A stretch of DNA of 64,000 nt from Macrostomum hystrix (lineage: Eukaryota; Animalia; Platyhelminthes), in NCBI GenBank assembly GCA_950097015.1, contig CATNEN010000018.1:124001-188000 (forward strand), read 5' to 3'. A model generated the notes under the pieces. The model searched no databases. It was not told the origin of the DNA and saw only the letters and a list, made by a program, of their open reading frames with translations. Shown here piece after piece: positions 1 to 64,000 of this stretch (positions within the stretch are counted from its first letter, which is position 1; each line of letters begins with the position of its first letter). A program made the position numbers and the translations under genes.

Positions 1-394
1 ATGGGTCAGCCACCCCACTCCCATCCAGAGGCATTGTGCTGAGGGTTTTCCGAGCACAATGAGCAGTCACAGCTTCTGAAACTGCGGCCTGGGCAAGAGA
101 CACTAACTGAGTTGGTCTGAGAATAAGTTATGTATTTTATGAGTTTGAGAACATTCAAAGCTATTGTTTAGAGAGCCGCCGCTTCCTACCAGAGACCCTG
201 TGCTCAAGGGGCTTCTGAGCACACTCAGTGCATTCTGTGGCATAGAAGCCGTGTTGCAAGCCGAGAAAAAGCGGCAGAATTTTATTAGCAGACACCGAGT
301 TGAGCACAATTGAGTCACTGAACTCACTGAATTAAAGGGCCTTAGCAACACAATGAAGCTGAGACAGAGCTAAACTGGCTGCTCATTGTATGGG

Positions 395-655
395 GTGCAC
401 TGGCTCTGAGCATGGTCCGCAGTTTCTGTACAATTCGCAGCCTCTCCTGACGGCCCTCCCCGCTCGGAGGCGAAGGCGCTGAGCCCGTGGCAGCAGCGGC
501 CGCTCGCACGCTGCCTCGCAGACTCCAGCTCGGGCCTGCCTTCTTCGACACAATGGGCCTGTGCGACTCACCCACCTCCCTCCGCTGTGATGAGGCTGCA
601 GCTGCAGCCGTTCACAGACTCCACTCCTCTGCTCTCTATTCTCTGCTTTGACTGC
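395..655 (+). pseudogene. Decayed IFI44-like P-loop GTPase fragment (G3 region)
   Basis: One frame reads ALSMVRSFCTIRSLS*RPSP...RRLQLGPAFFDTMGLCDSP. It contains a DTxG motif and an in-frame TGA, and is paralogous to 21940..22200 and about 25993..26250. Confidence 0.4.
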
Positions 656-724
656 TCGATTTGAGAATGGTCTCACATTGGATAAGCTGTGCAGGTGCAT
701 TTCCACCACAACTTCAGATTGATA

Positions 725-1070
725 GATGAGGGGAGAAACAGACAGAGGTGAGGGGAGAAACAGACAGAGATGGGAGGAGAAACAGACAGAGGTGAGGGGA
801 GAAACAGACAGATGTGAGGGGGAGAAACAGACAGACGTGAGGGTGGAGAAACAGACAGAGATGAGGGGAGAAACAGACAGAAATGAGGGGAGAAACAGAC
901 AGAGGTGAGGGGAGAAACAGACAGAGATGAGGGGAGAAACAGACAGAAATGAGGTGAGAAACAGACAGAGATGAGGGGAGAAACAGACAGAGATGAGGGG
1001 AGAAACAGACAGAAATGAGTGGAGCAACAGACAGAGGTGAGGGAGAAACAGACAGAGATGAGGGGAGAAA
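725..1070. repeat. 22-bp minisatellite GAGGGGAGAAACAGACAGAG(G/A)T
   Basis: About 15 tandem units. The same family occurs at 24408..25400 and 26323..27388. Confidence 0.95.
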
Positions 1071-1321
1071 AGAAAAGCATGCAGAGGAGAATCTTAGAAA
1101 AGACTCAATTGTGTTGTTGCCAGGCCAATAGAAATTTCTGTGCTCACTAAAAGTTTTCTTTTGCTCTCGCAGCCTCAGAAAATTTCAGTTTCACAGCACA
1201 ATTATTCGGAGGCTATATGATCACTTCACTTCCATGAGGCTATATGGAAAAATTTGATCACTTTGAGTACAGTTGGTGAGTGCCTGCCTGCCCCCAGTCC
1301 GCTGCGCTTCTAATTAGGGTC

Positions 1322-1500
1322 TGGTGACCCCCAGTCCATGGACTGAACAGCTGACAGCAGACTTTGGAAGTCGCTGGCTGCACATGTAGCCCATCTAGAC
1401 TGGGTGTCTTCTCCATCTGCTCAAATCAGGATGCCAAAAAACTGTCTAAACCTCGCGGCAGTTGATGAAAAGTTAGTGAACTGAGTCAGCTTCACTTCAC
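1322..1500 (+). mobile_element. Decayed Tc1/mariner transposase 3' remnant
   Basis: The motif CCCCCAGTCCATGGACTGAAC resembles DNA encoding WPPxSPDLNPLD after small indels. It is dispersed at about 2670, 9414, 9835, 27710, 50095 (minus strand), 60497 and 60915. Confidence 0.45.
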
Positions 1501-1631
1501 TGTGTCTCAAATTTGATCCCAAATCCCGTTTCTGAACGGCAAACAAAAGCCGGCTAATCCGGAAACTCCGATAGCTGAACAGCTAACAGATTCCGAATCA
1601 GAACTCGATCTTACAGCTGGGCGAGAAACCG

Positions 1632-1965
1632 AGTCCTGAACCCACAGTCCTGAACCCACAGTCCTGAACCCACAGTCCTGAACCCACAGTCCTGAACCCA
1701 CAGTCCTGAAACCACAGTCTTGAAACCACAGTCCTGAACCCACAGTCCTGAACCCACAGTCCTGAACCCACTGTCCTGAACCCACAGTCCTGAACCCACA
1801 GACCTGAACCCACAGTCCTGAACCCACAGTCCTGAACCCACAGTCCTGAACCCACAGTCCTGAACCCACAGTCCTGAACCCACAGTCCTGAACCCACAGT
1901 CCTGAACCCACAGTCCTGAAACCACAGTCCTGAACCCACAGTCCTGAACCCACAGTCCTGAACCC
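1632..1965. repeat. 14-bp minisatellite AACCCACAGTCCTG
   Basis: About 23 tandem units. This array explains the CGFRTVGSGLWVQD ORFs. Confidence 0.95.
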
Positions 1966-2742
1966 TTCAGTTCAGTAAACTTTGCTTCTAACAAGAAAGC
2001 ATTGATTTCACATTTTGTATGCAAAAAATCTTTAGCGAGCGAGCGCCAGCTACCAGAGTCTTCTGTGCTCAAGAGACAATTGAGCACACTGTGAGCAGTC
2101 GAGGCTTCCCACCCAAGCCTCCCCTGATGGTTGGACCCCTCGACAGGCCGAGCAATGCTTTCTGCATCTCACGCACGGAGACGCTGTGTTGCTACCCGAT
2201 GAGAAGCTGAGCACAGTTGAGCAGTTGAGCACAATGCTAATAAGTGAGGCTGTATGCAGCAATGAACTGAACTCATTGAATTGAAGGCATTGGCCAGATT
2301 TTGCTCAGCATCGAGTTGAGCACAGCAGTTCCTGAGCACAATAAATCAGAGGCTGTGGCAGGGCTGGCAGCCACCCCACACAGAGCCAGAGGCATTGTGC
2401 TGAGAACATTTGGAGCACAATGAGCAGGCTCAGTTTCTCAAACTGCAATACACACTGGCAGAGATGGGCCAAGAAGACGTTAGTTGAGTTTCAGAACAGT
2501 TTAAGACTACCTGCCTGCCTTAGTCCGCTCTGCTTCTGATAATTTTCACTGCTTGGCCATTGTTAGTGGATTGTTTGGGTAAACTTGTGAGTTGGTCCCT
2601 GATCCTAAATTAAAGATCCCAAATATGATCAAGATGAACCTCTTGCTTGGGTGGGAATTCTACTGGGTGTGGTGGCCCCCAGTCCACGGACTGAACAGCT
2701 GTACACAGCCTTTGGAAGCGCAGAGTAATAGCTGCGGCTGTG

Positions 2743-3058
2743 CCACTGGCTGCACATCTGGCCCAACTGGGCTGAGTGTCTGTTCCATGCCACTGGCTGC
2801 ACATCTGGCCCAACTGGGCTGAGTGTCTGTTCCATGCCACTGGCTGCACATCTGGCCCAACTGGGCTGAGTGTCTGTTCCATGCCACTGGCTGCACATCT
2901 GGCCCAACTGGGCTGAGTGTCTGTTCCATGCCACTGGCTGCACATCTGGCCCAACTGGGCTGAGTGTCTGTTCCATGCCACTGGCTGCACATCTGGCCCA
3001 ACTGGGCTGAGTGTCTTTTCCATGCCACTGGCTGCACATCTGGCCCAACTGGGCTGAG
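2743..3058. repeat. 47-bp minisatellite CCACTGGCTGCACATCTGGCCCAACTGGGCTGAGTGTCTGTTCCATG
   Basis: Period is 47 (2743, 2790, ...), about 7 units, embedded within a Tc1-like remnant. Confidence 0.95.
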
Positions 3059-3154
3059 TTGATCCATCCGTTCAAATCAGGATGCCAATCGAGCAACTTA
3101 ACCTTTGGATAATGAAGTTTATAAAAAGATTCTGAACCAAACAGCTGATCAAAA

Positions 3155-3905
3155 CCCACAATCCTAAATCCCCAATTCTGAATCCACAATCCTTAATCCA
3201 CAATCCTAAATTCACAATCCTGAATCCACAATCCTGAATCCACAATCCTAAATCCCAATTCTGAATCTACAATCCTGAGTCCAAAATCCTAAATCCACAA
3301 TCCTGAGTCCAAAATCCTAAATCCACAATCCTGAATCCATATCCTGAATCCATATCCTGAATCCACAGCCCAAAAATCCGCAATCCTGAATCCACAATCC
3401 TAAATCCACAGCCCTAAATTCACAATCCTAAATCCCAAATTCTGAATCCACAATCCTGAATCCACAATCCTAAATTCACAATCCTGAATCCACAATCCTG
3501 AATCCACAATCCTGAATCCACAATCCTAAATTCACAATCCCGAATCCACAATCCTGAATCCACAATCCTGAATCCACAATCCTAAATTCACAATCCTAAA
3601 TCCCCAATTCTGAATCCACAATCCTGAATCCACAATCCTAAATTCACAATCCTGAATCCACAATCCTGAATCCACAGCCCTAAATTCACAATCCTAAATC
3701 CCCAATCCTGAATCTACAATCCTGAATCCACAGTCCTAAATTCACAATCCTAAATCCCAAATTCTGAATCCACAATCCTGAATCCAAAATCCTGAATCCA
3801 CAATCCTGAATCCATATCCTGAATCCACAATCCTGAATCCATATCCTGAATCCATATCCTGAATCCATATCCTGAATCCACAGCCCTAAATCCGCAGTCC
3901 TGAAT
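3155..3905. repeat. 14-bp minisatellite AATCCACAATCCTG (degenerate)
   Basis: Tandem 14-mers, related to 22625..22962 and 28490..28822. Confidence 0.9.
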
Positions 3906-4841
3906 CCGCGAATTTCAAAACCTAACTCAAAGCCCCAACCAAAACATTTCAACTGCTCTCCTAACAGCTCCATTTCAACCAGTGAAGCAGTGCAAACTCA
4001 TTCACCATGGCAACCATCTCACACTGAGTGCATCATATTTCTGGGATCGTGAGAGCTCTCAATCAGGCTTAGGATCTGTGCTCAAAGTGCCAGAGGAGTC
4101 AGAGCTGCTGCTGCGAAAATGTGTATTAAACTGGCTTCTAACAAGAAAGCATTTGGGCTATTCTCGCGCTCTGACCATAAAAAATGTTTAACGAACGCGC
4201 CCTAGCTACCAGAGACTCTGTGCTCAAAGGACATATGAGCACACTGTGAGCAGTCGCGGCATCCCACCCCAGCCTTCCCTGATGCGGTGCACTCGAGTGT
4301 CTGAGCAGGCTGAGCAGTGCTCTCCGCATATCAGGCAGGGAGAGGCTGTGTTGCTGCCCGATGAAAAGCTGCAGTCTGCTTCTTTAGCAGGCAGCGAGTT
4401 GAGCACAGTTTGTTACCTGAGCACAGTGGCAAAACATCAGGCTGCATACGGTAATGAGTCGCTAACAAAACTCAGTGAATTGAAGGCATTCGGCAGCACA
4501 ACGAGCGGTCAGAGATATAGAAATAAAATATGTGCTCATCTATTCTCAATGCAGCCTCTGCCTTCCCCTACTCTCGTCTCCGGGCAGTCCATTCCAGTCC
4601 CCGTGTTGGCCTCGGTTGCCAAGTGCCGACCTCCTCCCTCCAGCAGGTTTGAGCAGTTTTGCACTCGGTCTTAAGCTCTCTTCTGTTTTAAGCTGCTTTT
4701 AATGGCTCGACTTAACTTTTTTTATGCTTTTGAGATCAGTTTGATTGCTTGTAGACAGGTCCAGGTTGTAGCATGAGATCAGATTATATAGTACACCTTG
4801 GTACCAGAGCTTATGATATGGCAAAGTCTGTTTAGTCCCTC

Positions 4842-5710
4842 CTCTTCCCTCCTCTTCCCTCCTCTCCTCTCCTCTCCTCTCCTCTCCTCTCCTCTCCTCT
4901 CCTCTCCTCTCCTCTCCTCTTCCCTCCTCTCCTCTCTTCTGCTCCTCTCCTCTCCTCCTCTTCTCCTCTCCTCTTCTCCTCTTCTCTTCTCTCCTCTCCT
5001 TTTCTCCTCTCCTCCTCTTCTTTCCTCGCCTCCTCTTCTCTCCTCTCCTCTTCTCTTCTCCTCTCATCTGCTCTTCCCTCCTCTTCTTCTCTCCTCTCCT
5101 CTCCTTTTCCCCCTTCTCCTCGCCTCTTCCCTCCTCTTCCCTCCTCTCCTCTCCTCTTCCCTTTTCTCCTCTTCTCCTCTCCTCTCCTCTTCCCTCCTCT
5201 CATCTCCTCTTCCCTCCTCTTCCCTCCTCTCCTCTCCTCTTCCCTCCTCTCCTCTCTTCTCCTCCTCTCCTCCTCTTCTTCTCTACTCTTCTCCTCTCCT
5301 TTTCTCCTCTCCTCTCCTTTACTCCTCTCCTCCTCTCCTCTCCTCCTCTCCTCTCCTCTTCCCTCCTCTCCTCTCTTCTCCTCCTCTCCTCTCCTCCTCT
5401 TCTCCTCTCCTCTCCTCTCCTTTTCTCCTCTCCTCCTCTTCTCTCCTCTCCTCTCCTTTTCTCCTCTCTTCTCCTCTCCTCTCCTCCTCTTCTTCTCTCC
5501 TCCTCTCCTCTCCTCTTCTGTCCTCTCCTCTCCTTTTCTCCTCTCTTCTCCTCTCCTCTCCTCCTCTTCTTCTCTCCTCTTCTCCTCTCCTCTTCTCTCA
5601 CCTCCCCCCTCTCCTCTCTTCTCCTCCTCTTCCCTACTCTCCTCTCTTCTCCTCCTATTCCCTCCTCTCCTCTCCTATTCTCTCCTCTTCCCTCCTCTCC
5701 TTTCTTCTCC
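4842..5710. repeat. Polypyrimidine (CT-rich) microsatellite upstream of ANK-cGLR copy A
   Basis: Almost pure C/T (CTCCT/CTCTT units). Confidence 0.95.
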
Positions 5711-5847
5711 TGCAGCTCAACAGCCAATAAGCCTCCAGTAAACAAGGCTTCTGGCTGGCTGCAACGGAATGCAAAGGCAAAGTGTCTGGCTACTAAACTT
5801 TCTACCACATTTGCCACTTTCCTAACCCACAAGCAGACACCTGCAAA

Positions 5848-7235
5848 ATGTTTCCCTTACTCACAATACTCACGGCTGTCCTCGTGTACCTCATGAACTC
5901 ACTTCATTCCTCACACCACCGAGAAGACGCACAAGAACTCACCGACCAGGACCTCCTCGCAGCCATCAGAGACGACCGAGTGGAGCCCGTTCAGCGATTC
6001 ATTAACAGCGGCGGGAGCCTCGATACCTTCATCGCCTATGCAGACTCATTTTTTACTCCAGCAATGCTCGCTTGCCGATTCGGAAGACATGAAATTCTCG
6101 TGAGACTCATCCGAGCCATTGCAGATGTAGATAAGCAGAACTGGAGAGGGGCGACAGCATTGTGGATGGCATCACAATATGGTCACCACCGACTGGTGAA
6201 ATCACTCATCAAAGCACGAGCCGACGTCAATCTTCAAAGAAATACTGGCTCCTCACCTCTCTACATTGCATCACAAAATGGCCATAAGGACGTCGTCCAC
6301 TCACTCATCAAAGCACGAGCCGACGTCAATCTTCAAGAGAAAGTCTATGGCCGCTCACCTCTCTACATTGCAACACAATATGGCCACAAGGACGTCGTCG
6401 ACTCACTCATCAAAGCACGAGCCGACGTCAATCTTCAAACAAATACTGGCGAGTCACCTCTCTACATTGCATCACAGCAAGGCCATAAGGACGTCGTCAA
6501 CTCACTCATCAAAGCACGAGCCGACGTCAATCTTCAAAGAAATACTGGCTTCTCACCTCTCAACATTGCATCACAATATGGCCATAAGGACGTCATCGAC
6601 TCACTCATCAAAGCACGTGCCGACGTCAATCTTCAAAGAAATACTGGCTTCTCACCTCTCAACATTGCATCACAATATGGCCATAAGGACGTCATCGACT
6701 CACTCATCAAAGCACGTGCCGACGTCAATCTTCAAACAAATACTGGCTCCTCACCTCTCTACATTGCATCACAAAATGGCCATAAGGACGTCGTCCACTC
6801 ACTCATCAAAGCACGAGCCGACGTCAATCTTCAAGAGAAAGTCTATGGCTCCTCACCTCTCCACATTGCATCACAAAATGGCCATAAGGACGTCGTCCAC
6901 TCACTCATCAAAGCACGAGCCGACGTCAATCTTCAAGAGAAAGTCTATGGCTCCTCACCTCTCTACATTGCATCACAAAATGGCCATAAGGACGTCGTCC
7001 ACTCACTCATCAAAGCACGAGCCGACGTCAATATTCAAACAAATACTGGCTACTCACCTCTCTACATTGCATCACAAAATGGCCACCTCAGTGTTGTTGA
7101 GTCACTCATGAAGGTCGTTGATAGCCCAGAATTGCTGGAAGCTGCTCTGCGAATCGCCACGGAAGTTGGCCATGACCCAGTGGTTGACCTGCTGAGCCCT
7201 GGATCATCCGCGCCTCTGCCTGAGAAGCAGAACAG
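5848..7235 (+). CDS. ANK-cGLR gene copy A, exon 1: hydrophobic N-terminus plus 12 ankyrin repeats
   Basis: 33-34 aa repeats SPLxIASxxGHKDVVxSLIKARADVNLQ. The ORF 'stop' TAG lies inside the donor AACAG|GTAGGA (phase 2, exon ends at 7235). Confidence 0.92.
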
Positions 7236-7387
7236 GTAGGAGCTCCTGTTTCTCCTGTAAAAGTCACATGAGCAATGAGATAATTTGAGACTTCGGATTC
7301 TCTGAGTAATCAGACTCGAAATCTGATAGCTGAAGTTCGGAACTGATTGTGTGTCAGTTATTGTACATATAAAATATGATTTTGGAG

Positions 7388-8003
7388 AATTCACAGGTTT
7401 GGGATTTAATAATACAGGTTTGGGATTCAATATTACAGGTTTGGGATTTAATGTTACAGGTTTGAGATTAAATGTTACAGGTTTGAGATTTAATATTACA
7501 GGTTTGAGGTTTAATATTACAGGTTTGAGATTTAATATTACAGGTTTGAGGTTTAATATTACAGGTTTGAGATTTAATATTACAGGTTTGAGATTTAATA
7601 TTACAGGTTTGAGATTTAATATTACAGGTTTGAGATTTAATATTACAGGTTTGAGATTTAATATTACAGGTTTGGGATTTAATATAACAGGTTTGGAATT
7701 CAATATTACAGGTTTGAGATTCAATACTACAGGTTTGAGATTCAATACTACAGGTTTGAGATTCAATACTACAGGTTTGAGATTCAATATTACAGGTTTG
7801 AGATTTATATTATAGGTTTGAGATTTAATATTACAGGTTTGAGATTTTATATTCTAGGTTTGAGATTTAATATTTCAGGATTGAGATTTAATATTACAGG
7901 TTTGGGATTTAATATTACAGGTTTGAGATTTAATGTTACAGGTTTGAGATTTAATGTTACAGGTTTCGAATTCAATATTACAGGTTTGAGATTCAGTATT
8001 ACA
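7388..8003. repeat. 21-bp AT-rich minisatellite ATTTAATATTACAGGTTTGAG in intron 1
   Basis: About 29 units, absent from copy B intron 1. Confidence 0.95.
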
Positions 8004-8151
8004 GAAATAAAATATTGGATTTAGATTTCTTGAAATTGGCACATTCTGTCTGTTTAGTGTATTATTCGCAAAAAATCTGCCTACTAATTTTTTCAAAAGT
8101 GATACATCTTTCACATTCCTCGTTTCAACTATAGTTTTAGTTTCAATCCCA

Positions 8152-8604
8152 GTGAAACTCAGCACTGCCGCCTCCTCTCACCCTTCAGAGCCTCCCAGCC
8201 TCACTGAACCTCAGCACTGCCGCCTCCTCTCACCCTTCAGAGCCTCCCAGCCTCACTAAACCTCAGCACTGCCGCCTCCTCTCACCCTTCAGAGCCTCCC
8301 AGCCTCACTGAAACTCAGCACTGCCGCCTCCTCTCACCCTTCAGAGCCTCCCAGCCTCACTGAACCTCAGCACTGCCGCCTCCTCTCACCCTTCAGAGCC
8401 TCCCAGCCTCACTGAAACTCAGCACTGCCGCCTCCTCTCACCCTTCAGAGCCTCCCAGCCTCACTGAAACTCAGCACTGCCGCCTCCTCTCACACTTCAG
8501 AGCCTCCCAGCCTCACTGAAACTCAGCACTGCCGCCTCCTCTCACCCTTCAGAGCCTCCCAGCCTCACTGAACCTCAGCACTGCCGCCTCCTCTCACCCT
8601 TCAG
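8152..8604 (+). repeat. 52-bp tandem repeat containing the intron-1 splice acceptor (9 acceptor-like sites)
   Basis: CTCTCAC(C/A)CTTCAG ends at 8188, 8240, ... 8604 (period 52). Only the last is followed by the exon-2 frame. Confidence 0.9.
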
Positions 8605-8954
8605 AGCCGCACCCAGCGACGCAGAGCTGAGCCAGCAGCTGCACTCCAAGCTCTCTCAGTCGGGATTCGTGGACTCCAGAGCCGCCTTGCAGATCGCTGT
8701 GGCTGACGTCTTGCAGGATGTTCTCACGAAGAGATGGAACAATGACGACTGGTTCGCTGTGGGCAGCTTCTCTGAGGCCTGGGGCAACAGCCTGGTCTCT
8801 CTGGATGGCAGAACTGACATTGACTCTGACATCGATGTTATTCGGCTGATTCCAGGAAGGCCGATTCACCCGAGAGATTTGTGCGAGTGCGACCGAGTGG
8901 AGGCTGCTCAGACAGTGGAGCTCAGCAATGGCCACATCCTGAGCTCCGGATTCG
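8605..8954 (+). CDS. ANK-cGLR copy A, exon 2: nucleotidyltransferase catalytic core (GSFSEAWG...SDID)
   Basis: Acceptor CTTCAG|A completes AG+A = Arg in phase with exon 1. The exon reads AAPSDAELSQQLHSKLSQSGFVDSRAAL...WFAVGSFSEAWG...DSDIDV and ends at donor TTCG|GTGAGA (phase 1). Confidence 0.85.
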
Positions 8955-9413
8955 GTGAGAATTTCCTGTCAGAGACTGTCGGGATGGCTGGGACAAGAAT
9001 TGAACATGAGTTTGGCTTGCTCATCTTCTTTTGCTTTCTAAAGCAAACAACAAACAAGGAAAGCAAACAAATGTTCAGTCCAGGTTTGAAATGCAGAGCC
9101 AGAGCAAGAAATTTCCCAGCAAAAATGTAAACCCTGATTTTTCTTTCGGCGAGCTTCCTCTGGGAACCAAACAGAGGCTTAGCGCTCCTCGCTCAGTGTA
9201 CTTAGTGAATAGTGATGCTATATTATGTATTCATTGTACATACTGACTTTTATAAGCCAAAATCTAATATCCTATATTCGCTATAAACTGTTAGTTAACT
9301 AGCAATGTAAGCCCATCTTCGGGGAGCCCAGACGATTCAATCAAGTTTCTCTTTGTTTCTTAGGCTCGCAATACTTCCACAGTCACAGGTGTGTAAAATT
9401 ACAGTTTTTGAGG

Positions 9414-9490
9414 TGACCGCCCCAGTCCATGGACTGAACCGTTGTACACAGCTTTTGGAAGCGTCGTACAAACGCTACGGCTGGGCCATT
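9414..9490 (+). mobile_element. Tc1/mariner transposase remnant in intron 2
   Basis: Reads *PPQSMD*TVVHSFWKRRTNAT, which converts to WPPxSxDLNPLxYSFW with three compensating 1-bp indels. Confidence 0.5.
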
Positions 9491-10105
9491 GCAAATTTCG
9501 GTTATTTCTATTATATTATATTCTATTGCCGCTTTTACAGAATTCGTTTTCTGTGATTCTGAAATTATGCCAATCAATGTCCATTGATTTTCAACAATAT
9601 TCCGAACAGCCAATTCTTACTAGCCATATAGTAGCTAGTTATCCAGTAGACAGGAAAATTATCCTAATTTATGTGGGCGGGAAAACCCCCGCCGCAGGAA
9701 AATCCCATCGAATTTCCAGTCCAGATTTGAATCTCGGCCTGAGGGAACGATGCTTGTCCAAGAGCTGGAATCATAACCTTGTATTTATTCAGCTCAGCCA
9801 GCTGAAGGTTACACTAGAAATTTGAGGGGGCTGGTGACTCCCCAGTACAAAGACTGAAGAGCTGTATACAGTACTCACAAAATACTCATAAGAAACTAAA
9901 GAAGCAAGGAAGAATTGAAAATAATCGTGAACGTGCTCCCCTCCGTAGGGGGCAAAAGTTTCTAGTCTGCACTAAAATTTCATATAAATCGCAGCTACAA
10001 ACCATCTTTGCACAATTTTTTTATATTATCGAGAAATAGTTCTGTGTCTATCAACTTGAAATCTGATGGCATTTTGCATATTTCTTGCATTTCCTTTTTC
10101 TCCAG

Positions 10106-11718
10106 CTTCCAACCCAGCCGACACTCAACGAGGCTCCGCCCTGAGACCGTCTGTGGACCAAGTCACCGCCCGCCGCCTCTGCCGCTACCCTCCCATCGCG
10201 CCGCTGCAGCCACCAAGAGTCTCCAACTCCAACATCCCCCAGTCCGTGCTGCAGTCGCTCGAGCGAGACCTCACCGCTGACTCATCGCCCTGTCACGTGG
10301 TGCACGCAGCTCCTCCCGGAATGGGGGGCCAGCAGCTCCGAGTGAGCAGCAGCTTCCTGGAGAGGCGACTGCTGCGAAGTCTCAGCACTCTGCAAGGCCA
10401 GCTGTTCGTCACACTCAAGTGGCTGCTGAAGAAGAAAATCTCAAACGTCGGCTTCAAGTCCTATCACGCAAAGACCGTCACGTTCCGAATGCTGGAGGAG
10501 ACACCTGCTGAGCAGTGGAAGCCGGAGAATCTCGTGAGACTCACGACACGCTCGCTGAAGATTTTGCTGGACGGTGTGGAGAGCGGCTGCAGATCAGACA
10601 CACCTGACGGTCGGATCCTGGAGCACTTCTTCCTGAGCGATGCCGCTGTGTACCTGAAGGGCTTGAAGTCAGCTGAGAGAGTGAGCGAAGCGTTGAATCG
10701 GGCAGCCGGCGCATTGAGTGACGCCATGGCTGAGCTGCCTCAGCTGCTGCTGCAGTTCGAGGACAGTCTGCGACCCGTCACCGACTCGGGCCGATTCCAC
10801 TTCCACCCGTTCCTCATCCTGCCTCTACTCAATGACCGACCCGTGTCAGAAGCCAAGACATGCGAGTTCCACGAGATCTACGACATCGTGAGAGAGTCCG
10901 TGCTTCGTCTGTCCGATGGAGACCGCAGCCCGCAGTCCCGAGAGAGTCTCGCAGAGCTGATCAACAAACTGCCAGACTGCGCCCGATCAGCGCGAGAGTC
11001 TCTCAGAGCGCTGGCCTGCCTGAAGTTCGGCGACAGACGCACTGCTGAAAAAGTTGTGAGCGACTGCGGGCAGTTCAGTGCGAGCAGAGGCATCGATTGG
11101 GGAGCTGAGAGGTCGGCGAGTGAGGCCACTGCGGACTTTGTGTGGCAGCACCTGAAGAGCCGAGACTCCGCCTGGAAATTCTGCTTGGAGTTTGACGAGC
11201 GACCGAAGCTGCCGATTGAGCACGAAGTCTTTGCCGACTGCTTTCCGCTGCTGATTAACTACAGCACATACTTCTACCTGAACTTTGACGCTCTGCTGCG
11301 GGCTCTTTGCAATGAGCTGACAGTAGCAGGAGACGCGAGCGATCAGGACTGGATCCGGGATGTGGCTCAGAGGGAGGATGCGGATGAGCAGGAGCTGCTG
11401 GTGGCTGCGGCGATCTGCGGAGATCTGGAGCTGCTGCGGCGGCTGCGCAGAAGAATCACTCACGAGCTGTGCCGGCTGCCAGGGTGGCTGCAGCAGAAGA
11501 TTGAGAGGCTGAGCAGTCAAGGTGAAGATCGCCAAAACCAAGGTGAAGATCGCCAAGACCAAGGTGAAGATCGCCAAGACCAAGGTGAAGATCGCCAAGA
11601 CCAAGGTGAAGATCGCCAAGACCAAGGTGAAGATTGCCAAGACCAAGGTGAAGATCGCCAAGACCAAGGTGAAGATCGCCAAGACCAAGGTGAAGATCGC
11701 CAAGACCAAGGTGAATAA
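10106..11718 (+). CDS. ANK-cGLR copy A, exon 3: Mab-21/cGAS-like C-terminal part plus helical extension and QGEDRQD repeats
   Basis: Acceptor TTTTTCTCCAG|CT gives G+CT = Ala, in phase. Motifs are SVDQVTA (third carboxylate), [28 protein letters not shown] and LEHFF. The spliced CDS is 1388+350+1613 = 3351 nt = 1116 aa. Confidence 0.88.
11518..11715 (+). repeat. 21-bp coding repeat (QGEDRQD)x9
   Basis: Unit is CAAGGTGAAGATCGCCAAGAC. Copy B has about 1.5 units. Confidence 0.95.
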
Positions 11719-11981
11719 GCATTTGAGCATTCGAGTCGGAGTCAACTTGCATTCCAAGAAAGAAAAACCAGTTGTGGATCCAAATGCTGCCGGTGCTGTG
11801 TGTGTTTGTGACCCTAAAGTGGATGCCAAGAAGACGATTCAACCAGAAAATCAGAAAACACATTTTAACAGAAATTCTACGATCGACTGCAAAGCCATGA
11901 AAAATATGGATATGAAAACGGGCCTCAAATCCTGCAGCTCGGACGCCGCCCTCCGCCATTTCCACAAAATTAATATAGAAA

Positions 11982-14900
11982 TTCAGGCCAGTGACCATTA
12001 AACTTCAGGCCAGTGACTATCGAAATTCAGGCCAGTGACCATTAAACTTCAGGCCATTGACCATTAAACTTCAGGCCAGAGACCATCGAAATTCAGGCCA
12101 GTGACCATTAAACTTCAGGCCAGAGACCATCGAAATTCAGGCCATTGACCATTAAACTTCAGGCCAGTGACTATCGAAATTCAGGCCAGTGACCATTAAA
12201 CTTCAGGCCATTGACCATTAAACTTCAGGCCAGTGACCATCGAAATTCAGGCCAGAGACCATTAAACTTCAGGCCATTGACCATTAAACTTCAGGCGAGA
12301 GACCATCGAAATTCAGGCCAGTGACCATTAAACTTCAGGCCAGAGACCATCGAAATTCAGGCCATTGACCATTAAACTTCAGGCCAGTGACTATCGAAAT
12401 TCAGGCCAGTGACCTACCAACTTATGGGCCAGTGATCATCGAACTTCAGGCCAGTGACAATCGAACTGCAGGCCAGTGACCATTGAACTTCAGCCTCGTG
12501 CTTTGTGAGTGAGTCCTACCTCCTCAGGCCAGTGACAATCGAACTTCAGGCCAGTGACTATCGAACTTTAGGCCTGTGATAATCGAACTTCAGGCCAGTG
12601 ACCATCGAACTTCAGGCCAGTGACCATTGAACTTCAGGCCAGTGACTATTGAACTTCAGCCTCGTGCTTTCTGAGTGAGTCATGTCTCCTCAGGCCAGTG
12701 ACCTACCAACTTATGGGCCAGTGATCATCGAACTTCAGGCCAGTGACAATCGAACTGCAGGCCAGTGACCATTGAACTTCAGCCTCGTGCTTTGTGAGTG
12801 AGTCCTACCTCCTCAGGCCAGTGACAATCGAACTTCAGGCCAGTGACTATCGAACTTTAGGCCTGAGATAATCGAACTTCAGGCCAGTGACCATCGAACT
12901 TCAGGCCAGTGACCATTGAAATTCAGGCCAGTGACTATTGAACTTCAGCCTCGTGCTTTCTGAGTGAGTCATGTCTCCTCAGGCCAGTGACCTACCAACT
13001 TATGGGCCAGTGATCATCGAACTTCAGGCCAGTGACAATCGAACTGCAGGCCAGTGACCATTGAACTTCAGCCTCGTGCTTTGTGAGTGAGTCCTACCTC
13101 CTCAGGCCAGTGACCATCGAACTTCAGGCCAGTGACCATCGAACTTCAGGCCAGTGACCACTGACCAGTGACCAGTGACTATTGAACTTCAGCCTCGTGC
13201 TTTGTGAGTGAGTCCAACCTCCTCAGGCCAGTGACCGAATAACATCAGGCCTGTGACCATCGAACTTCAGTCTCGTGCTTGGGGAGTGAGTCCTACCTTC
13301 CCAGGCCAGTGACCAAATAACTTCCGGCCAGTGACTATCAAACTTCAGGCCAGTGACCATCGAACTTCAGTCTCGTGCTTTGTGAGTGAGTCCTACCTCC
13401 TTAGGCCAGTGACCTAATAACTTCAGGCCAGTGACTATCAAACTTCAGGCCAGTGACTATCAAACTTCAGGCCAGAGACCATCGAACTTCAGGCCAGCGA
13501 CCATCGAACATCAGGCTCGTGCTCTTTTAGTGAGTCCTACCTCCTCAGGCCAGTGACCATCGAACTTCAGGCTCGTGCTTTGTGAGTGAGTCTTGCCTTC
13601 TCAGGCCAGTGACTTTCAAACTTCAGGCCAGTGACCATCTAACTTCAGGCCAGTGACCATCTAACTTCAGGCCAGTGACCATCTAACTTCAGGCCAGTGA
13701 CCATCGAACTTCAGTCTTGTGCTTTGTGAGTGAGTCCTACCTCCTTAGGCCAGTGACCTAATAACTTCAGGCCAGTGACTATCGAACTTCAGGCCAGTGA
13801 CCATCGAACTTCAGGCAAGTGACCATCGAACTTCAGGCTCCTGCTTTGTGAGTGAGTCATGCCTCCTCAGGCCAGTGACCTACCAACTAATGGGCCAGTG
13901 ACCATCGAACTTCAGGCCAGTGAATATCGAACTTCAGGCCAGTGACCATTGAACTTCAGCCTCGTGCTTTCTGAGTGAGACCTACCTCCTTAGGCCAGTG
14001 ACCTAATAACTTCAGGCCAGTGACTATCGAACTTCAGGCCAGAGACCATCGAACTTCAGGCCAGTGACTATCGAACTTCAGGCCAGAGACCATCGAACTT
14101 CAGGCCAGTGACCATCGAACTTCAGGCTCCTGCTTTGTGAGTGAGTCCTACCTCCTCAGGCCAGTGACTGTCGTACTTCAGGCCAGAGACCATCGAACTT
14201 CAGGCTCCTGCTTTGTGAGTGAGTCCTACCTCCTCAGGCCAGTGACTGTCGTACTTCAGGCCAGAGACCATCGAACTTCAGGCTCCTGCTTTGTGAGTGA
14301 GTCCTACCGCCTCAGGCAAGTGACCATCGAACTTCAGGCTCGTGCTTTGTGAGTGAGTCATGCCTCCTCATGCCAGTGACTTTCAAACTTCAGGCCAGTG
14401 ACTATCTAACTTCAGGCAAGTGACCATCGAACTTCAGGACAGTGACCATCGAACTTCAGGCTCGTGCTTTGTGAGTGAGTCCTACCTCCTCAGGCCAGTG
14501 ACTGTCGTACTTCAGGCCAGAGACCATCGAACTTCAGGCTCCTGCTTTGTGAGTGAGTCCTACCGCCTCAGGCAATTGACCATCGAACTTCAGGCTCGTG
14601 CTTTGTGAGTGAGTCTTACCTGCTCAGGCCAGTGACTCTTGAACTTCAGGCCAGAGACAATCGAACTTCAGGCAAGTGACCATCGAACTTCAGGCCAGTG
14701 ACCATCGAACATCAGGCTCGTGCTCTTTTAGTGAGTCCTACCTCCTCAGGACAGTGACCATCGAACTTCAGGCTCGTGCTTTGTGAGTGAGTCCTACCTC
14801 CTTAGGCCAGTGACCATTGAACTTCAGCCTCGTGCTTTCTGAGTGAGTCCTACCTCCTTAGGCCAGTGACCTAATAACTTCAGGCCAGTGACTATCGAAC

Positions 14901-17900
14901 TTCAGGCCAGAGACCATCGAACTTCAGGCCAGTGACTATCGAACTTCAGGCCAGTGACTATCGAACTTCAAGCTCGTGCTTTGTGAGTGAGTCATGCCTC
15001 CTCATGCCAGTGACTTTCAAACTTCAGGCCAGTGACTATCGAACTTCAGGACAGAAAACATCGAACTTCAGGCAAGTGACCATCGAACTTCAGGCCAGTG
15101 ACCATCGAACATCAGGCTCGTGCTCTTTTAGTGAGTCCTACCTCCTCAGGACAGTGACCATCGAACTTCAGGCTCGTGCTTTGTGAGTGAGTCATGCCTT
15201 CTCAGGCCAGTGACTTTCAAACTTCAGGCCAGTGACTATCGAACTTCAGGCCAGAGACCGTCGAACTTCAGGCCAGTGACAATCGAACTTCAGTCTCGTG
15301 CTTTGTGAATGAGTCCTACCTCCTCAGGCCAGTGACCATCGAACTTCAGGCCAGTGACCATTGAAATTCAGGCCAGTGACTATTGAACTTCAGCCTCGTG
15401 CTTTCTGAGTGAGTCATGTCTCCTCAGGCCAGTGACCTACCAACTTATGGGCCAGTGATCATCGAACTTCAGGCCAGTGACAATCGAACTGCAGGCCAGT
15501 GACCATTGAACTTCAGCCTCGTGCTTTGTGAGTGAGTCCTACCTCCTCAGGCCAGTGACAATCGAACTTCAGGCCAGTGACTATCGAACTTTAGGCCTGA
15601 GATAATCGAACTTCAGGCCAGTGACCATCGAACTTCAGGCCAGTGACCATTGAAATTCAGGCCAGTGACTATTGAACTTCAGCCTCGTGCTTTCTGAGTG
15701 AGTCATGTCTCCTCAGGCCAGTGACCTACCAACTTATGGGCCAGTGATCATCGAACTTCAGGCCAGTGACAATCGAACTGCAGGCCAGTGACCATTGAAC
15801 TTCAGCCTCGTGCTTTGTGAGTGAGTCCTACCTCCTCAGGCCAGTGACCATCGAACTTCAGGCCAGTGACCATCGAACTTCAGGCCAGTGACCACTGACC
15901 AGTGACCAGTGACTATTGAACTTCAGCCTCGTGCTTTGTGAGTGAGTCCAACCTCCTCAGGCCAGTGACCGAATAACATCAGGCCTGTGACCATCGAACT
16001 TCAGTCTCGTGCTTGGGGAGTGAGTCCTACCTTCCCAGGCCAGTGACCATCGAACTTCAGGCCAGTGACTATCGAACTTCAGGCTCGTGCTTTGTGAGTG
16101 AGTCATGCCTCCTCAGGCCAGTGACCTACCAACTTATGGGCCAGTGACCATCTAACTTCAGGCCAGTGAATATCGAACTTCGGGCCTGTGGCCATTGAAC
16201 TTCAGCCTCGTGCTTTCTGAGTGAGTCCTACCTCCTTAGACCAGTGACCTAATAACTTCAGGCCAGTGACTATCAAACTTCAGGCCAGTGACCATCGAAC
16301 TTCAGTCTCGTGCTTTGTGAGTGAGTCCTACCTCCTAAGGTCATTGACTATCGAACTTCAGGACAGTAATCATCGAACTTCAGGCTCGTGCAATGTGAGT
16401 GAGTCCTATCTCCTCAGGCCAGTGACCTAATAACTTCAGGCCAGTGACCATCGAACTTCAGGCCAGTGAATATCGAACTTCAGGCCTGTGGCTATCGAAC
16501 TTAAGGCCAGTGACCATCGAACTTCAGGCCAGTGACCATTGAACTTCAGCCTCGTGCTTTCTGAGTGAGTCCTACCTCCTTAGGCCAGTGACCAAATAAC
16601 TTCCGGCCAGTGACTATCAAACTTCAGGCCAGTGACCATTGAACTTCAGCCTCGTGCTTTCTGAGTGAGTCCTACCTCCTTAGGCCAGTGACCAAATAAC
16701 TTCCGGCCAGTGACCATCGAACTTCAGTCTCGTGCTTTGTGAGTGAGTCCTACCTCCTTAGGCCAGTGACCTAATAACTTCAGGCCAGTGACTATCAAAC
16801 TTCAGGCCAGTGACTATCAAACTTCAGGCCAGAGACCATCGAACTTCAGGCCAGCGACCATCGAACATCAGGCTCGTGCTCTTTTAGTGAGTCCTACCTC
16901 CTCAGGCCAGTGACCATCGAACTTCAGGCTCGTGCTTTCTGAGTGAGTCTTGCCTTCTCAGGCCAGTGACTTTCAAACTTCAGGCCAGTGACCATCTAAC
17001 TTCAGGCCAGTGACCATCTAACTTCAGGCCAGTGACCATCTAACTTCAGGCCAGTGACCATCGAACTTCAGTCTTGTGCTTTGTGAGTGAGTCCTACCTC
17101 CTTAGGCCAGTGACCTAATAACTTCAGGCCAGTGACTATCGAACTTCAGGCCAGTGACCATCGAACTTCAGGCAAGTGACCATCGAACTTCAGGCTCCTG
17201 CTTTGTGAGTGAGTCATGCCTCCTCAGGCCAGTGACCTACCAACTTATGGGCCAGTGACCATCGAACTTCAGGCTCCTGCTTTGTGAGTGAGTCATGCCT
17301 CCTCAGGCCAGTGACCTACCAACTTATGGGCCAGTGACCATCGAACTTCAGGCCAGTGAATATCGAACTTCAGGCCAGTGACCATTGAACTTCAGCCTCG
17401 TGCTTTCTGAGTGAGACCTACCTCCTTAGGCCAGTGACCTAATAACTTCAGGCCAGTGACTATCGAACTTCAGGCCAGAGACCATCGAACTTCAGGCCAG
17501 TGACTATCGAACTTCAGGCCAGAGACCATCGAACTTCAGGCCAGTGACCATCGAACTTCAGGCTCCTGCTTTGTGAGTGAGTCCTACCTCCTCAGGCCAG
17601 TGACTGTCGTACTTCAGGCCAGAGACCATCGAACTTCAGGCTCCTGCTTTGTGAGTGAGTCCTACCGCCTCAGGCAAGTGACCATCGAACTTCAGGCTCG
17701 TGCTTTGTGAGTGAGTCATGCCTCCTCATGCCAGTGACTTTCAAACTTCAGGCCAGTGACTATCGAACTTCAGGCAAGTGACCATCGAACTTCAGGACAG
17801 TGACCATCGAACTTCAGGCTCGTGCTTTGTGAGTGAGTCCTACCTCCTCAGGCCAGTGACTGTCGTACTTCAGGCCAGAGACCATCGAACTTCAGGCTCC

Positions 17901-18777
17901 TGCTTTGTGAGTGAGTCCTACCGCCTCAGGCAATTGACCATCGAACTTCAGGCTCGTGCTTTGTGAGTGAGTCTTACCTGCTCAGGCCAGTGACTCTTGA
18001 ACTTCAGGCCAGAGACAATCGAACTTCAGGCAAGTGACCATCGAACTTCAGGCCAGTGACCATCGAACATCAGGCTCGTGCTCTTTTAGTGAGTCCTACC
18101 TCCTCAGGACAGTGACCATCGAACTTCAGGCTCGTGCTTTGTGAGTGAGTCCTACCTCCTTAGGCCAGTGACCATTGAACTTCAGCCTCGTGCTTTCTGA
18201 GTGAGTCCTACCTCCTTAGGCCAGTGACCTAATAACTTCAGGCCAGTGACTATCGAACTTCAGGCCAGAGACCATCGAACTTCAGGCCAGTGACTATCGA
18301 ACTTCAGGCCAGTGACTATCGAACTTCAAGCTCGTGCTTTGTGAGTGAGTCATGCCTCCTCATGCCAGTGACTTTCAAACTTCAGGCCAGTGACTATCGA
18401 ACTTCAGGACAGAAAACATCGAACTTCAGGCAAGTGACCATCGAACTTCAGGCCAGTGACCATCGAACATCAGGCTCGTGCTCTTTTAGTGAGTCCTACC
18501 TCCTCAGGACAGTGACCATCGAACTTCAGGCTCGTGCTTTGTGAGTGAGTCATGCCTTCTCAGGCCAGTGACTTTCAAACTTCAGGCCAGTGACTATCGA
18601 ACTTCAGGCCAGAGACCGTCGAACTTCAGGCCAGTGACAATCGAACTTCAGTCTCGTGCTTTGTGAATGAGTCCTACCTCCTCAGGCCAGTGACCATCGA
18701 ACTTCAGGCCAGTGACCATCGAAGTTCAGGCCACTGACCATCGAACTTCAGGCCACTGACCATTGAACTTTAGGCAA
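11982..18777. repeat. 6.8-kb complex satellite: 22-bp unit GAACTTCAGGCCAGTGACCATC plus a 56-bp variant, with higher-order repeats
   Basis: Period is 22 at the start. There is a 289-bp higher-order repeat (12413, 12702, 12991; 15436, 15725) and a 3358-bp block duplication (14420/17778, 14932/18290). Confidence 0.95.
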
Positions 18778-19093
18778 AGCCAGTGCTAAGTGAATTTGTT
18801 TTTGCTGTTAGTCACAATGCCAAGAGCAAACCATGTGATCCTAAGCACTCAAGCGGCTTTCCTTATCAGATCTTATACCTGGATGCCGAGTCTCATCTCG
18901 AATACCAAAATATTTTCCTAAATCTTTCTTCTAGTCCTAAATATTAGGATGCAAATATTTCCTAAAATCCAGACCTCAAACTCAAACATCTTGGATCACC
19001 CTTTCTCTGGCTCCGTTTCCATAGAAACAAGCAAAACAGCCCTACAAATGTCATGAGAAACAATCGTCATGTATAAGAATAGATGGATGTTTG

Positions 19094-19497
19094 AGTTAGA
19101 CTGTGTCTGTGTTAGACTGTGTTAGACTGTGTCTGTGTTAGACTGTGTCTGTGTTAGACTGTGTCTATGTTAGACTGTCTGTGTTAGACTGTGTCTGTGT
19201 TAGACTGTGTCTGTGTTAGACTGTGTCTGTGTTAGACTGTGTCTGTGTTAGACTGTGTCTGTGTTAGACTGTGTCTGTGTTAGACTGTCTGTGTTAGACT
19301 GTGTCTGTGTTAGACTGTCTGTGTTAGACTGTCTGTGTTAGACTGTGTCTGTGTTAGACTGTGTCTGTGTTAGACTGTGTCTGTGTTAGACTGTGTCTGT
19401 GTTAGACTGTGTCTGTGTTAGACTGTGTCTGTGTTAGACTGTGTCTGTGTTAGACTGTGTCTGTGTTAGACTGTGTCAGTGTTAGACTGTGTCAGTG
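19094..19497. repeat. 16-bp minisatellite GTTAGACTGTGTCTGT
   Basis: About 25 units, with 14-bp variants. Confidence 0.95.
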
Positions 19498-19871
19498 TTC
19501 GCTAACCCAGATCCCTAACCCTGATCCCAAACACTGATCCCCAAACCTAATCACAAACCCTGATCCCTAAAAAAATCCCGGCCACCAAAGGCTGAAAATC
19601 TGATCCCGAAACGATAATAAAGTTCCCTACCCAAATCCCGATTATCGAAGCGTCATCCCGAAACCTGATCCTGGCCCTCGATCCCAAATCCCCATGCAGC
19701 CTTTGAATATGTGATCAATCGAGTAGCCTATCAAACCTGATCCATCATTTTTGAGTCAGTTGCCATAGCAACAAGAACTCCAGCCCCCCAGAGTCCATTG
19801 GAGAAGCCGGGGAATCTTCAGTAAGTTGAGCACTCATATCAGGCAGAGGCTTTGAGCAAATCAGGCGGCCA

Positions 19872-21898
19872 ATGGGAGATGGAGAAAGAGAGAATGGCAG
19901 ATGGAGACAGAGAGAATGGCAGATGGAGACAGAGAGAATGGCAGATGGAGACAGAGAGAATGGCAGATGGAGACAGAGAGAATGGCAGATGGAGACAGAG
20001 AGAATGGCAAATGGAGACAGAGAGAAAGGCAGATGGAGACAGAGAGAATGGCAGATGGAGACAGAGAGAATGGCAGATGGAGACAGAGAATGGGAGATGG
20101 AGACAGAGAGAATGGCAGATGGAGACAGAGAGAATGGCAGATGGAGACAGAGAGAATGGCAAATGGAGACAGAGAGAATGGCAGATGGAGACAGAGAGAA
20201 TGGCAGATGGAGACAGAGAATGGCAGATGGAGACAGAGAGAATGGCAGATGGAGACAGACAGAATGGCAGATGGAGACAGAGAGAATGGCAGATGGAGAC
20301 AGAGAGAATGGCAGATGGAGACAGAGAGAATGGCAGATGGAGACAGAGAGAATGGCCGATGGAGACAGAGAATGGCAGATGGAGACAGAGAATGGCAGAT
20401 GGAGACTGAGAATGGCAGATGGAGACAGAGAATGGCAGATGGAAACAGAGAATGGCAGATGGAGACAGAATGGCAGATGGAGACAGAATGGCAGATGGAG
20501 ACAGAGAATGGCAGATGGAGACAGAATGGCAGATGGAAACAGAGAATGGCAGATGGAGACAGAGAGAATGGTAGATGGAGACAGAATGGCAGATGGAGAC
20601 AGAGAGAATGGCAGATGGAGACAGAGAGAATGGCAGATGGAGACAGACAGAATGGCAGATGGAGACAGAGAGAATGGCAGATGGAGACAGAGAGAATGGC
20701 AAATGGAGACAGAGAGAATGGCAGATGGAGACAGAGAATGGCAGATGGAGACAGAGAATGGCAGATGGAAACAGAGAATGGCAGATGGAGACAGAATGGC
20801 AGATGGAGACAGAGAATGGCAGATGGAGACTGAGAATGGCAGATGGAGACAGAGAATGGCAGATGGAAACAGAGAATGGCAGATGGAGACAGAATGGCAG
20901 ATGGAGACAGAATGGCAGATGGAGACAGAGAATGGCAGATGGAGACAGAATGGCAGATGGAAACAGAGAATGGCAGATGGAGACAGAGAGAATGGTAGAT
21001 GGAGACAGAATGGCAGATGGAGACAGAGAGAATGGCAGATGGAGACAGAGAATGGCAGATGGAGACAGACAGAATGGCAGATGGAGACAGAGAGAATGGC
21101 AGATGGAGACAGAGAGAATGGCAAATGGAGACAGAGAGAATGGCAGATGGAGACAGAGAGAATGGCAAATGGAGACAGAGAGAAAGGCAGATGGAGACAG
21201 AGAGAATGGCAGATGGAGACAGAGAATGGGAGATGGAGACAGAGAGAATGGCAGATGGAGACAGAGAGAATGGCAGATGGAGACAGAGAGAATGGCAAAT
21301 GGAGACAGAGAGAATGGCAGATGGAGACAGAGAGAATGGCAGATGGAGACAGAGAATGGCAGATGGAGACAGAGAGAATGGCAGATGGAGACAGACAGAA
21401 TGGCAGATGGAGACAGAGAGAATGGCAGATGGAGACAGAGAGAATGGCAGATGGAGACAGAGAATGGCAGATGGAGACAGAGAGAATGGCAGATGGAGAC
21501 AGAATGGCAGATGGAGACAGAATGGCAGATGGAGACAAAGAATGGCAGATGGAGACAGAATGGCAGATGGAAACAGAGAATGGCAGATGGAGACAGAGAG
21601 AATGGCAGATGGAGACAGAATGGCAGATGGAGACAGAATGGCAGATGGAGACAGAATGGCAGATGGAAACAGAGAATGGCAGATGGAGACAGAGAGAATG
21701 GCAGATGGAGACAGAATGGCAGATGGAGACAGAATGGCAGATGGAGACAGAATGGCAGATGGAGACAGAGAGAATGGCAGATGGAGACAGAGAGAATGGC
21801 AGATGGAGACAGAGAATGGCAGATGGAGACAGAGAATGGCAGATGGAGACAGAATGGTAGATGGAGACAGAGAGAATGGCAGATGGAGACAGAGAATG
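19872..21898. repeat. 18-22-bp minisatellite GAATGGCAGATGGAGACA(GA)n
   Basis: About 100 units. It produces the spurious 660-730 aa ORFs on both strands. Confidence 0.95.
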
Positions 21899-21939
21899 GG
21901 AGGGCACGGCAGCAGCTGAGCACAATGCCAGTTAATTAA

Positions 21940-22200
21940 GGAGGCCGCGGTTGCGGCAAAAGCCAGTTCAAACTGCAGGGCCAAGCTGAGCTGCCGTACT
22001 CACATCCCTCCCTCCCTCCGCCCTCCGCTCTGAGCAGGACTCGCGATTTCTGTACAATCCGCAGCCTCTCCTGATGGTCCCTCCGAGCACCGAGGCGAAG
22101 GCAAAGGCATCTCGGGCCTGCCTTCTCCGACACAATGGGCCTGTGGGACTCACCCACCTCCCTCCGCTCCGATGAGGCTGAACCGCAGTCTCTCCGCTTC
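21940..22200 (+). pseudogene. Decayed IFI44-like P-loop GTPase (Walker A and G3 in one frame)
   Basis: One frame reads GGRGCGKSQFKL...DFCTIRSLS*WSLRAP...LGPAFSDTMGLWDS. GxxGxGKS is at 21940..21963 and DTMG at 22129..22140, with one internal TGA and a TAA immediately upstream. Confidence 0.5.
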
Positions 22201-22624
22201 TGTCCTCTCCTCTCCTCTTTATTCCCTGCTGTGAGTGCTCGACTTTAAGGGCTGGAGGGGGTCACCGCCCGACGTGAAGCAGTCCAGATTCTGCTCAGCA
22301 TCGAGTTGAGCACGGTACTGTCTGAACACAATTATCCAGAGAGGCTGTAACTAAGGGGCAGCCACCCCACTCCCAGACAGAGGCATTGTGCTGAGGGGTT
22401 TATCTGAGCACAGTGAGCCTTCACAGCTTCACAAACTGCGGCCTTAGCAGTAGACAGGCAGGCTGAGATGGGTTGAGAAGAATGGATGGGCCGCTGCTGA
22501 GTTCATGATTTTATGAGTTTGAGAACAGTCGGAGAATGCCTGCCTGCCTGTGCCAAAGCTTGTTAAGTGCTGTAGAATGCTGTGTGTGCTGATGATGAGG
22601 GGAACAATCTTCAATAAATTTTAC

Positions 22625-22962
22625 AACCCCGAATCCACAGCCCTGAATCCACTGCCCTGAATCCACAACCCTGAATCCACACCCTGAATTCACAACCCTG
22701 AATCCACTGCCCTGAATCCACAACCCTGAATCCACAACCCAGAATCCACAACCCTGAATCCACAACCCTGAATCCACAACCCTGAATCCACAACCCTGAA
22801 TCCACAACCCTGAATCCACAGCCCTGAATCCACAACCCTGAATCCACAACCCTGAATCCACAGCCCTGAATCCACAGCCCTGAATACAGAACCCTGAATC
22901 CACAACCCTGAATCCACAACCCTGAATCCACAACCCTGAATCCACAACCCTGAATACAGAAC
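22625..22962. repeat. 14-bp minisatellite AATCCACAACCCTG
   Basis: About 24 units. Confidence 0.95.
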
Positions 22963-24407
22963 CTAAATGAACATACAAAACATAGAAATTAAAATCTTTT
23001 ATTTTAATCCCTTATCCCAGATCCCGAATCCTGAAGTCTGAATACTCAACAGCTTTCTTATTCCTTACCAAATATGCTCAAATGCTCAACCATTCAACTG
23101 AAGCCTGTTCCTGAATCAAAAAAGATCCCAAACCTCGTGACCCATCTCGAATGGGATTTGTTTAACAGGTTTATTCGCAGATTTATCAGAAAATTGCTTT
23201 CAGCAGCTGTTATCACCTGACCAAATAGCACTGGCTTATTTGCAATGTATTTTATGTCTATGGCTAAACCTATCTAAGCAGTGTGATTTTCTCTTCACTG
23301 TCCGTCCATGCTTCAGCTCATGCGGCTGCTTAAATGTTAATTAAACTGGCTGCTAACATTTGAGCAGTGTTGCTTTTTTTATTTCAAGCAGTCTTTTCAG
23401 AAGTTGCTGATCTTTACAAGGCCAATGATTTTAGTTTTGTTTTGTCATTGGCACAGCAGCTGCTATTGTTCAGTGAGCACCACTACACTTGTCTCAAAGG
23501 GCAATTCTGAGCACACTGTGAGCAGTCTCAGCTGCAGCCACCCCAGCCTCCTCAGATGCGGTTCAGGAGAGCCTTTGAAAAAGCATTCTCAAGCAGACAA
23601 TGAGTTGAGCACAGCTTAAATATATTCAGTTGTTAATGTATCAAGTTGTTAATAAAATATATAATTACATCAATTTGAATACTGTTGTTATCTAATTTAA
23701 ATGCCATATTCACCATGAGGCTCAAGTATGCTCAAGTATGCTCACTTCTTAACAATGTTACAGTAAGAATTTGCTTTGTATTTTTTATTTGAATTCAAAC
23801 GATTAACTTTGATATGGTGAATTTATCTTGCATGCTTTCATTCTACGCTTGTAATATGTAAGTCTGCTGTTTCTATGTGAGTATTCTCATCCAGCAGGGT
23901 GGGCTGCAGTTTTGTTGTTGTGCATAAGTGGCAGGTTGGCATGCAAGACAAGCTCAAAGACTGCAGGTTTGGCTGAGCATTGCTTGCGTTAGATCGCTTT
24001 GGACAGACTGGAGTCTATTCTCAATCCAGCCTCTTCCTTCCCCTACTCTCGTCTCCGCGCAGTCCATTCCAGTCCCCGTGTTGGTCTCGGTTGCCAAGGG
24101 CCGCATATCGACCTCCTCCCTCCAGCAGGTTTGAGCAGTTTTGCACTCGGCCTGGAGCTCTCAGCGTGGCCCGCCTGACTGGCGCCCTTTGGCTGCGTTT
24201 TTACCTGCGGGAGGGTCTCATTGCTGTGCTGGGTTGGCGCCCAGATACTGAGTGTGCTCAAGTTAATTACAGCCTCAATTTCTGCTCACAGCTGGTTAAT
24301 TTTTCTGTCTCTCTTCAGCTACTGTTTTGAGCTCCTTTTTGAGGCCTGACTCAACATTCTCTCTGCCGTGCTGATGCTTTAGGATTGCAAAATTGAATTC
24401 TGGGATG

Positions 24408-25400
24408 TGAGGGGAGAAACAGACAGAGGTGAGGGGAGAAACAGACAGAGGTGAGGGGGAGAAACAGACAGAGGTGAGGGGAGAAACAGACAGAGGTGAG
24501 GGGAGAAACAGACAGAGGTGAGGGGAGAAACAGACAGAGGTGAGCGGAGAAACAGACAGAGGTGAGGGGAGAAACAGACAGAGGTGAGCGGAGAAACAGA
24601 CAGAGGTGAGGGGAGAAACAGACAGAGGTGAGCGGAGAAACAGACAGAGGTGAGGGGAGAAACAGACAGAGGTGAGCGGAGAAACAGACAGAGGTGAGGG
24701 GGGAGAAACAGACAGAGGTGAGGGGAGAAACAGACAGAGGTGAGGGGGGAGAATGAGACAGAGGTGAGGGGGGAGAAACAGACAGAGGTGAGGGGAGAAA
24801 CAGACAGAGGTGAGGGGAGAAACAGACAGAGGTGAGGGGAGAAACAGACAGAGGTGAGGGGAGAAACAGACAGAGGTGAGGGGGGAGAAACAGACAGAGG
24901 TGAGGGGAGAAACAGACAGAGGTGAGGGGGGAGAAACAGACAGAGGTGAGGGGAGAAACAGACAGAGGTGAGGGGGAGAAACAGACAGAGGTGAGGGGAG
25001 AAACAGACAGAGGTGAGGGGGAGAAACAGACAGAGGTGAGGGGGAGAAACAGACAGAGATGAGGGGGAGAAGCAGACAGACGTGAGGGGGGAGAAACAGA
25101 CAGAGGTGAGGGGGGAGAAACAGACAGAGGTGAGGGGAGAAACAGACAGAGGTGAGGGGGAGAAACAGACAGAGGTGAGGGGAGAAACAGACAGAGGTGA
25201 GGGGGAGAAACAGACAGAGGTGAGGGGGAGAAACAGACAGAGATGAGGGGGAGAAGCAGACAGACGTGAGGGGGGAGAAACAGACAGAGATGAGGGGGAG
25301 AAGCAGACAGACGTGAGGGGGGAGAAACAGACAGAGGTGAGGGGGAGAAACAGACAGAGGTGAGGGGGGAGAAACAGACAGACGTGAGGACAGAAGCAGA
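24408..25400. repeat. 22-24-bp minisatellite GAGGGG(GG)AGAAACAGACAGAGGT
   Basis: About 43 units. Confidence 0.95.
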
Positions 25401-26322
25401 CAGAAAGCAGTCAGCAAAAAGGCGGGAAAAGGTGAGAAAAAGCCATTAGTTTTGTTTGAGCACTCGATATTTTTTGGACTTGCAGCCTCAGAAATTATGG
25501 GGGGGGGCAGGTCACCACCAAAAAGCAGACTGGATTCTGCTCACATCGAGTTGAGCATGGCCCTGTCTGAGCACAATTAATCAGAGAGGCTGTAACTAAT
25601 GGGTCAGCCACCCCACTCCCATCCAGAGGCATTGTGCTGAGGGTTTTCCGAGCACAATGGGCAGTCACAGCTTCTAAAACTGCGGCCTGGGCAAGAGACA
25701 CTAACTGAGTTGGGCTGAGAATGAGTTATGTATTTTATGAGTTTGAGAACATTCAAAGCTATTGTTTAGAGAGCCACCGCTTCCTACCAGAGACCCTGTG
25801 CTCAAGGGGCTTCTGAGCACACTCAGTGCATTCTGTGGCATAGAAGCCGTGTTGCAAGCCGAGAAAATGCGGCAGAATTTTATTTCCAGACACCGAGTTG
25901 AGCACAGTTGAGTCACTGAACTCACTGAATTAAAGGGCCTTAGCAACACAATGAAGCTGAGACAGAGCTAAACTGGCTGCTCATTGTATGGGGTGCACTG
26001 GCTCTGAGCATGGTCCGCAGTTTCTGTACAATTCGCAGCCTCTCCTGACGGCCCTCCCCGCTCGGAGGCGAAGGCGCTGAGCCCGTGGCAGCAGCGGCCG
26101 CTCACACGTTGCCTCGCAGACTCCAGCTCGGGCCTGCCTTCTTCGACACAATGGGCCTGTGCGACTCACCCACCTCCCTCCGCTGTGATGAGGCTGCAGC
26201 TGCAGCCGTTCACAGACTCCACTCCTCTGCTCTCTATTCTCTGCTTTGACTGCTCGATTTGAGAATGGTCTCACATTGGATAAGCTGTGCAGGTGCATTT
26301 CCACCACAACTTCAGATTGATA

Positions 26323-27388
26323 GATGAGGGGAGAAACAGACAGAGGTGAGGGGAGAAACAGACAGAGATGAGAGGAGAAACAGACAGAGGTGAGGGGAGA
26401 AACAGACAGATGTGAGGGGGAGAAACAGACAGACGTTAGGGTGGAGAAACAGACAGAGATGAGGGGAGAAACAGACAGAAATGAGGGGAGAAACAGACAG
26501 AGGTGAGGGGAGAAACCGACAGAGATGAGGGGAGAAACAGACAGAGATGAGGGGAGAATCAGACAGAAATGAGGGGAGAAACAGACAGAGATGAGGGGAG
26601 AAACAGACAGAGATGAGGGGAGAAACAGACAGAAATGAGGGGAGCAACAGACAGAGGTGAGGGAGAAACAGACAGAGATGAGGGGAGAAACAGACAGAAA
26701 TGAGGGGAGAAACCGACAGAGATGAGGGGAGAAACAGACAGAGATGAGGGGAGAATCAGACAGAAATGAGGGGAGAAACAGACAGAGATGAGGGGAGAAA
26801 CAGACAGAGATGAGGGGAGAAACAGACAGAAATGAGGGGAGCAACAGACAGAGGTGAGGGAGAAACAGACAGAGATGAGGGGAGAAACAGACAGAAATGA
26901 GGGGAGAAACAGACAGAGATGAGGGGAGAAACAGACAGAGGTGAGGGGAGAAACAGACAGAGGTGAGGGGAGAAACCGACAGAGATGAGGGGAGAAACAG
27001 ACAGAGATGAGGGGAGAATCAGACAGAAATGAGGGGAGAAACAGACAGAGGTGAGGGAGAAACAGACAGAGGTGAGGGAGAAACAGACAGAGATGAGGGG
27101 AGAAACAGACAGAAATGAGGGGAGCAACAGACAGAGATGAGGGGAGAAACAGACAGAGATGAGGGGAGAAACAGACAGAAATGAGGGGAGAAACAGACAG
27201 AGATGAGGGGAGAAACAGACAGAGATGAGGGGAGAAACAGACAGAAATGAGGGGAGAAACAGACAGAGATGAGGGGAGAAACAGACAGAGATGAGGGGAG
27301 AAACAGACAGAAATGAGGGGAGAAACAGACAGAGGTGAGGGAGAAACAGACAGAGGTGAGGGAGAAACAGACAGAGGTGAGGGGAGAA
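26323..27388. repeat. 22-bp minisatellite, expanded relative to 725..1070
   Basis: About 48 units versus about 15 in the other copy. Confidence 0.95.
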
Positions 27389-28015
27389 AAGTTTCAAAGC
27401 ATGCAGAGGAGAATCTGAGAAAAGACTCAATTGTGTTGTTGCCAGGCCAATAGAAATTTCTGTGCTCACTAAAAGTTTTCTTTTGCTCTCGCAGCCTCAG
27501 AAAATTTCAGTTTCACAGCACAATTATTCGGAGGCTATAACCAGCCGCCAGCCACCCCATTAGCAGCCAAAGGCATTGTGCTGAGAACTTCCGCAGCCGT
27601 CACAGCTTCTCAAGCTTTGGCCATAGCAACGGAAAAATTTGATCACTTTGAGTACAGTTGGTGAGTGCCTGCCTGCCCCCAGTCCGCTGCGCTTCTAATT
27701 AGGGTTTGGTGACCCCCAGTCCATGGACTGAACAGCTGACAGCAGACTTTGGAAGTCGCTGGCTGCACATCTGGCCCATCTAGACTGGGTGTCTTCTCCA
27801 TCTGCTCAAATCAGGATGCCAAAAAACTGTCTAAACCTCGCGGCAGTTGATGAAAGGTTAGTGAACCGAGTCAGCTTCACTTCACGGTGTCTCAAATTTG
27901 ATCCCAAATCCCGTTTCTGAACGGCAAACAAAAGCCGGCTAATCCCGAAACTCCGATAGCTGAACAGCTAACAGATTCCGAATCAGAACTCGATCTTACA
28001 GCTGGGCGAGAAACC

Positions 28016-28822
28016 GAGTCCTGAACCAACAGTCCTGAACCCACAGCCCTGAACCCACAGTCCTGAAACCACAGTCCTGAACCCACAGTCCTGAACCCAC
28101 AGTCCTGAAACCACAGTCCTGAACCCACAGTCCTGAACCCACAGTCCTGAAACCACAGTCCTGAACCCACAGTCCTGAACCCACAGTCCTGAACCCACAG
28201 TCCTGAACCCACAGTCCTGAAACCACAGTCCTGAAACCACAGTCCTGAACCCACAGTCCTGAACCCACAGTCCTGAACCCACAGTCCTGAACACACAGTC
28301 CTGAAACCACAGTCCTGAAACCACAGTCCTGAACCCACAGTCCTGAACCCACAGTCCTGAAACCACAGTCCTGAACCCACAGTCCTGAACCCACAGTCCT
28401 GAACCCACAGTCCTGAACCCACAGTCCTGAACCCACAGTCCTGAACCCACAGTCCTGAACCCACAGTCCTGAACCCACAGTCCTGAAACCACAATCCTGA
28501 ATCCACAGCCCTAAATTCACAATCCTAAATCCCAAATTCTGAATCCACAATCCTGAATCCACAATCCTGAATCCACAATCCTGAATCCACAATCCTGAAT
28601 CCACAATCCTGAATCCACAATCCTGAATCCACAATCCTGAATCCATATCCTGAATCCATATCCTGAATCCATATCCTGAATCCATATCCTGAATCCATAT
28701 CCTGAATCCATATCCTGAATCCATATCCTGAATCCATATCCTGAATCCATATCCTGAATCCATATCCTGAATCCATATCCTGAATCCATATCCTGAATCC
28801 ACAGCCCTAAATCCGCAGTCCT
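28016..28822. repeat. Compound 14-bp array (AACCCACAGTCCTG, then AATCCACAATCCTG, then AATCCATATCCTG)
   Basis: Direct inspection of the tandem units. Confidence 0.95.
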
Positions 28823-29680
28823 GAATCCGCGAATTTCAAAAACTAACTCAACGCCCCAACCAAAACATTTCAACTGCTCTCCTAACAGCTCCATTTCAAC
28901 CAGTGAAGCAGTGCAAACTCATTCACCATGGCAACCATCTCACACTGGGTGCATCATATTTCTGGGATCGTGAGAGCTCTCAATCAGGCTTAGGATCTGT
29001 GCTCAAAGTGCCAGAGGTGCCAGAGGACACGCGAACGGCTGTTCGCGTGTTTCTTCTTTAAGAAGCAACAATAACTAAAACCTGAAAGAAGTTCACTGAA
29101 ACGAGCCCATATTGTCTTTAGTTACTATACTTAAAATTATTTTAGGCCCAAATGTTTGGGATGGGAAATTGTGAATTTGCACGATTTTGCAAAAACTTTT
29201 TTCACAGTTCCGCACCTGAACTGTACAAAGATGGTCATATTTCATGTACAGATAATCGATTCATAAACAGTCCATCAACTTATTGCTTCAGAAAAATCCC
29301 CATTTGGCTTAAAACAATCCAGGATAGTTGCTATGACACTAGACCGCTTACATAACTCTGTTACTCATTGCAGCATGAGTTAAATTGAAAAACTGCCAAT
29401 CTGCCTAATGATTGAGGACAGGTATCATAATGAACTAATGCCTAATGAACTTCAGTCGCGTGTAAGATACATTTTAAGCAATCGCTTCAATCTGAAGATA
29501 CACATGGATTGCGGTTCAGCCCAGTTGGTGTGTTTGGTGTGAGTTCAGTAGGTGTTTTAGCTGCTCAATCAGCTGCACTTTGGAATATTTTTAACGGACA
29601 AACGGTCAATTGATGCCATGAACAGGCCTTTCAATTCCAAGGTAACGAATTGCTAAAAGAGTCATGTCACCAGGGTCCCA

Positions 29681-30053
29681 TCAAGCGAACGGATCGACGC
29701 ACTCGCACATCGCCGCGTTGATCCGCGCATGCGTCTCGGTCACATCGTCAATGCCCGATTCGTGGAATGCCCAAATTTCGGCCCTGTTGTAGAGGTCGCC
29801 GCTGTTCGGCTGTCCTGGCAGCCACACCTCGGCCAGGAAGGAGGCGTTGCAGGCGTGCCAGAACCACGTGCCGCTGGCGAAGCTGCCGATCCGGTAGCCG
29901 CCGACAAAGAAAGCCTTGCCAGAGTTCACGTTGGTCTTCATCCAGTGCAGGTGGTCCACCTCGGCTCTGTCGATGCCGTCAGCGAATTTCGTCAGTCCGA
30001 GCTGGGCCTGGCAGGTGGACAGTCCGGAAGACCAGCTGGCCACTGGGAACAGC
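29681..30053 (-). CDS. PAN/apple-C-type lectin gene, exon 2 (C-type lectin domain)
   Basis: Acceptor CCTTAAAG|G is in phase 2 with exon 1. The exon reads RLFPVASWSSGLSTC...FFVGG...WFW...WLPGQPN...IDDV...MCEC, the CTLD pattern. Confidence 0.85.
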
Positions 30054-30175
30054 CTTTAAGGTGGTGAGCAGTCATTGTGAGTTTCTAGCCATGGATTGGT
30101 GAGATCAGCGAAATCTCATGGTTGAAGCAGTTGATTTGGGACATCCGAAATAGCCTTCATTCATTCTGTTGACTT

Positions 30176-30329
30176 AGTTATGGTACCTGAGTTATGGTAC
30201 CTGAGTTATGGTACCTGAGTTATGGTACCTGAGTTATGGTACCTGAGTTATGGTACCTGAGTTATGGTACCTGAGTTATGGTACCTGAGTTATGGTACCT
30301 GAGTTATGGTACCTGAGTTATGGTACCTG
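30176..30329. repeat. 14-bp minisatellite GTTATGGTACCTGA in the lectin intron
   Basis: About 11 units. Confidence 0.95.
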
Positions 30330-30336
30330 AACAGAC

Positions 30337-30406
30337 CGGGGTGAGTGGCAGAGCGGTTTAGCGCGTCTCGCATCAAGGTCCCAGAATTCGACTCCACGGC
30401 GAGGCC
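30337..30406 (+). mobile_element. Decayed tRNA-derived element (SINE head or pseudo-tRNA)
   Basis: A-box-like GTGGCAGAGCGGTTTAGCGCG and B-box-like GAATTCGACTCC. It does not form a full cloverleaf. Confidence 0.4.
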
Positions 30407-30722
30407 ACATTCATTTGGGGCGCAGCGGCAGAGAGAAGGCTTGAGGCTTTGTGCACTTTCAGCACTTGAGGGCCAACTTCGAAGGCACAGTGAGAGTGAT
30501 CACTGCCTGACGATGAGAAAGTCAGGGCATATGTAGACACACTTGGCTGAGTGTGTACCTGCGTACAGTATCTGTGTGTGTGTGCTCAGGAGTCATGGGA
30601 GGCAGAATTGTCAGATTCGGGTCTTCCTTCGCCAAATGAGTTATGGTACCTTTACGAGCCCGCAGCCCTCCTGCGAATACAATTATTATTATTGTGGTAC
30701 CTGAACTGTCTGATTGCCTCAC

Positions 30723-31105
30723 CTGTAGACGGAGGTGAAGTGCCGGTCTCCGTAGCCGCCCGGACACAGCCGACCGTCGGACAGTCCGGGCAGGCGTCGC
30801 ACGAAGGCCCAGCCGAACTCGCTGCAGTTCTCGGCGTTGGCCCGATGGACGCAGCGGTCGAACTCGAACGTGCGGCAGTGGCCGGAGCCGGGGGTCAGGC
30901 GGAAGGCTCGGCAGCGGGCCGAGGAGCTGCAGGCTCTGGCGCAGTCCATCAAGCTGCCTGGCGCCACGTCTGCCTGGTCATGGACGAACTGAACCTTCAG
31001 GCACAGACGGATGAAGGACCGGCTGAATAGATCCATGGAACCGTCAGCGCTGAGTGAGCTTGTCCTTATGAGGAGTAACAGTTGCAACAGCAGTGATGGG
31101 GACAT
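30723..31105 (-). CDS. PAN/apple-C-type lectin gene, exon 1 (signal peptide plus PAN/apple domain)
   Basis: MSPSLLLQLLLLIRTSSLSA is a signal peptide, and DCARACSSSARCRAF...GHCRTF is the PAN pattern. The donor is TACAG|GTGAG. The spliced CDS is 383+373 = 756 nt = 251 aa. Confidence 0.85.
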
Positions 31106-32002
31106 GATTCGTTTTCTAGTTATTTGAATCAGATTCTTCTGCCTGCAGTCCAGTTCTGGCATGTGTTGTTCGCTCCGTGATTTTTGACAAGCATTTTAAG
31201 TTTTCGTGTTAAATGCATATTTTTGACAAATCTGATGATTCAACAACTCTGAGAGATGACTAAATTGGTTTTTTCAACAGCCCAGGCAAGTGAAGAGAAT
31301 CCATTTTAGTGATCTACTCCTAAGTTCAAGCACCAACCCACAGAATACACCAGAATGCTCAATCAGCTTCCAAATCTAAAGCCGAAATATAAAGCCATAG
31401 ACACTACTCCTGAGTGAAGAAGAGTTAAGTAGTACTAAAATTTGAGAAGTAGTCACCCTTTTGTATGTCTATTCAAGTTGCAACTTTTTATGGACAGAGA
31501 GGCCCGATTGTATATTTGCAGCTGTAGCGACATAAAAATGCAGATATTATTTCTGAGCATTCAACGCAAACTAGAACAGTTAAGAAACAGCAGAATGAGC
31601 AGCAGTTTAAGCAATGGGGTACGTGATATAGCTGTACATAAAAATGGAACATGAGATTTGCAAACTAGAACAGTTAAGAAACAGCAACATGAGCATCAAA
31701 CAACAGGCATCCTATACTTTAGCGGATAACAGGCGCCCCAGCTTTCGTTGTTCTGCTGAAGCTGTACTCGTACTCGGAGCTCCGCGCTTCCTGGCAGCTC
31801 GAAGTACTCGTAATGCCTGTTGAGCTTTGCACCAGTGATGTAACCGCAGGCGTGTGTACGAATGTGAGAGAGATGAAAGCCATTCATTTGTGTGCTCACT
31901 GTTGTGTAGATGAAGCTCAGTTGCAGCAGCTGCTTGTGCTGCAGGCTGGACTCTGGCACTGATACTGATTCCCTTCTGAATCATAATTCTGATGTCACGT
32001 AC

Positions 32003-32112
32003 CTTTCAGGACTGTTGATTGGAAACTTATGAAAACGAACTCCAGGTTGATTTCTATACGCATAGGATTTACAGCCGTATGATGCGCACTGCCGACGTGA
32101 GACTGTTGGCAT
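32003..32112 (-). CDS. First exon of a THAP zinc-finger protein (or remnant)
   Basis: MPTVSRRQCASYGCKSYAYRNQPGVRFHKFPINSPE matches CxxxxC...FHxFP, followed by donor AG|GTACGT. I did not find the downstream exon carrying W...CxxHF. Confidence 0.5.
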
Positions 32113-32483
32113 GGCACCACAGAGGCGTAAATCACTGGGCAGAATAAAGTAGCCGTCAGTCAAGTGCGATGCAGCAATACTGTATTCTGTGATTTATTCT
32201 AAGGAACGCAGGCAACTAAGCTGAGTTATTATACACTGGGCATCAAATAGATAGGATAGATGGAAGGAAAGACAAGCGAGAAACATAGTCTATGGCAAAA
32301 TCGATCTCAATACACTCGGGTTGATAAAAAAGCCAGCACTACTCGCAAATCACTTTGCCGTGTCTACTCTCTCAGTATAGAGGTAAGTCGGCCCGAATCT
32401 CCTCATGATTCGAGTTCCTTTCACTCGGCAGTCGGGAAGGCATGAAAGACGCAGCTAATGCAGGTGCTGAATTAGTGCGCCAG

Positions 32484-33479
32484 TCAGCAGGTCTCCGACT
32501 CCAGACCGCTTCCTCGGCTGCCCACCTGCGGCTCCTTGGCATTCTCCCTGCGCTGCTTTTTACGCTTTTTCCGGCCCTCTTTTCGTTTAGCAGGTCGCTC
32601 GTCTGACGCAAACGTCGAGGACGTCGCCGCTGCATCAACCGTCCGCAACCGTCGGAGCAGCTCATCGGCGCTGATCTGCATCTGCTCCACACTCACCTCC
32701 GCCACGGGGGCCGCCGCTGTCGGAGCTTCGCCCGAAGTCAAGCTGCCATCAGCCTCGATGATGAACACGGAGTCGTTGTCGCCGCTGGCCTCAGTTGACG
32801 GCCTTCGTGAAGTCTGCGTGTCGCCAGTGGGAGAAGTGTCGTCCGAATCGCTAAAGCGGACGTGATTCCTCTGGTGCTGATGGTGCTGATGCTTGTGCTG
32901 CGCTATGTCTCCCGAGCATCCAGACAGTGGCGACTCACTGCCGGTCGTGGACACCTTAAGCGAGGATTTTCGCGGGCGGGACAGATGCAGCCGCAGAATG
33001 GCCGCCTCGATGCTCTGGTCGAGCCGCTCCTCGGACCAGCTGCGCGTCACCATGATCCTCACCCGGCCGCCGCCGTTGCGGCTTCGATCACCGTCGCCGG
33101 CGATGCCGTTCTCGGCCAAGTCGCCGACTCGCACGGTTGACTTTCTTAGAAACAGTCTCCGCAGGCAGCAGCCGCCGTTGTCATCGCCGCTGGTGTCTCC
33201 GAGACGCTGACGACTCCGGCACCGAGTGCTGATCAGCAAGCTCGCCGCAGTGCCGCCCATCAGGCAGCTGGCGGTTGTCAGGGCGACGCCGACGCCGATC
33301 TCGGGCGTTGAACACCGCAAAGATCCGAGGACCCACAGAGAGGCGCCAGCAGCTGCGGCTAGCAGAGACGCGGCAAGCAGGGCTGCCAGGCAAGCATCTC
33401 GATTCCCTCGGCTGCTGACATTCTCGTCAGCTTCAGGACAGCAACAGCAGCAGCAGCTTGCCGATGCCGGCAACGACAT
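32484..33479 (-). CDS. Single-exon membrane protein, 331 aa, two predicted TM helices, Cys-rich N-terminus, disordered C-terminus
   Basis: GC-rich non-repetitive ORF from MSLPASASCCCCCC, with hydrophobic segments CLAALLAASLLAAAAGASLWVLG and IGVGVALTTASCLMGGTAASLLI. I do not recognise the family. Confidence 0.6.
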   Translation of the reverse strand: MSLPASASCCCCCCPEADENVSSRGNRDACLAALLAASLLAAAAGASLWVLGSLRCSTPEIGVGVALTTASCLMGGTAASLLISTRCRSRQRLGDTSGDDNGGCCLRRLFLRKSTVRVGDLAENGIAGDGDRSRNGGGRVRIMVTRSWSEERLDQSIEAAILRLHLSRPRKSSLKVSTTGSESPLSGCSGDIAQHKHQHHQHQRNHVRFSDSDDTSPTGDTQTSRRPSTEASGDNDSVFIIEADGSLTSGEAPTAAAPVAEVSVEQMQISADELLRRLRTVDAAATSSTFASDERPAKRKEGRKKRKKQRRENAKEPQVGSRGSGLESETC

Positions 33480-33851
33480 GCAATTTGGCTGACAAGCGGG
33501 CAGCCAGGCAGTTTTTGTGCTCAATAACTTAGTTCTGAGCTGGCAGAAGTATTCCACTGGGCCGTGCAGGAGATAGGAGGCATTTATACGGATTCGCTGC
33601 ACATGCAACGCCCCGTGTCTCTAGTTGTGCTGCCTCTCCGTCTGCCCGCATTCTGATTGGCCAGCAGATTCTGATTCTGATTACTTCTTTTACTCGATGC
33701 AACCAATGGGATTGTCGCTTGGCGGCTTGTGCACTAAATAATTGGGATATTGTTGGGGAAAACCCTGTGCCCTGAGTATCTCCGCCCCTTTTATTGCTCA
33801 TTTTCTTAGATTTATTTTCTAATTAATCGATAAACCCATCAAAGAACGTCT

Positions 33852-34165
33852 ATGTCTTAGCCCTACACATGAAACCATCTGTGATTGGACACCCTGTCTT
33901 AGCCATACACATGAAACCATCTGTGATTGGACACCCTGTCTTAGCCATAGAATGAAACCATCTGTGATTGGACACCCTGACACCCTGTCTTAGCCATACA
34001 CATGAAACCATCTGTGATTGGACACCCTGTCTTAGCCATACACATGAAACCATCTGTGATTGGACACCCTGTCTTAGCCATAGAATGAAACCATCTGTGA
34101 TTGGACACCCTGTCTTAGCCATACACATGAAACCATCTGTGATTGGACACCCTGTCTTAGCCATA
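33852..34165. repeat. 42-bp minisatellite GTCTTAGCCATACACATGAAACCATCTGTGATTGGACACCCT
   Basis: About 7-8 units. Confidence 0.95.
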
Positions 34166-35314
34166 GACATGAAACAGTGGACACATTGGACACCCTGCCG
34201 AGTGATATATAGTACAAAATAGGCTTACAGAAGGACAGCTTGCATACTCTGTCCGACCTGGAGTATTGTAGCATGTCGCATAATCTGAGTAGGAAGGCTC
34301 AACCAGACTCAAAGATTTCAGATCGATAAGGCTGAGAAGAAAGAAATTTGATCTACAAAAGGCGGATGAAACGAAAGTAGACAGCAGAGCACAGAGCAAA
34401 TAGTGATTGATCTTCAATAAAGTGCAACAAGTTAAAAATGGGAAACAGCTTGGGCCGCGGTTCGTTAGCTGCCTGTGCAAAAGTACTAAAATAACCTTGC
34501 TTTTCGGTCAGTGAGTTGAGACTGCTCTGGTTGGACTCGAGCCTAGCCCTGTCTCATTAGGACCCGCCGTGAGCATGAGAGGAAGCAATACGTGAGTTGG
34601 GGTGCGTGAATTCGCCTGTGTGAGTTTTTGCGCCCAGTGCGATTCGTCAGTAGAGCACATTTGATTTGAGCAGTGGTGCTCAACTATAACTAGCCAGCTG
34701 GTGTGAGACATTGCCGCGTGTTTTCTTTAACGAAGGAATTTTGATTCGCCTGCCCTGGGGACTGCCCGCAGGCAAGACACAAATGTACTTTTGTGAATCA
34801 CAATCTGCGCTTCAGTCAGCAGTAAATTGGCTCCTCGTAGGTTAAAGCTTATAGGACTTCAGCCTGAGAGTCCTGACGATCAGATTTCACTGCTGGTGCT
34901 CAACAACTGTCTTATTTTCTCTTCAATTCGTGGCGGCAGACCGAAAATTATTAAAGGTCATGACGACGGTTACGATTTTTTCTGTCGATTGATTATTTAC
35001 TAATTAATTTCTTTTCAATGGTCAGTCTGCGTCTTTTGACGGGGGTGCATCAGTTTCTCGGGATGTTTTGTGTCTCACTGCAATGCCCAGCAAATCGATG
35101 GACTCTGGGCCTGACCTAAATTTGAGTCGCCTGTCGCGCTCAGCTCAGCTATCGACTGGCGTAATCACATGGTTGCCATGGTAACACTGCGCTTACCTGT
35201 TGATAGAAATGTTAGATGCTCACCATCGATTCAGGCCGAGTTATTTTGCATTCGATCTAGAAAGACTCACCTGGAGATTGAACAGCCAAAAACTCATGAA
35301 CATCTACAATTTAT

Positions 35315-36238
35315 CTCTACCAAGCAGTCTCTATACCAATGTGTGTACACTAGCTCATCTGCATTCTATCCCTACCAAGCAGTCTCTATACCAATGTGTG
35401 TACAATAGATCATCTGCATTCTATCCCTACCAAGCAGTCTCTATACCAATGTGTGTACAATAGATCATCTGCATTCTATCCCTACCAAGCAGTCTCTATA
35501 CCAATGTGTGTACACTAGCTCATCTGCATTCTATCTCTACCAAGCAGTCTCTATACCAATGTGTGTACACTAGCTCATCTGCATTCTATCTCTACCAAGC
35601 AGTCTCTATACCAATGTGTGTACACTAGCTCATCTGCATTCTATCTCTACCAAGCAGACTCTATACCAATGTGTGTACACTAGCTCATCTGCATTCTATC
35701 TCTACCAAGCAGACTCTATACCAATGTGTGTACACTAGCTCATCTGCATTCTATCCCTACCAAGCAGTCTCTATACCAATGTGTGTACACTAGCTCATCT
35801 GCATTCTATCCCTACCAAGCAGTCTCTATACCAATGTGTGTACACTAGCTCATCTGCATTCTATCCCTACCAAGCAGTCTCTATACCAATGTGTGTACAC
35901 TAGCTCATCTGCATTCTATCCCTACCAAGCAGTCTCTATACCAATGTGTGTACACTAGCTCATCTGCATTCTATCCCTACCAAGCAGTCTCTATACCAAT
36001 GTGTGTACACTAGCTCATCTGCATTCTATCTCTACCAAGCAGTCTCTATGCCAATGTGTGTACACTAGCTCACCTGCATTCTATCCCTACCAAGCAGTCT
36101 CTATACCAATGTGTGTACACTAGCTCATCTGCATTCTATCTCTACCAAGCAGACTCTATACCAATGTGTGTACACTAGCTCATCTGCATTCTATCCCTAC
36201 CAAGCAGACTCTATACCAATGTGTGTACACTAGCTCAT
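35315..36238. repeat. 55-bp minisatellite CTACCAAGCAGTCTCTATACCAATGTGTGTACACTAGCTCATCTGCATTCTATCC
   Basis: Period is 55 (35317, 35372, ...), about 17 units. Confidence 0.95.
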
Positions 36239-36409
36239 CAATATTCTATTTAGCAAGCGGGTAAAGGTAGAAAGTTTGCTTGATCTTTTAGAAGCAGTGC
36301 AAGAGCAGCAGGCATTGTTGACACAGCAGCGTTTCTGGAGTCCCTTGCCATCTCGCCATGTAATGCGACTTGGAGTTCTTTAGGGCGAAGGAAAGCTAAA
36401 TTAGTCTAG

Positions 36410-37345
36410 GATTGTGGCTGAGACTGGGCCGTTGCGGCGAGACCTCATGACAGCTGAGGCTTGCACTGAGTCAACAAGGCAGGACTCGGGTCTGTTTTTT
36501 CAGCAGTATAAGAGTAAATATCTACCGAATGCACGAACCTTCGGTCGAGTTACGCGCTGTTTCTCGCTGCCTGAGTTATGTTTAAACATGGCCGAGATGT
36601 ACGTACGACAGAAATTGAACCAGGCGCAGGTCGGTGAGACGCAGGTCGGTGAGACGCAGGTCGGTGAGGCGCAGTTCGGTGAGACGCAGGTCGGTGAGAC
36701 GCAGGTCGGTGAGACGAAGGTCGGTGAGACGAAGGTCGGTGAGACGAAGGTTGGTAAGACGCAGGTCGGTGAGACGCAGGACGGTGAGATGAAGGTCGGT
36801 GAGATGAAGGTCGGTGAGGCGCAGGTCGGTGAGACGAAGGTCGGTGAGGCGCAGGTCGGTGAGGCGCAGGTCGGTGAGACGAAGGTCGGTGAGGCGCAGG
36901 TCGGTGAGACGAAGGTCGGTGAGGCGCAGGTCGGTGAGGCGCAGGTCGGTGAGGCGCAGGTCGGTGAGACGCAGGTCGATGAGACGAAGGTCGGTGAGAC
37001 GAAGGTCGATGAGACGCAGGTCGGTGAGACGCAGGTCGGTGAGGCGCAGGTCGGTGAGGCGCAGGTCCGTGAGGCGCAGGTCGATGAGACGAAGGTCGGT
37101 GAGGCGCAGGTCCGTGAGGCGCAGGTCCGTGAGGCGCCAATGGTTCGCAGAATTCGCCATTCGACCAGCAGCAACTGTGTCGCACAGCAGTCACAAGCAA
37201 TGGAGCAGCCACGCAGGCACAGCACTATCTTTCCGCAGCAACAACATCTTGTACTTCAGCGTCCTAGGCGAGGTAGAATGTTCAGTCTATTTCATTGGGA
37301 AAGCGCCGCTGAAGCTCTGCGATGGCAACAGCCAGCTGGTACAAA
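36410..37345 (+). CDS. Exon of an unknown protein with about 34 (E-T/A-Q/K-V-G) pentapeptide repeats
   Basis: Open non-repetitive flanks surround a 15-bp repeat (about 36622..37137). The donor CAAA|GTAAGA is phase 2 and matches the 37616 acceptor. The 5' end is uncertain: either ATG 36447 or acceptor 36409 with a candidate exon at 35083..35180. Confidence 0.55.
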
Positions 37346-37615
37346 GTAAGATTACGGAAATGAAAGTTAACAACTTTGCGTACCATAGCTTTCAATTAGT
37401 AGAACATTTTATGACCATATTCAATGATTGGGATTTGAGTAAACATGAATTCAAGTAAGTTGAAATTTTATTGAATCGGGATTTCAGTGAAACAATATTT
37501 CAAAAAACTGGGATTTGAAAGAATCGGGATTTAATTTTGATTTTGATTTGAGTTATTTGGGATTTCAGTGAATTGTGTTTGAGAAAGAAAGCTTGACTTT
37601 GTTGTTAATTTTCAG

Positions 37616-37619
37616 CCGT

Positions 37620-37657
<38 letters not shown>

Positions 37658-38051
37658 TCCCAGCTGCCCTACGCGCCGCTTTCAATCAGCGGACAACTAT
37701 TATCCTATAGCCTACGTGCTGCGGGAAGAGGACTTGCAGTCCGCGGACACTCACCCGGTCTCCGAGCGGACTCGCACCGTGGAGCTGCTGCCCCAGGCTG
37801 ACGGCCGGGACGCCACCGTTCGCATTGTTGCTGAAGCCCGGCTAGCGCCGACGCAGCCACCGGAGCGGCCGCCGCATCTGCCGGCGTCGCCCTACGCCTA
37901 CGTGCCGGGGCGACGGCTGGCACCGAGCCGCTCAACAGAAGCTGCTCCGTCAGAAACGAGGCGCAGGCCAGCCTCTTCAACTGTGGCAGCAGTCGGAGCG
38001 AGTGAGTCAAGCAGAGTCAGGCAGTTGGTGGCAAGGTTTCAAGATGGGTAG
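37616..38051 (+). CDS. Terminal exon of the same gene (polyQ, Pro/Ser-rich, ends SRVRQLVARFQDG)
   Basis: Acceptor TTAATTTTCAG|C completes AA+C = Asn. The exon is GC-rich and coding-like in composition. Confidence 0.6.
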
Positions 38052-38106
38052 CTGTCTACTCAAGACCCTGGCTTATCTATGGTAGAAACTGCTCGTCAAG
38101 TTGATA

Positions 38107-38312
38107 ACCTGTTCGTCAAGCTCATACCTGTTCGTCAAGCTCATACCTGTTCGTCAAGCTCATACCTGTTCGTCAAGCTCATACCTGTTCGTCAAGCTCA
38201 TACCTGTTCGTCAAGCTCATACCTGTTCGTCAAGCTCATACCTGTTCGTCAAGCTCATACCTGTTCGTCAAGCTCATACCTGTTCGTCAAGCTCATACCT
38301 GTTCGTCAAGTT
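38107..38312. repeat. 19-bp minisatellite CTGTTCGTCAAGCTCATAC
   Basis: About 11 units. Confidence 0.95.
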
Positions 38313-38994
38313 ATTACCTCCTATCCTTAAAAGTAATTGTTAAAAATGTTTTCTCATGTATGTTTGTCAAAATGGTTTAAATTTGAGGCCAAAAGTTAAA
38401 AACCTAAATTTGCAATTATCAGAGATTTGAATAAACGTTAATGTTAAAAAATATCAGTTGAAAGCTTTGGCAAATGCGTGACACTTTGATAAGTGCATGC
38501 GCATTGACATGGAAAACAGCATGGTGTTATCGTATCGAATGCGCAATAAATATTGACCCTTAACCAAAAACATCCTGCATCGAAACGATAAGGCTATAAA
38601 AAGTTAAAAGGACATGGCATCGTCTTCTACCTTTTTAGATTTTTGTGTCAGAAATTAACTAATATGTTGCACAAATTAATCAAAGATCAAGACATCCTTG
38701 TTAAAATCTATCTGTTGATTTTCAGATATCAATTTTTACGTTAATCTACTTACCTCTAGAAATCGAACCGCGAGGGTGGCTTCAAGTGTGTCACAAAATT
38801 AGTTCTTTCTTATCGTTTTATCTTATTTGTCAATTTTTTATAACTGCTACCTAATGCAGAGCTACCTAATACATTGCATTTAATTCAAGCCGTGAGCACT
38901 TAATTGCGATATTGAGGTACTGCTCAAATACACAAGTACATGATTGGGACTGCGAGCAGTTACGGGATTGCAGACAAGTCTCATAATTGAAAAC

Positions 38995-39897
38995 TCTTCT
39001 CTTCTCTTCTCTTCTTCTCTTCTCTTCTCTTCTCTTCTTCTCTTCTCTTCTCTTCTCTTATTCTCCTCTCTTCTTCTCTTCTCTTTTCCTCTTCTCTTCT
39101 TCTCTTCTCTTCTCTTCTCTTCTCCTCTCCTCTTCTCTTCTCTTCTTCTCTTCTCCTCTCTTCTCTTCTCTTCTTCTCTTCTCTTCTTCTCTTCTTCTTT
39201 CCCCTTCTCTTCTCTTCTCTCTTTTCTTCTCTCCTCTTCTCTTCTCTTCTCTTCTTCTCTTCTCTCCTCTCCTCTTCTCTTCTCTTCTCTCTTTTCTTCT
39301 CTTCTCTTCTCTTCTCTTCTCTCCTCTTCTCTTCTCTTCTCCTCTCCTCTTCTCTTCTCTTCTCTTCTCCTCTCCTCTTCTCTTCTCTTCTTCTCTTCTC
39401 CTCTTCGCTTCTTCTCTTCTCTTCTCTTCTCTTCTCTCCTCTTCTCTCCTCTTCTTTTCTCTTCTCTTCTCTTCTCTCCTCTTCTCTCCTCTTCTTTTCT
39501 CTTCTTCTCTTCTCTTCTCTTCTCTTCTTCTCTTCTCTTCTCTTCTCCTCTCCTCTCCTCTCCTCTCCTCTTCTCTCCTCTTCTCTTCTTCTCTTCTCCT
39601 CTTCTCCTCTCTTCTCTTCTCTCCTCTTCTCTCCTCTTCTCTTCTCTTCTCTTCTCTTCTCTTCTCTTCTCTTCTTCTCTTCTCCTCTCTTCTCTTCTCT
39701 CCTCTTCTCTCCTCTTCTCTTCTCTTCTCTTCTCTTCTCTTCTCTTCTCTTCTTCTCTTCTCCTCTTCTCTTCTTCTCTTCTCCTCTCTTCTCTTCTCTC
39801 CTCTTCTCTCCTCTTCTCTCCTCTTCTCTCCTCTCCTCTCCTCTTCTCTTCTCTTCTCTTCTCTTCTTCTCTTCTCCTCTTCTTTTCTTCTCTTCTC
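38995..39897. repeat. (CTCTT)n-type polypyrimidine microsatellite
   Basis: Almost pure C/T. Confidence 0.95.
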
Positions 39898-40874
39898 CTG
39901 ATGTAAAAAAACGAATCCGGCGGACACTGATTCGTCAGGCTCCATCTGATATGGTTAGGTATAAAGTGATCTGAGTCCGCCGGATTCAGATTTCATGCCC
40001 ACAGCGGATCTGAATAGGACTGTCATTTTAATGCTTATTATTTTACTACTATAAGTAAGCAGTTGAGCTTTTAAGCAATAAATCTTTTGAACCTTCGAAT
40101 CGTATTTTGATTTGACTGTGTTATATTTTCAAAATGATGATAAAACACATGGAAATTGCGGTTGCATACATCATGAATAATATAGAGCATAAGCTCATTT
40201 TTATTGGTACGAGAACGAGTATATAATTGTAATATGGAACTTTACGAATTACAATTCGCAATTTGAATTACACTTCACGTGTAGTGGCGGATCCAGGATT
40301 TTAAAAGTCCATGTAGGGTGTAGTGGAGGACATGTGAGTACAGAAGCTAGAAGCAAAGTATTTGCGTGTATGTACTGCATGTATGCGCAAGACAAGATCT
40401 TGAGAATATAATACTCTTACAGTGCTTGCATATAATTTAGAACATGGAGCAGCGCAAATGAAACTAATTTTAATGGGTGTGGAATTAAAAAAGTGGCTTA
40501 ACTTGAATGTGATGCCAGTGAAAACCCGTAACAACAGCTAGAGTTCGTGCAATTCTTTTATGCAGTTCATTAATTTAATGCACTGAGCCTCAGAGGAGTC
40601 TAAACCCCAAATGGAGTCAAACCGCAATTATTAGGTGCTTAAAAATTTGAAAAATTATGCTGGCTCACATTCCCACTCGATTCCCGCAGCACACTCCACA
40701 TCAGTGGAATATTCAAATATTCAATTTCATACTGTCTACTATGAGTAAAACGCCAAGTAGAATAGCAGATGTTTCCCACCGACTTCATTTTCATTCTTTA
40801 TTTTTGCCTTTTCGTCTGTAATACGCTTGTTTTCCAAAATTCCATTTAATTTTTTTGCATTTGAGTAAGAATGG

Positions 40875-41830
40875 TCAGAACGAGAATGGATCTGGACAAT
40901 ATATGAAAGAGTAGAATGCCCATAGTCTCTTACCTATGAAAACCTGTTTGGCATTCTCAAAGGCAAGTTGGTGCTCTATCAGCATGCAGTCCAGTACTTC
41001 CGTCCGGCATTTTTCGAGCATGCCTCGGCCACTCCAGTTCACAACGACCTGCATTCGTGGAGCCAGGCACTTGTTCATCATCCGGCGGACTGTTTCCGGC
41101 AGTGTAGCGCACCGGCAACCCAACAGATGAGGCCCCTGAGATTTTTTTCTCAAAATTAGATGTCTTCAAATCAAATATATATAAAAAGGAACATAGCACT
41201 GCTTACAAGGCTAGACTGCAACTGCCTTGATGAGATGAACTTGATGTACTCCGCCCAGGAGTCTATAGCCTCGAACTGCGGACGGTGTTGCTGAGGGTTG
41301 GAGCGACCAGCAAACGAAGCTGCGATGCCTTCTAGGAGTGGCAGCACCCGATCCTCTAGCTGCTTGATGCGACGAACTGCGTCGCAACTGCGGCGAGCAG
41401 CCAGCATGGTTAGATGCGCCACCCCACTTGCCGACTCTGCCTCTTTTCCGACACTGGACAGGTACTGACGAATGTGAAGCACTGCAGCTGGATGGAGCCT
41501 GTCGATGCCGCAGTCTCCATCGAAGCCGTCACCATCGACGCTACCTGATGTGTACGTAAGCTTCGGAGTCACTGAAGCAGCGTACGGTTTCTGCGTAGGC
41601 GCTGTTGTGGGCGTCAGCTTAGGCGGTACCGACGGCGTCACCACCATAGATCTTGGCGTCCCCACCTCATTTGTTGCACCAAGCCTTGCTGGTAGCAGCG
41701 CGGTGTTGATCGCTGGAAGAGCCACTAGTTCCGCATTGAGCGACGTTGAGGCGGTTGAGCGCCTCGGCTTCTGAGGCCGCCGGTCGGTGTTGTTGCCTCC
41801 TTCGTCGCCTGACGTGACGACGGACTGCAT
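40875..41830 (-). CDS. Spliced gene with a DUF4806-like (BEN-like, often transposon-associated) C-terminal domain
   Basis: The exon ending at 41207 (CTT|GTAAGC) joins in phase 0 to the exon starting at 41135 (TCTCAG|GGG). The latter reads LGCRCATLPETVRRMMNKCLAPRMQVVVNWSGRG. The family assignment is from recalled similarity. Both ends are uncertain; there is a candidate upstream donor AAG|GTAAGT at 42016. Confidence 0.5.
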
Positions 41831-42055
41831 GGGTTGGAGTTGTATGCTTTATTATTACAATTAGTACAGTAATAAAATTATAAATATTCATGCGTTTTAC
41901 TGCCCTTTAGTAATTTTTATATGCGCCTTTTTTATTTACAAATGTTTAATGATTTTGAGTTTCTTAACTGAATAATTGTCAAACAATTTCGTTCACAAAG
42001 GTGACATTAACTTACCTTCATACTGGCGAAGCGATTCCTTCCACCCTTGTTCACC

Positions 42056-45000
42056 CTCTTCTTTTCTTCTCTTCTTTTCTTCTCTTCTCTTCTTCTTTCC
42101 CTTCCCTTCTTCTTTCCCCTTCTCTTCCCTTCTCTTCTCTCCTCTCTTCTCTTCTTTTTTCTTCTCTTCTCTTCTTTTTTCTTCTTTTTTCTTCTCTTCT
42201 CTCTTCTCCTCTTCTCTTCTCTTCTTCCCTTCTTCTTTTTTCTTCTCTTCTCTTCTCTCTTCTCCTCTTCTCTTCTCTTCTTCCCTTCTTCTTTTTTCTT
42301 CTCTTCTCTTCTCTCTTCTCCTCTTCTCTTCTCTTCTTCCCTTCTTCTCTTCTTCTCCTCTTTTCTTCTCTTCTCTTCTCTTCTCTTCTCTTCTTCTCTT
42401 CTCCTCTCTTTTCTTCTCTTCTCTTCTCTTCTCTTCTCTTCTTCTCTTCTCCTCTCTTTTCTTCTCTTCTCTTCTCTTCTTTTTTCTTCTCTTCTCTTCT
42501 CTTCTTTTTTCTTCTCTTCTCTTCTCCTCTCTTTTCTTCTCTTCTCTTCTCTTCTCTTCTCTTCTCTTCTCTCTTCTTCTCTTCTTCTCCTCTCTTCTCT
42601 TCTCTTCTCTTCTCTTCTTCTCTTCTTCTCTCTTTTCTTCTCTTCTCTTCTCTTCTCTTCTTCTCTTCTCCTCTCTTTTCTTCTCTTCTCTTCTCTTCTC
42701 TTCTCTTCTTCTCTTTTTCTCTTCTCTTCTTCTCTTCTCTTCTTTTCTCTTCTTTTCTTCTCTTCTTTTCTTCTCTTCTCTTCTCTTCTCTTCTTCCCTT
42801 CTCCTCTTCTTCTCCTCCTCTTCTCTTCTCTTCTCTTCTCTTCTTCTCTCCTCTTCTCTTCCCTTCTCTTCTCTTCTCTTCTCTTCTCTTCTTTTCTCTT
42901 CTTTTCTTCTCTTCTTTTCTTCTCTTCTCTTCTCTTCTCTTCTTCCCTTCTCCTCTTCTTCTCCTCCTCTTCTCTTCTCTCTTCTTCTCTTCTTCTCTCC
43001 TCTTCTCTTCTCTTCTCTCCTCTTCTCTTCCCTTCTCTCCTCTTCTCTTCTCTTCTTCTCTTCTCTTCTCTTCTCCTCTTCTCTTCTCTTCTCCTCTTCT
43101 CTTCTCTTCTTCTCTTCTTCTTTCCCTTCCATTCTTCTTTCCCCTTCTCTTCTCTTCTCTTCTCTTCTTCCCTTCTCCTCTTCTTCTCCTCCTCTTCTCT
43201 TCTCTCTTCTTCTCTTCTTCTCTCCTCTTCTCTTCTCTTCTCTCCTCTTCTCTTCCCTTCTCTCCTCTTCTCTTCTCTTCTTCTCTTCTCTTCTCTTCTC
43301 CTCTTCTCTTCTCTTCTCCTCTTCTCTTCTCTTCTCTCTTCTTCTCTTCTCTTCTCTTCTCTTCTCTTCTTCTCTTTTTCTCTTCTCTTGTTCTCTTCTC
43401 TTCTTTTCTCTTCTTTTCTTCTCTTCTTTTCTTCTATTCTCTTCTCTTCTCTTCTTCCCTTCTCCTCTTCTTCTCCTCCTCTTCTCTTCTCTCTTCTTCT
43501 CTTCTTCTCTCCTCTTCTCTTCTCTTCTCTCCTCTTCTCTTCCCTCTCTTCTCTTCTCTTCTTCTCTTCTCTTCTCTTCTCCTCTTATCTTCTCTTCTCC
43601 TCTTCTCTTCTCTTCTTCTCTTCTTCTTTCCCTTCCCTTCTTCTTTCCCCTTCTCTTCTCTCCTCTTCTCTTCTCTTCTTTTCTTCTCTTCTCTTCTCTT
43701 CTTTTCTTCTCTTCTTTTCTCTTCTTTTCTTCTCTTCTTTTCTTCTCTTCTCTTCTCTTCTCTTCTTCCCTTCTCCTCTTCTTCTCCTCCTCTTCTCTTC
43801 TCTTCTCTTCTCTTCTTCTCTTTTTCTCTTCTCTTCTTCTCTTCTCTTCTTTTCTCTTCTCTTCTTCCCTTCTCCTCTTCTTCTCCTCCTATTCTCTTCT
43901 CTCTTCTTCTCTTCTTCACTCCTCTTCTCTTCTCTTCTCTCCTCTTCTCTTCCCTTCTCTCCTCTTCTCTTCCCTTCTCTTCTCTTCTCTTCTCTTCTCT
44001 TCTTTTCTCTTCTTTTCTTCTCTTCTTTTCTTCTCTTCTCTTCTCTTCTCTTCTTCCCTTCTCCTCTTCTTCTCCTCCTCTTCTCTTCTCTCTTCTTCTC
44101 TTCTTCTCTCCTCTTCTCTTCTCTTCTCTCCTCTTCTCTTCCCTTCTCTCCTCTTCTCTTCTCTTCTTCTCTTCTCTTCTCTTCTCCTCTTCTCTTCTCT
44201 TCTCCTCTTCTCTTCTCTTCTTCTCTTCTTCTTTCCCTTCCATTCTTCTTTCCCCTTCTCTTCTCTTCTCTTCTCTTCTTCCCTTCTCCTCTTCTTCTCC
44301 TCCTCTTCTCTTCTCTCTTCTTCTCTTCTTCTCTCCTCTTCTCTTCTCTTCTCTCCTCTTCTCTTCCCTTCTCTCCTCTTCTCTTCTCTTCTTCTCTTCT
44401 CTTCTCTTCTCCTCTTCTCTTCTCTTCTCCTCTTCTCTTCTCTTCTCTCTTCTTCTCTTCTCTTCTCTTCTCTTCTCTTCTTCTCTTTTTCTCTTCTCTT
44501 GTTCTCTTCTCTTCTTTTCTCTTCTTTTCTTCTCTTCTTTTCTTCTATTCTCTTCTCTTCTCTTCTTCCCTTCTCCTCTTCTTCTCCTCCTCTTCTCTTC
44601 TCTCTTCTTCTCTTCTTCTCTCCTCTTCTCTTCTCTTCTCTCCTCTTCTCTTCCCTCTCTTCTCTTCTCTTCTTCTCTTCTCTTCTCTTCTCCTCTTATC
44701 TTCTCTTCTCCTCTTCTCTTCTCTTCTTCTCTTCTTCTTTCCCTTCCCTTCTTCTTTCCCCTTCTCTTCTCTCCTCTTCTCTTCTCTTCTTTTCTTCTCT
44801 TCTCTTCTCTTCTTTTCTTCTCTTCTTTTCTCTTCTTTTCTTCTCTTCTTTTCTTCTCTTCTCTTCTCTTCTCTTCTTCCCTTCTCCTCTTCTTCTCCTC
44901 CTCTTCTCTTCTCTTCTCTTCTCTTCTTCTCTTTTTCTCTTCTCTTCTTCTCTTCTCTTCTTTTCTCTTCTCTTCTTCCCTTCTCCTCTTCTTCTCCTCC

Positions 45001-47060
45001 TATTCTCTTCTCTCTTCTTCTCTTCTTCACTCCTCTTCTCTTCTCTTCTCTCCTCTTCTCTTCCCTTCTCTCCTCTTCTCTTCTCTTCTTCTCTTCTTTC
45101 CCCTTCTCTTCTCTCCTCTTCTCTTCTCTTCTCTTCTCTTCTTTTCTTCTCTTCTTTTCTTCTCTTCTCTTCTCTTCTCTTCTTTTCTTCTCTTCTTTTC
45201 TTCTCTTCTCTTCTCTTCTTCTCTTCTCTTCTCTTCTCTTCTTTTTTCTTCTCTTCTTCTCTTCTCTTCTCTTCTCTTCTCTTCTCTTCTCCTCTTCTCT
45301 TCTCTTCTTCTCTTCTTCTTTCCCTTCCCTTCTTCTTTCCCCTTCTCTTCTCTCGTCTTCTCTTCTCTTCTTTTCTTCTCTTCTCTTCTCTTCTTCTCTT
45401 CTCTTCTTTTCTTTTTCTCTTCTTTTCTCTTCTCTTCTCTTCTTTTCTTTTCTCTTCTCCTCTTCTCTTCTCTTCTTTTTTCTTCTCTTCTCTTCTCTTC
45501 TCTTCTCTTCTCTTCTCTCCTCTTCTCTTCTCTTCTCTCCTCTTCTCTTCCCTTCTCTTCTCTTCTCTTCTCTTCTTCTCTTTTTCTCTTCTCTTCTTCT
45601 CTTCTCTTCTTTTCTCTTCTTTTCTTCTCTTCTTTTCTTCTCTTCTCTTCTCTTCTCTTCTTCCCTTCTCCTCTTCTTCTCCTCCTCTTCTCTTCTCTCT
45701 TTTTCTCTTCTTCTCTCCTCTTCTCTTCTCTTCTCTCCTCTTCTCTTCCCTTCTCTCCTCTTCTCTTCCCTTCTCTTCTCTTCTCTTCTCTTCTTCTCTT
45801 CTCTTCTCTTCTCCTTTTCTCTTCTCTTCTCCTCTTCTCCTCTCTTCTTCTCTTCTTCTTTCCCTTCGCTTCTTCTTTCCCCTTCTCTTCTCTCCTCTTC
45901 TCTTCTCTTCTCTTCTCTTCTTTTCTTCTCTTCTCTTTTCTTCTCTTCTTTTCTCTTCTTCTCTTCTCTTCTTTTCTTCTTCTCTTCTTTTCTCTTCTCT
46001 TCTCTTCTTTTCTTTTCTCTTCTCCTCTACTCTTCTCTTCTTTTTTCTTCTCTTCTCTTCTCTTCTCTTCTCTTCTTCTCTTCTTCTCTCTTTTCTTCTC
46101 TTCTCTTCTCTTCTCTTCTCTTCTTCTCTTCTCTTCTTTTCTCTTCTTTTCTTCTCTTCTTTTCTTCTCTTCTCTTCTCTTCTCTGCTTCCCTTCTCCTC
46201 TTCTTCTCCTCCTCTTCTCTTCTCTCTTCTTCTCTTCTTCTCTCCTCTTCTCTTCTCTTCTTTTCTTCTCTTCTCTTCTCTTCTCTTCTTCTCTTCTCTT
46301 CTCTTCTCTTCTTTTTTCTTCTTTTCTTCTCTTCTCTTCTCTTCTCTTCTTTTTTCTTCTCGTCTTCTCTTCTCTTCTCTTCTCTTCTTTTTTCTTCTCT
46401 TCTTCTCTTCCCTTCTCTTCTCTTCTCTTCTCTTCTCTTCTCTTCTCTTCTTCTCTTCTCTTCTCTTCTCTTCTCTTCTCTTCTCTTCTCTTCTCCTCTT
46501 CTCTTCTTCTTTCCCTTCCCTTCTTCTTTCCCCTTCTCTTCTCTTCTTTTCTTCTCTTCTTTTCTTCTCTTCTCTTCTCTTCTCTTCTTCCCTTCTCCTC
46601 TTCTTCTCCTCCTCTTCTCTTCTCTCTTCTTCTCTTCTCTTCTCTTCTCTTCTTTTCTTCTCTTCTCTTCTCTTCTTCTCTTCTCTTCTTTTCTTTTTCT
46701 CTTCTTTTCTCTTCTCTTCTCTTCTTTTCTTTTCTCTTCTCCTCTTCTCTTCTCTTCTTTTTTCTTCTCTTCTCTTCTCTTCTCTTCTCTTCTCTTCTCT
46801 CCTCTTCTCTTCTCTTCTCTCCTCTTCTCTTCCCTCTCTTCTCTTCTCTTCTTCTCTTCTCTTCTCTTCTCCTCTTATCTTCTCTTCTTTTCTTCTCTTC
46901 TCTTCTCTTCTTCTCTTCTCTTCTTTTCTTTTTCTCTTCTTTTCTCTTCTCTTCTTTTTTCTTCTCCTCTTCTCTTCTCTTCTCTTCCCTTCTCTTCTCT
47001 TCTCTTCTCTTCTCTTCTCTTCTCTCCTCTTCTCTTCTCTTCTCTCCTCTTCTCTTCCCT
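42056..47060. repeat. 5-kb (CTCTT)n/(AAGAG)n satellite with a 1111-bp internal duplication
   Basis: Rare G/A variants recur at offset 1111 (G at 43390 and 44501). Confidence 0.95.
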
Positions 47061-47064
47061 GTAG

Positions 47065-47456
47065 TGCAGAACAAATGGCCAAACGATGCTAATGAGACAC
47101 AGCAGGCACTGATCGAGGCAGTTCAACGCAACATTGAACAGGCGGAAGGTCGAGGCGAAAGCACTGAAGTGCTAGAAGAGATACTTGAGGTGCTTAAAAA
47201 TGACCCGCATGCGCTAAAGCGGTTCGCAAAGCTTACAGTCTACAGCCACTCCACGATGGGTAGCATTGTGCGCGAGAACTGGGCCTACCTGGCCCGCAAT
47301 CTGGCATCCGACATCGGCGGCATCCTTGGTCTCTGGCTAGGCGTGTCAATTATTAGCACCTTCGAGTTCTTCGAGCTATTTATCAGGCTTTTCAGTGTCA
47401 GACGAAAGCAAAACCATCAGCAACAAGCAGCCGCCGCCGATGCCGAGCTGACTTAG
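47065..47456 (+). CDS. Terminal exon of a DEG/ENaC/ASIC-family sodium channel
   Basis: Acceptor CCCTGTAG|TG. The exon reads KWP...LASDIGGILGLWLGVSIISTFEFFELF, the pre-M2/M2 signature. I did not identify upstream exons in the window. Confidence 0.8.
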
Positions 47457-48229
47457 GCCTAGACCGAAGTCAATACACAGTTTGAGGTTGTCGCCTTACA
47501 TATTTTCTATATTCTTTGAGACATCAGGCTATTGACTATTAGCTTACTATTAGCTAGAAATTGTTTTAGACAACGCCTTTTAGACTATTTAGGAACACAA
47601 AAAATAATGAATTACCAAAATAGGAAGGTGTTGTCTTTAAGGAATACTAATGAGCAAAATATAAAGGAAATTTTATTTTTCAATGATTTCCTATTACTAA
47701 GCTGGTGTAACCAATGCGATGGACCTTGCGATGAGCTGAATCCCCCGAGTTTACTGGGACTTTAACTTAAACAACCGCAATGTACGCGATAGAAGCGTGT
47801 GCTGTCTCTCAATGCCTGTTTTACAGTACACAAATCAATTTTATTTTGCTAGTCTAATTTGTACGAGACAAGTGCGCCTGTCATCGAATCTTATTAGCAG
47901 AGTCAGTTTACTGCTACTACCACACTGTATGCTATAGAATGGTCTGCTGCGTTTCTCTACCTGTAACTCATAAAATATATTGTCTACTTCGCTTTTGCTA
48001 GTGATTGTAACTACGCCTGCCACTTCATTCATGCGATTCCCTATACCTGTACTCCTCGAAATGCTGGTAGCTGTCAGAGACTAAATGGAACTCAGCGCCA
48101 CCTATAATCTGTCAATCGATAAAGCTAATCAGTGATAAGATTACTTTGCGTGCAGATATGCCCATGAAGTACTCATTTACATGAAGTTAAGCAAATTCTC
48201 TGATTTCAGAAATTTACTTTCGAGGAAGA

Positions 48230-50086
48230 ACAGCAAGCATTCAAACTAAACATGCCACAATTAGACACTCATGAGTAAAAACAGCAAGCATTCAAACTAA
48301 ACATGCCACAATTAGACACTCATGAGTAAAAACAGCAAGCATTCAAACTAAATATGGCACAATTAGACACTCATGAGTAAAAACAGCAAGCATTCAAACT
48401 AAACATGCCACAATTAGACACCCATGAGTAAAAACAGCAAGCATTCAAAATAAACATGCCACAATTAGACACTCATGAGTAAAAACAGCAAGCATTCAAA
48501 CTAAACATGCCACAATTAGACACTCATGAGTAAAAACAGCAAGCATTCAAACTAAATATGGCACAATTAGACACTCATGAGTAAAAACAGCAAGCATTCA
48601 AACTAAACATGCCACAATTAGACACTCATGAGTAAAAACAGCAAGCATTCAAACTAAACATGCCACAATTAGACACTCATGAGTAAAAACAGCAAGCATT
48701 CAAACTAAATATGCCACAATTAGACACTCATGAGTAAAAACAGCAAGCATTCAAACTAAATATGCCACAATTAGACACCCATGAGTAAAAACAGCAAGCA
48801 TTCAAACTAAACATGCCACAATTAGACACTCATGAGTAAAAACAGCAAGCATTCAAACTAAATATGGCACAATTAGACACTCATGAGTAAAAACAGCAAG
48901 CATTCAAACTAAATATGGCACAATTAGACACTCATGAGTAAAAACAGCAAGCATTCAAACTAAACATGCCACAATTAGACACTCATGAGTAAAAACAGCA
49001 AGCATTCAAACTAAATATGCCACAATTAGACACTCATGAGTAAAAACAGCAAGCATTCAAACTAAACATGCCACAATTAGACACTCATGAGTAAAAACAG
49101 CAAGCATTCAAACTAAATATGGCACAATTAGACACTCATGAGTAAAAACAGCAAGCATTCAAACTAAATATGGCACAATTAGACACTCATGAGTAAAAAC
49201 AGCAAGCATTCAAACTAAATATGCCACAATTAGACACCCATGAGTAAAAACAGCAAGCATTCAAACTAAATATGGCACAATTAGACACCCATGAGTAAAA
49301 ACAGCAAGCATTCAAACTAAATATGGCACAATTAGACACCCATGAGTAAAAACAGCAAGCATTCAAACTAAATATGCCACAATTAGACACCCATGAGTAA
49401 AAACAGCAAGCATTCAAACTAAATATGGCACAATTAGACACCCATGAGTAAAAACAGCAAGCATTCAAACTAAATATGCCACAATTAGACACCCATGAGT
49501 AAAAACAGCAAGCATTCAAACTAAATATGCCACAATTAGACAATCATGAGTAAAAACAGCAAGCATTCAAACTAAATATGCCACAATTAGACACTCATGA
49601 GTAAAAACAGCAAGCATTCAAACTAAATATGGCACAATTAGACACCCATGAGTAAAAACAGCAAGCATTCAAACTAAATATGCCACAATTAGACACCCAT
49701 GAGTAAAAACAGCAAGCATTCAAACTAAACATGCCACAATTAGACACTCATGAGTAAAAACAGCAAGCATTCAAACTAAATATGCCACAATTAGACACTC
49801 ATGAGTAAAAACAGCAAGCATTCAAACTAAATATGCCACAATTAGACACCCATGAGTAAAAACAGCAAGCATTCAAACTAAATATGCCACAATTAGACAC
49901 TCATGAGTAAAAACAGCAAGCATTCAAACTAAATATGCCACAATTAGACACCCATGAGTAAAAACAGCAAGCATTCAAACTAAACATGCCACAATTAGAC
50001 ACTCATGAGTAAAAACAGCAAGCATTCAAACTAAACATGCCACAATTAGACACTCATGAGTAAAAACAGCAAGCATTCAAACTAAA
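48230..50086. repeat. 51-bp minisatellite ATGAGTAAAAACAGCAAGCATTCAAACTAAA(C/T)ATG(C/G)CACAATTAGACAC(T/C)C
   Basis: Period is 51, about 36 units. It ends next to an inverted Tc1-remnant motif at about 50095. Confidence 0.95.
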
Positions 50087-51509
50087 TGCTGAACGGCTGT
50101 TCAGTCCATGGACTGGGGGGATGCCACACACACCACAGGGCTAATATACAGCTAATACAAATATCTGAATAGTATAATACGTTATACTATATTCTATTAG
50201 ATTGCTAACATATGGCAGACCAGTTCCTCCCATCATGCTTACGAACGCCTCGCTCAAGAAATAGCACTAACCTAGCAACCTACGTGCTTGGCGCAACGCA
50301 TAACAAACAACACAAAGGTGCACAAATAGTCAAAAGTGGTAAGAATTGATATTGCAGTTTGAGCACTTTATTTTCGATTACCGCATGAGCACAGAACAGA
50401 TAGCCTTGAAACCGTGATAAACCATACGTATGGCGGCGTAGATTACGCCAGTTGACTGGTAGGCAATATTCAGATCGCATTTCATTCTTTATTTTTTTAA
50501 CGGACACTCGCATCGAACTACTGTGAGTAGTTCAAAATCTTGAGTAAAACGCGTAGACTTGTCGCATTGGGATACCGTCTTTGGGTCAATAAAGACAAAG
50601 TCCTCAGTCCTCAGTCCTCAGTCCCCCTGAGGACTCTGTGGCCCTGCCAGACTCCCAGGATGACCAGCAGCAGAGCGCTCCCAGGTAGCTGGGCGAGCAT
50701 CCAAGTACTCAAACCGCCTGTCTCAAGACAACAAGCTGGAGTCCTGACATGAGGAATATAGAGCGTTCAAGAAGATACTAGCCATAAGCTTGAATAGCCC
50801 CATATTGCAGCTTTGCATGGCGAGCTGGAATAAGTGGGATTACTTCAGTACAATGTGATAAAAACATAAGTTTAATTATGATTTTAAAGAAACATTAAAA
50901 GCCAATAATTACCCATACTTCACAGCAAAAAACTGGACATGGCAGAATGGCAGATAAGCCTCTCTCACAGAAAAATTATCAAAATATTATCAATTTAAGT
51001 ATCTGAAATTGTTTAAAAGTATTCTCACAATAAACTTGTACTTTTGTGGTGAACATTGTGAGTAGCTGCTTTTTTTAATAATTTGTTTATCTTGGTTCTG
51101 AATTTTTTATTATTAACTATGCTTTGACATGCACAGCTGATTTCCAGAGACAAAAAATGTTACTTGTAAGCAAATCCTGATTGATTCCAGTGTTAATAAA
51201 AAATATGGTGGAATAATACATAAAAAATATGTTTCTTTAAAAATAAAATGGTAAGAAATATGCCAATAGATTACATCTCCAAGTTAAATAAGCTATCCTA
51301 ATTGTAAAAATATATGATTGGGGAGTTGAAGAAGCAACTGTGTTTTAGGTAACTTAAACTACTTTTGAATTTCACCACAAAAGTAGTTGATTCACATTTT
51401 AATTTCTAACCTCACTGTGGCATATGATATGCAATTCTAACTGTGTTCTGTGAAAAAAAAATTTATTGAAATGTGTTTTTTAATCGTTTTATGGCTACAA
51501 CTGTCTCAG

Positions 51510-51922
51510 TATGGGCGGATAGCTCAAATGGGTGGATAGCTCAGTCAGTAAGGTGTCGGACTCTGGATCAGATGGTCCTGGGTTCGACTCCCGACCTAGT
51601 CTAGAACTATTCGTGCAGCCTTTGGCAAGCTGCTTTGCCCTGATGTGCACACAGTCTACTCAGCTGCAAATGAGTACTGACATTTCGTCGGGTAATAATA
51701 ATTCTGGCTGGTGTGGAATAAAGCAGTTCTGTGCAGCAATTCTGTGGGGTTTGGATGCTGCCGAAATGTTTGGAAAAATAAATTCCATTGCTGACACGCA
51801 GCTGTCAACCAGTGTCCGAGAGAGCCGGGGAGTACAATAGGTGTGCAGTACCCACCTGCTAGTGTGCTTGACACACAACACCTGCACTGGCCCTTGGGTC
51901 TAGTGTCAATTATTATTATTAT
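51510..51922 (+). mobile_element. tRNA-derived SINE (about 410 bp) with an 11-bp TSD
   Basis: A box TAGCTCAGTCAGTA (partly duplicated), tRNA-Gln-like GGACTCTGGATC, B box GGTTCGACTCC, a CORE-like centre and a (TTA)n tail. TSD AACTGTCTCAG is at 51499..51509 and 51923..51933. Confidence 0.8.
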
Positions 51923-51948
51923 AACTGTCTCAGGGCAACTTTTCTCAG

Positions 51949-52198
51949 CATACATGTGCAACCTCCCAAATCTTAGCCGGCTGTGCGACTTAGTTTTTTC
52001 TCTATTTATGACTTAGTTTGCTCTCATTTGCTCTATTTTTCTCTCCCCTTTTTCCTCTTCTTCACGCCTTCCTTTTTTGTCCCTTGGTCCCCCCTGTGAT
52101 TTTTTGTGCTTGGTTGATTGGTCTTTGCGACTTACCTTGCTTGGCCCTCGTTTCACCCGGCCGGTTCGGCTGGGTCGGCCGGGTGTTGCGCATGTATG
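51949..52198 (+). mobile_element. hAT-type MITE, copy 1 (250 bp)
   Basis: TIRs CATACATGTGCAAC / GTTGCGCATGTATG, with 8-bp TSD TTTCTCAG at 51941..51948 and 52199..52206. Confidence 0.85.
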
Positions 52199-52374
52199 TT
52201 TCTCAGATTATAGATATCTCTTTAATATACTTTGCAAGAGCTTCTATTATATATGACAGTTAGAGCACTTTACTTTCAAATATCACATGAGCACAGAACA
52301 CAAATATCTCACTTTCTGCCATTCATATTGTGCCATTAAGTAGTTTCACTTATCTAGGTTTGATTTATCTCTGT

Positions 52375-52654
52375 CATACATGCGCAACACCCGGCCGACC
52401 TGGCCGAACCGGCCGGGTAAAACGAGGGCCAAGCAAGGTAAGTCGCAAAAACCAATGGACCAAGCGCAAAAAATCAAAGGGGAGACCAAGGGACAAAAAA
52501 GGAAGGCGTGAAGAAAAGGAAAAAGGGGAGAGAAAAAGAGAGCAAATGAGAGCAAACTAAGTCGTAAATAGAGCAATGAAACGAACTAAGTCGCAAATGA
52601 GAGCAAAAACTAAGTCGCATGGCTGGCTAAGATTTGGGAGGTTGCTCATGTATG
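52375..52654 (-). mobile_element. hAT-type MITE, copy 2 (280 bp, inverted relative to copy 1)
   Basis: Same TIRs, and the body is the reverse complement of copy 1. The 8-bp TSD ATCTCTGT is at 52367..52374 and 52655..52662. Confidence 0.85.
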
Positions 52655-52776
52655 ATCTCTGTTTTCTGGCAACAAAATTTGCTTTGTGTGTTATAATTGC
52701 TTTTACAGAACTACTTCCAATGCAGTTTAGCATAACTTCACTGCTAATTTTGGCCTTGATTCCAACATTGCTTAAT

Positions 52777-55700
52777 CTCTTCTTCTTCTCTTCTCTCTCT
52801 TCTTTTCTTCTCTTCTCTTCTTTTCTTCTCTTCTTTTCTTCTCTTCTCTTCTCTTCTTCTCTTCTCTTCTCTTCTCTTCTTTTTTCTTCTCTTCTTCTCT
52901 TCTCTTCTCTTCTCTTCTCTTCTCTTCTCTTCTCCTCTTCTCTTCTCTTCTTCTCTTCTTCTTTCCCTTCCCTTCTTCTTTCCCCTTCTCTTCTCTCCTC
53001 TTCTCTTCTCTTCTTTTCTTCTCTTCTCTTCTCTTCTTCTCTTCTCTTCTTTTCTTTTTCTCTTCTTTTCTCTTCTCTTCTCTTCTTTTCTTTTCTCTTC
53101 TCCTCTTCTCTTCTCTTCTTTTTTCTTCTCTTCTCTTCTCTTCTCTTCTCTTCTCTTCTCTCCTCTTCTCTTCTCTTCTCTCCTCTTCTCTTCCCTTCTC
53201 TTCTCTTCTCTTCTCTTCTTCTCTTTTTCTCTTCTCTTCTTCTCTTCTCTTCTTTTCTCTTCTTTTCTTCTCTTCTTTTCTTCTCTTCTCTTCTCTTCTC
53301 TTCTTCCCTTCTCCTCTTCTTCTCCTCCTCTTCTCTTCTCTCTTCTTCTCTTCTTCTCTCCTCTTCTCTTCTCTTCTCTCCTCTTCTCTTCCCTTCTCTC
53401 CTCTTCTCTTCCCTTCTCTTCTCTTCTCTTCTCTTCTTCTCTTCTCTTCTCTTCTCCTTTTCTCTTCTCTTCTCCTCTTCTCCTCTCTTCTTCTCTTCTT
53501 CTTTCCCTTCCCTTCTTCTTTCCCCTTCTCTTCTCTCCTCTTCTCTTCTCTTCTCTTCTCTTCTTTTCTTCTCTTCTCTTTTCTTCTCTTCTTTTCTCTT
53601 CTTCTCTTCTCTTCTTTTCTTCTTCTCTTCTTTTCTCTTCTCTTCTCTTCTTTTCTTTTCTCTTCTCCTCTTCTCTTCTCTTCTTTTTTCTTCTCTTCTC
53701 TTCTCTTCTCTTCTCTTCTTCTCTTCTTCTCTCTTTTCTTCTCTTCTCTTCTCTTCTCTTCTCTTCTTCTCTTCTCTTCTTTTCTCTTCTTTTCTTCTCT
53801 TCTTTTCTTCTCTTCTCTTCTCTTCTCTGCTTCCCTTCTCCTCTTCTTCTCCTCCTCTTCTCTTCTCTCTTCTTCTCTTCTTCTCTCCTCTTCTCTTCTC
53901 TTCTTTTCTTCTCTTCTCTTCTCTTCTCTTCTTCTCTTCTCTTCTCTTCTCTTCTTTTTTCTTCTTTTCTTCTCTTCTCTTCTCTTCTCTTCTTTTTTCT
54001 TCTCTTCTTCTCTTCTCTTCTCTTCTCTTCTTTTTTCTTCTCTTCTTCTCTTCCCTTCTCTTCTCTTCTCTTCTCTTCTCTTCTCTTCTCTTCTTCTCTT
54101 CTCTTCTCTTCTCTTCTCTTCTCTTCTCTTCTCTTCTTCTCTTCTCTTCTTCTTTCCCTTCCCTTCTTCTTTCCCCTTCTCTTCTCTTCTTTTCTTCTCT
54201 TCTTTTCTTCTCTTCTCTTCTCTTCTCTTCTTCCCTTCTCCTCTTCTTCTCCTCCTCTTCTCTTCTCTCTTCTTCTCTTCTCTTCTCTTCTCTTCTCTTC
54301 TTCTCTTTTTCTCTTCTCTTCTTCTCTTCTCTTCTTTTCTCTTCTTTTCTTCTCTTCTTTTCTTCTCTTCTCTTCTCTTCTCTTCTTCCCTTCTCCTCTT
54401 CTTCTCCTCCTCTTCTCTTCTCTCTTCTTCTCTTCTTCTCTCCTCTTCTCTTCTCTTCTCTCCTCTTCTCTTCCCTCTCTTCTCTTCTCTTCTTCTCTTC
54501 TCTTCTCTTCTCCTCTTATCTTCTCTTCTTTTCTTCTCTTCTCTTCTCTTCTTCTCTTCTCTTCTTTTCTTTTTCTCTTCTTTTCTCTTCTCTTCTCTTC
54601 TTTTCTTTTCTCTTCTCCTCTTCTCTTCTCTTCTTTTTTCTTCTCTTCTCTTCTCTTCTCTTCTCTTCTCTTCTCTCCTCTTCTCTTCTCTTCTCTCCTC
54701 TTCTCTTCCCTTCTCTTCTCTTCTCTTCTCTTCTTCTCTTTTTCTCTTCTCTTCTTCTCTTCTCTTCTTTTCTCTTCTTTTCTTCTCTTCTTTTCTTCTC
54801 TTCTCTTCTCTTCTCTTCTTCCCTTCTCCTCTTCTTCTCCTCCTCTTCTCTTCTCTCTTCTTCTCTTCTTCTCTCCTCTTCTCTTCTCTTCTCTCCTCTT
54901 CTCTTCCCTTCTCTCCTCTTCTCTTCCCTTCTCTTCTCTTCTCTTCTCTTCTTCTCTTCTCTTCTCTTCTCCTTTTCTCTTCTCTTCTCCTCTTCTCCTC
55001 TCTTCTTCTCTTCTTCTTTCCCTTCCCTTCTTCTTTCCCCTTCTCTTCTCTCATCTTCTCTTCTCTTCTCTTCTTTTCTTCTCTTCTCTTTTCTTCTCTT
55101 CTTTTCTCTTCTTCTCTTCTCTTCTTTTCTTCTTCTCTTCTTTTCTCTTCTCTTCTCTTCTTTTCTTTTCTCTTCTCCTCTTCTCTTCTCTTCTTTTTTC
55201 TTCTCTTCTCTTCTCTTCTCTTCTCTTCTTCTCTTCTTCTCTCTTTTCTTCTCTTCTCTTCTCTTCTCTTCTCTTCTTCTCTTCTCTTCTTTTCTCTTCT
55301 TTTCTTCTCTTCTTTTCTTCTCTTCTCTTCTCTTCTCTGCTTCCCTTCTCCTCTTCTTCTCCTCCTCTTCTCTTCTCTCTTCTTCTCGTCTTCTCTCCTC
55401 TTCTCTTCTCTTCTTTTCTTCTCTTCTCTTCTCTTCTCTTCTTCTCTTCTCTTCTCTTCTCTTCTTTTTTCTTCTTTTCTTCTCTTCTCTTCTCTTCTCT
55501 TCTTTTTTCTTCTCTTCTTCTCTTCTCTTCTCTTCTCTTCTTTTTTCTTCTCTTCTTCTCTTCCCTTCTCTTCTCTTCTCTTCTCTTCTCTTCTCTTCTC
55601 TTCTTCTCTTCTCTTCTCTTCTCTTCTCTTCTCTTCTCTTCTCTTCTCCTCTTCTCTTCTTCTTTCCCTTCCCTTCTTCTTTCCCCTTCTCTTCTCTTCT

Positions 55701-57766
55701 TTTCTTCTCTTCTTTTCTTCTCTTCTCTTCTCTTCTCTTCTTCCCTTCTCCTCTTCTTCTCCTCCTCTTCTCTTCTCTCTTCTTCTCTTCTCTTCTCTTC
55801 TCTTCTCTTCTTCTCTTTTTCTCTTCTCTTGTTCTCTTCTCTTCTTTTCTCTTCTTTTCTTCTCTTCTTTTCTTCTCTTCTCTTCTCTTCTCTTCTTCCC
55901 TTCTCCTCTTCTTCTCCTCCTCTTCTCTTCTCTCTTCTTCTCTTCTTCTCTCCTCTTCTCTTCTCTTCTCTCCTCTTCTCTTCCCTCTCTTCTCTTCTCT
56001 TCTTCTCTTCTCTTCTCTTCTCCTCTTATCTTCTCTTCTCCTCTTCTCTTCTCTTCTTCTCTTCTTCTTTCCCTTCCCTTCTTCTTTCCCCTTCTCTTCT
56101 CTCCTCTTCTCTTCTCTTCTTTTCTTCTCTTCTCTTCTCTTCTTTTCTTCTCTTCTTTTCTCTTCTTTTCTTCTCTTCTTTTCTTCTCTTCTCTTCTCTT
56201 CTCTTCTTCCCTTCTCCTCTTCTTCTCCTCCTCTTCTCTTCTCTTCTCTTCTCTTCTTCTCTTTTTCTCTTCTCTTCTTCTCTTCTCTTCTTTTCTCTTC
56301 TCTTCTTCCCTTCTCCTCTTCTTCTCCTCCTATTCTCTTCTCTCTTCTTCTCTTCTTCTCTCCTCTTCTCTTCTCTTCTCTCCTCTTCTCTTCCCTTCTC
56401 TCCTCTTCTCTTCTCTTCTTCTCTTCTTTCCCCTTCTCTTCTCTCCTCTTCTCTTCTCTTCTCTTCTCTTCTTTTCTTCTCTTCTCTTCTTTTCTTCTCT
56501 TCTTTTCTTCTCTTCTCTTCTCTTCTTCTCTTCTCTTCTCTTCTCTTCTTTTTTCTTCTCTTCTTCTCTTCTCTTCTCTTCTCTTCTCTTCTCTTCTCTT
56601 CTCCTCTTCTCTTCTCTTCTTCTCTTCTTCTTTCCCTTCCCTTCTTCTTTCCCCTTCTCTTCTCTCCTCTTCTCTTCTCTTCTTTTCTTCTCTTCTCTTC
56701 TCTTCTTCTCTTCTCTTCTTTTCTTTTTCTCTTCTTTTCTCTTCTCTTCTCTTCTTTTCTTTTCTCTTCTTTTCTTCTCTTCTCTTCTCTTCTTCTCTTC
56801 TCTTCTCTTCTCTTCTTTTTTCTTCTCTTCTCCTCTTCTCTTCTCTTCTTCTCTTCTTCTTTCCCTTCCCTTCTTCTTTCCCCTTCTCTTCTCTCCTCTT
56901 CTCTTCTCTTCTTTTCTTCTCTTCTCTTCTCTTCTTCTCTTCTCTTCTTTTCTTTTTCTCTTCTTTTCTCTTCTCTTCTCTTCTTTTCTTTTCTCTTCTC
57001 CTCTTCTCTTCTCTTCTTTTTTCTTCTCTTCTCTTCTCTTCTCTTCTCTTCTCTTCTCTCCTCTTCTCTTCTCTTCTCTCCTCTTCTCTTCCCTTCTCTT
57101 CTCTTCTCTTCTCTTCTTCTCTTTTTCTCTTCTCTTCTTCTCTTCTCTTCTTTTCTCTTCTTTTCTTCTCTTCTTTTCTTCTCTTCTCTTCTCTTCTCTT
57201 CTTCCCTTCTCCTCTTCTTCTCCTCCTCTTCTCTTCTCTCTTCTTCTCTTCTTCTCTCCTCTTCTCTTCTCTTCTCTCCTCTTCTCTTCCCTCCTCTTCT
57301 CTTCTCTCTTCTTCTCTTCTTCTCTCCTCTTCTCTTCTCTTCTCTCCTCTTCTCTTCCCTTCTCTCCTCTTCTCTTCCCTTCTCTTCTCTTCTCTTCTCT
57401 TCTTCTCCTCTCTTCTCTTCTCCTTTTCTCTTCTCTTCTCCTCTTCTCCTCTCTTCTTCTCTTCTTCTTTCCCTTCCCTTCTTCTTTCCCCTTCTCTTCT
57501 CTCCTCTTCTCTTCTCTTCTCTTCTCTTCTTTTCTTCTCTTCTCTTTTCTTCTCTTCTTTTCTCTTCTTCTCTTCTCTTCTTTTCTTCTTCTCTTCTTTT
57601 CTCTTCTCTTCTCTTCTTTTCTTTTCTCTTCTCCTCTTCTCTTCTCTTCTTTTTTCTTCTCTTCTCTTCTCTTCTCTTCTCTTCTTCTCTTCTTCTCTCT
57701 TTTCTTCTCCTCTCTACTCTTCTCTTCTCTTCTTCTCTTCTCTTCTTCTCTTCTCTTCTTCTCTTC
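52777..57766. repeat. 5-kb (CTCTT)n satellite upstream of ANK-cGLR copy B
   Basis: Shares rare-variant blocks with 42056..47060 (offset about 11330). Confidence 0.95.
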
Positions 57767-57913
57767 AGCTCAGCAGCCAATGAGACTCCTGCAGCTATGA
57801 ACGATTTTGGTTGGCTGCTGCGGACTGCAAAAGCATAGTCCTAAACCAAACACTGAGCTGCCCTACTCGACCTAATTTATCACTTTCCCAAACCACAAGC
57901 AGACACCTGCAAA

Positions 57914-59193
57914 ATGTTTCCCTTACTCACAATACTCACCGCTGTCCTCCTGTACCTCATGAACTCACTTCATTCCTCACACCACCGAGAAGACGCACAA
58001 GAACTCACCGACCAGGACCTCCTCGCAGCCATCAGAGACGACCGAGTGGAACCCGTTCAGCGATTCATTAACAGCGGCGGGAGCCTCGACACCTTCATCG
58101 CCTATGCTGACTCATTCTTTACTCCAGCAATGCTCGCTTGCCGATTCGGAAGACATGAAATTCTCGTGAGACTCATCCGAGCCATTGCAGATGTAGATAA
58201 GCAGAACTGGAGAGGAACGACGGCATTGTATATTGCATCACTATATGGACACCACCGACTGGTGAAATCACTCATCAAAGCACGAGCCGACGTCAATCTT
58301 CAAGATAATACTGGCGCCTCACCTCTCCACATAGCATCCTGCAATGGCCATAACGACGTCGTCCACTCACTCATCAAAGCACGAGCCGACGTCAATCTTC
58401 AAACAAATACTGGCTACTCACCTCTCTACATTGCATCACAAAATGGCCATAACGACGTCGTCCACTCACTCATCAAAGCACGAGCCGACGTCAATCTTCA
58501 AACAATTACTGGCGCCTCACCTCTCTACATTGCATCATATCAAGGCCATAACGACGTCGTCCACTCACTCATCAATGCACGAGCCGACGTCAATCTTCAA
58601 GAAAATACTGGCTACTCACCTCTCCACATTGCATCACAAAATGGCCATAACGACGTCGTCCACTCACTCATCAAAGCACGAGCCGACGTCAATCTTCAAA
58701 CAATTACTGGCGCCTCACCTCTCTACATTGCATCATATCAAGGCCATAACGACGTCGTCCACTCACTCATCAAAGCACGAGCCGACGTCAATCTTCAAGA
58801 AAATACTGGCGCCTCACCTGTCTACATTGCATCACAAAATGGCCATAACGACGTCGTCCACTCACTCATCAAAGCACGAGCCGACGTCAATCTTCAAGAT
58901 AATACTGGCGCCTCACCTCTCTACATTGCATCACGAAATGGCCATAACGACGTCGTCCACTCACTCATCAAAGCACGAGCCGACGTCAATCTTCAAAAAA
59001 ATACTGGCGCCTCACCTCTCTACATTGCATCTCGCAATGGCCACCTCAGTGTTGTCGAGTCACTCATGAAGGTCGTTCATAGCCCCGACTTGCTGACAGC
59101 TGCTCTGCGAATCGCCACGGAAATCGGCCATGACCAAGTGGTTGACCTGCTGAGCCGTGGATCCTCCGCGCCATTGCCTGAGAAGCAAAACAG
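57914..59193 (+). CDS. ANK-cGLR copy B, exon 1: hydrophobic N-terminus plus 11 ankyrin repeats
   Basis: Repeats SPLxIASxxGHNDVVHSLIKARADVNLQ, with donor AACAG|GTAGGA at 59193/59194. Confidence 0.92.
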
Positions 59194-59715
59194 GTAGGAG
59201 CTCCTGTTTCTTGTAAAAGTCACCTGAACAATCATAGATACTTCGGATTCTCTGAGTATTCAGACTCCAAATCTGATAGCTGAACTTCGGAACTGATTGC
59301 TATTGTGTTAATGTGGTATCGTCAGTTATTGTACATATAAAATATGGTAGCCTGTGTAGAACCCTTGTGAGCACAAAAAGGTTCTCTCGAATACCTGCTG
59401 CTTTTACTTCGCATTGTTAAGAGCTGGCGAATTTATAGCGAAAAGCCTCGAATTCCCAACAATGACCACTAGGAGTAAAATAACGGAAAACTACGATAAT
59501 AGGAAATAGTTATTACATATGTCTGCTTGCGCCGAAGATTATACCACAAGGATAGGAAATTGTTAGTGGCGCTGGTGTGCCGCCGGCCCTAGTTAGCAGT
59601 GGCGCCCTCAGAAGGCGAAAGACAGAACTTCCTAGTAGTTCTTATTGTCAATGCCTGTTTAGCCACAGACAGCAGACTCCACTTCAAAATTCTCAGTTTA
59701 TTCTCAGTTTATGAA

Positions 59716-59894
59716 TGCCGCCTCCTCTCACCCTTCAGAGCCTCCCAGCCTCACTGAACCTCAGCACTGCCGCCTCCTCTCACCCTTCAGAGCCTCCCAG
59801 ACTCACTGTAACTCAGCACTGCCGCCTCCTCTCACCCTTCAGAGCCTCCCAGCCTCACTGAAACTCAGCACTGCCGCCTCCTCTCACCCTTCAG
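59716..59894 (+). repeat. 52-bp acceptor-containing repeat, copy B (4 acceptor-like sites)
   Basis: AG ends at 59738, 59790, 59842 and 59894. Confidence 0.9.
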
Positions 59895-60244
59895 AGCCGC
59901 ACCCAGCGACGCAGAGCTGAGCCAGCAGCTGCACTCCAAGCTCTCTCAGTCGGGATTCGTGGACTCCAGAGCCGCCTTGCAGATCGCTGTGGCTGACGTC
60001 TTGCAGGATGTTCTCAGGAAGAGAATGAACGATGACGACTGGTTCGCTGTGGGCAGCTTCTCTGAGGCCTGGGGCAACAGCCTGGTCTCTCTGGATGGCA
60101 GAACTGACATCGACTCTGACATCGATGTTATTCAGCTGATTCCAGGAAGGCCGATTCACCCGAGAGATGTGTGCGAGTGCGACCGAGTGGAGGCTGCTCA
60201 GACAGTGGAGCTCAGCAATGGCCACATCCTGAGCTCCGGATTCG
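59895..60244 (+). CDS. ANK-cGLR copy B, exon 2 (nucleotidyltransferase core)
   Basis: Same boundaries and phases as copy A. GSFSEAWG...SDID is intact. Confidence 0.85.
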
Positions 60245-61189
60245 GTGAGAATTTCCTGTCAGAGACTGTCGGGATGGCTGGGACAAGAATTGAACATGAG
60301 TTTGGCTTGCTCATCTTCTTTGGCTTTCTAAAGCAAACAACAAACAAGGAAAGCAAACAAATGTTCAGTCCAGGTTTGAAATGCAGAGATATTGAAAATA
60401 ATATTGAAAATAATCGTGAACGTGCTCCCCTTCTCTTTGTTTCTTAGGCTCGCAATACTTTCACAGTCACAGGTGTGCAAAATTACAGTTTTTGAGGTGA
60501 CCGCCCCAGTCCATGGACTGAACCGTTGTACACAGCTTTTGGAAGCGTCGTACAAACGCTACGGCTGGGCCATTGCAAATTTCGGTTATTTCTATTATAT
60601 TATATTCTGTTGCCGCTTTTACAGAATTCGTTTTCTGTGATTCTGAAATTATGCCAATCAATGTCCATTGATTGTCAACAATATTCCGAACAGCCGATTC
60701 TTACTAGCCATATAGTAGCTAGTTATCCAGTAGACAGGAAAATTATCCTAATTTATGTGGGCGGGAAAACCCCCGCCGCAGGAAAATCCCATCGAATTTC
60801 CAGTCCAGATTTGAATCTCGGCCTGAGGGAACGATGCTTGTCCAAGAGCTGGAATCATAACCTCGTATTTATTCAGCTCAGCCAGCTGAAGGTTACAGTA
60901 GAAATTTGAGGGGGCTGGTGACTCCCCAGTACAAAGACTGAAGAGCTGTATACAGTACTCACAAAATACTCATAAGAAACTAAAGAAGCAAGGAAGAATT
61001 GAAAATAATCGTGCACGTGCTGCCCTCCGTAGGGGGCAAAAGTTTCTAGTCTGCACTAAATTTTCATATAAATCGCAGCTACAAACCATCTTTGCACAAT
61101 TTTTTTATATTATCGAGAAATAGTTCTGTGTCTATTAACTTGAAATCTGATGGCATTTTACATATTTCTTGCATTTCCGTTTTCTCCAG

Positions 61190-62727
61190 CTTCCAACCCA
61201 GCCTACACTGAAAATGGCTCAGCCCTGAGACCGTCTGTGGACCGAGTCACCGCCCGCCGCCTCTGCCGCTACCCTCCCATCGCGCCGCTGCAGCCACCAA
61301 GAGTCTCCAACTCCAACATCCCCCAGTCCGTGCTGCAGTCGCTCCAGCGAGACATCACCTCTGCCTCATGGCCCTGTCACGTGGTGCACGCAGCTCCTCC
61401 CGGAATGGGGGGCCAGCAGCTCCGAGTGAGCAGCAGCTTCCTGGAGAGGCGACTGCTGCGAAGTCTCAGCACTCTGCAAGGCCAGCTGTTCATCATACTC
61501 AAGTGGCTGCTGAAGAAGAAAATCTCAAACGTCGGCTTCAAGTCCTATCACGCAAAGACCGTCACGTTCCGAATGCTGGAGGAGACACCTGCTGAGCAGT
61601 GGAAGCCGGAGAATCTCGTGAGTCTCACGACACGCTCGCTGCAGATTTTGCTTGACGGTGTGGAGAGCGGCTGCAGATCAGACACACCTGACGGTCGGAT
61701 CCTGGAGCACTTCTTCCTGAGCGATGCCGCTGTGTACCTGAAGGGCTTGAAGTCAGCTGAGAGAGTGAGCGAAGCGTTGAATCGGGCAGCCGGCGCATTG
61801 AGAGACGCCATGGCTGAGCTGCCTCAGCTGCTGCTGCAGTTCGAGGACAGTCTGCGACCCGTCACCGACTCGGGCCGATTCCACTTCCAACCGTTCCTCA
61901 TCCTGCCTCTACTCAATGACCGACCCGTGTCAGAAGCCAAGACATGCGAGTTCCACGAGATCTACGACATCGTGAGAGAGTCCGTGCTTCGTCTGTCCGA
62001 TGGAGACCGCAGCCCGCAGTCCCGAGAGAGTCTCGCAGAGCTGATCAACAAACTGCCAGACTGCGCCCGATCAGCGCGAGAGTCTCTCAGAGCGCTGGCC
62101 TGCCTGAAGTTCGGCGACAGACGCACAGCTGAAAAAGTTGTGAGCGACTGCGGGCCGTTCAGTGCGAGCAGAGGCATCGATTGGGGAGCTGAGAGGTCAG
62201 CGAGAGAGGCCACGGACTTTGTGTGGCAGCACCTGAAGAGCCGAGACTCCGCCTGGAAATTCTGCTTGGAGTTTGACGAGCGACCGAAGCTGCCGATTCA
62301 GCACGAAGTCTTTGCCGACTGCTTTCCGCTGCAGATGATGAACTACAGCACATTATTCTACCTGAACTTTGACGCTCTGCTGCGGGCTCTTTGCAATGAG
62401 TTGACAGTAGCAGGAGACCGGAGCGATCAGGACTGGATCCAGGATGTGGCTCAGAGGGAGGATGCGGATGAGCAGGAGCTGCTGGTGGCTGCGGCGATCT
62501 GCGGAGATCTGGAGCTGCTGCGGCAGCTGCGCAGAAGAATCACTCACGAGCTGTGCCGGCTGCCGGCGTGGCTGCAGCAGAAGATTGAGAGGCTGAGCAG
62601 TCAAGGTGAAGATCGCCAAGACCAAGGTGAATATGCATTTGAGCATTCGAGTCGGAGTCAACTTGCATACCAAGAAAGAAAAACCAGTTGTGGATCCAAA
62701 TGCTGCCGGTGCTGTGTGTGTTTGTGA
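61190..62727 (+). CDS. ANK-cGLR copy B, exon 3 (Mab-21 C-terminal part), ending [15 protein letters not shown]
   Basis: Acceptor TTTTCTCCAG|CT. The spliced CDS is 1280+350+1538 = 3168 nt = 1055 aa. Confidence 0.88.
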
Positions 62728-62894
62728 CCCTAAAGTGGATGCCAAGAAGACGATTCAACCAGAAAATCAGAAAACACATTTTAACAGTAATTCTATGATC
62801 GACTGCAAAGCCATGATAAATGTGGATATGAAAACGAGCCTCAAATCCTGCAGCTCCGACGCCGCCCTCCGCCATTTCCGCAAAATTAATATAG

Positions 62895-64000
62895 AAATTC
62901 AGGCCAGTGACCACTAAACTTCAGGCCATTGACCATTAAACTTCAGGCCAGAGACCATCGAAATTCAGGCCAGAGACCATCGAAATTCAGGCCATTGACC
63001 ATCGAAATTCAGGCCAGAGACCATCGAAATTCAGGCCATTGACCATTAAACTTCAGGCCAGAGACCATAGAAATTCAGGCCAGTGACCATTAAACTTCAG
63101 GCCAGAGACCATCGAAATTCAGGCCAGAGACCATCGAAATTCAGGCCATTGACCATTAAACTTCAGGCCAGAGACCATTGAAATTCAGGCCAGTGACCAT
63201 TAAACTTCAGGCCAGAGACCATCGAAATTCAGGCCAGAGACCATCGAAATTCAGGCCAGTGAATATCGAACTTCAGGCCTGTGGCTATCGAACTTAAGGC
63301 CAGTGACCATCGAACTTCAGGCCAGTGACCATTGAACTTCAGCCTCGTGCTTTCTGAGTGAGTCCTACCTCCTTAGGCCAGTGACCAAATAACTTCCGGC
63401 CAGTGACTATCAAACTTCAGGCCAGTGACCATTGAACTTCAGCCTCGTGCTTTCTGAGAGAGTCCTACCTCCTTAGGGCAGTGACCAAATAACTTCCGGC
63501 CAGTGACCATCGAACTTCAGTCTCGTGCTTTGTGAGAGTCCTACCTCCTTAGGCCAGTGACCTAATAACTTCAGGCCAGTGACTATCAAACTTCAGGCCA
63601 GTGACTATCAAACTTCAGGCCAGAGACCATCGAACCTCAGGCCAGTGAATATCGAACTTCAGGCCTGTGGCTATCGAACTTAAGGCCAGTGACCATCGAA
63701 CTTCAGGCCAGTGACCATTGAACTTCAGCCTCGTGCTTTCTGAGAGAGTCCTACCTCCTTAGGCCAGTGACCAAATAACTTCCGGCCAGTGACTATCGAA
63801 CTTCAGGCCAGTGACCATTGAACTTCAGCCTCGTGCTTTCTGAGAGAGTCCTACCTCCTTAGGCCAGTGACCAAATAACTTCCGGCCAGTGACCATCGAA
63901 CTTCAGTCTCGTGCTTTGTGAGTGAGTCCTACCTCCTTAGGCCAGTGACCTAATAACTTCAGGCCAGTGACTATCAAACTTCAGGCCAGTGACTATCAAA
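62895..64000. repeat. 22/56-bp complex satellite 3' of copy B (continues beyond the window)
   Basis: Same units as 11982..18777. Confidence 0.95.

Follow-up and report, generated by a model that had tools for sequence, protein, structure and literature searches.

The region 5848-11718 on the forward strand of our window, a stretch of 64,000 nt from a Macrostomum hystrix contig, harbors one expressed gene of three exons (5848-7235, 8605-8954, and 10106-11718), in which an ankyrin array is fused to a cGAS-like enzyme. The gene belongs to a large Macrostomum-specific family, most members of which carry ankyrin repeats, and forms a recent tandem pair with a second copy in the window. The agreement of its sequence features, i.e., junctions, motifs, and frame, goes far beyond chance. 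Very probably, this macrostomid gene encodes an ANK-cGLR of 1116 aa and thereby a putative pattern-recognition receptor, whose enzyme would be gated by a non-nucleic-acid ligand or partner bound to the ankyrin array.

Gene Structure and Expression

All features described in the following are located on the + strand. Exon 1 (5848-7235) comprises 1388 nt and exon 2 (8605-8954) 350 nt; hence, intron 1 (7236-8604) is of phase 2 and intron 2 (8955-10105) of phase 1, both with GT..AG borders. Exon 1 ends with ...CAGAACAG/GTAGGA, where the GT donor starts at 7236 and the exon contributes two bases of codon 463. Exon 2 is preceded by ...CCCTTCAG and ends with GGATTCG/GTGAGA, while ...TTCTCCAG forms the acceptor of intron 2 in front of exon 3. 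The joined CDS of 3351 nt encodes 1116 aa plus stop codon (11716-11718) and contains no internal stop. The initial annotation had combined three ORFs to a single spliced gene with a GT donor, phases 2 and 1, and an uninterrupted protein of this length. Junctions and frame were verified, and transcripts, colinear homologues, and intron positions in Macrostomum lignano agree with this gene model.

The protein part encoded by exon 1 begins with a hydrophobic stretch (aa 1-18, 5848-5901), followed by a capping region and by ankyrin repeats reaching to near aa 455; Pfam Ank_2 matches, the repeat list, per-position entropy, and transcript contigs support this exon. Intron 1 is positioned exactly at the boundary between the ankyrin and enzyme modules. 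Most of it is taken up by two stretches of tandem repeats: at 7393-8004 a 21-bp unit occurs 29 times, and at 8153-8608 a 52-bp unit occurs 8.8 times. The final unit of the 52-bp array provides the functional acceptor of the intron. Exon 2 is assigned by hhalign alignments to Mab-21 proteins and cGAS as well as by conservation counts. The first part of exon 3 (10106-10767) completes the cGAS-like core, as judged by profile alignments to cGAS and cGLR1 and by the fold match. Its second part (10768-11517) encodes a family-specific C-terminal domain, followed by a (QGEDRQD)n tail with the stop codon (11518-11718), an in-frame tandem array of 21 bp x 9.4.

The initial annotation had suggested transcripts across 7235/8605 and 8954/10106 as a check, and both joins are present in transcript contigs of the runs X7 and X8, with spliced loose ends in X2. 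The contigs cover the exons, and depth is zero across most of both introns, e.g., from 7392 to 8386 in intron 1. The joint at intron 1 was reported as 7232->8602 (GT..AG); shifting the cut by +3 yields 7235/8605. For intron 2, the joint is 8954->10132, with 26 replaced letters reading ...CCTCCAACCCAGCC; splice sites and the depth table support the same intron. The contigs part from the window sequence at 11541, inside the 3' tandem array, and show a divergence of a few per cent, so that their source may be a different allele or strain or a near-identical paralogue. A short transcribed stretch lies within intron 2 (approximately 9382-9580). An Rfam scan of 5000-12500, which includes this stretch, gave no matches.

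The second copy (57914-62727; exons 57914-59193, 59895-60244, and 61190-62727) is intact and encodes 1055 aa with nine ankyrin repeats, as seen from its joined frame and motif comparison. Its junction sequences are identical to those of the first copy, as had been noted in the initial annotation, and the catalytic residues are the same. The tail has about 1.5 units of the 21-bp array, compared to 9.4 in the first copy. Sequence identity between the two copies is 97-98% in the introns but just 89-92% in the ankyrin exon. The window lies in DNA rich in satellites, where spurious long ORFs are numerous; the remaining long ORFs were rejected as genes, being satellite translations without a Pfam family.

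The Enzyme Module and the C-Terminal Domain

Based on profile comparisons and a predicted fold, the C-terminal part of the protein is a member of the cGAS/Mab-21 family, as had been proposed from its motifs. Family profiles were needed for this assignment, since the separate pieces gave marginal phmmer matches against the PDB: exon 3 matched cGAS at E 0.15, and exon 2 gave noise. Likewise, the sole Mab-21 signal from Pfam on the three separate pieces was a sub-threshold match of exon 3 to Mab-21_C (PF20266; E 0.0034, 17.9 bits vs. a cut-off of 24.1), with no match to PF03281. Among 40 paralogue domains, PF20266 was found at E <=0.001 in 30 and PF03281 in none. The profile of these 40 paralogues matched cGAS (2e-7) and Sp-cGLR1 (7e-7) in the PDB. 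Comparison by hhalign to mollusc Mab-21 proteins confirmed by Pfam gave a probability of 99.9% (E 4e-31) with aligned GS, SDxD, and D.V.A columns, and the merged profile reached cGLR1 at 6e-24 and cGAS at 1e-20, where catalytic and SYHxKT motifs are aligned. The counterparts of GS, SDxD, and the third Asp in cGAS are GS, NEFDV, and SVDIILAL.

An AlphaFold model was predicted for residues 517-1105 of the paralogue P0021, which is 67% identical to the window protein (pLDDT 92.2, pTM 0.92). The best 50 Foldseek matches of this model in the PDB are without exception cGAS, with E as low as 1.9e-8, and VIA-align of its residues 1-336 gave Z 14-15 to MAB21L1, MB21D2, cGAS, and the cGLRs of coral and oyster, Sp-cGLR1 and Cv-cGLR1. 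Of the combined Pfam and structure check proposed initially, the fold match stands, by way of the model of P0021; Pfam gave a mixed picture, with Mab-21_C below the cut-off in the window protein but present in most paralogue domains, and PF03281 in none. PADLOC with its bacterial CD-NTase models gave no matches. Mab-21_C clusters in the ESM Atlas, with scores below 0.9, are taken as leads only.

The motifs, the third Asp, and the 20-aa spacer listed in the initial annotation were all located in the window protein. Exon 2 contains the start of the cGLR domain with the N-terminal spine helix, G516-S517 (8762-8767), and D538-x-D540 (8828-8836). In exon 3, the third catalytic Asp D597 (10156-10158) within SVDQV is followed by R658/S660/E665 (LRVSSSFLE), K684, S698-Y699-H700-x-K702 (SYHAKT), and H753-F-F755 (LEHFF). 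With 20 residues, the spacer from GS to DxD (G516 S517 ... D538 I539 D540) is longer than the 11 residues of cGAS, owing to a family-specific, conserved insert of 8-9 residues. Both window copies retain the catalytic G, S, D, D, and D, which are kept in 39, 38, 37, 35, and 34 of the 40 paralogues, respectively. Together with the R/S/E/K/SYHxK nucleotide-contact motifs, they are preserved among paralogues down to 24% identity. Judged by these residues, the protein is likely an active nucleotidyltransferase that would produce a nucleotide second messenger. With a pI of 6.44, the enzyme core is acidic, and a conserved cluster in exon 2, H551/C556/C558/H573, forms a possible H-x4-C-x-C-x14-H zinc knuckle.

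The C-terminal domain of about 250 aa is mostly helical with a small sheet and shows the motifs HPF, LPDCA..ARE.LRAL..LKFG, DSAWKFC, and NFDALL. It is conserved in the 40 paralogues, confidently modeled (pLDDT 90), and predicted to be joined rigidly to the cGLR core as a single unit (pTM 0.92 for the P0021 model). No sequence match to it was obtained in the PDB, its fold has no match among solved structures (best Foldseek E 0.31), and its profile does not match the C-terminal extensions of mollusc cGLRs. Apart from weak similarities to Mab-21 proteins of molluscs (probability 0.8-0.9, TM <0.4), its AFDB matches are confined to M. lignano relatives. As far as found, this domain of about 250 residues, the possible zinc knuckle, and the hydrophobic N-terminus are new.

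The Ankyrin Array and Its Proposed Function

Pfam Ank_2 matches exon 1 over 11 stretches (E 1.4e-176), and ten ankyrin repeats of 33 or 34 aa each are listed. Their variability is concentrated at beta-turn and helix-1 positions, i.e., at the binding face, as measured by per-position entropy. Comparison of the two window copies gave a dN/dS of 1.53 for the ankyrin array, as opposed to 0.06 for the N-terminal 100 aa. The value for the array derives from just two copies of a repetitive sequence, in which unequal exchange of repeats can give the appearance of selection.

Exon 1 provides the ankyrin module, and exons 2 and 3 the enzyme module composed of the complete cGAS/Mab-21 fold and the C-terminal domain. 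In the mechanism we propose, the fast-evolving concave face of the array would bind a non-nucleic-acid ligand or partner, this binding would control the enzyme, and the enzyme would make a nucleotide second messenger; the family would then constitute a germline-encoded set of pattern-recognition receptors. A function of the array as ligand sensor is plausible. The variability of the binding face, the dN/dS of 1.5, and the acidic core are consistent with ankyrin sensing of a non-nucleic-acid ligand, and we also count toward this reading the stronger divergence of the ankyrin exon compared to the introns and the presence of ANK in 38 of the 58 family representatives. Nucleic-acid-sensing cGLRs have a pI above 8.5 (Li et al. 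2023, 10.1101/2023.02.22.529553), in contrast to 6.44 here.

Alternatively, the enzyme is real and the array serves as adaptor or in localisation, oligomerisation, or auto-inhibition, with the ligand recognised by the cGLR core or the C-terminal domain. This arrangement is possible, although we hold it to be rather improbable. Every cGLR characterised so far binds its ligand through the enzyme core (Li et al. 2023, 10.1101/2023.02.22.529553), the C-terminal domain is conserved and predicted to be rigidly joined to this core, and in some M. lignano relatives the domain order is cGLR -> ANK -> caspase, an adaptor-like position of the ankyrin repeats. However, variability at the canonical binding face with dN/dS >1 fits a surface engaged in recognition better than an adaptor of fixed function, and the acidic core argues against the usual nucleic-acid ligands. 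Clearly more doubtful is a non-enzymatic Mab-21-type protein, similar to MAB21L1 or MID49/51, using the fold for binding or scaffolding and perhaps anchored in a membrane by its hydrophobic N-terminus. MAB21L1 is indeed the best VIA-align match of the P0021 model (Z 15.3), the hydrophobic first 16-18 residues recall the membrane anchor that MID49/51 possess, and activity is reported for none of the relatives. The preservation of GS, DxD, the third Asp, and the nucleotide-contact motifs down to 24% identity speaks against this, and Mab21L1-3 are without a predicted functional active site (Li et al. 2023, 10.1101/2023.02.22.529553). In a satellite-rich window with so many spurious long ORFs, one might suspect that the apparent gene is an accident of reading frames, composed of three separate or decaying ORFs; this is refuted for practical purposes by transcripts carrying both joins, 1116 codons without a stop, the second intact copy, gap-free alignments to M. 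lignano proteins, and the colinear homologues and intron positions of that species.

Proceeding from the ankyrin-gated enzyme, we tentatively consider a DARPin-like germline repertoire, in which ankyrin arrays, diversifying at their binding face and by repeat gain and loss, might recognise proteins of pathogens or further ligands other than nucleic acids and trigger the cGAS-like enzyme with its C-terminal domain, which resembles no solved structure, although this extension is itself rather unlikely. The messenger receptor need not be STING; no report of STING from Macrostomum turned up in the literature searched. A direct coupling to a death effector might be indicated by M. lignano proteins that combine cGLR, ANK, and caspase domains; no cGLR-caspase fusions were found in the literature searched. 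To our knowledge, the phylum is reported to have lost TLRs, together with cGLRs in most of its members, and we know of no repeat-fused cGLR with a known ligand. A family with many recent copies and variable ankyrin faces is a practical test bed for non-nucleic-acid sensing by cGLRs, and M. lignano is an RNAi-tractable host in which to ask for their ligands. Reading this genome at the level of ORFs overlooks an entire gene family of immune type that has expanded; the exon layout, an ankyrin exon followed by two enzyme exons, is now fixed and can be used for annotating related genes.

Relatives in Macrostomum

The closest relatives of the window protein are all from M. lignano. Their proteins align across both joins without gaps, and two tandem M. 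lignano genes have the same three-exon layout. Full-length homologues of 1117-1168 aa show an identical domain order. Identity to the nearest of these proteins amounts to just 65-69%, and the two window copies cluster together, with six M. lignano paralogues as their sister group. ANK is carried by 38 of the 58 family representatives.

The initial annotation implied novelty of the ankyrin-cGLR architecture, which does not hold. Li et al. (2023, Cell; preprint 10.1101/2023.02.22.529553) list ANK-cGLR fusions as a class (Fig. 1C), annotate Ank_2 in their Table S2 on the M. lignano cGLRs PAA45980.1 (936 aa, P0053 in our family alignment), PAA86972.1, and PAA68676.1, and cloned five M. lignano cGLR domains with the same GSxxEGWG...SDxD signature for a screen. 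Their main text does not mention Macrostomum or name the five cloned relatives, and no biochemical activity is reported for them there. The fusion family in Macrostomum was thus already catalogued in 2023, and the window gene is a new member.

Comparison with Known Systems

The ANK-cGLRs of Li et al. belong to the same family and share the architecture of the window protein. They stem from another genome, the paper gives no gene structure, activity, or ligand, and its constructs were made without the ankyrin part. In cnidarian ANK-cGLR fusions (2023, Fig. 4C), an ankyrin module is likewise joined to a cGLR core, and the authors proposed that it mediates protein or ligand interaction. That lineage has three ANK fusions among 42 cGLRs, whereas in the Macrostomum family the fusion is dominant (38/58) and a C-terminal domain is added.

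The P0021 model shares a two-lobed fold with cGAS, Sp-cGLR1 (8gjy), Cv-cGLR1 (8gjw), and human MB21D2 (7lt1), with Z of about 14 over 260-280 aligned residues. GS, the acidic triad, RxSxSxxE, K, and SYHxKT are common to cGAS/cGLRs and the Macrostomum family. Compared to these proteins, the window protein adds the insert of 8-9 residues between GS and DxD, the N-terminal ankyrin array, and the C-terminal domain, and its core is acidic. Its possible zinc knuckle lies at a site where cGAS has none, and the zinc ribbon of cGAS is absent from profile alignments of the Macrostomum family.

NLR-type and other repeat-sensor receptors (LRR, ANK, TPR) similarly combine a variable repeat array with a signalling domain in an expanded tandem family. 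In contrast to NLR-type receptors, the window protein is without a NACHT or NB-ARC ATPase and its predicted output is a nucleotide messenger; the resemblance is a functional analogy rather than membership.

Gene structure and genomic context

Copy 1 (window 5848-11718) is an expressed gene in whose protein an ankyrin array precedes a complete cGAS-like domain, the catalytic signature of which is intact; both the gene model and the assignment to the cGAS/Mab-21 family are sound. Three open reading frames lie on the + strand of this region. At base level, exon 1 (5848-7235, +) ends in CAGAACAG and is followed by GTAGGA, exon 2 (8605-8954, +) is preceded by CCCTTCAG and ends in GGATTCG before GTGAGA, and exon 3 (10106-11718, +) is preceded by TTCTCCAG. 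The exon lengths imply intron phases 2 and 1, and the joined exons (3351 nt) are translated into 1116 aa, the only stop being the terminal one. Base-level inspection and the joined translation agree with the initial annotation in coordinates, intron phases, protein length, and the 20-residue spacer between GS and DxD. Within intron 1, a tandem array of 8.8 units of 52 bp (8153-8608) repeats the acceptor-like CACCCTTCAG, and its last unit is the real acceptor.

Copy 2 (57914-59193, 59895-60244, and 61190-62727) has the same junction sequences as copy 1 and an intact product of 1055 aa. Long polypyrimidine pentanucleotide arrays adjoin both copies upstream: a (CTCCT)n array of 0.9 kb (4838-5711) lies directly 5' of copy 1, and a (TCTCT)n array of 5 kb (52776-57766) directly 5' of copy 2. 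The 46 kb between the copies (11978-57766) consist almost throughout of tandem repeats, among them a 22/100/144-bp satellite family (11978-18775), 22-bp arrays (19871-21899 and 24407-27389), a (CTCTT)n array (42056-47057), and a 51-bp array (48222-50087); long open reading frames in this interval match no Pfam family.

Expression and splicing

Transcript evidence was drawn from four public sequencing runs compared with window 5800-11750. In runs X7 and X8 the three exons are covered deeply and depth falls to zero at 7392-8386, 8984-9381, and 9581-9978, which is a cDNA pattern. One contig of X8 connects 7232 with 8602 across an interval bounded by GT..AG, a cut that corresponds to 7235/8605 when shifted by three positions. 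X7 contigs ending at 7235 continue as AGCCGCACCCA, the start of exon 2, and an X7 contig beginning at 8602 carries TGCCTGAGAAGCAGAA, the end of exon 1, just before it. For the second intron, X7 and X8 contigs connect 8954 with 10132, 26 letters being replaced (CCTCCAACCCAGCC...), and so show the 8954/10106 join in an allele or near-identical paralogue. Similar loose ends, spliced, occur in the metatranscriptome X2. The contigs differ from the window sequence by a few per cent, so the joins are demonstrated for the copy 1 gene or its closest kin rather than strictly for the exact copy. In this sense the transcripts carry the exon 1-exon 2 join on which the initial annotation's reading as one spliced gene depends.

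Low depth (about 4-11, against 60-200 in exons) is seen at 8387-8585 within the 52-bp array region of intron 1; occasional splicing to an upstream array unit, or a paralogue, could account for it. In intron 2, the stretch 9382-9580 has a depth near 62 in both X7 and X8, with contigs departing from the window at 9420 and 9452; it has no Rfam match and is probably a dispersed repeat that is transcribed from another site. The metatranscriptomes X2-X4 and X6, labelled outdoor, wastewater, and sediment, share with exon 3 between 5% and 21% of its exact 31-letter words, suggesting that samples of this kind are inhabited by the organism itself or by a very close relative.

The enzyme domain

Taken alone, exon 3 of the window gives a Pfam Mab-21_C match below the cut-off (E 0.0034) and a PDB match to cGAS with E 0.15. 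With the domains of 40 paralogues combined into a profile, the PDB search yields cGAS (2e-7) and the coral protein Sp-cGLR1 (7e-7). Mollusc proteins with both Pfam Mab-21 models make up the remote matches of an exhaustive search, and hhalign aligns the profile to their alignment over the entire core (probability 99.9%, E 4e-31). GS, SDxD, and D.V.A share columns between the two groups; behind GS, eight residues are inserted in the flatworm family. The merged profile reaches cGLR1 at 6e-24, cGAS at 1e-20, MB21D2 at 9e-15, and MAB21L1 at 1e-13.

A fold model was made from the 40-sequence alignment for residues 517-1105 of the Macrostomum lignano protein P0021, a segment 67% identical to the window protein (pLDDT 92.2, pTM 0.92). 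Its top 50 Foldseek matches in the PDB are all cGAS, and VIA-align places 254-280 residues on MAB21L1, MB21D2, cGAS, Sp-cGLR1, and Cv-cGLR1 with Z 14-15, the match spanning model residues 1-336. The cGAS fold proposed from the sequence is accordingly predicted for this close relative.

Additional parts of the protein

Beyond about residue 800 the protein continues as a conserved domain some 250 aa long. Its model (290 residues including the last core helices, pLDDT 90) consists mostly of helices with a small sheet; neither sequence nor fold matches a solved structure in the PDB, and in the AlphaFold DB it matches M. lignano relatives only. Exon 2 encodes a conserved cluster, H551/C556/C558/H573, a candidate metal site. 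Both N-termini (5848-5901; 57914-57967) read MFPLLTILTAVL(V/L)YLM, with 16-18 hydrophobic residues (Kyte-Doolittle mean 2.27), and could act as a signal anchor; among M. lignano paralogues, P0025, P0024, and P0022 have such an N-terminus and others lack it. At the other end, an in-frame array of 9.4 units of 21 bp (11518-11715) encodes a (QGEDRQD)n tail in copy 1. Copy 2 carries about 1.5 units, and the transcript contigs part from the window sequence at 11541; neither shows the expansion, which is therefore recent and may be allele-specific.

The ankyrin array

Copy 1 contains ten ankyrin repeats and copy 2 nine, with almost invariant scaffold positions. Variation falls on positions 6-8, 11, 15, 19-20, 23, and 27, i.e., on the beta-turn and first-helix face, the surface by which ankyrin proteins bind. 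Comparison of the copies gives a dN/dS of 1.53 for the array and 0.06 for residues 1-100; the remaining parts lie at 0.6-2, where changes are few. Exchange between repeats could also raise dN/dS. Identity is 89-92% in the ankyrin exon and 97-98% in the introns. The enzyme core has a pI of 6.44; for dsDNA- or dsRNA-sensing cGLRs, values above 8.5 are reported (Li et al. 2023; 10.1101/2023.02.22.529553).

The initial annotation took the array as the sensor of the enzyme. The variable face, dN/dS, the divergence of the ankyrin exon, and the acidic core fit an array that would sense a ligand other than a nucleic acid, a reasonable reading of these sequence features. A role as adaptor or auto-inhibitory module is equally compatible with these features.

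Relatives and comparison with known cGLRs

The database proteins nearest to the copy 1 product are all from M. lignano. They align in one piece to the spliced protein, gapless at both joins: KQNR|AAPSDAELSQQLH in the window corresponds to DRAAPSDNDLSQQLH at join 1, and SSGF|A|SNPA to SPGYASRPA at join 2. P0021 (1117 aa) has the domain order of the window protein, and its locus has three exons in the same layout, with a middle exon of 116 codons; 3.7 kb further downstream is a second gene built in the same way. Maximum-likelihood phylogeny groups the two window copies as sisters (100/100) and places this pair as sister to six M. lignano paralogues, so the window derives from a Macrostomum-like flatworm and not from the annotated M. 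lignano assembly. Our census found ankyrin repeats in 38 of 58 family representatives.

Other combinations occur in M. lignano. P0078 (NIVC01002235.1, 6001-9651) and P0088 combine a cGLR-family domain with ankyrin repeats and a caspase (Peptidase_C14), the former gene being compact, with short introns (3.65 kb for 1099 aa); P0081 unites WSC, ANK, cGLR, and RING domains. Our literature search found no paper on cGLR-caspase fusions.

The architecture itself, whose novelty the initial annotation had left to be checked, is already published, Macrostomum included. Among about 3000 animal cGLRs surveyed by Li et al. (2023; 10.1101/2023.02.22.529553), stand-alone enzymes account for 87%, and TPR or ankyrin modules are attached to some. 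Coral cGLRs with ankyrin and death-domain fusions are shown there, and Table S2 lists Ank_2 on M. lignano PAA45980.1 (P0053 of our family alignment), PAA86972.1, and PAA68676.1. The main text makes no mention of Macrostomum; the screen included clones of five M. lignano cGLR domains, with constructs beginning right after the ankyrin part, and nucleic-acid ligands left many cGLRs inactive. The literature search turned up no subsequent paper that addresses how ankyrin-cGLR fusions function.

Descriptively new are an exon layout that places an intron at the domain boundary, a recent tandem duplication whose ankyrin exon evolves faster, the previously uncharacterised C-terminal domain, and, in the catalytic lobe, a conserved insert together with a Cys/His cluster. 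In its catalytic motifs the family follows cGAS: SDiDv of the merged profile corresponds to NEFDV, avDlvtAl to SVDIILAL, RvStsflE to RLSFSHTE, and SYHaKT to SYHVKT, with the motif residues kept in 34-39 of the 40 paralogues and in both window copies.

Follow-up and report, generated by a model that had tools for sequence, protein, structure and literature searches.

The ankyrin repeat arrays of two genes, A and B, in Macrostomum hystrix are best described as fungal-NLR-style hypervariable ankyrin arrays on animal cGAS-like receptors (cGLRs), a class in which fusions to ankyrin repeats (ANK-cGLR fusions) have already been catalogued in this genus. Both genes lie in a stretch of repeat-rich eukaryotic DNA of 64,000 nucleotides (GCA_950097015.1 CATNEN010000018.1:124001-188000, hereafter the window), and they belong to a clade that numbers at least 19 genes of this kind in the Macrostomum genome. 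The reading that we favor, and hold to be fairly probable, is that this is an expressed ANK-cGLR clade with homogenised units and recombining arrays, in which diversifying selection acts on a recognition surface that gates the nucleotidyltransferase (NTase).

Gene A begins with an open reading frame at 5848-7239 (463 aa) and gene B with one at 57914-59197 (427 aa), and each encodes an ankyrin protein; all features of the two genes given below are on the plus strand. A Pfam scan of the two ORFs matched Ank_2 with E=1e-174, and the scores of Ank_2 (PF12796, 568 bits with a cut-off of 27.3) and Ank (PF00023, 275 bits) identify an ankyrin repeat domain. In addition, an AF2 model of the exon-1 protein shows helix pairs at a spacing of 33-34 residues, as ankyrin repeats require; this single-sequence model (mean pLDDT 67, repeat helices 87-90) was used for the placement of secondary structure and not for surface geometry. 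TRF found 99-bp arrays at 6202-7085 in A and at 58268-59043 in B. Exon 1 of gene A (5848-7235), which was defined by the ORF, the Pfam ankyrin families, the splice donor and a splice contig, encodes an N-terminal hydrophobic helix, the ankyrin domain and a short linker. Its N-terminal region (aa 1-85) precedes a divergent first full ankyrin repeat (aa 86-118, RLIRAIADVDKQNW..., 6103-6201), which is conserved among paralogs and lies outside the near-identical array. The array itself, delimited by TRF and by unit tables, consists of nine near-identical units of 33/34 aa (99/102 bp) and spans aa 119-418 (6202-7101); it is followed by a C-terminal capping ankyrin repeat (SLMKVV...GHDPVVDLL) and the linker (7102-7235), where the model places helices within residues 427-449. 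Exon 1 of gene B (57914-59193) has the same layout and the same CAG/GTAGGA donor, with an array of eight near-identical 33-aa units (aa 119-382, 58268-59059).

With the caps counted, gene A has 12 repeats (the N-terminal repeat, the divergent repeat, the nine near-identical units and the C-cap) and gene B has 11, eight of which are near-identical units. We set the unit register so that column 1 is the S of SLIK. In this register, all eight internal units of A read GHKD, three of them with a one-residue insertion (EKVY), all seven internal units of B read GHND, and the final unit reads GHLS in both genes. These repeat counts, signatures and insertions had been proposed in an earlier sequence-only reading of the window, and our split into units confirms them. 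The same reading had called the scaffold essentially invariant, and the 12-residue scaffold indeed changes only twice among the A and B units, by one K>N (unit B4) and one L>I (unit A9).

Outside the repeats, the first 24 residues of A (5848-5919), which are present also in B and in the paralogs, form a conserved hydrophobic segment that is predicted to be a single long helix (residues 2-24). This helix could be a membrane anchor or a signal sequence, either of which would be unusual for a cGLR. Each gene copy is also flanked by like satellites, with pyrimidine repeats of the (CTCTT)n type that extend over kilobases on the upstream side and an array of a 22-bp satellite on the downstream side (satellite coordinates in the window: 4838-5711, 42056-47057 and 52776-57766; 11978-18775 and 62894-64000). 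This arrangement suggests duplication units of about 52 kb with satellites at their boundaries, which could favor unequal exchange.

Each array is exon 1 of an expressed and spliced three-exon ankyrin-cGAS-like gene. The apparent stop codon of A is overlapped by the CAG/GTAGGA donor, and exon 1 ends at 7235. The acceptor at 8604/8605 opens a frame with the GS and D-x-D motifs of an NTase core (exon 2, 8605-8954, supported by the reading frame and by spliced contigs), and the acceptor at 10105/10106 opens the frame of a Mab-21/cGAS-like C-terminal part (exon 3, 10106-11718); the phases fit. Gene B has the same splice sites as gene A, and the protein encoded by its exon 2 (NTase core, 59895-60244) is 96% identical to that of A, while the Mab-21-like protein part encoded by its exon 3 (61190-62727) is 94% identical. 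Transcript-like contigs from runs X5 and X6 cover the exons and leave out the introns. In X6, one contig runs from 7235 straight to 8605 (joint 7232->8602, cut +3), loose contig ends in X5 and X2 carry exon ends that match the same splice, and a further contig joint links exon 2 to exon 3 (8954->10132, with 26 paralog-type letters in between). The contigs on the array are Logan contigs of about 100-300 nt from four runs, which show expression and splicing and not repeat number or alleles.

The enzyme part was assigned from its motifs and from its relatives. Exon 2 contains the G-S motif and the acidic [DE]-x-[DE] pair that mark an NTase core (GSFSEAWG, then SDIDV), and this GS/DxD motif is conserved in the M. 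lignano homologs. The third catalytic acidic residue was not located, a Pfam scan of exon 2 alone gave no match, and exon 3 scored 17.9 bits against Mab-21_C, below the cut-off of 24.1. When a 10-sequence family profile was compared with the PDB, it matched cGAS chains only (E=2e-4). In the databases, the nearest relatives come from M. lignano and bear the names ANK_REP_REGION or Mab-21 (65-67% identity over exon 3 and 51% over the ANK part), and in these the ANK, NTase core and Mab-21 parts follow in the same order as in genes A and B. A search of the genome with STING_LBD gave a single sub-threshold match (25.6 bits with a cut-off of 27; C2:9104529-9104996, minus strand), and the candidate STING-like ORF (a 337-aa open frame; longest start-to-stop 307 aa) was negative in a Pfam scan.

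Two further tandem repeats lie within the genes. In intron 1, a 52-bp tandem repeat (8153-8608 in A, 59716-59898 in B) ends exactly at the exon-2 acceptor, with 8.8 copies in A and 3.5 in B. Since every copy carries the acceptor-like sequence CCCTTCAG, many cryptic acceptors precede the one that is used. At the C-terminal end of exon 3 of A, a 21-bp in-frame coding repeat (QGEDRQD, 11518-11715) is present in 9.4 copies; gene B has only about 1-2 copies (about 62600-62650). QGEDRQD is thus a second variable-number repeat within these genes, and RNA-like contigs have loose ends inside it in A, at 11541 and 11694. Loose contig ends were also found in the array of A, at 6285 and 6987 (runs X1, X2, X5 and X6), where the contigs leave the array for sequence encoding the HEVARSLI scaffold of the C3/C2 subfamily, and therefore transcripts of paralogs of this subfamily are present in the same runs.

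Genes A and B are part of a large family. The ANK exon has 146 matches in the genome and exon 3 has at least 85; judged from their positions, about 50 of the ANK loci have a cGLR exon-3 match no more than a few kb away. We compared A and B with 17 fetched paralog loci. In each of the 19 genes in this set the array is highly conserved and contains between 6 and 53 units, and the same columns are variable in all of them. Exon 2 lies downstream of the array in 16 of the 17 fetched loci, with exon 3 also inside the fetched stretch in 15; the stretch fetched for C38_3694k breaks off within exon 2, a short way before exon 3, and that for C18:1.7k holds no enzyme exon, the nearest exon-3 match being about 16 kb away. 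In ANK-cGLR paralogs at a greater distance, the repeats are of the ordinary kind, with 50-62% identity, so the high internal conservation of the arrays could be a transient state of young arrays. The 53-unit array belongs to a 1911-aa open frame at C3:10733322-10741324, whose downstream exon-3 match has two in-frame TGA codons; this locus is possibly a pseudogene. A 2726-aa ankyrin open frame at C39:20414618-20420809 adjoins another cGLR exon.

The variation within the arrays is concentrated in eight of the 34 columns of the unit, namely 13-16, 18, 22, 26 and 27. When the 15 internal units of the two genes are compared, 17 of the 24 nucleotide columns that belong to these eight codons are variable, against 10 of the 78 other columns (Fisher p=1.3e-7). 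Many of the variable codons differ at 2-3 nucleotides, and the codons next to them are identical. The sequence-only reading had placed the variation almost only at ligand-facing positions. This was largely right, in that 73% of the pairwise amino-acid differences between internal units fall in the eight hypervariable columns, and somewhat overstated, in that 16% fall in three helix-2 columns (30, 31 and 34) on the outer helix; the remaining 23 columns hold 11%. Its list of variable positions likewise left out the variation on the outer helix, that is, the H/D/N position that ends the unit, the V/I position and the K/N signature. In larger samples the variation is again not spread evenly over the scaffold, as the original claim implied. 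Among 158 units from 14 close paralogs, the entropy peaks at columns 13-16, 18, 22, 26 and 27, where it reaches up to 2.8 bits, and scaffold columns stay at or below 0.5 bits; the variable columns are once more these in 172 units from five more distant genes, whose scaffold is different.

In ankyrin domains, the concave face that binds partners is made up of the beta-turn together with the first turn and the end of helix 1. The AF2 model assigns columns 13-18 to a loop and columns 22, 26 and 27 to helix 1; the columns with subfamily signatures (30, 31 and 34) belong to helix 2. The best PDB sequence matches to the arrays are DARPins (E=4e-118), and the alignment equates column 13 with DARPin module position D1, 14 with x2, 15 with x3, 18 with x5, 22 with H9, 26 with x13 and 27 with x14, while the near-fixed Q at column 12 aligns to DARPin position 33. 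The exact numbers of the randomised DARPin positions, which reportedly go back to Binz and colleagues in 2003, agree with the aligned repeats. Five of the six randomised positions are among the seven aligned variable ones (hypergeometric p=5e-4), which bears out the earlier proposal that the variable sites are those randomised in designed ankyrin binders; the sixth, position 33, is not variable. The randomised positions of DARPins form a concave binding surface (PMC8229355). What the flatworm arrays share with the DARPins is an invariant, consensus-like scaffold that is diversified at module positions 2, 3, 5, 13 and 14. DARPins, however, are synthetic and have 2-3 repeat units, whereas the flatworm genes have up to 53; in the flatworm arrays position 33 is nearly fixed as Q, positions 1 and 9 vary as well, and the one-residue insertion in the beta-turn is a further variant state.

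A closer natural parallel is found in fungi. Dyrka et al. (2014, PMC4986451) described highly internally conserved (HiC) ANK, TPR and WD repeats in fungal NLRs (HET-E/HET-D, Pa_3_8560), with earlier work on these repeats (Paoletti 2007 and Chevanne 2010) as cited there, and reported that such repeats are rare in metazoa (0.8% of repeats). The likeness suggested by the sequence-only reading proved to be a good match feature by feature: units of 33-34 aa that are at least 85% identical, copies that differ in repeat number, exchange both within and between paralogs, and a few hypervariable positions on the concave face and the beta-hairpin with an excess of replacements. By the identity to the gene consensus, which averages 0.876 over 300 aa in A and 0.915 over 264 aa in B, both arrays lie above the HiC threshold (at least 85% identical over at least 100 aa). 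The mean pairwise identity between units over all columns is 0.815 in A and 0.864 in B (0.92 and 0.95 without the hypervariable columns), a measure on which A is borderline. The two systems differ in that the flatworm repeats are N-terminal to a cGAS-like nucleotidyltransferase, whereas those of fungi are C-terminal to a NACHT or NB-ARC NTPase. In addition, the host is an animal, and the differences in repeat number seen in it are those between paralogs. Highly variable plant NLRs are reported to carry their diversity on the LRR surface (Prigozhin and Krasileva 2021, PMC8226289). Plant NLRs and lamprey VLRs follow the same concept, an immune receptor in which a solenoid of repeats is diversified mainly on the concave side that faces the ligand, but they use LRR instead of ANK, and the plant NLR repeats are not near-identical.

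ANK-cGLR fusions were catalogued by Li et al. (2023, PMC9980059), including PAA86972.1 and PAA45980.1 from Macrostomum lignano, and Table S2 of that study lists Ank_2 on the M. lignano cGLRs. These fusions have the same architecture and come from the same genus as A and B; the repeats of the M. lignano ANK-cGLR models that we retrieved are more degenerate than the arrays of A and B. Li et al. (2023) treated ANK as a generic interaction module and did not analyze near-identical hypervariable arrays. Constructs 89 and 90 of that study start after the ANK region, and judging by these two of the five M. lignano entries, the M. lignano cGLRs were screened without ANK. Our literature searches for a hypervariable repeat regime in cGLRs or in Macrostomum found nothing.

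That ankyrin domains commonly bind host proteins raises the alternative that the domain has an internal role, in auto-inhibition, oligomerisation, localisation or the binding of a host adaptor, and that its variation reflects the tuning of paralogs or co-evolution with a host partner instead of non-self recognition. The conserved N-terminal hydrophobic helix hints at localisation, and where the ligand of a cGLR is known, it is a nucleic acid to which the enzyme domain binds directly (Li et al. 2023, PMC9980059). However, arrays of 6 to 53 units, with a unit content that changes between copies with identical flanks, are hard to square with a fixed host partner, and the pattern matches that of fungal non-self receptors. 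We regard an internal role as unlikely, while still giving it some weight.

Selection on the variable codons was assessed against the synonymous divergence of the same units and of the flanks. Between units within genes, scaffold dS is 0.027 and scaffold dN is 0.017, while the JC-corrected dN of the variable codons is 0.43. The ratio of variable-codon dN to scaffold dS is thus 15 (8-23.5 by bootstrap over genes), with values of 12 in A and 15 in B, which agrees with the earlier description of a diverse surface on a homogenised scaffold. Between paralogs, the raw variable-codon dN of 0.36-0.40 exceeds the dS of the unique N-terminal flank, which is 0.07 for copies inside the C18 group and 0.19 for copies from different groups. 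The hypervariable codons themselves show about as many synonymous as non-synonymous differences (0.33 each). Since omega is about 1 there, the case for selection rests on the contrast with synonymous sites in the scaffold and the flanks. Step counts per column on a minimal spanning tree gave a contrast of only 2- to 6-fold; such counts saturate with the number of distinct codons, and we preferred the frequency-weighted pairwise estimates as more informative. As in the fungal HiC repeats, there is an excess of replacement at concave-face positions (a ratio of 15 in columns of the beta-turn and helix 1, with omega of about 1 within the codons). We infer that selection maintains or creates diversity against a homogenised background, from a contrast that is not a formal test of omega>1.

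The equality of the two kinds of change inside the variable codons would also fit young tandem arrays that drift neutrally, the surface positions being simply the least constrained, with no selection for diversity and no role in recognition. Also in favor of such drift, the whole clade is young (flank dS 0.07-0.26), and older paralogs have ordinary degenerate repeats. Against this, the replacement divergence of the variable codons is about 15-fold above the synonymous divergence of the same unit pairs and 2- to 5-fold above flank dS, the same columns are variable independently in 19 genes, and the variable codons often differ at several nucleotides beside identical ones. Because replacement divergence cannot exceed synonymous divergence under neutrality, neutral relaxation cannot give these values, and we consider this explanation improbable.

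The arrays turn over by whole units, as the sequence-only reading had proposed, and copies with identical flanks differ by the insertion, replacement and loss of units. The N-terminal coding sequence of A is identical to that of the neighboring C18:104k copy (dS 0), and the two arrays have five units with no differences, together with one inserted and two replaced units; the C18:41k copy lacks four units. These recent paralogs with identical flanks have 6, 9 and 10 units, and the long arrays of the family contain multi-unit block duplications. Among 147 internal units, we found 77 distinct hypervariable signatures. After whole-unit copies were removed, the hairpin and helix blocks were nearly independent (MI 1.77, compared with 1.62 when shuffled), which fits sub-unit exchange or recurrent mutation.

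Homogenisation appears to extend beyond single genes. Outside the hypervariable codons, the mean nucleotide distance between units is 0.032 within genes and 0.066 between genes, and the nearest unit lies in the same gene 57% of the time, compared with 9% expected. The clustering of units by gene that had been anticipated is present only weakly: in a tree of the A and B units, three label changes are needed, 15 of 500 shuffles do as well, and there are no clean per-gene clades. The sole fixed difference between A and B units is one nucleotide, AAG or AAC at column 30, and C18:85k mixes A-type and B-type units. These results suggest concerted evolution that seems to act on the gene cluster as a whole no less than on each gene by itself. 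The gene at C20:1-9000 was considered as a clean allele (haplotig) of a C18 copy and rejected as such, since it matches the C18:104k copy at 98.6% identity over exon 2, the intron and exon 3 but B and C18:1k at only about 92% over the ANK exon. This mosaic points to recombination between members of the cluster or to a divergent haplotype.

An artefact of assembly, with arrays mis-assembled or collapsed and paralogs that are in fact haplotigs, is very improbable. C18 and C20 are short contigs full of satellites, and the near-identity of the enzyme part of C20 to a C18 copy is what a haplotig would give; however, the 19 arrays lie on six contigs, all in frame and with intact caps, a single contig carries six copies in tandem, independent runs contain both the splice and the sequences of the exons, and arrays of 1-6 kb fit within the span of long reads. 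Lamprey VLRs diversify somatically, and a programmed somatic diversification of the flatworm arrays, toward which only the many donor-like units nearby point and these not directly, is scarcely credible, given that the germline arrays are complete and expressed and that no incomplete germline gene flanked by cassettes was seen.

Under the favored reading of diversifying selection on homogenised, recombining arrays, the 33/34-aa units are kept almost identical, even at synonymous sites, and whole units are added to, dropped from and exchanged among the arrays through unequal recombination or conversion, inside single paralogs as well as from one paralog to another. In each unit, seven or eight positions, in the beta-turn and in the first turn and the end of helix 1, are kept highly diverse. 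Diversifying selection would act on these as a protein-recognition surface, and the occupancy of this surface would control the attached nucleotidyltransferase, so that an NLR-like variable sensor would have been grafted onto cGLR signalling. In such a receptor, the variable face would bind ligands, the ligands would be non-self, and binding would gate the enzyme. The recombination-diversified recognition repertoire first suggested from the sequence is supported by our results, with ligand binding and non-self recognition proposed by analogy to the fungal receptors. A more specific possibility, which we put forward tentatively, is that the clade carries NLR-style ankyrin sensors, diversified by recombination and hyper-polymorphic from one individual to another, each of which may bind a different pathogen or non-self protein and trigger cyclic-nucleotide signalling.

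To our knowledge, ligands have been assigned to a minority of cGLRs. If this more specific possibility is true, the genes of the clade would be the first cGLRs with a rapidly evolving protein-recognition repertoire instead of nucleic-acid sensing. Among about 50 ANK-bearing cGLRs in this genome, at least 19 have the signature of fungal non-self receptors, with an invariant scaffold, a hypervariable face and a fast turnover of units. This signature speaks for protein ligands and for an arms race, and it marks the residues of interest. The arrays are also a natural counterpart to the design of DARPin libraries. HiC repeat diversification, which has been documented mainly in fungal NLRs, would thus have arisen on a different signalling enzyme in an animal.
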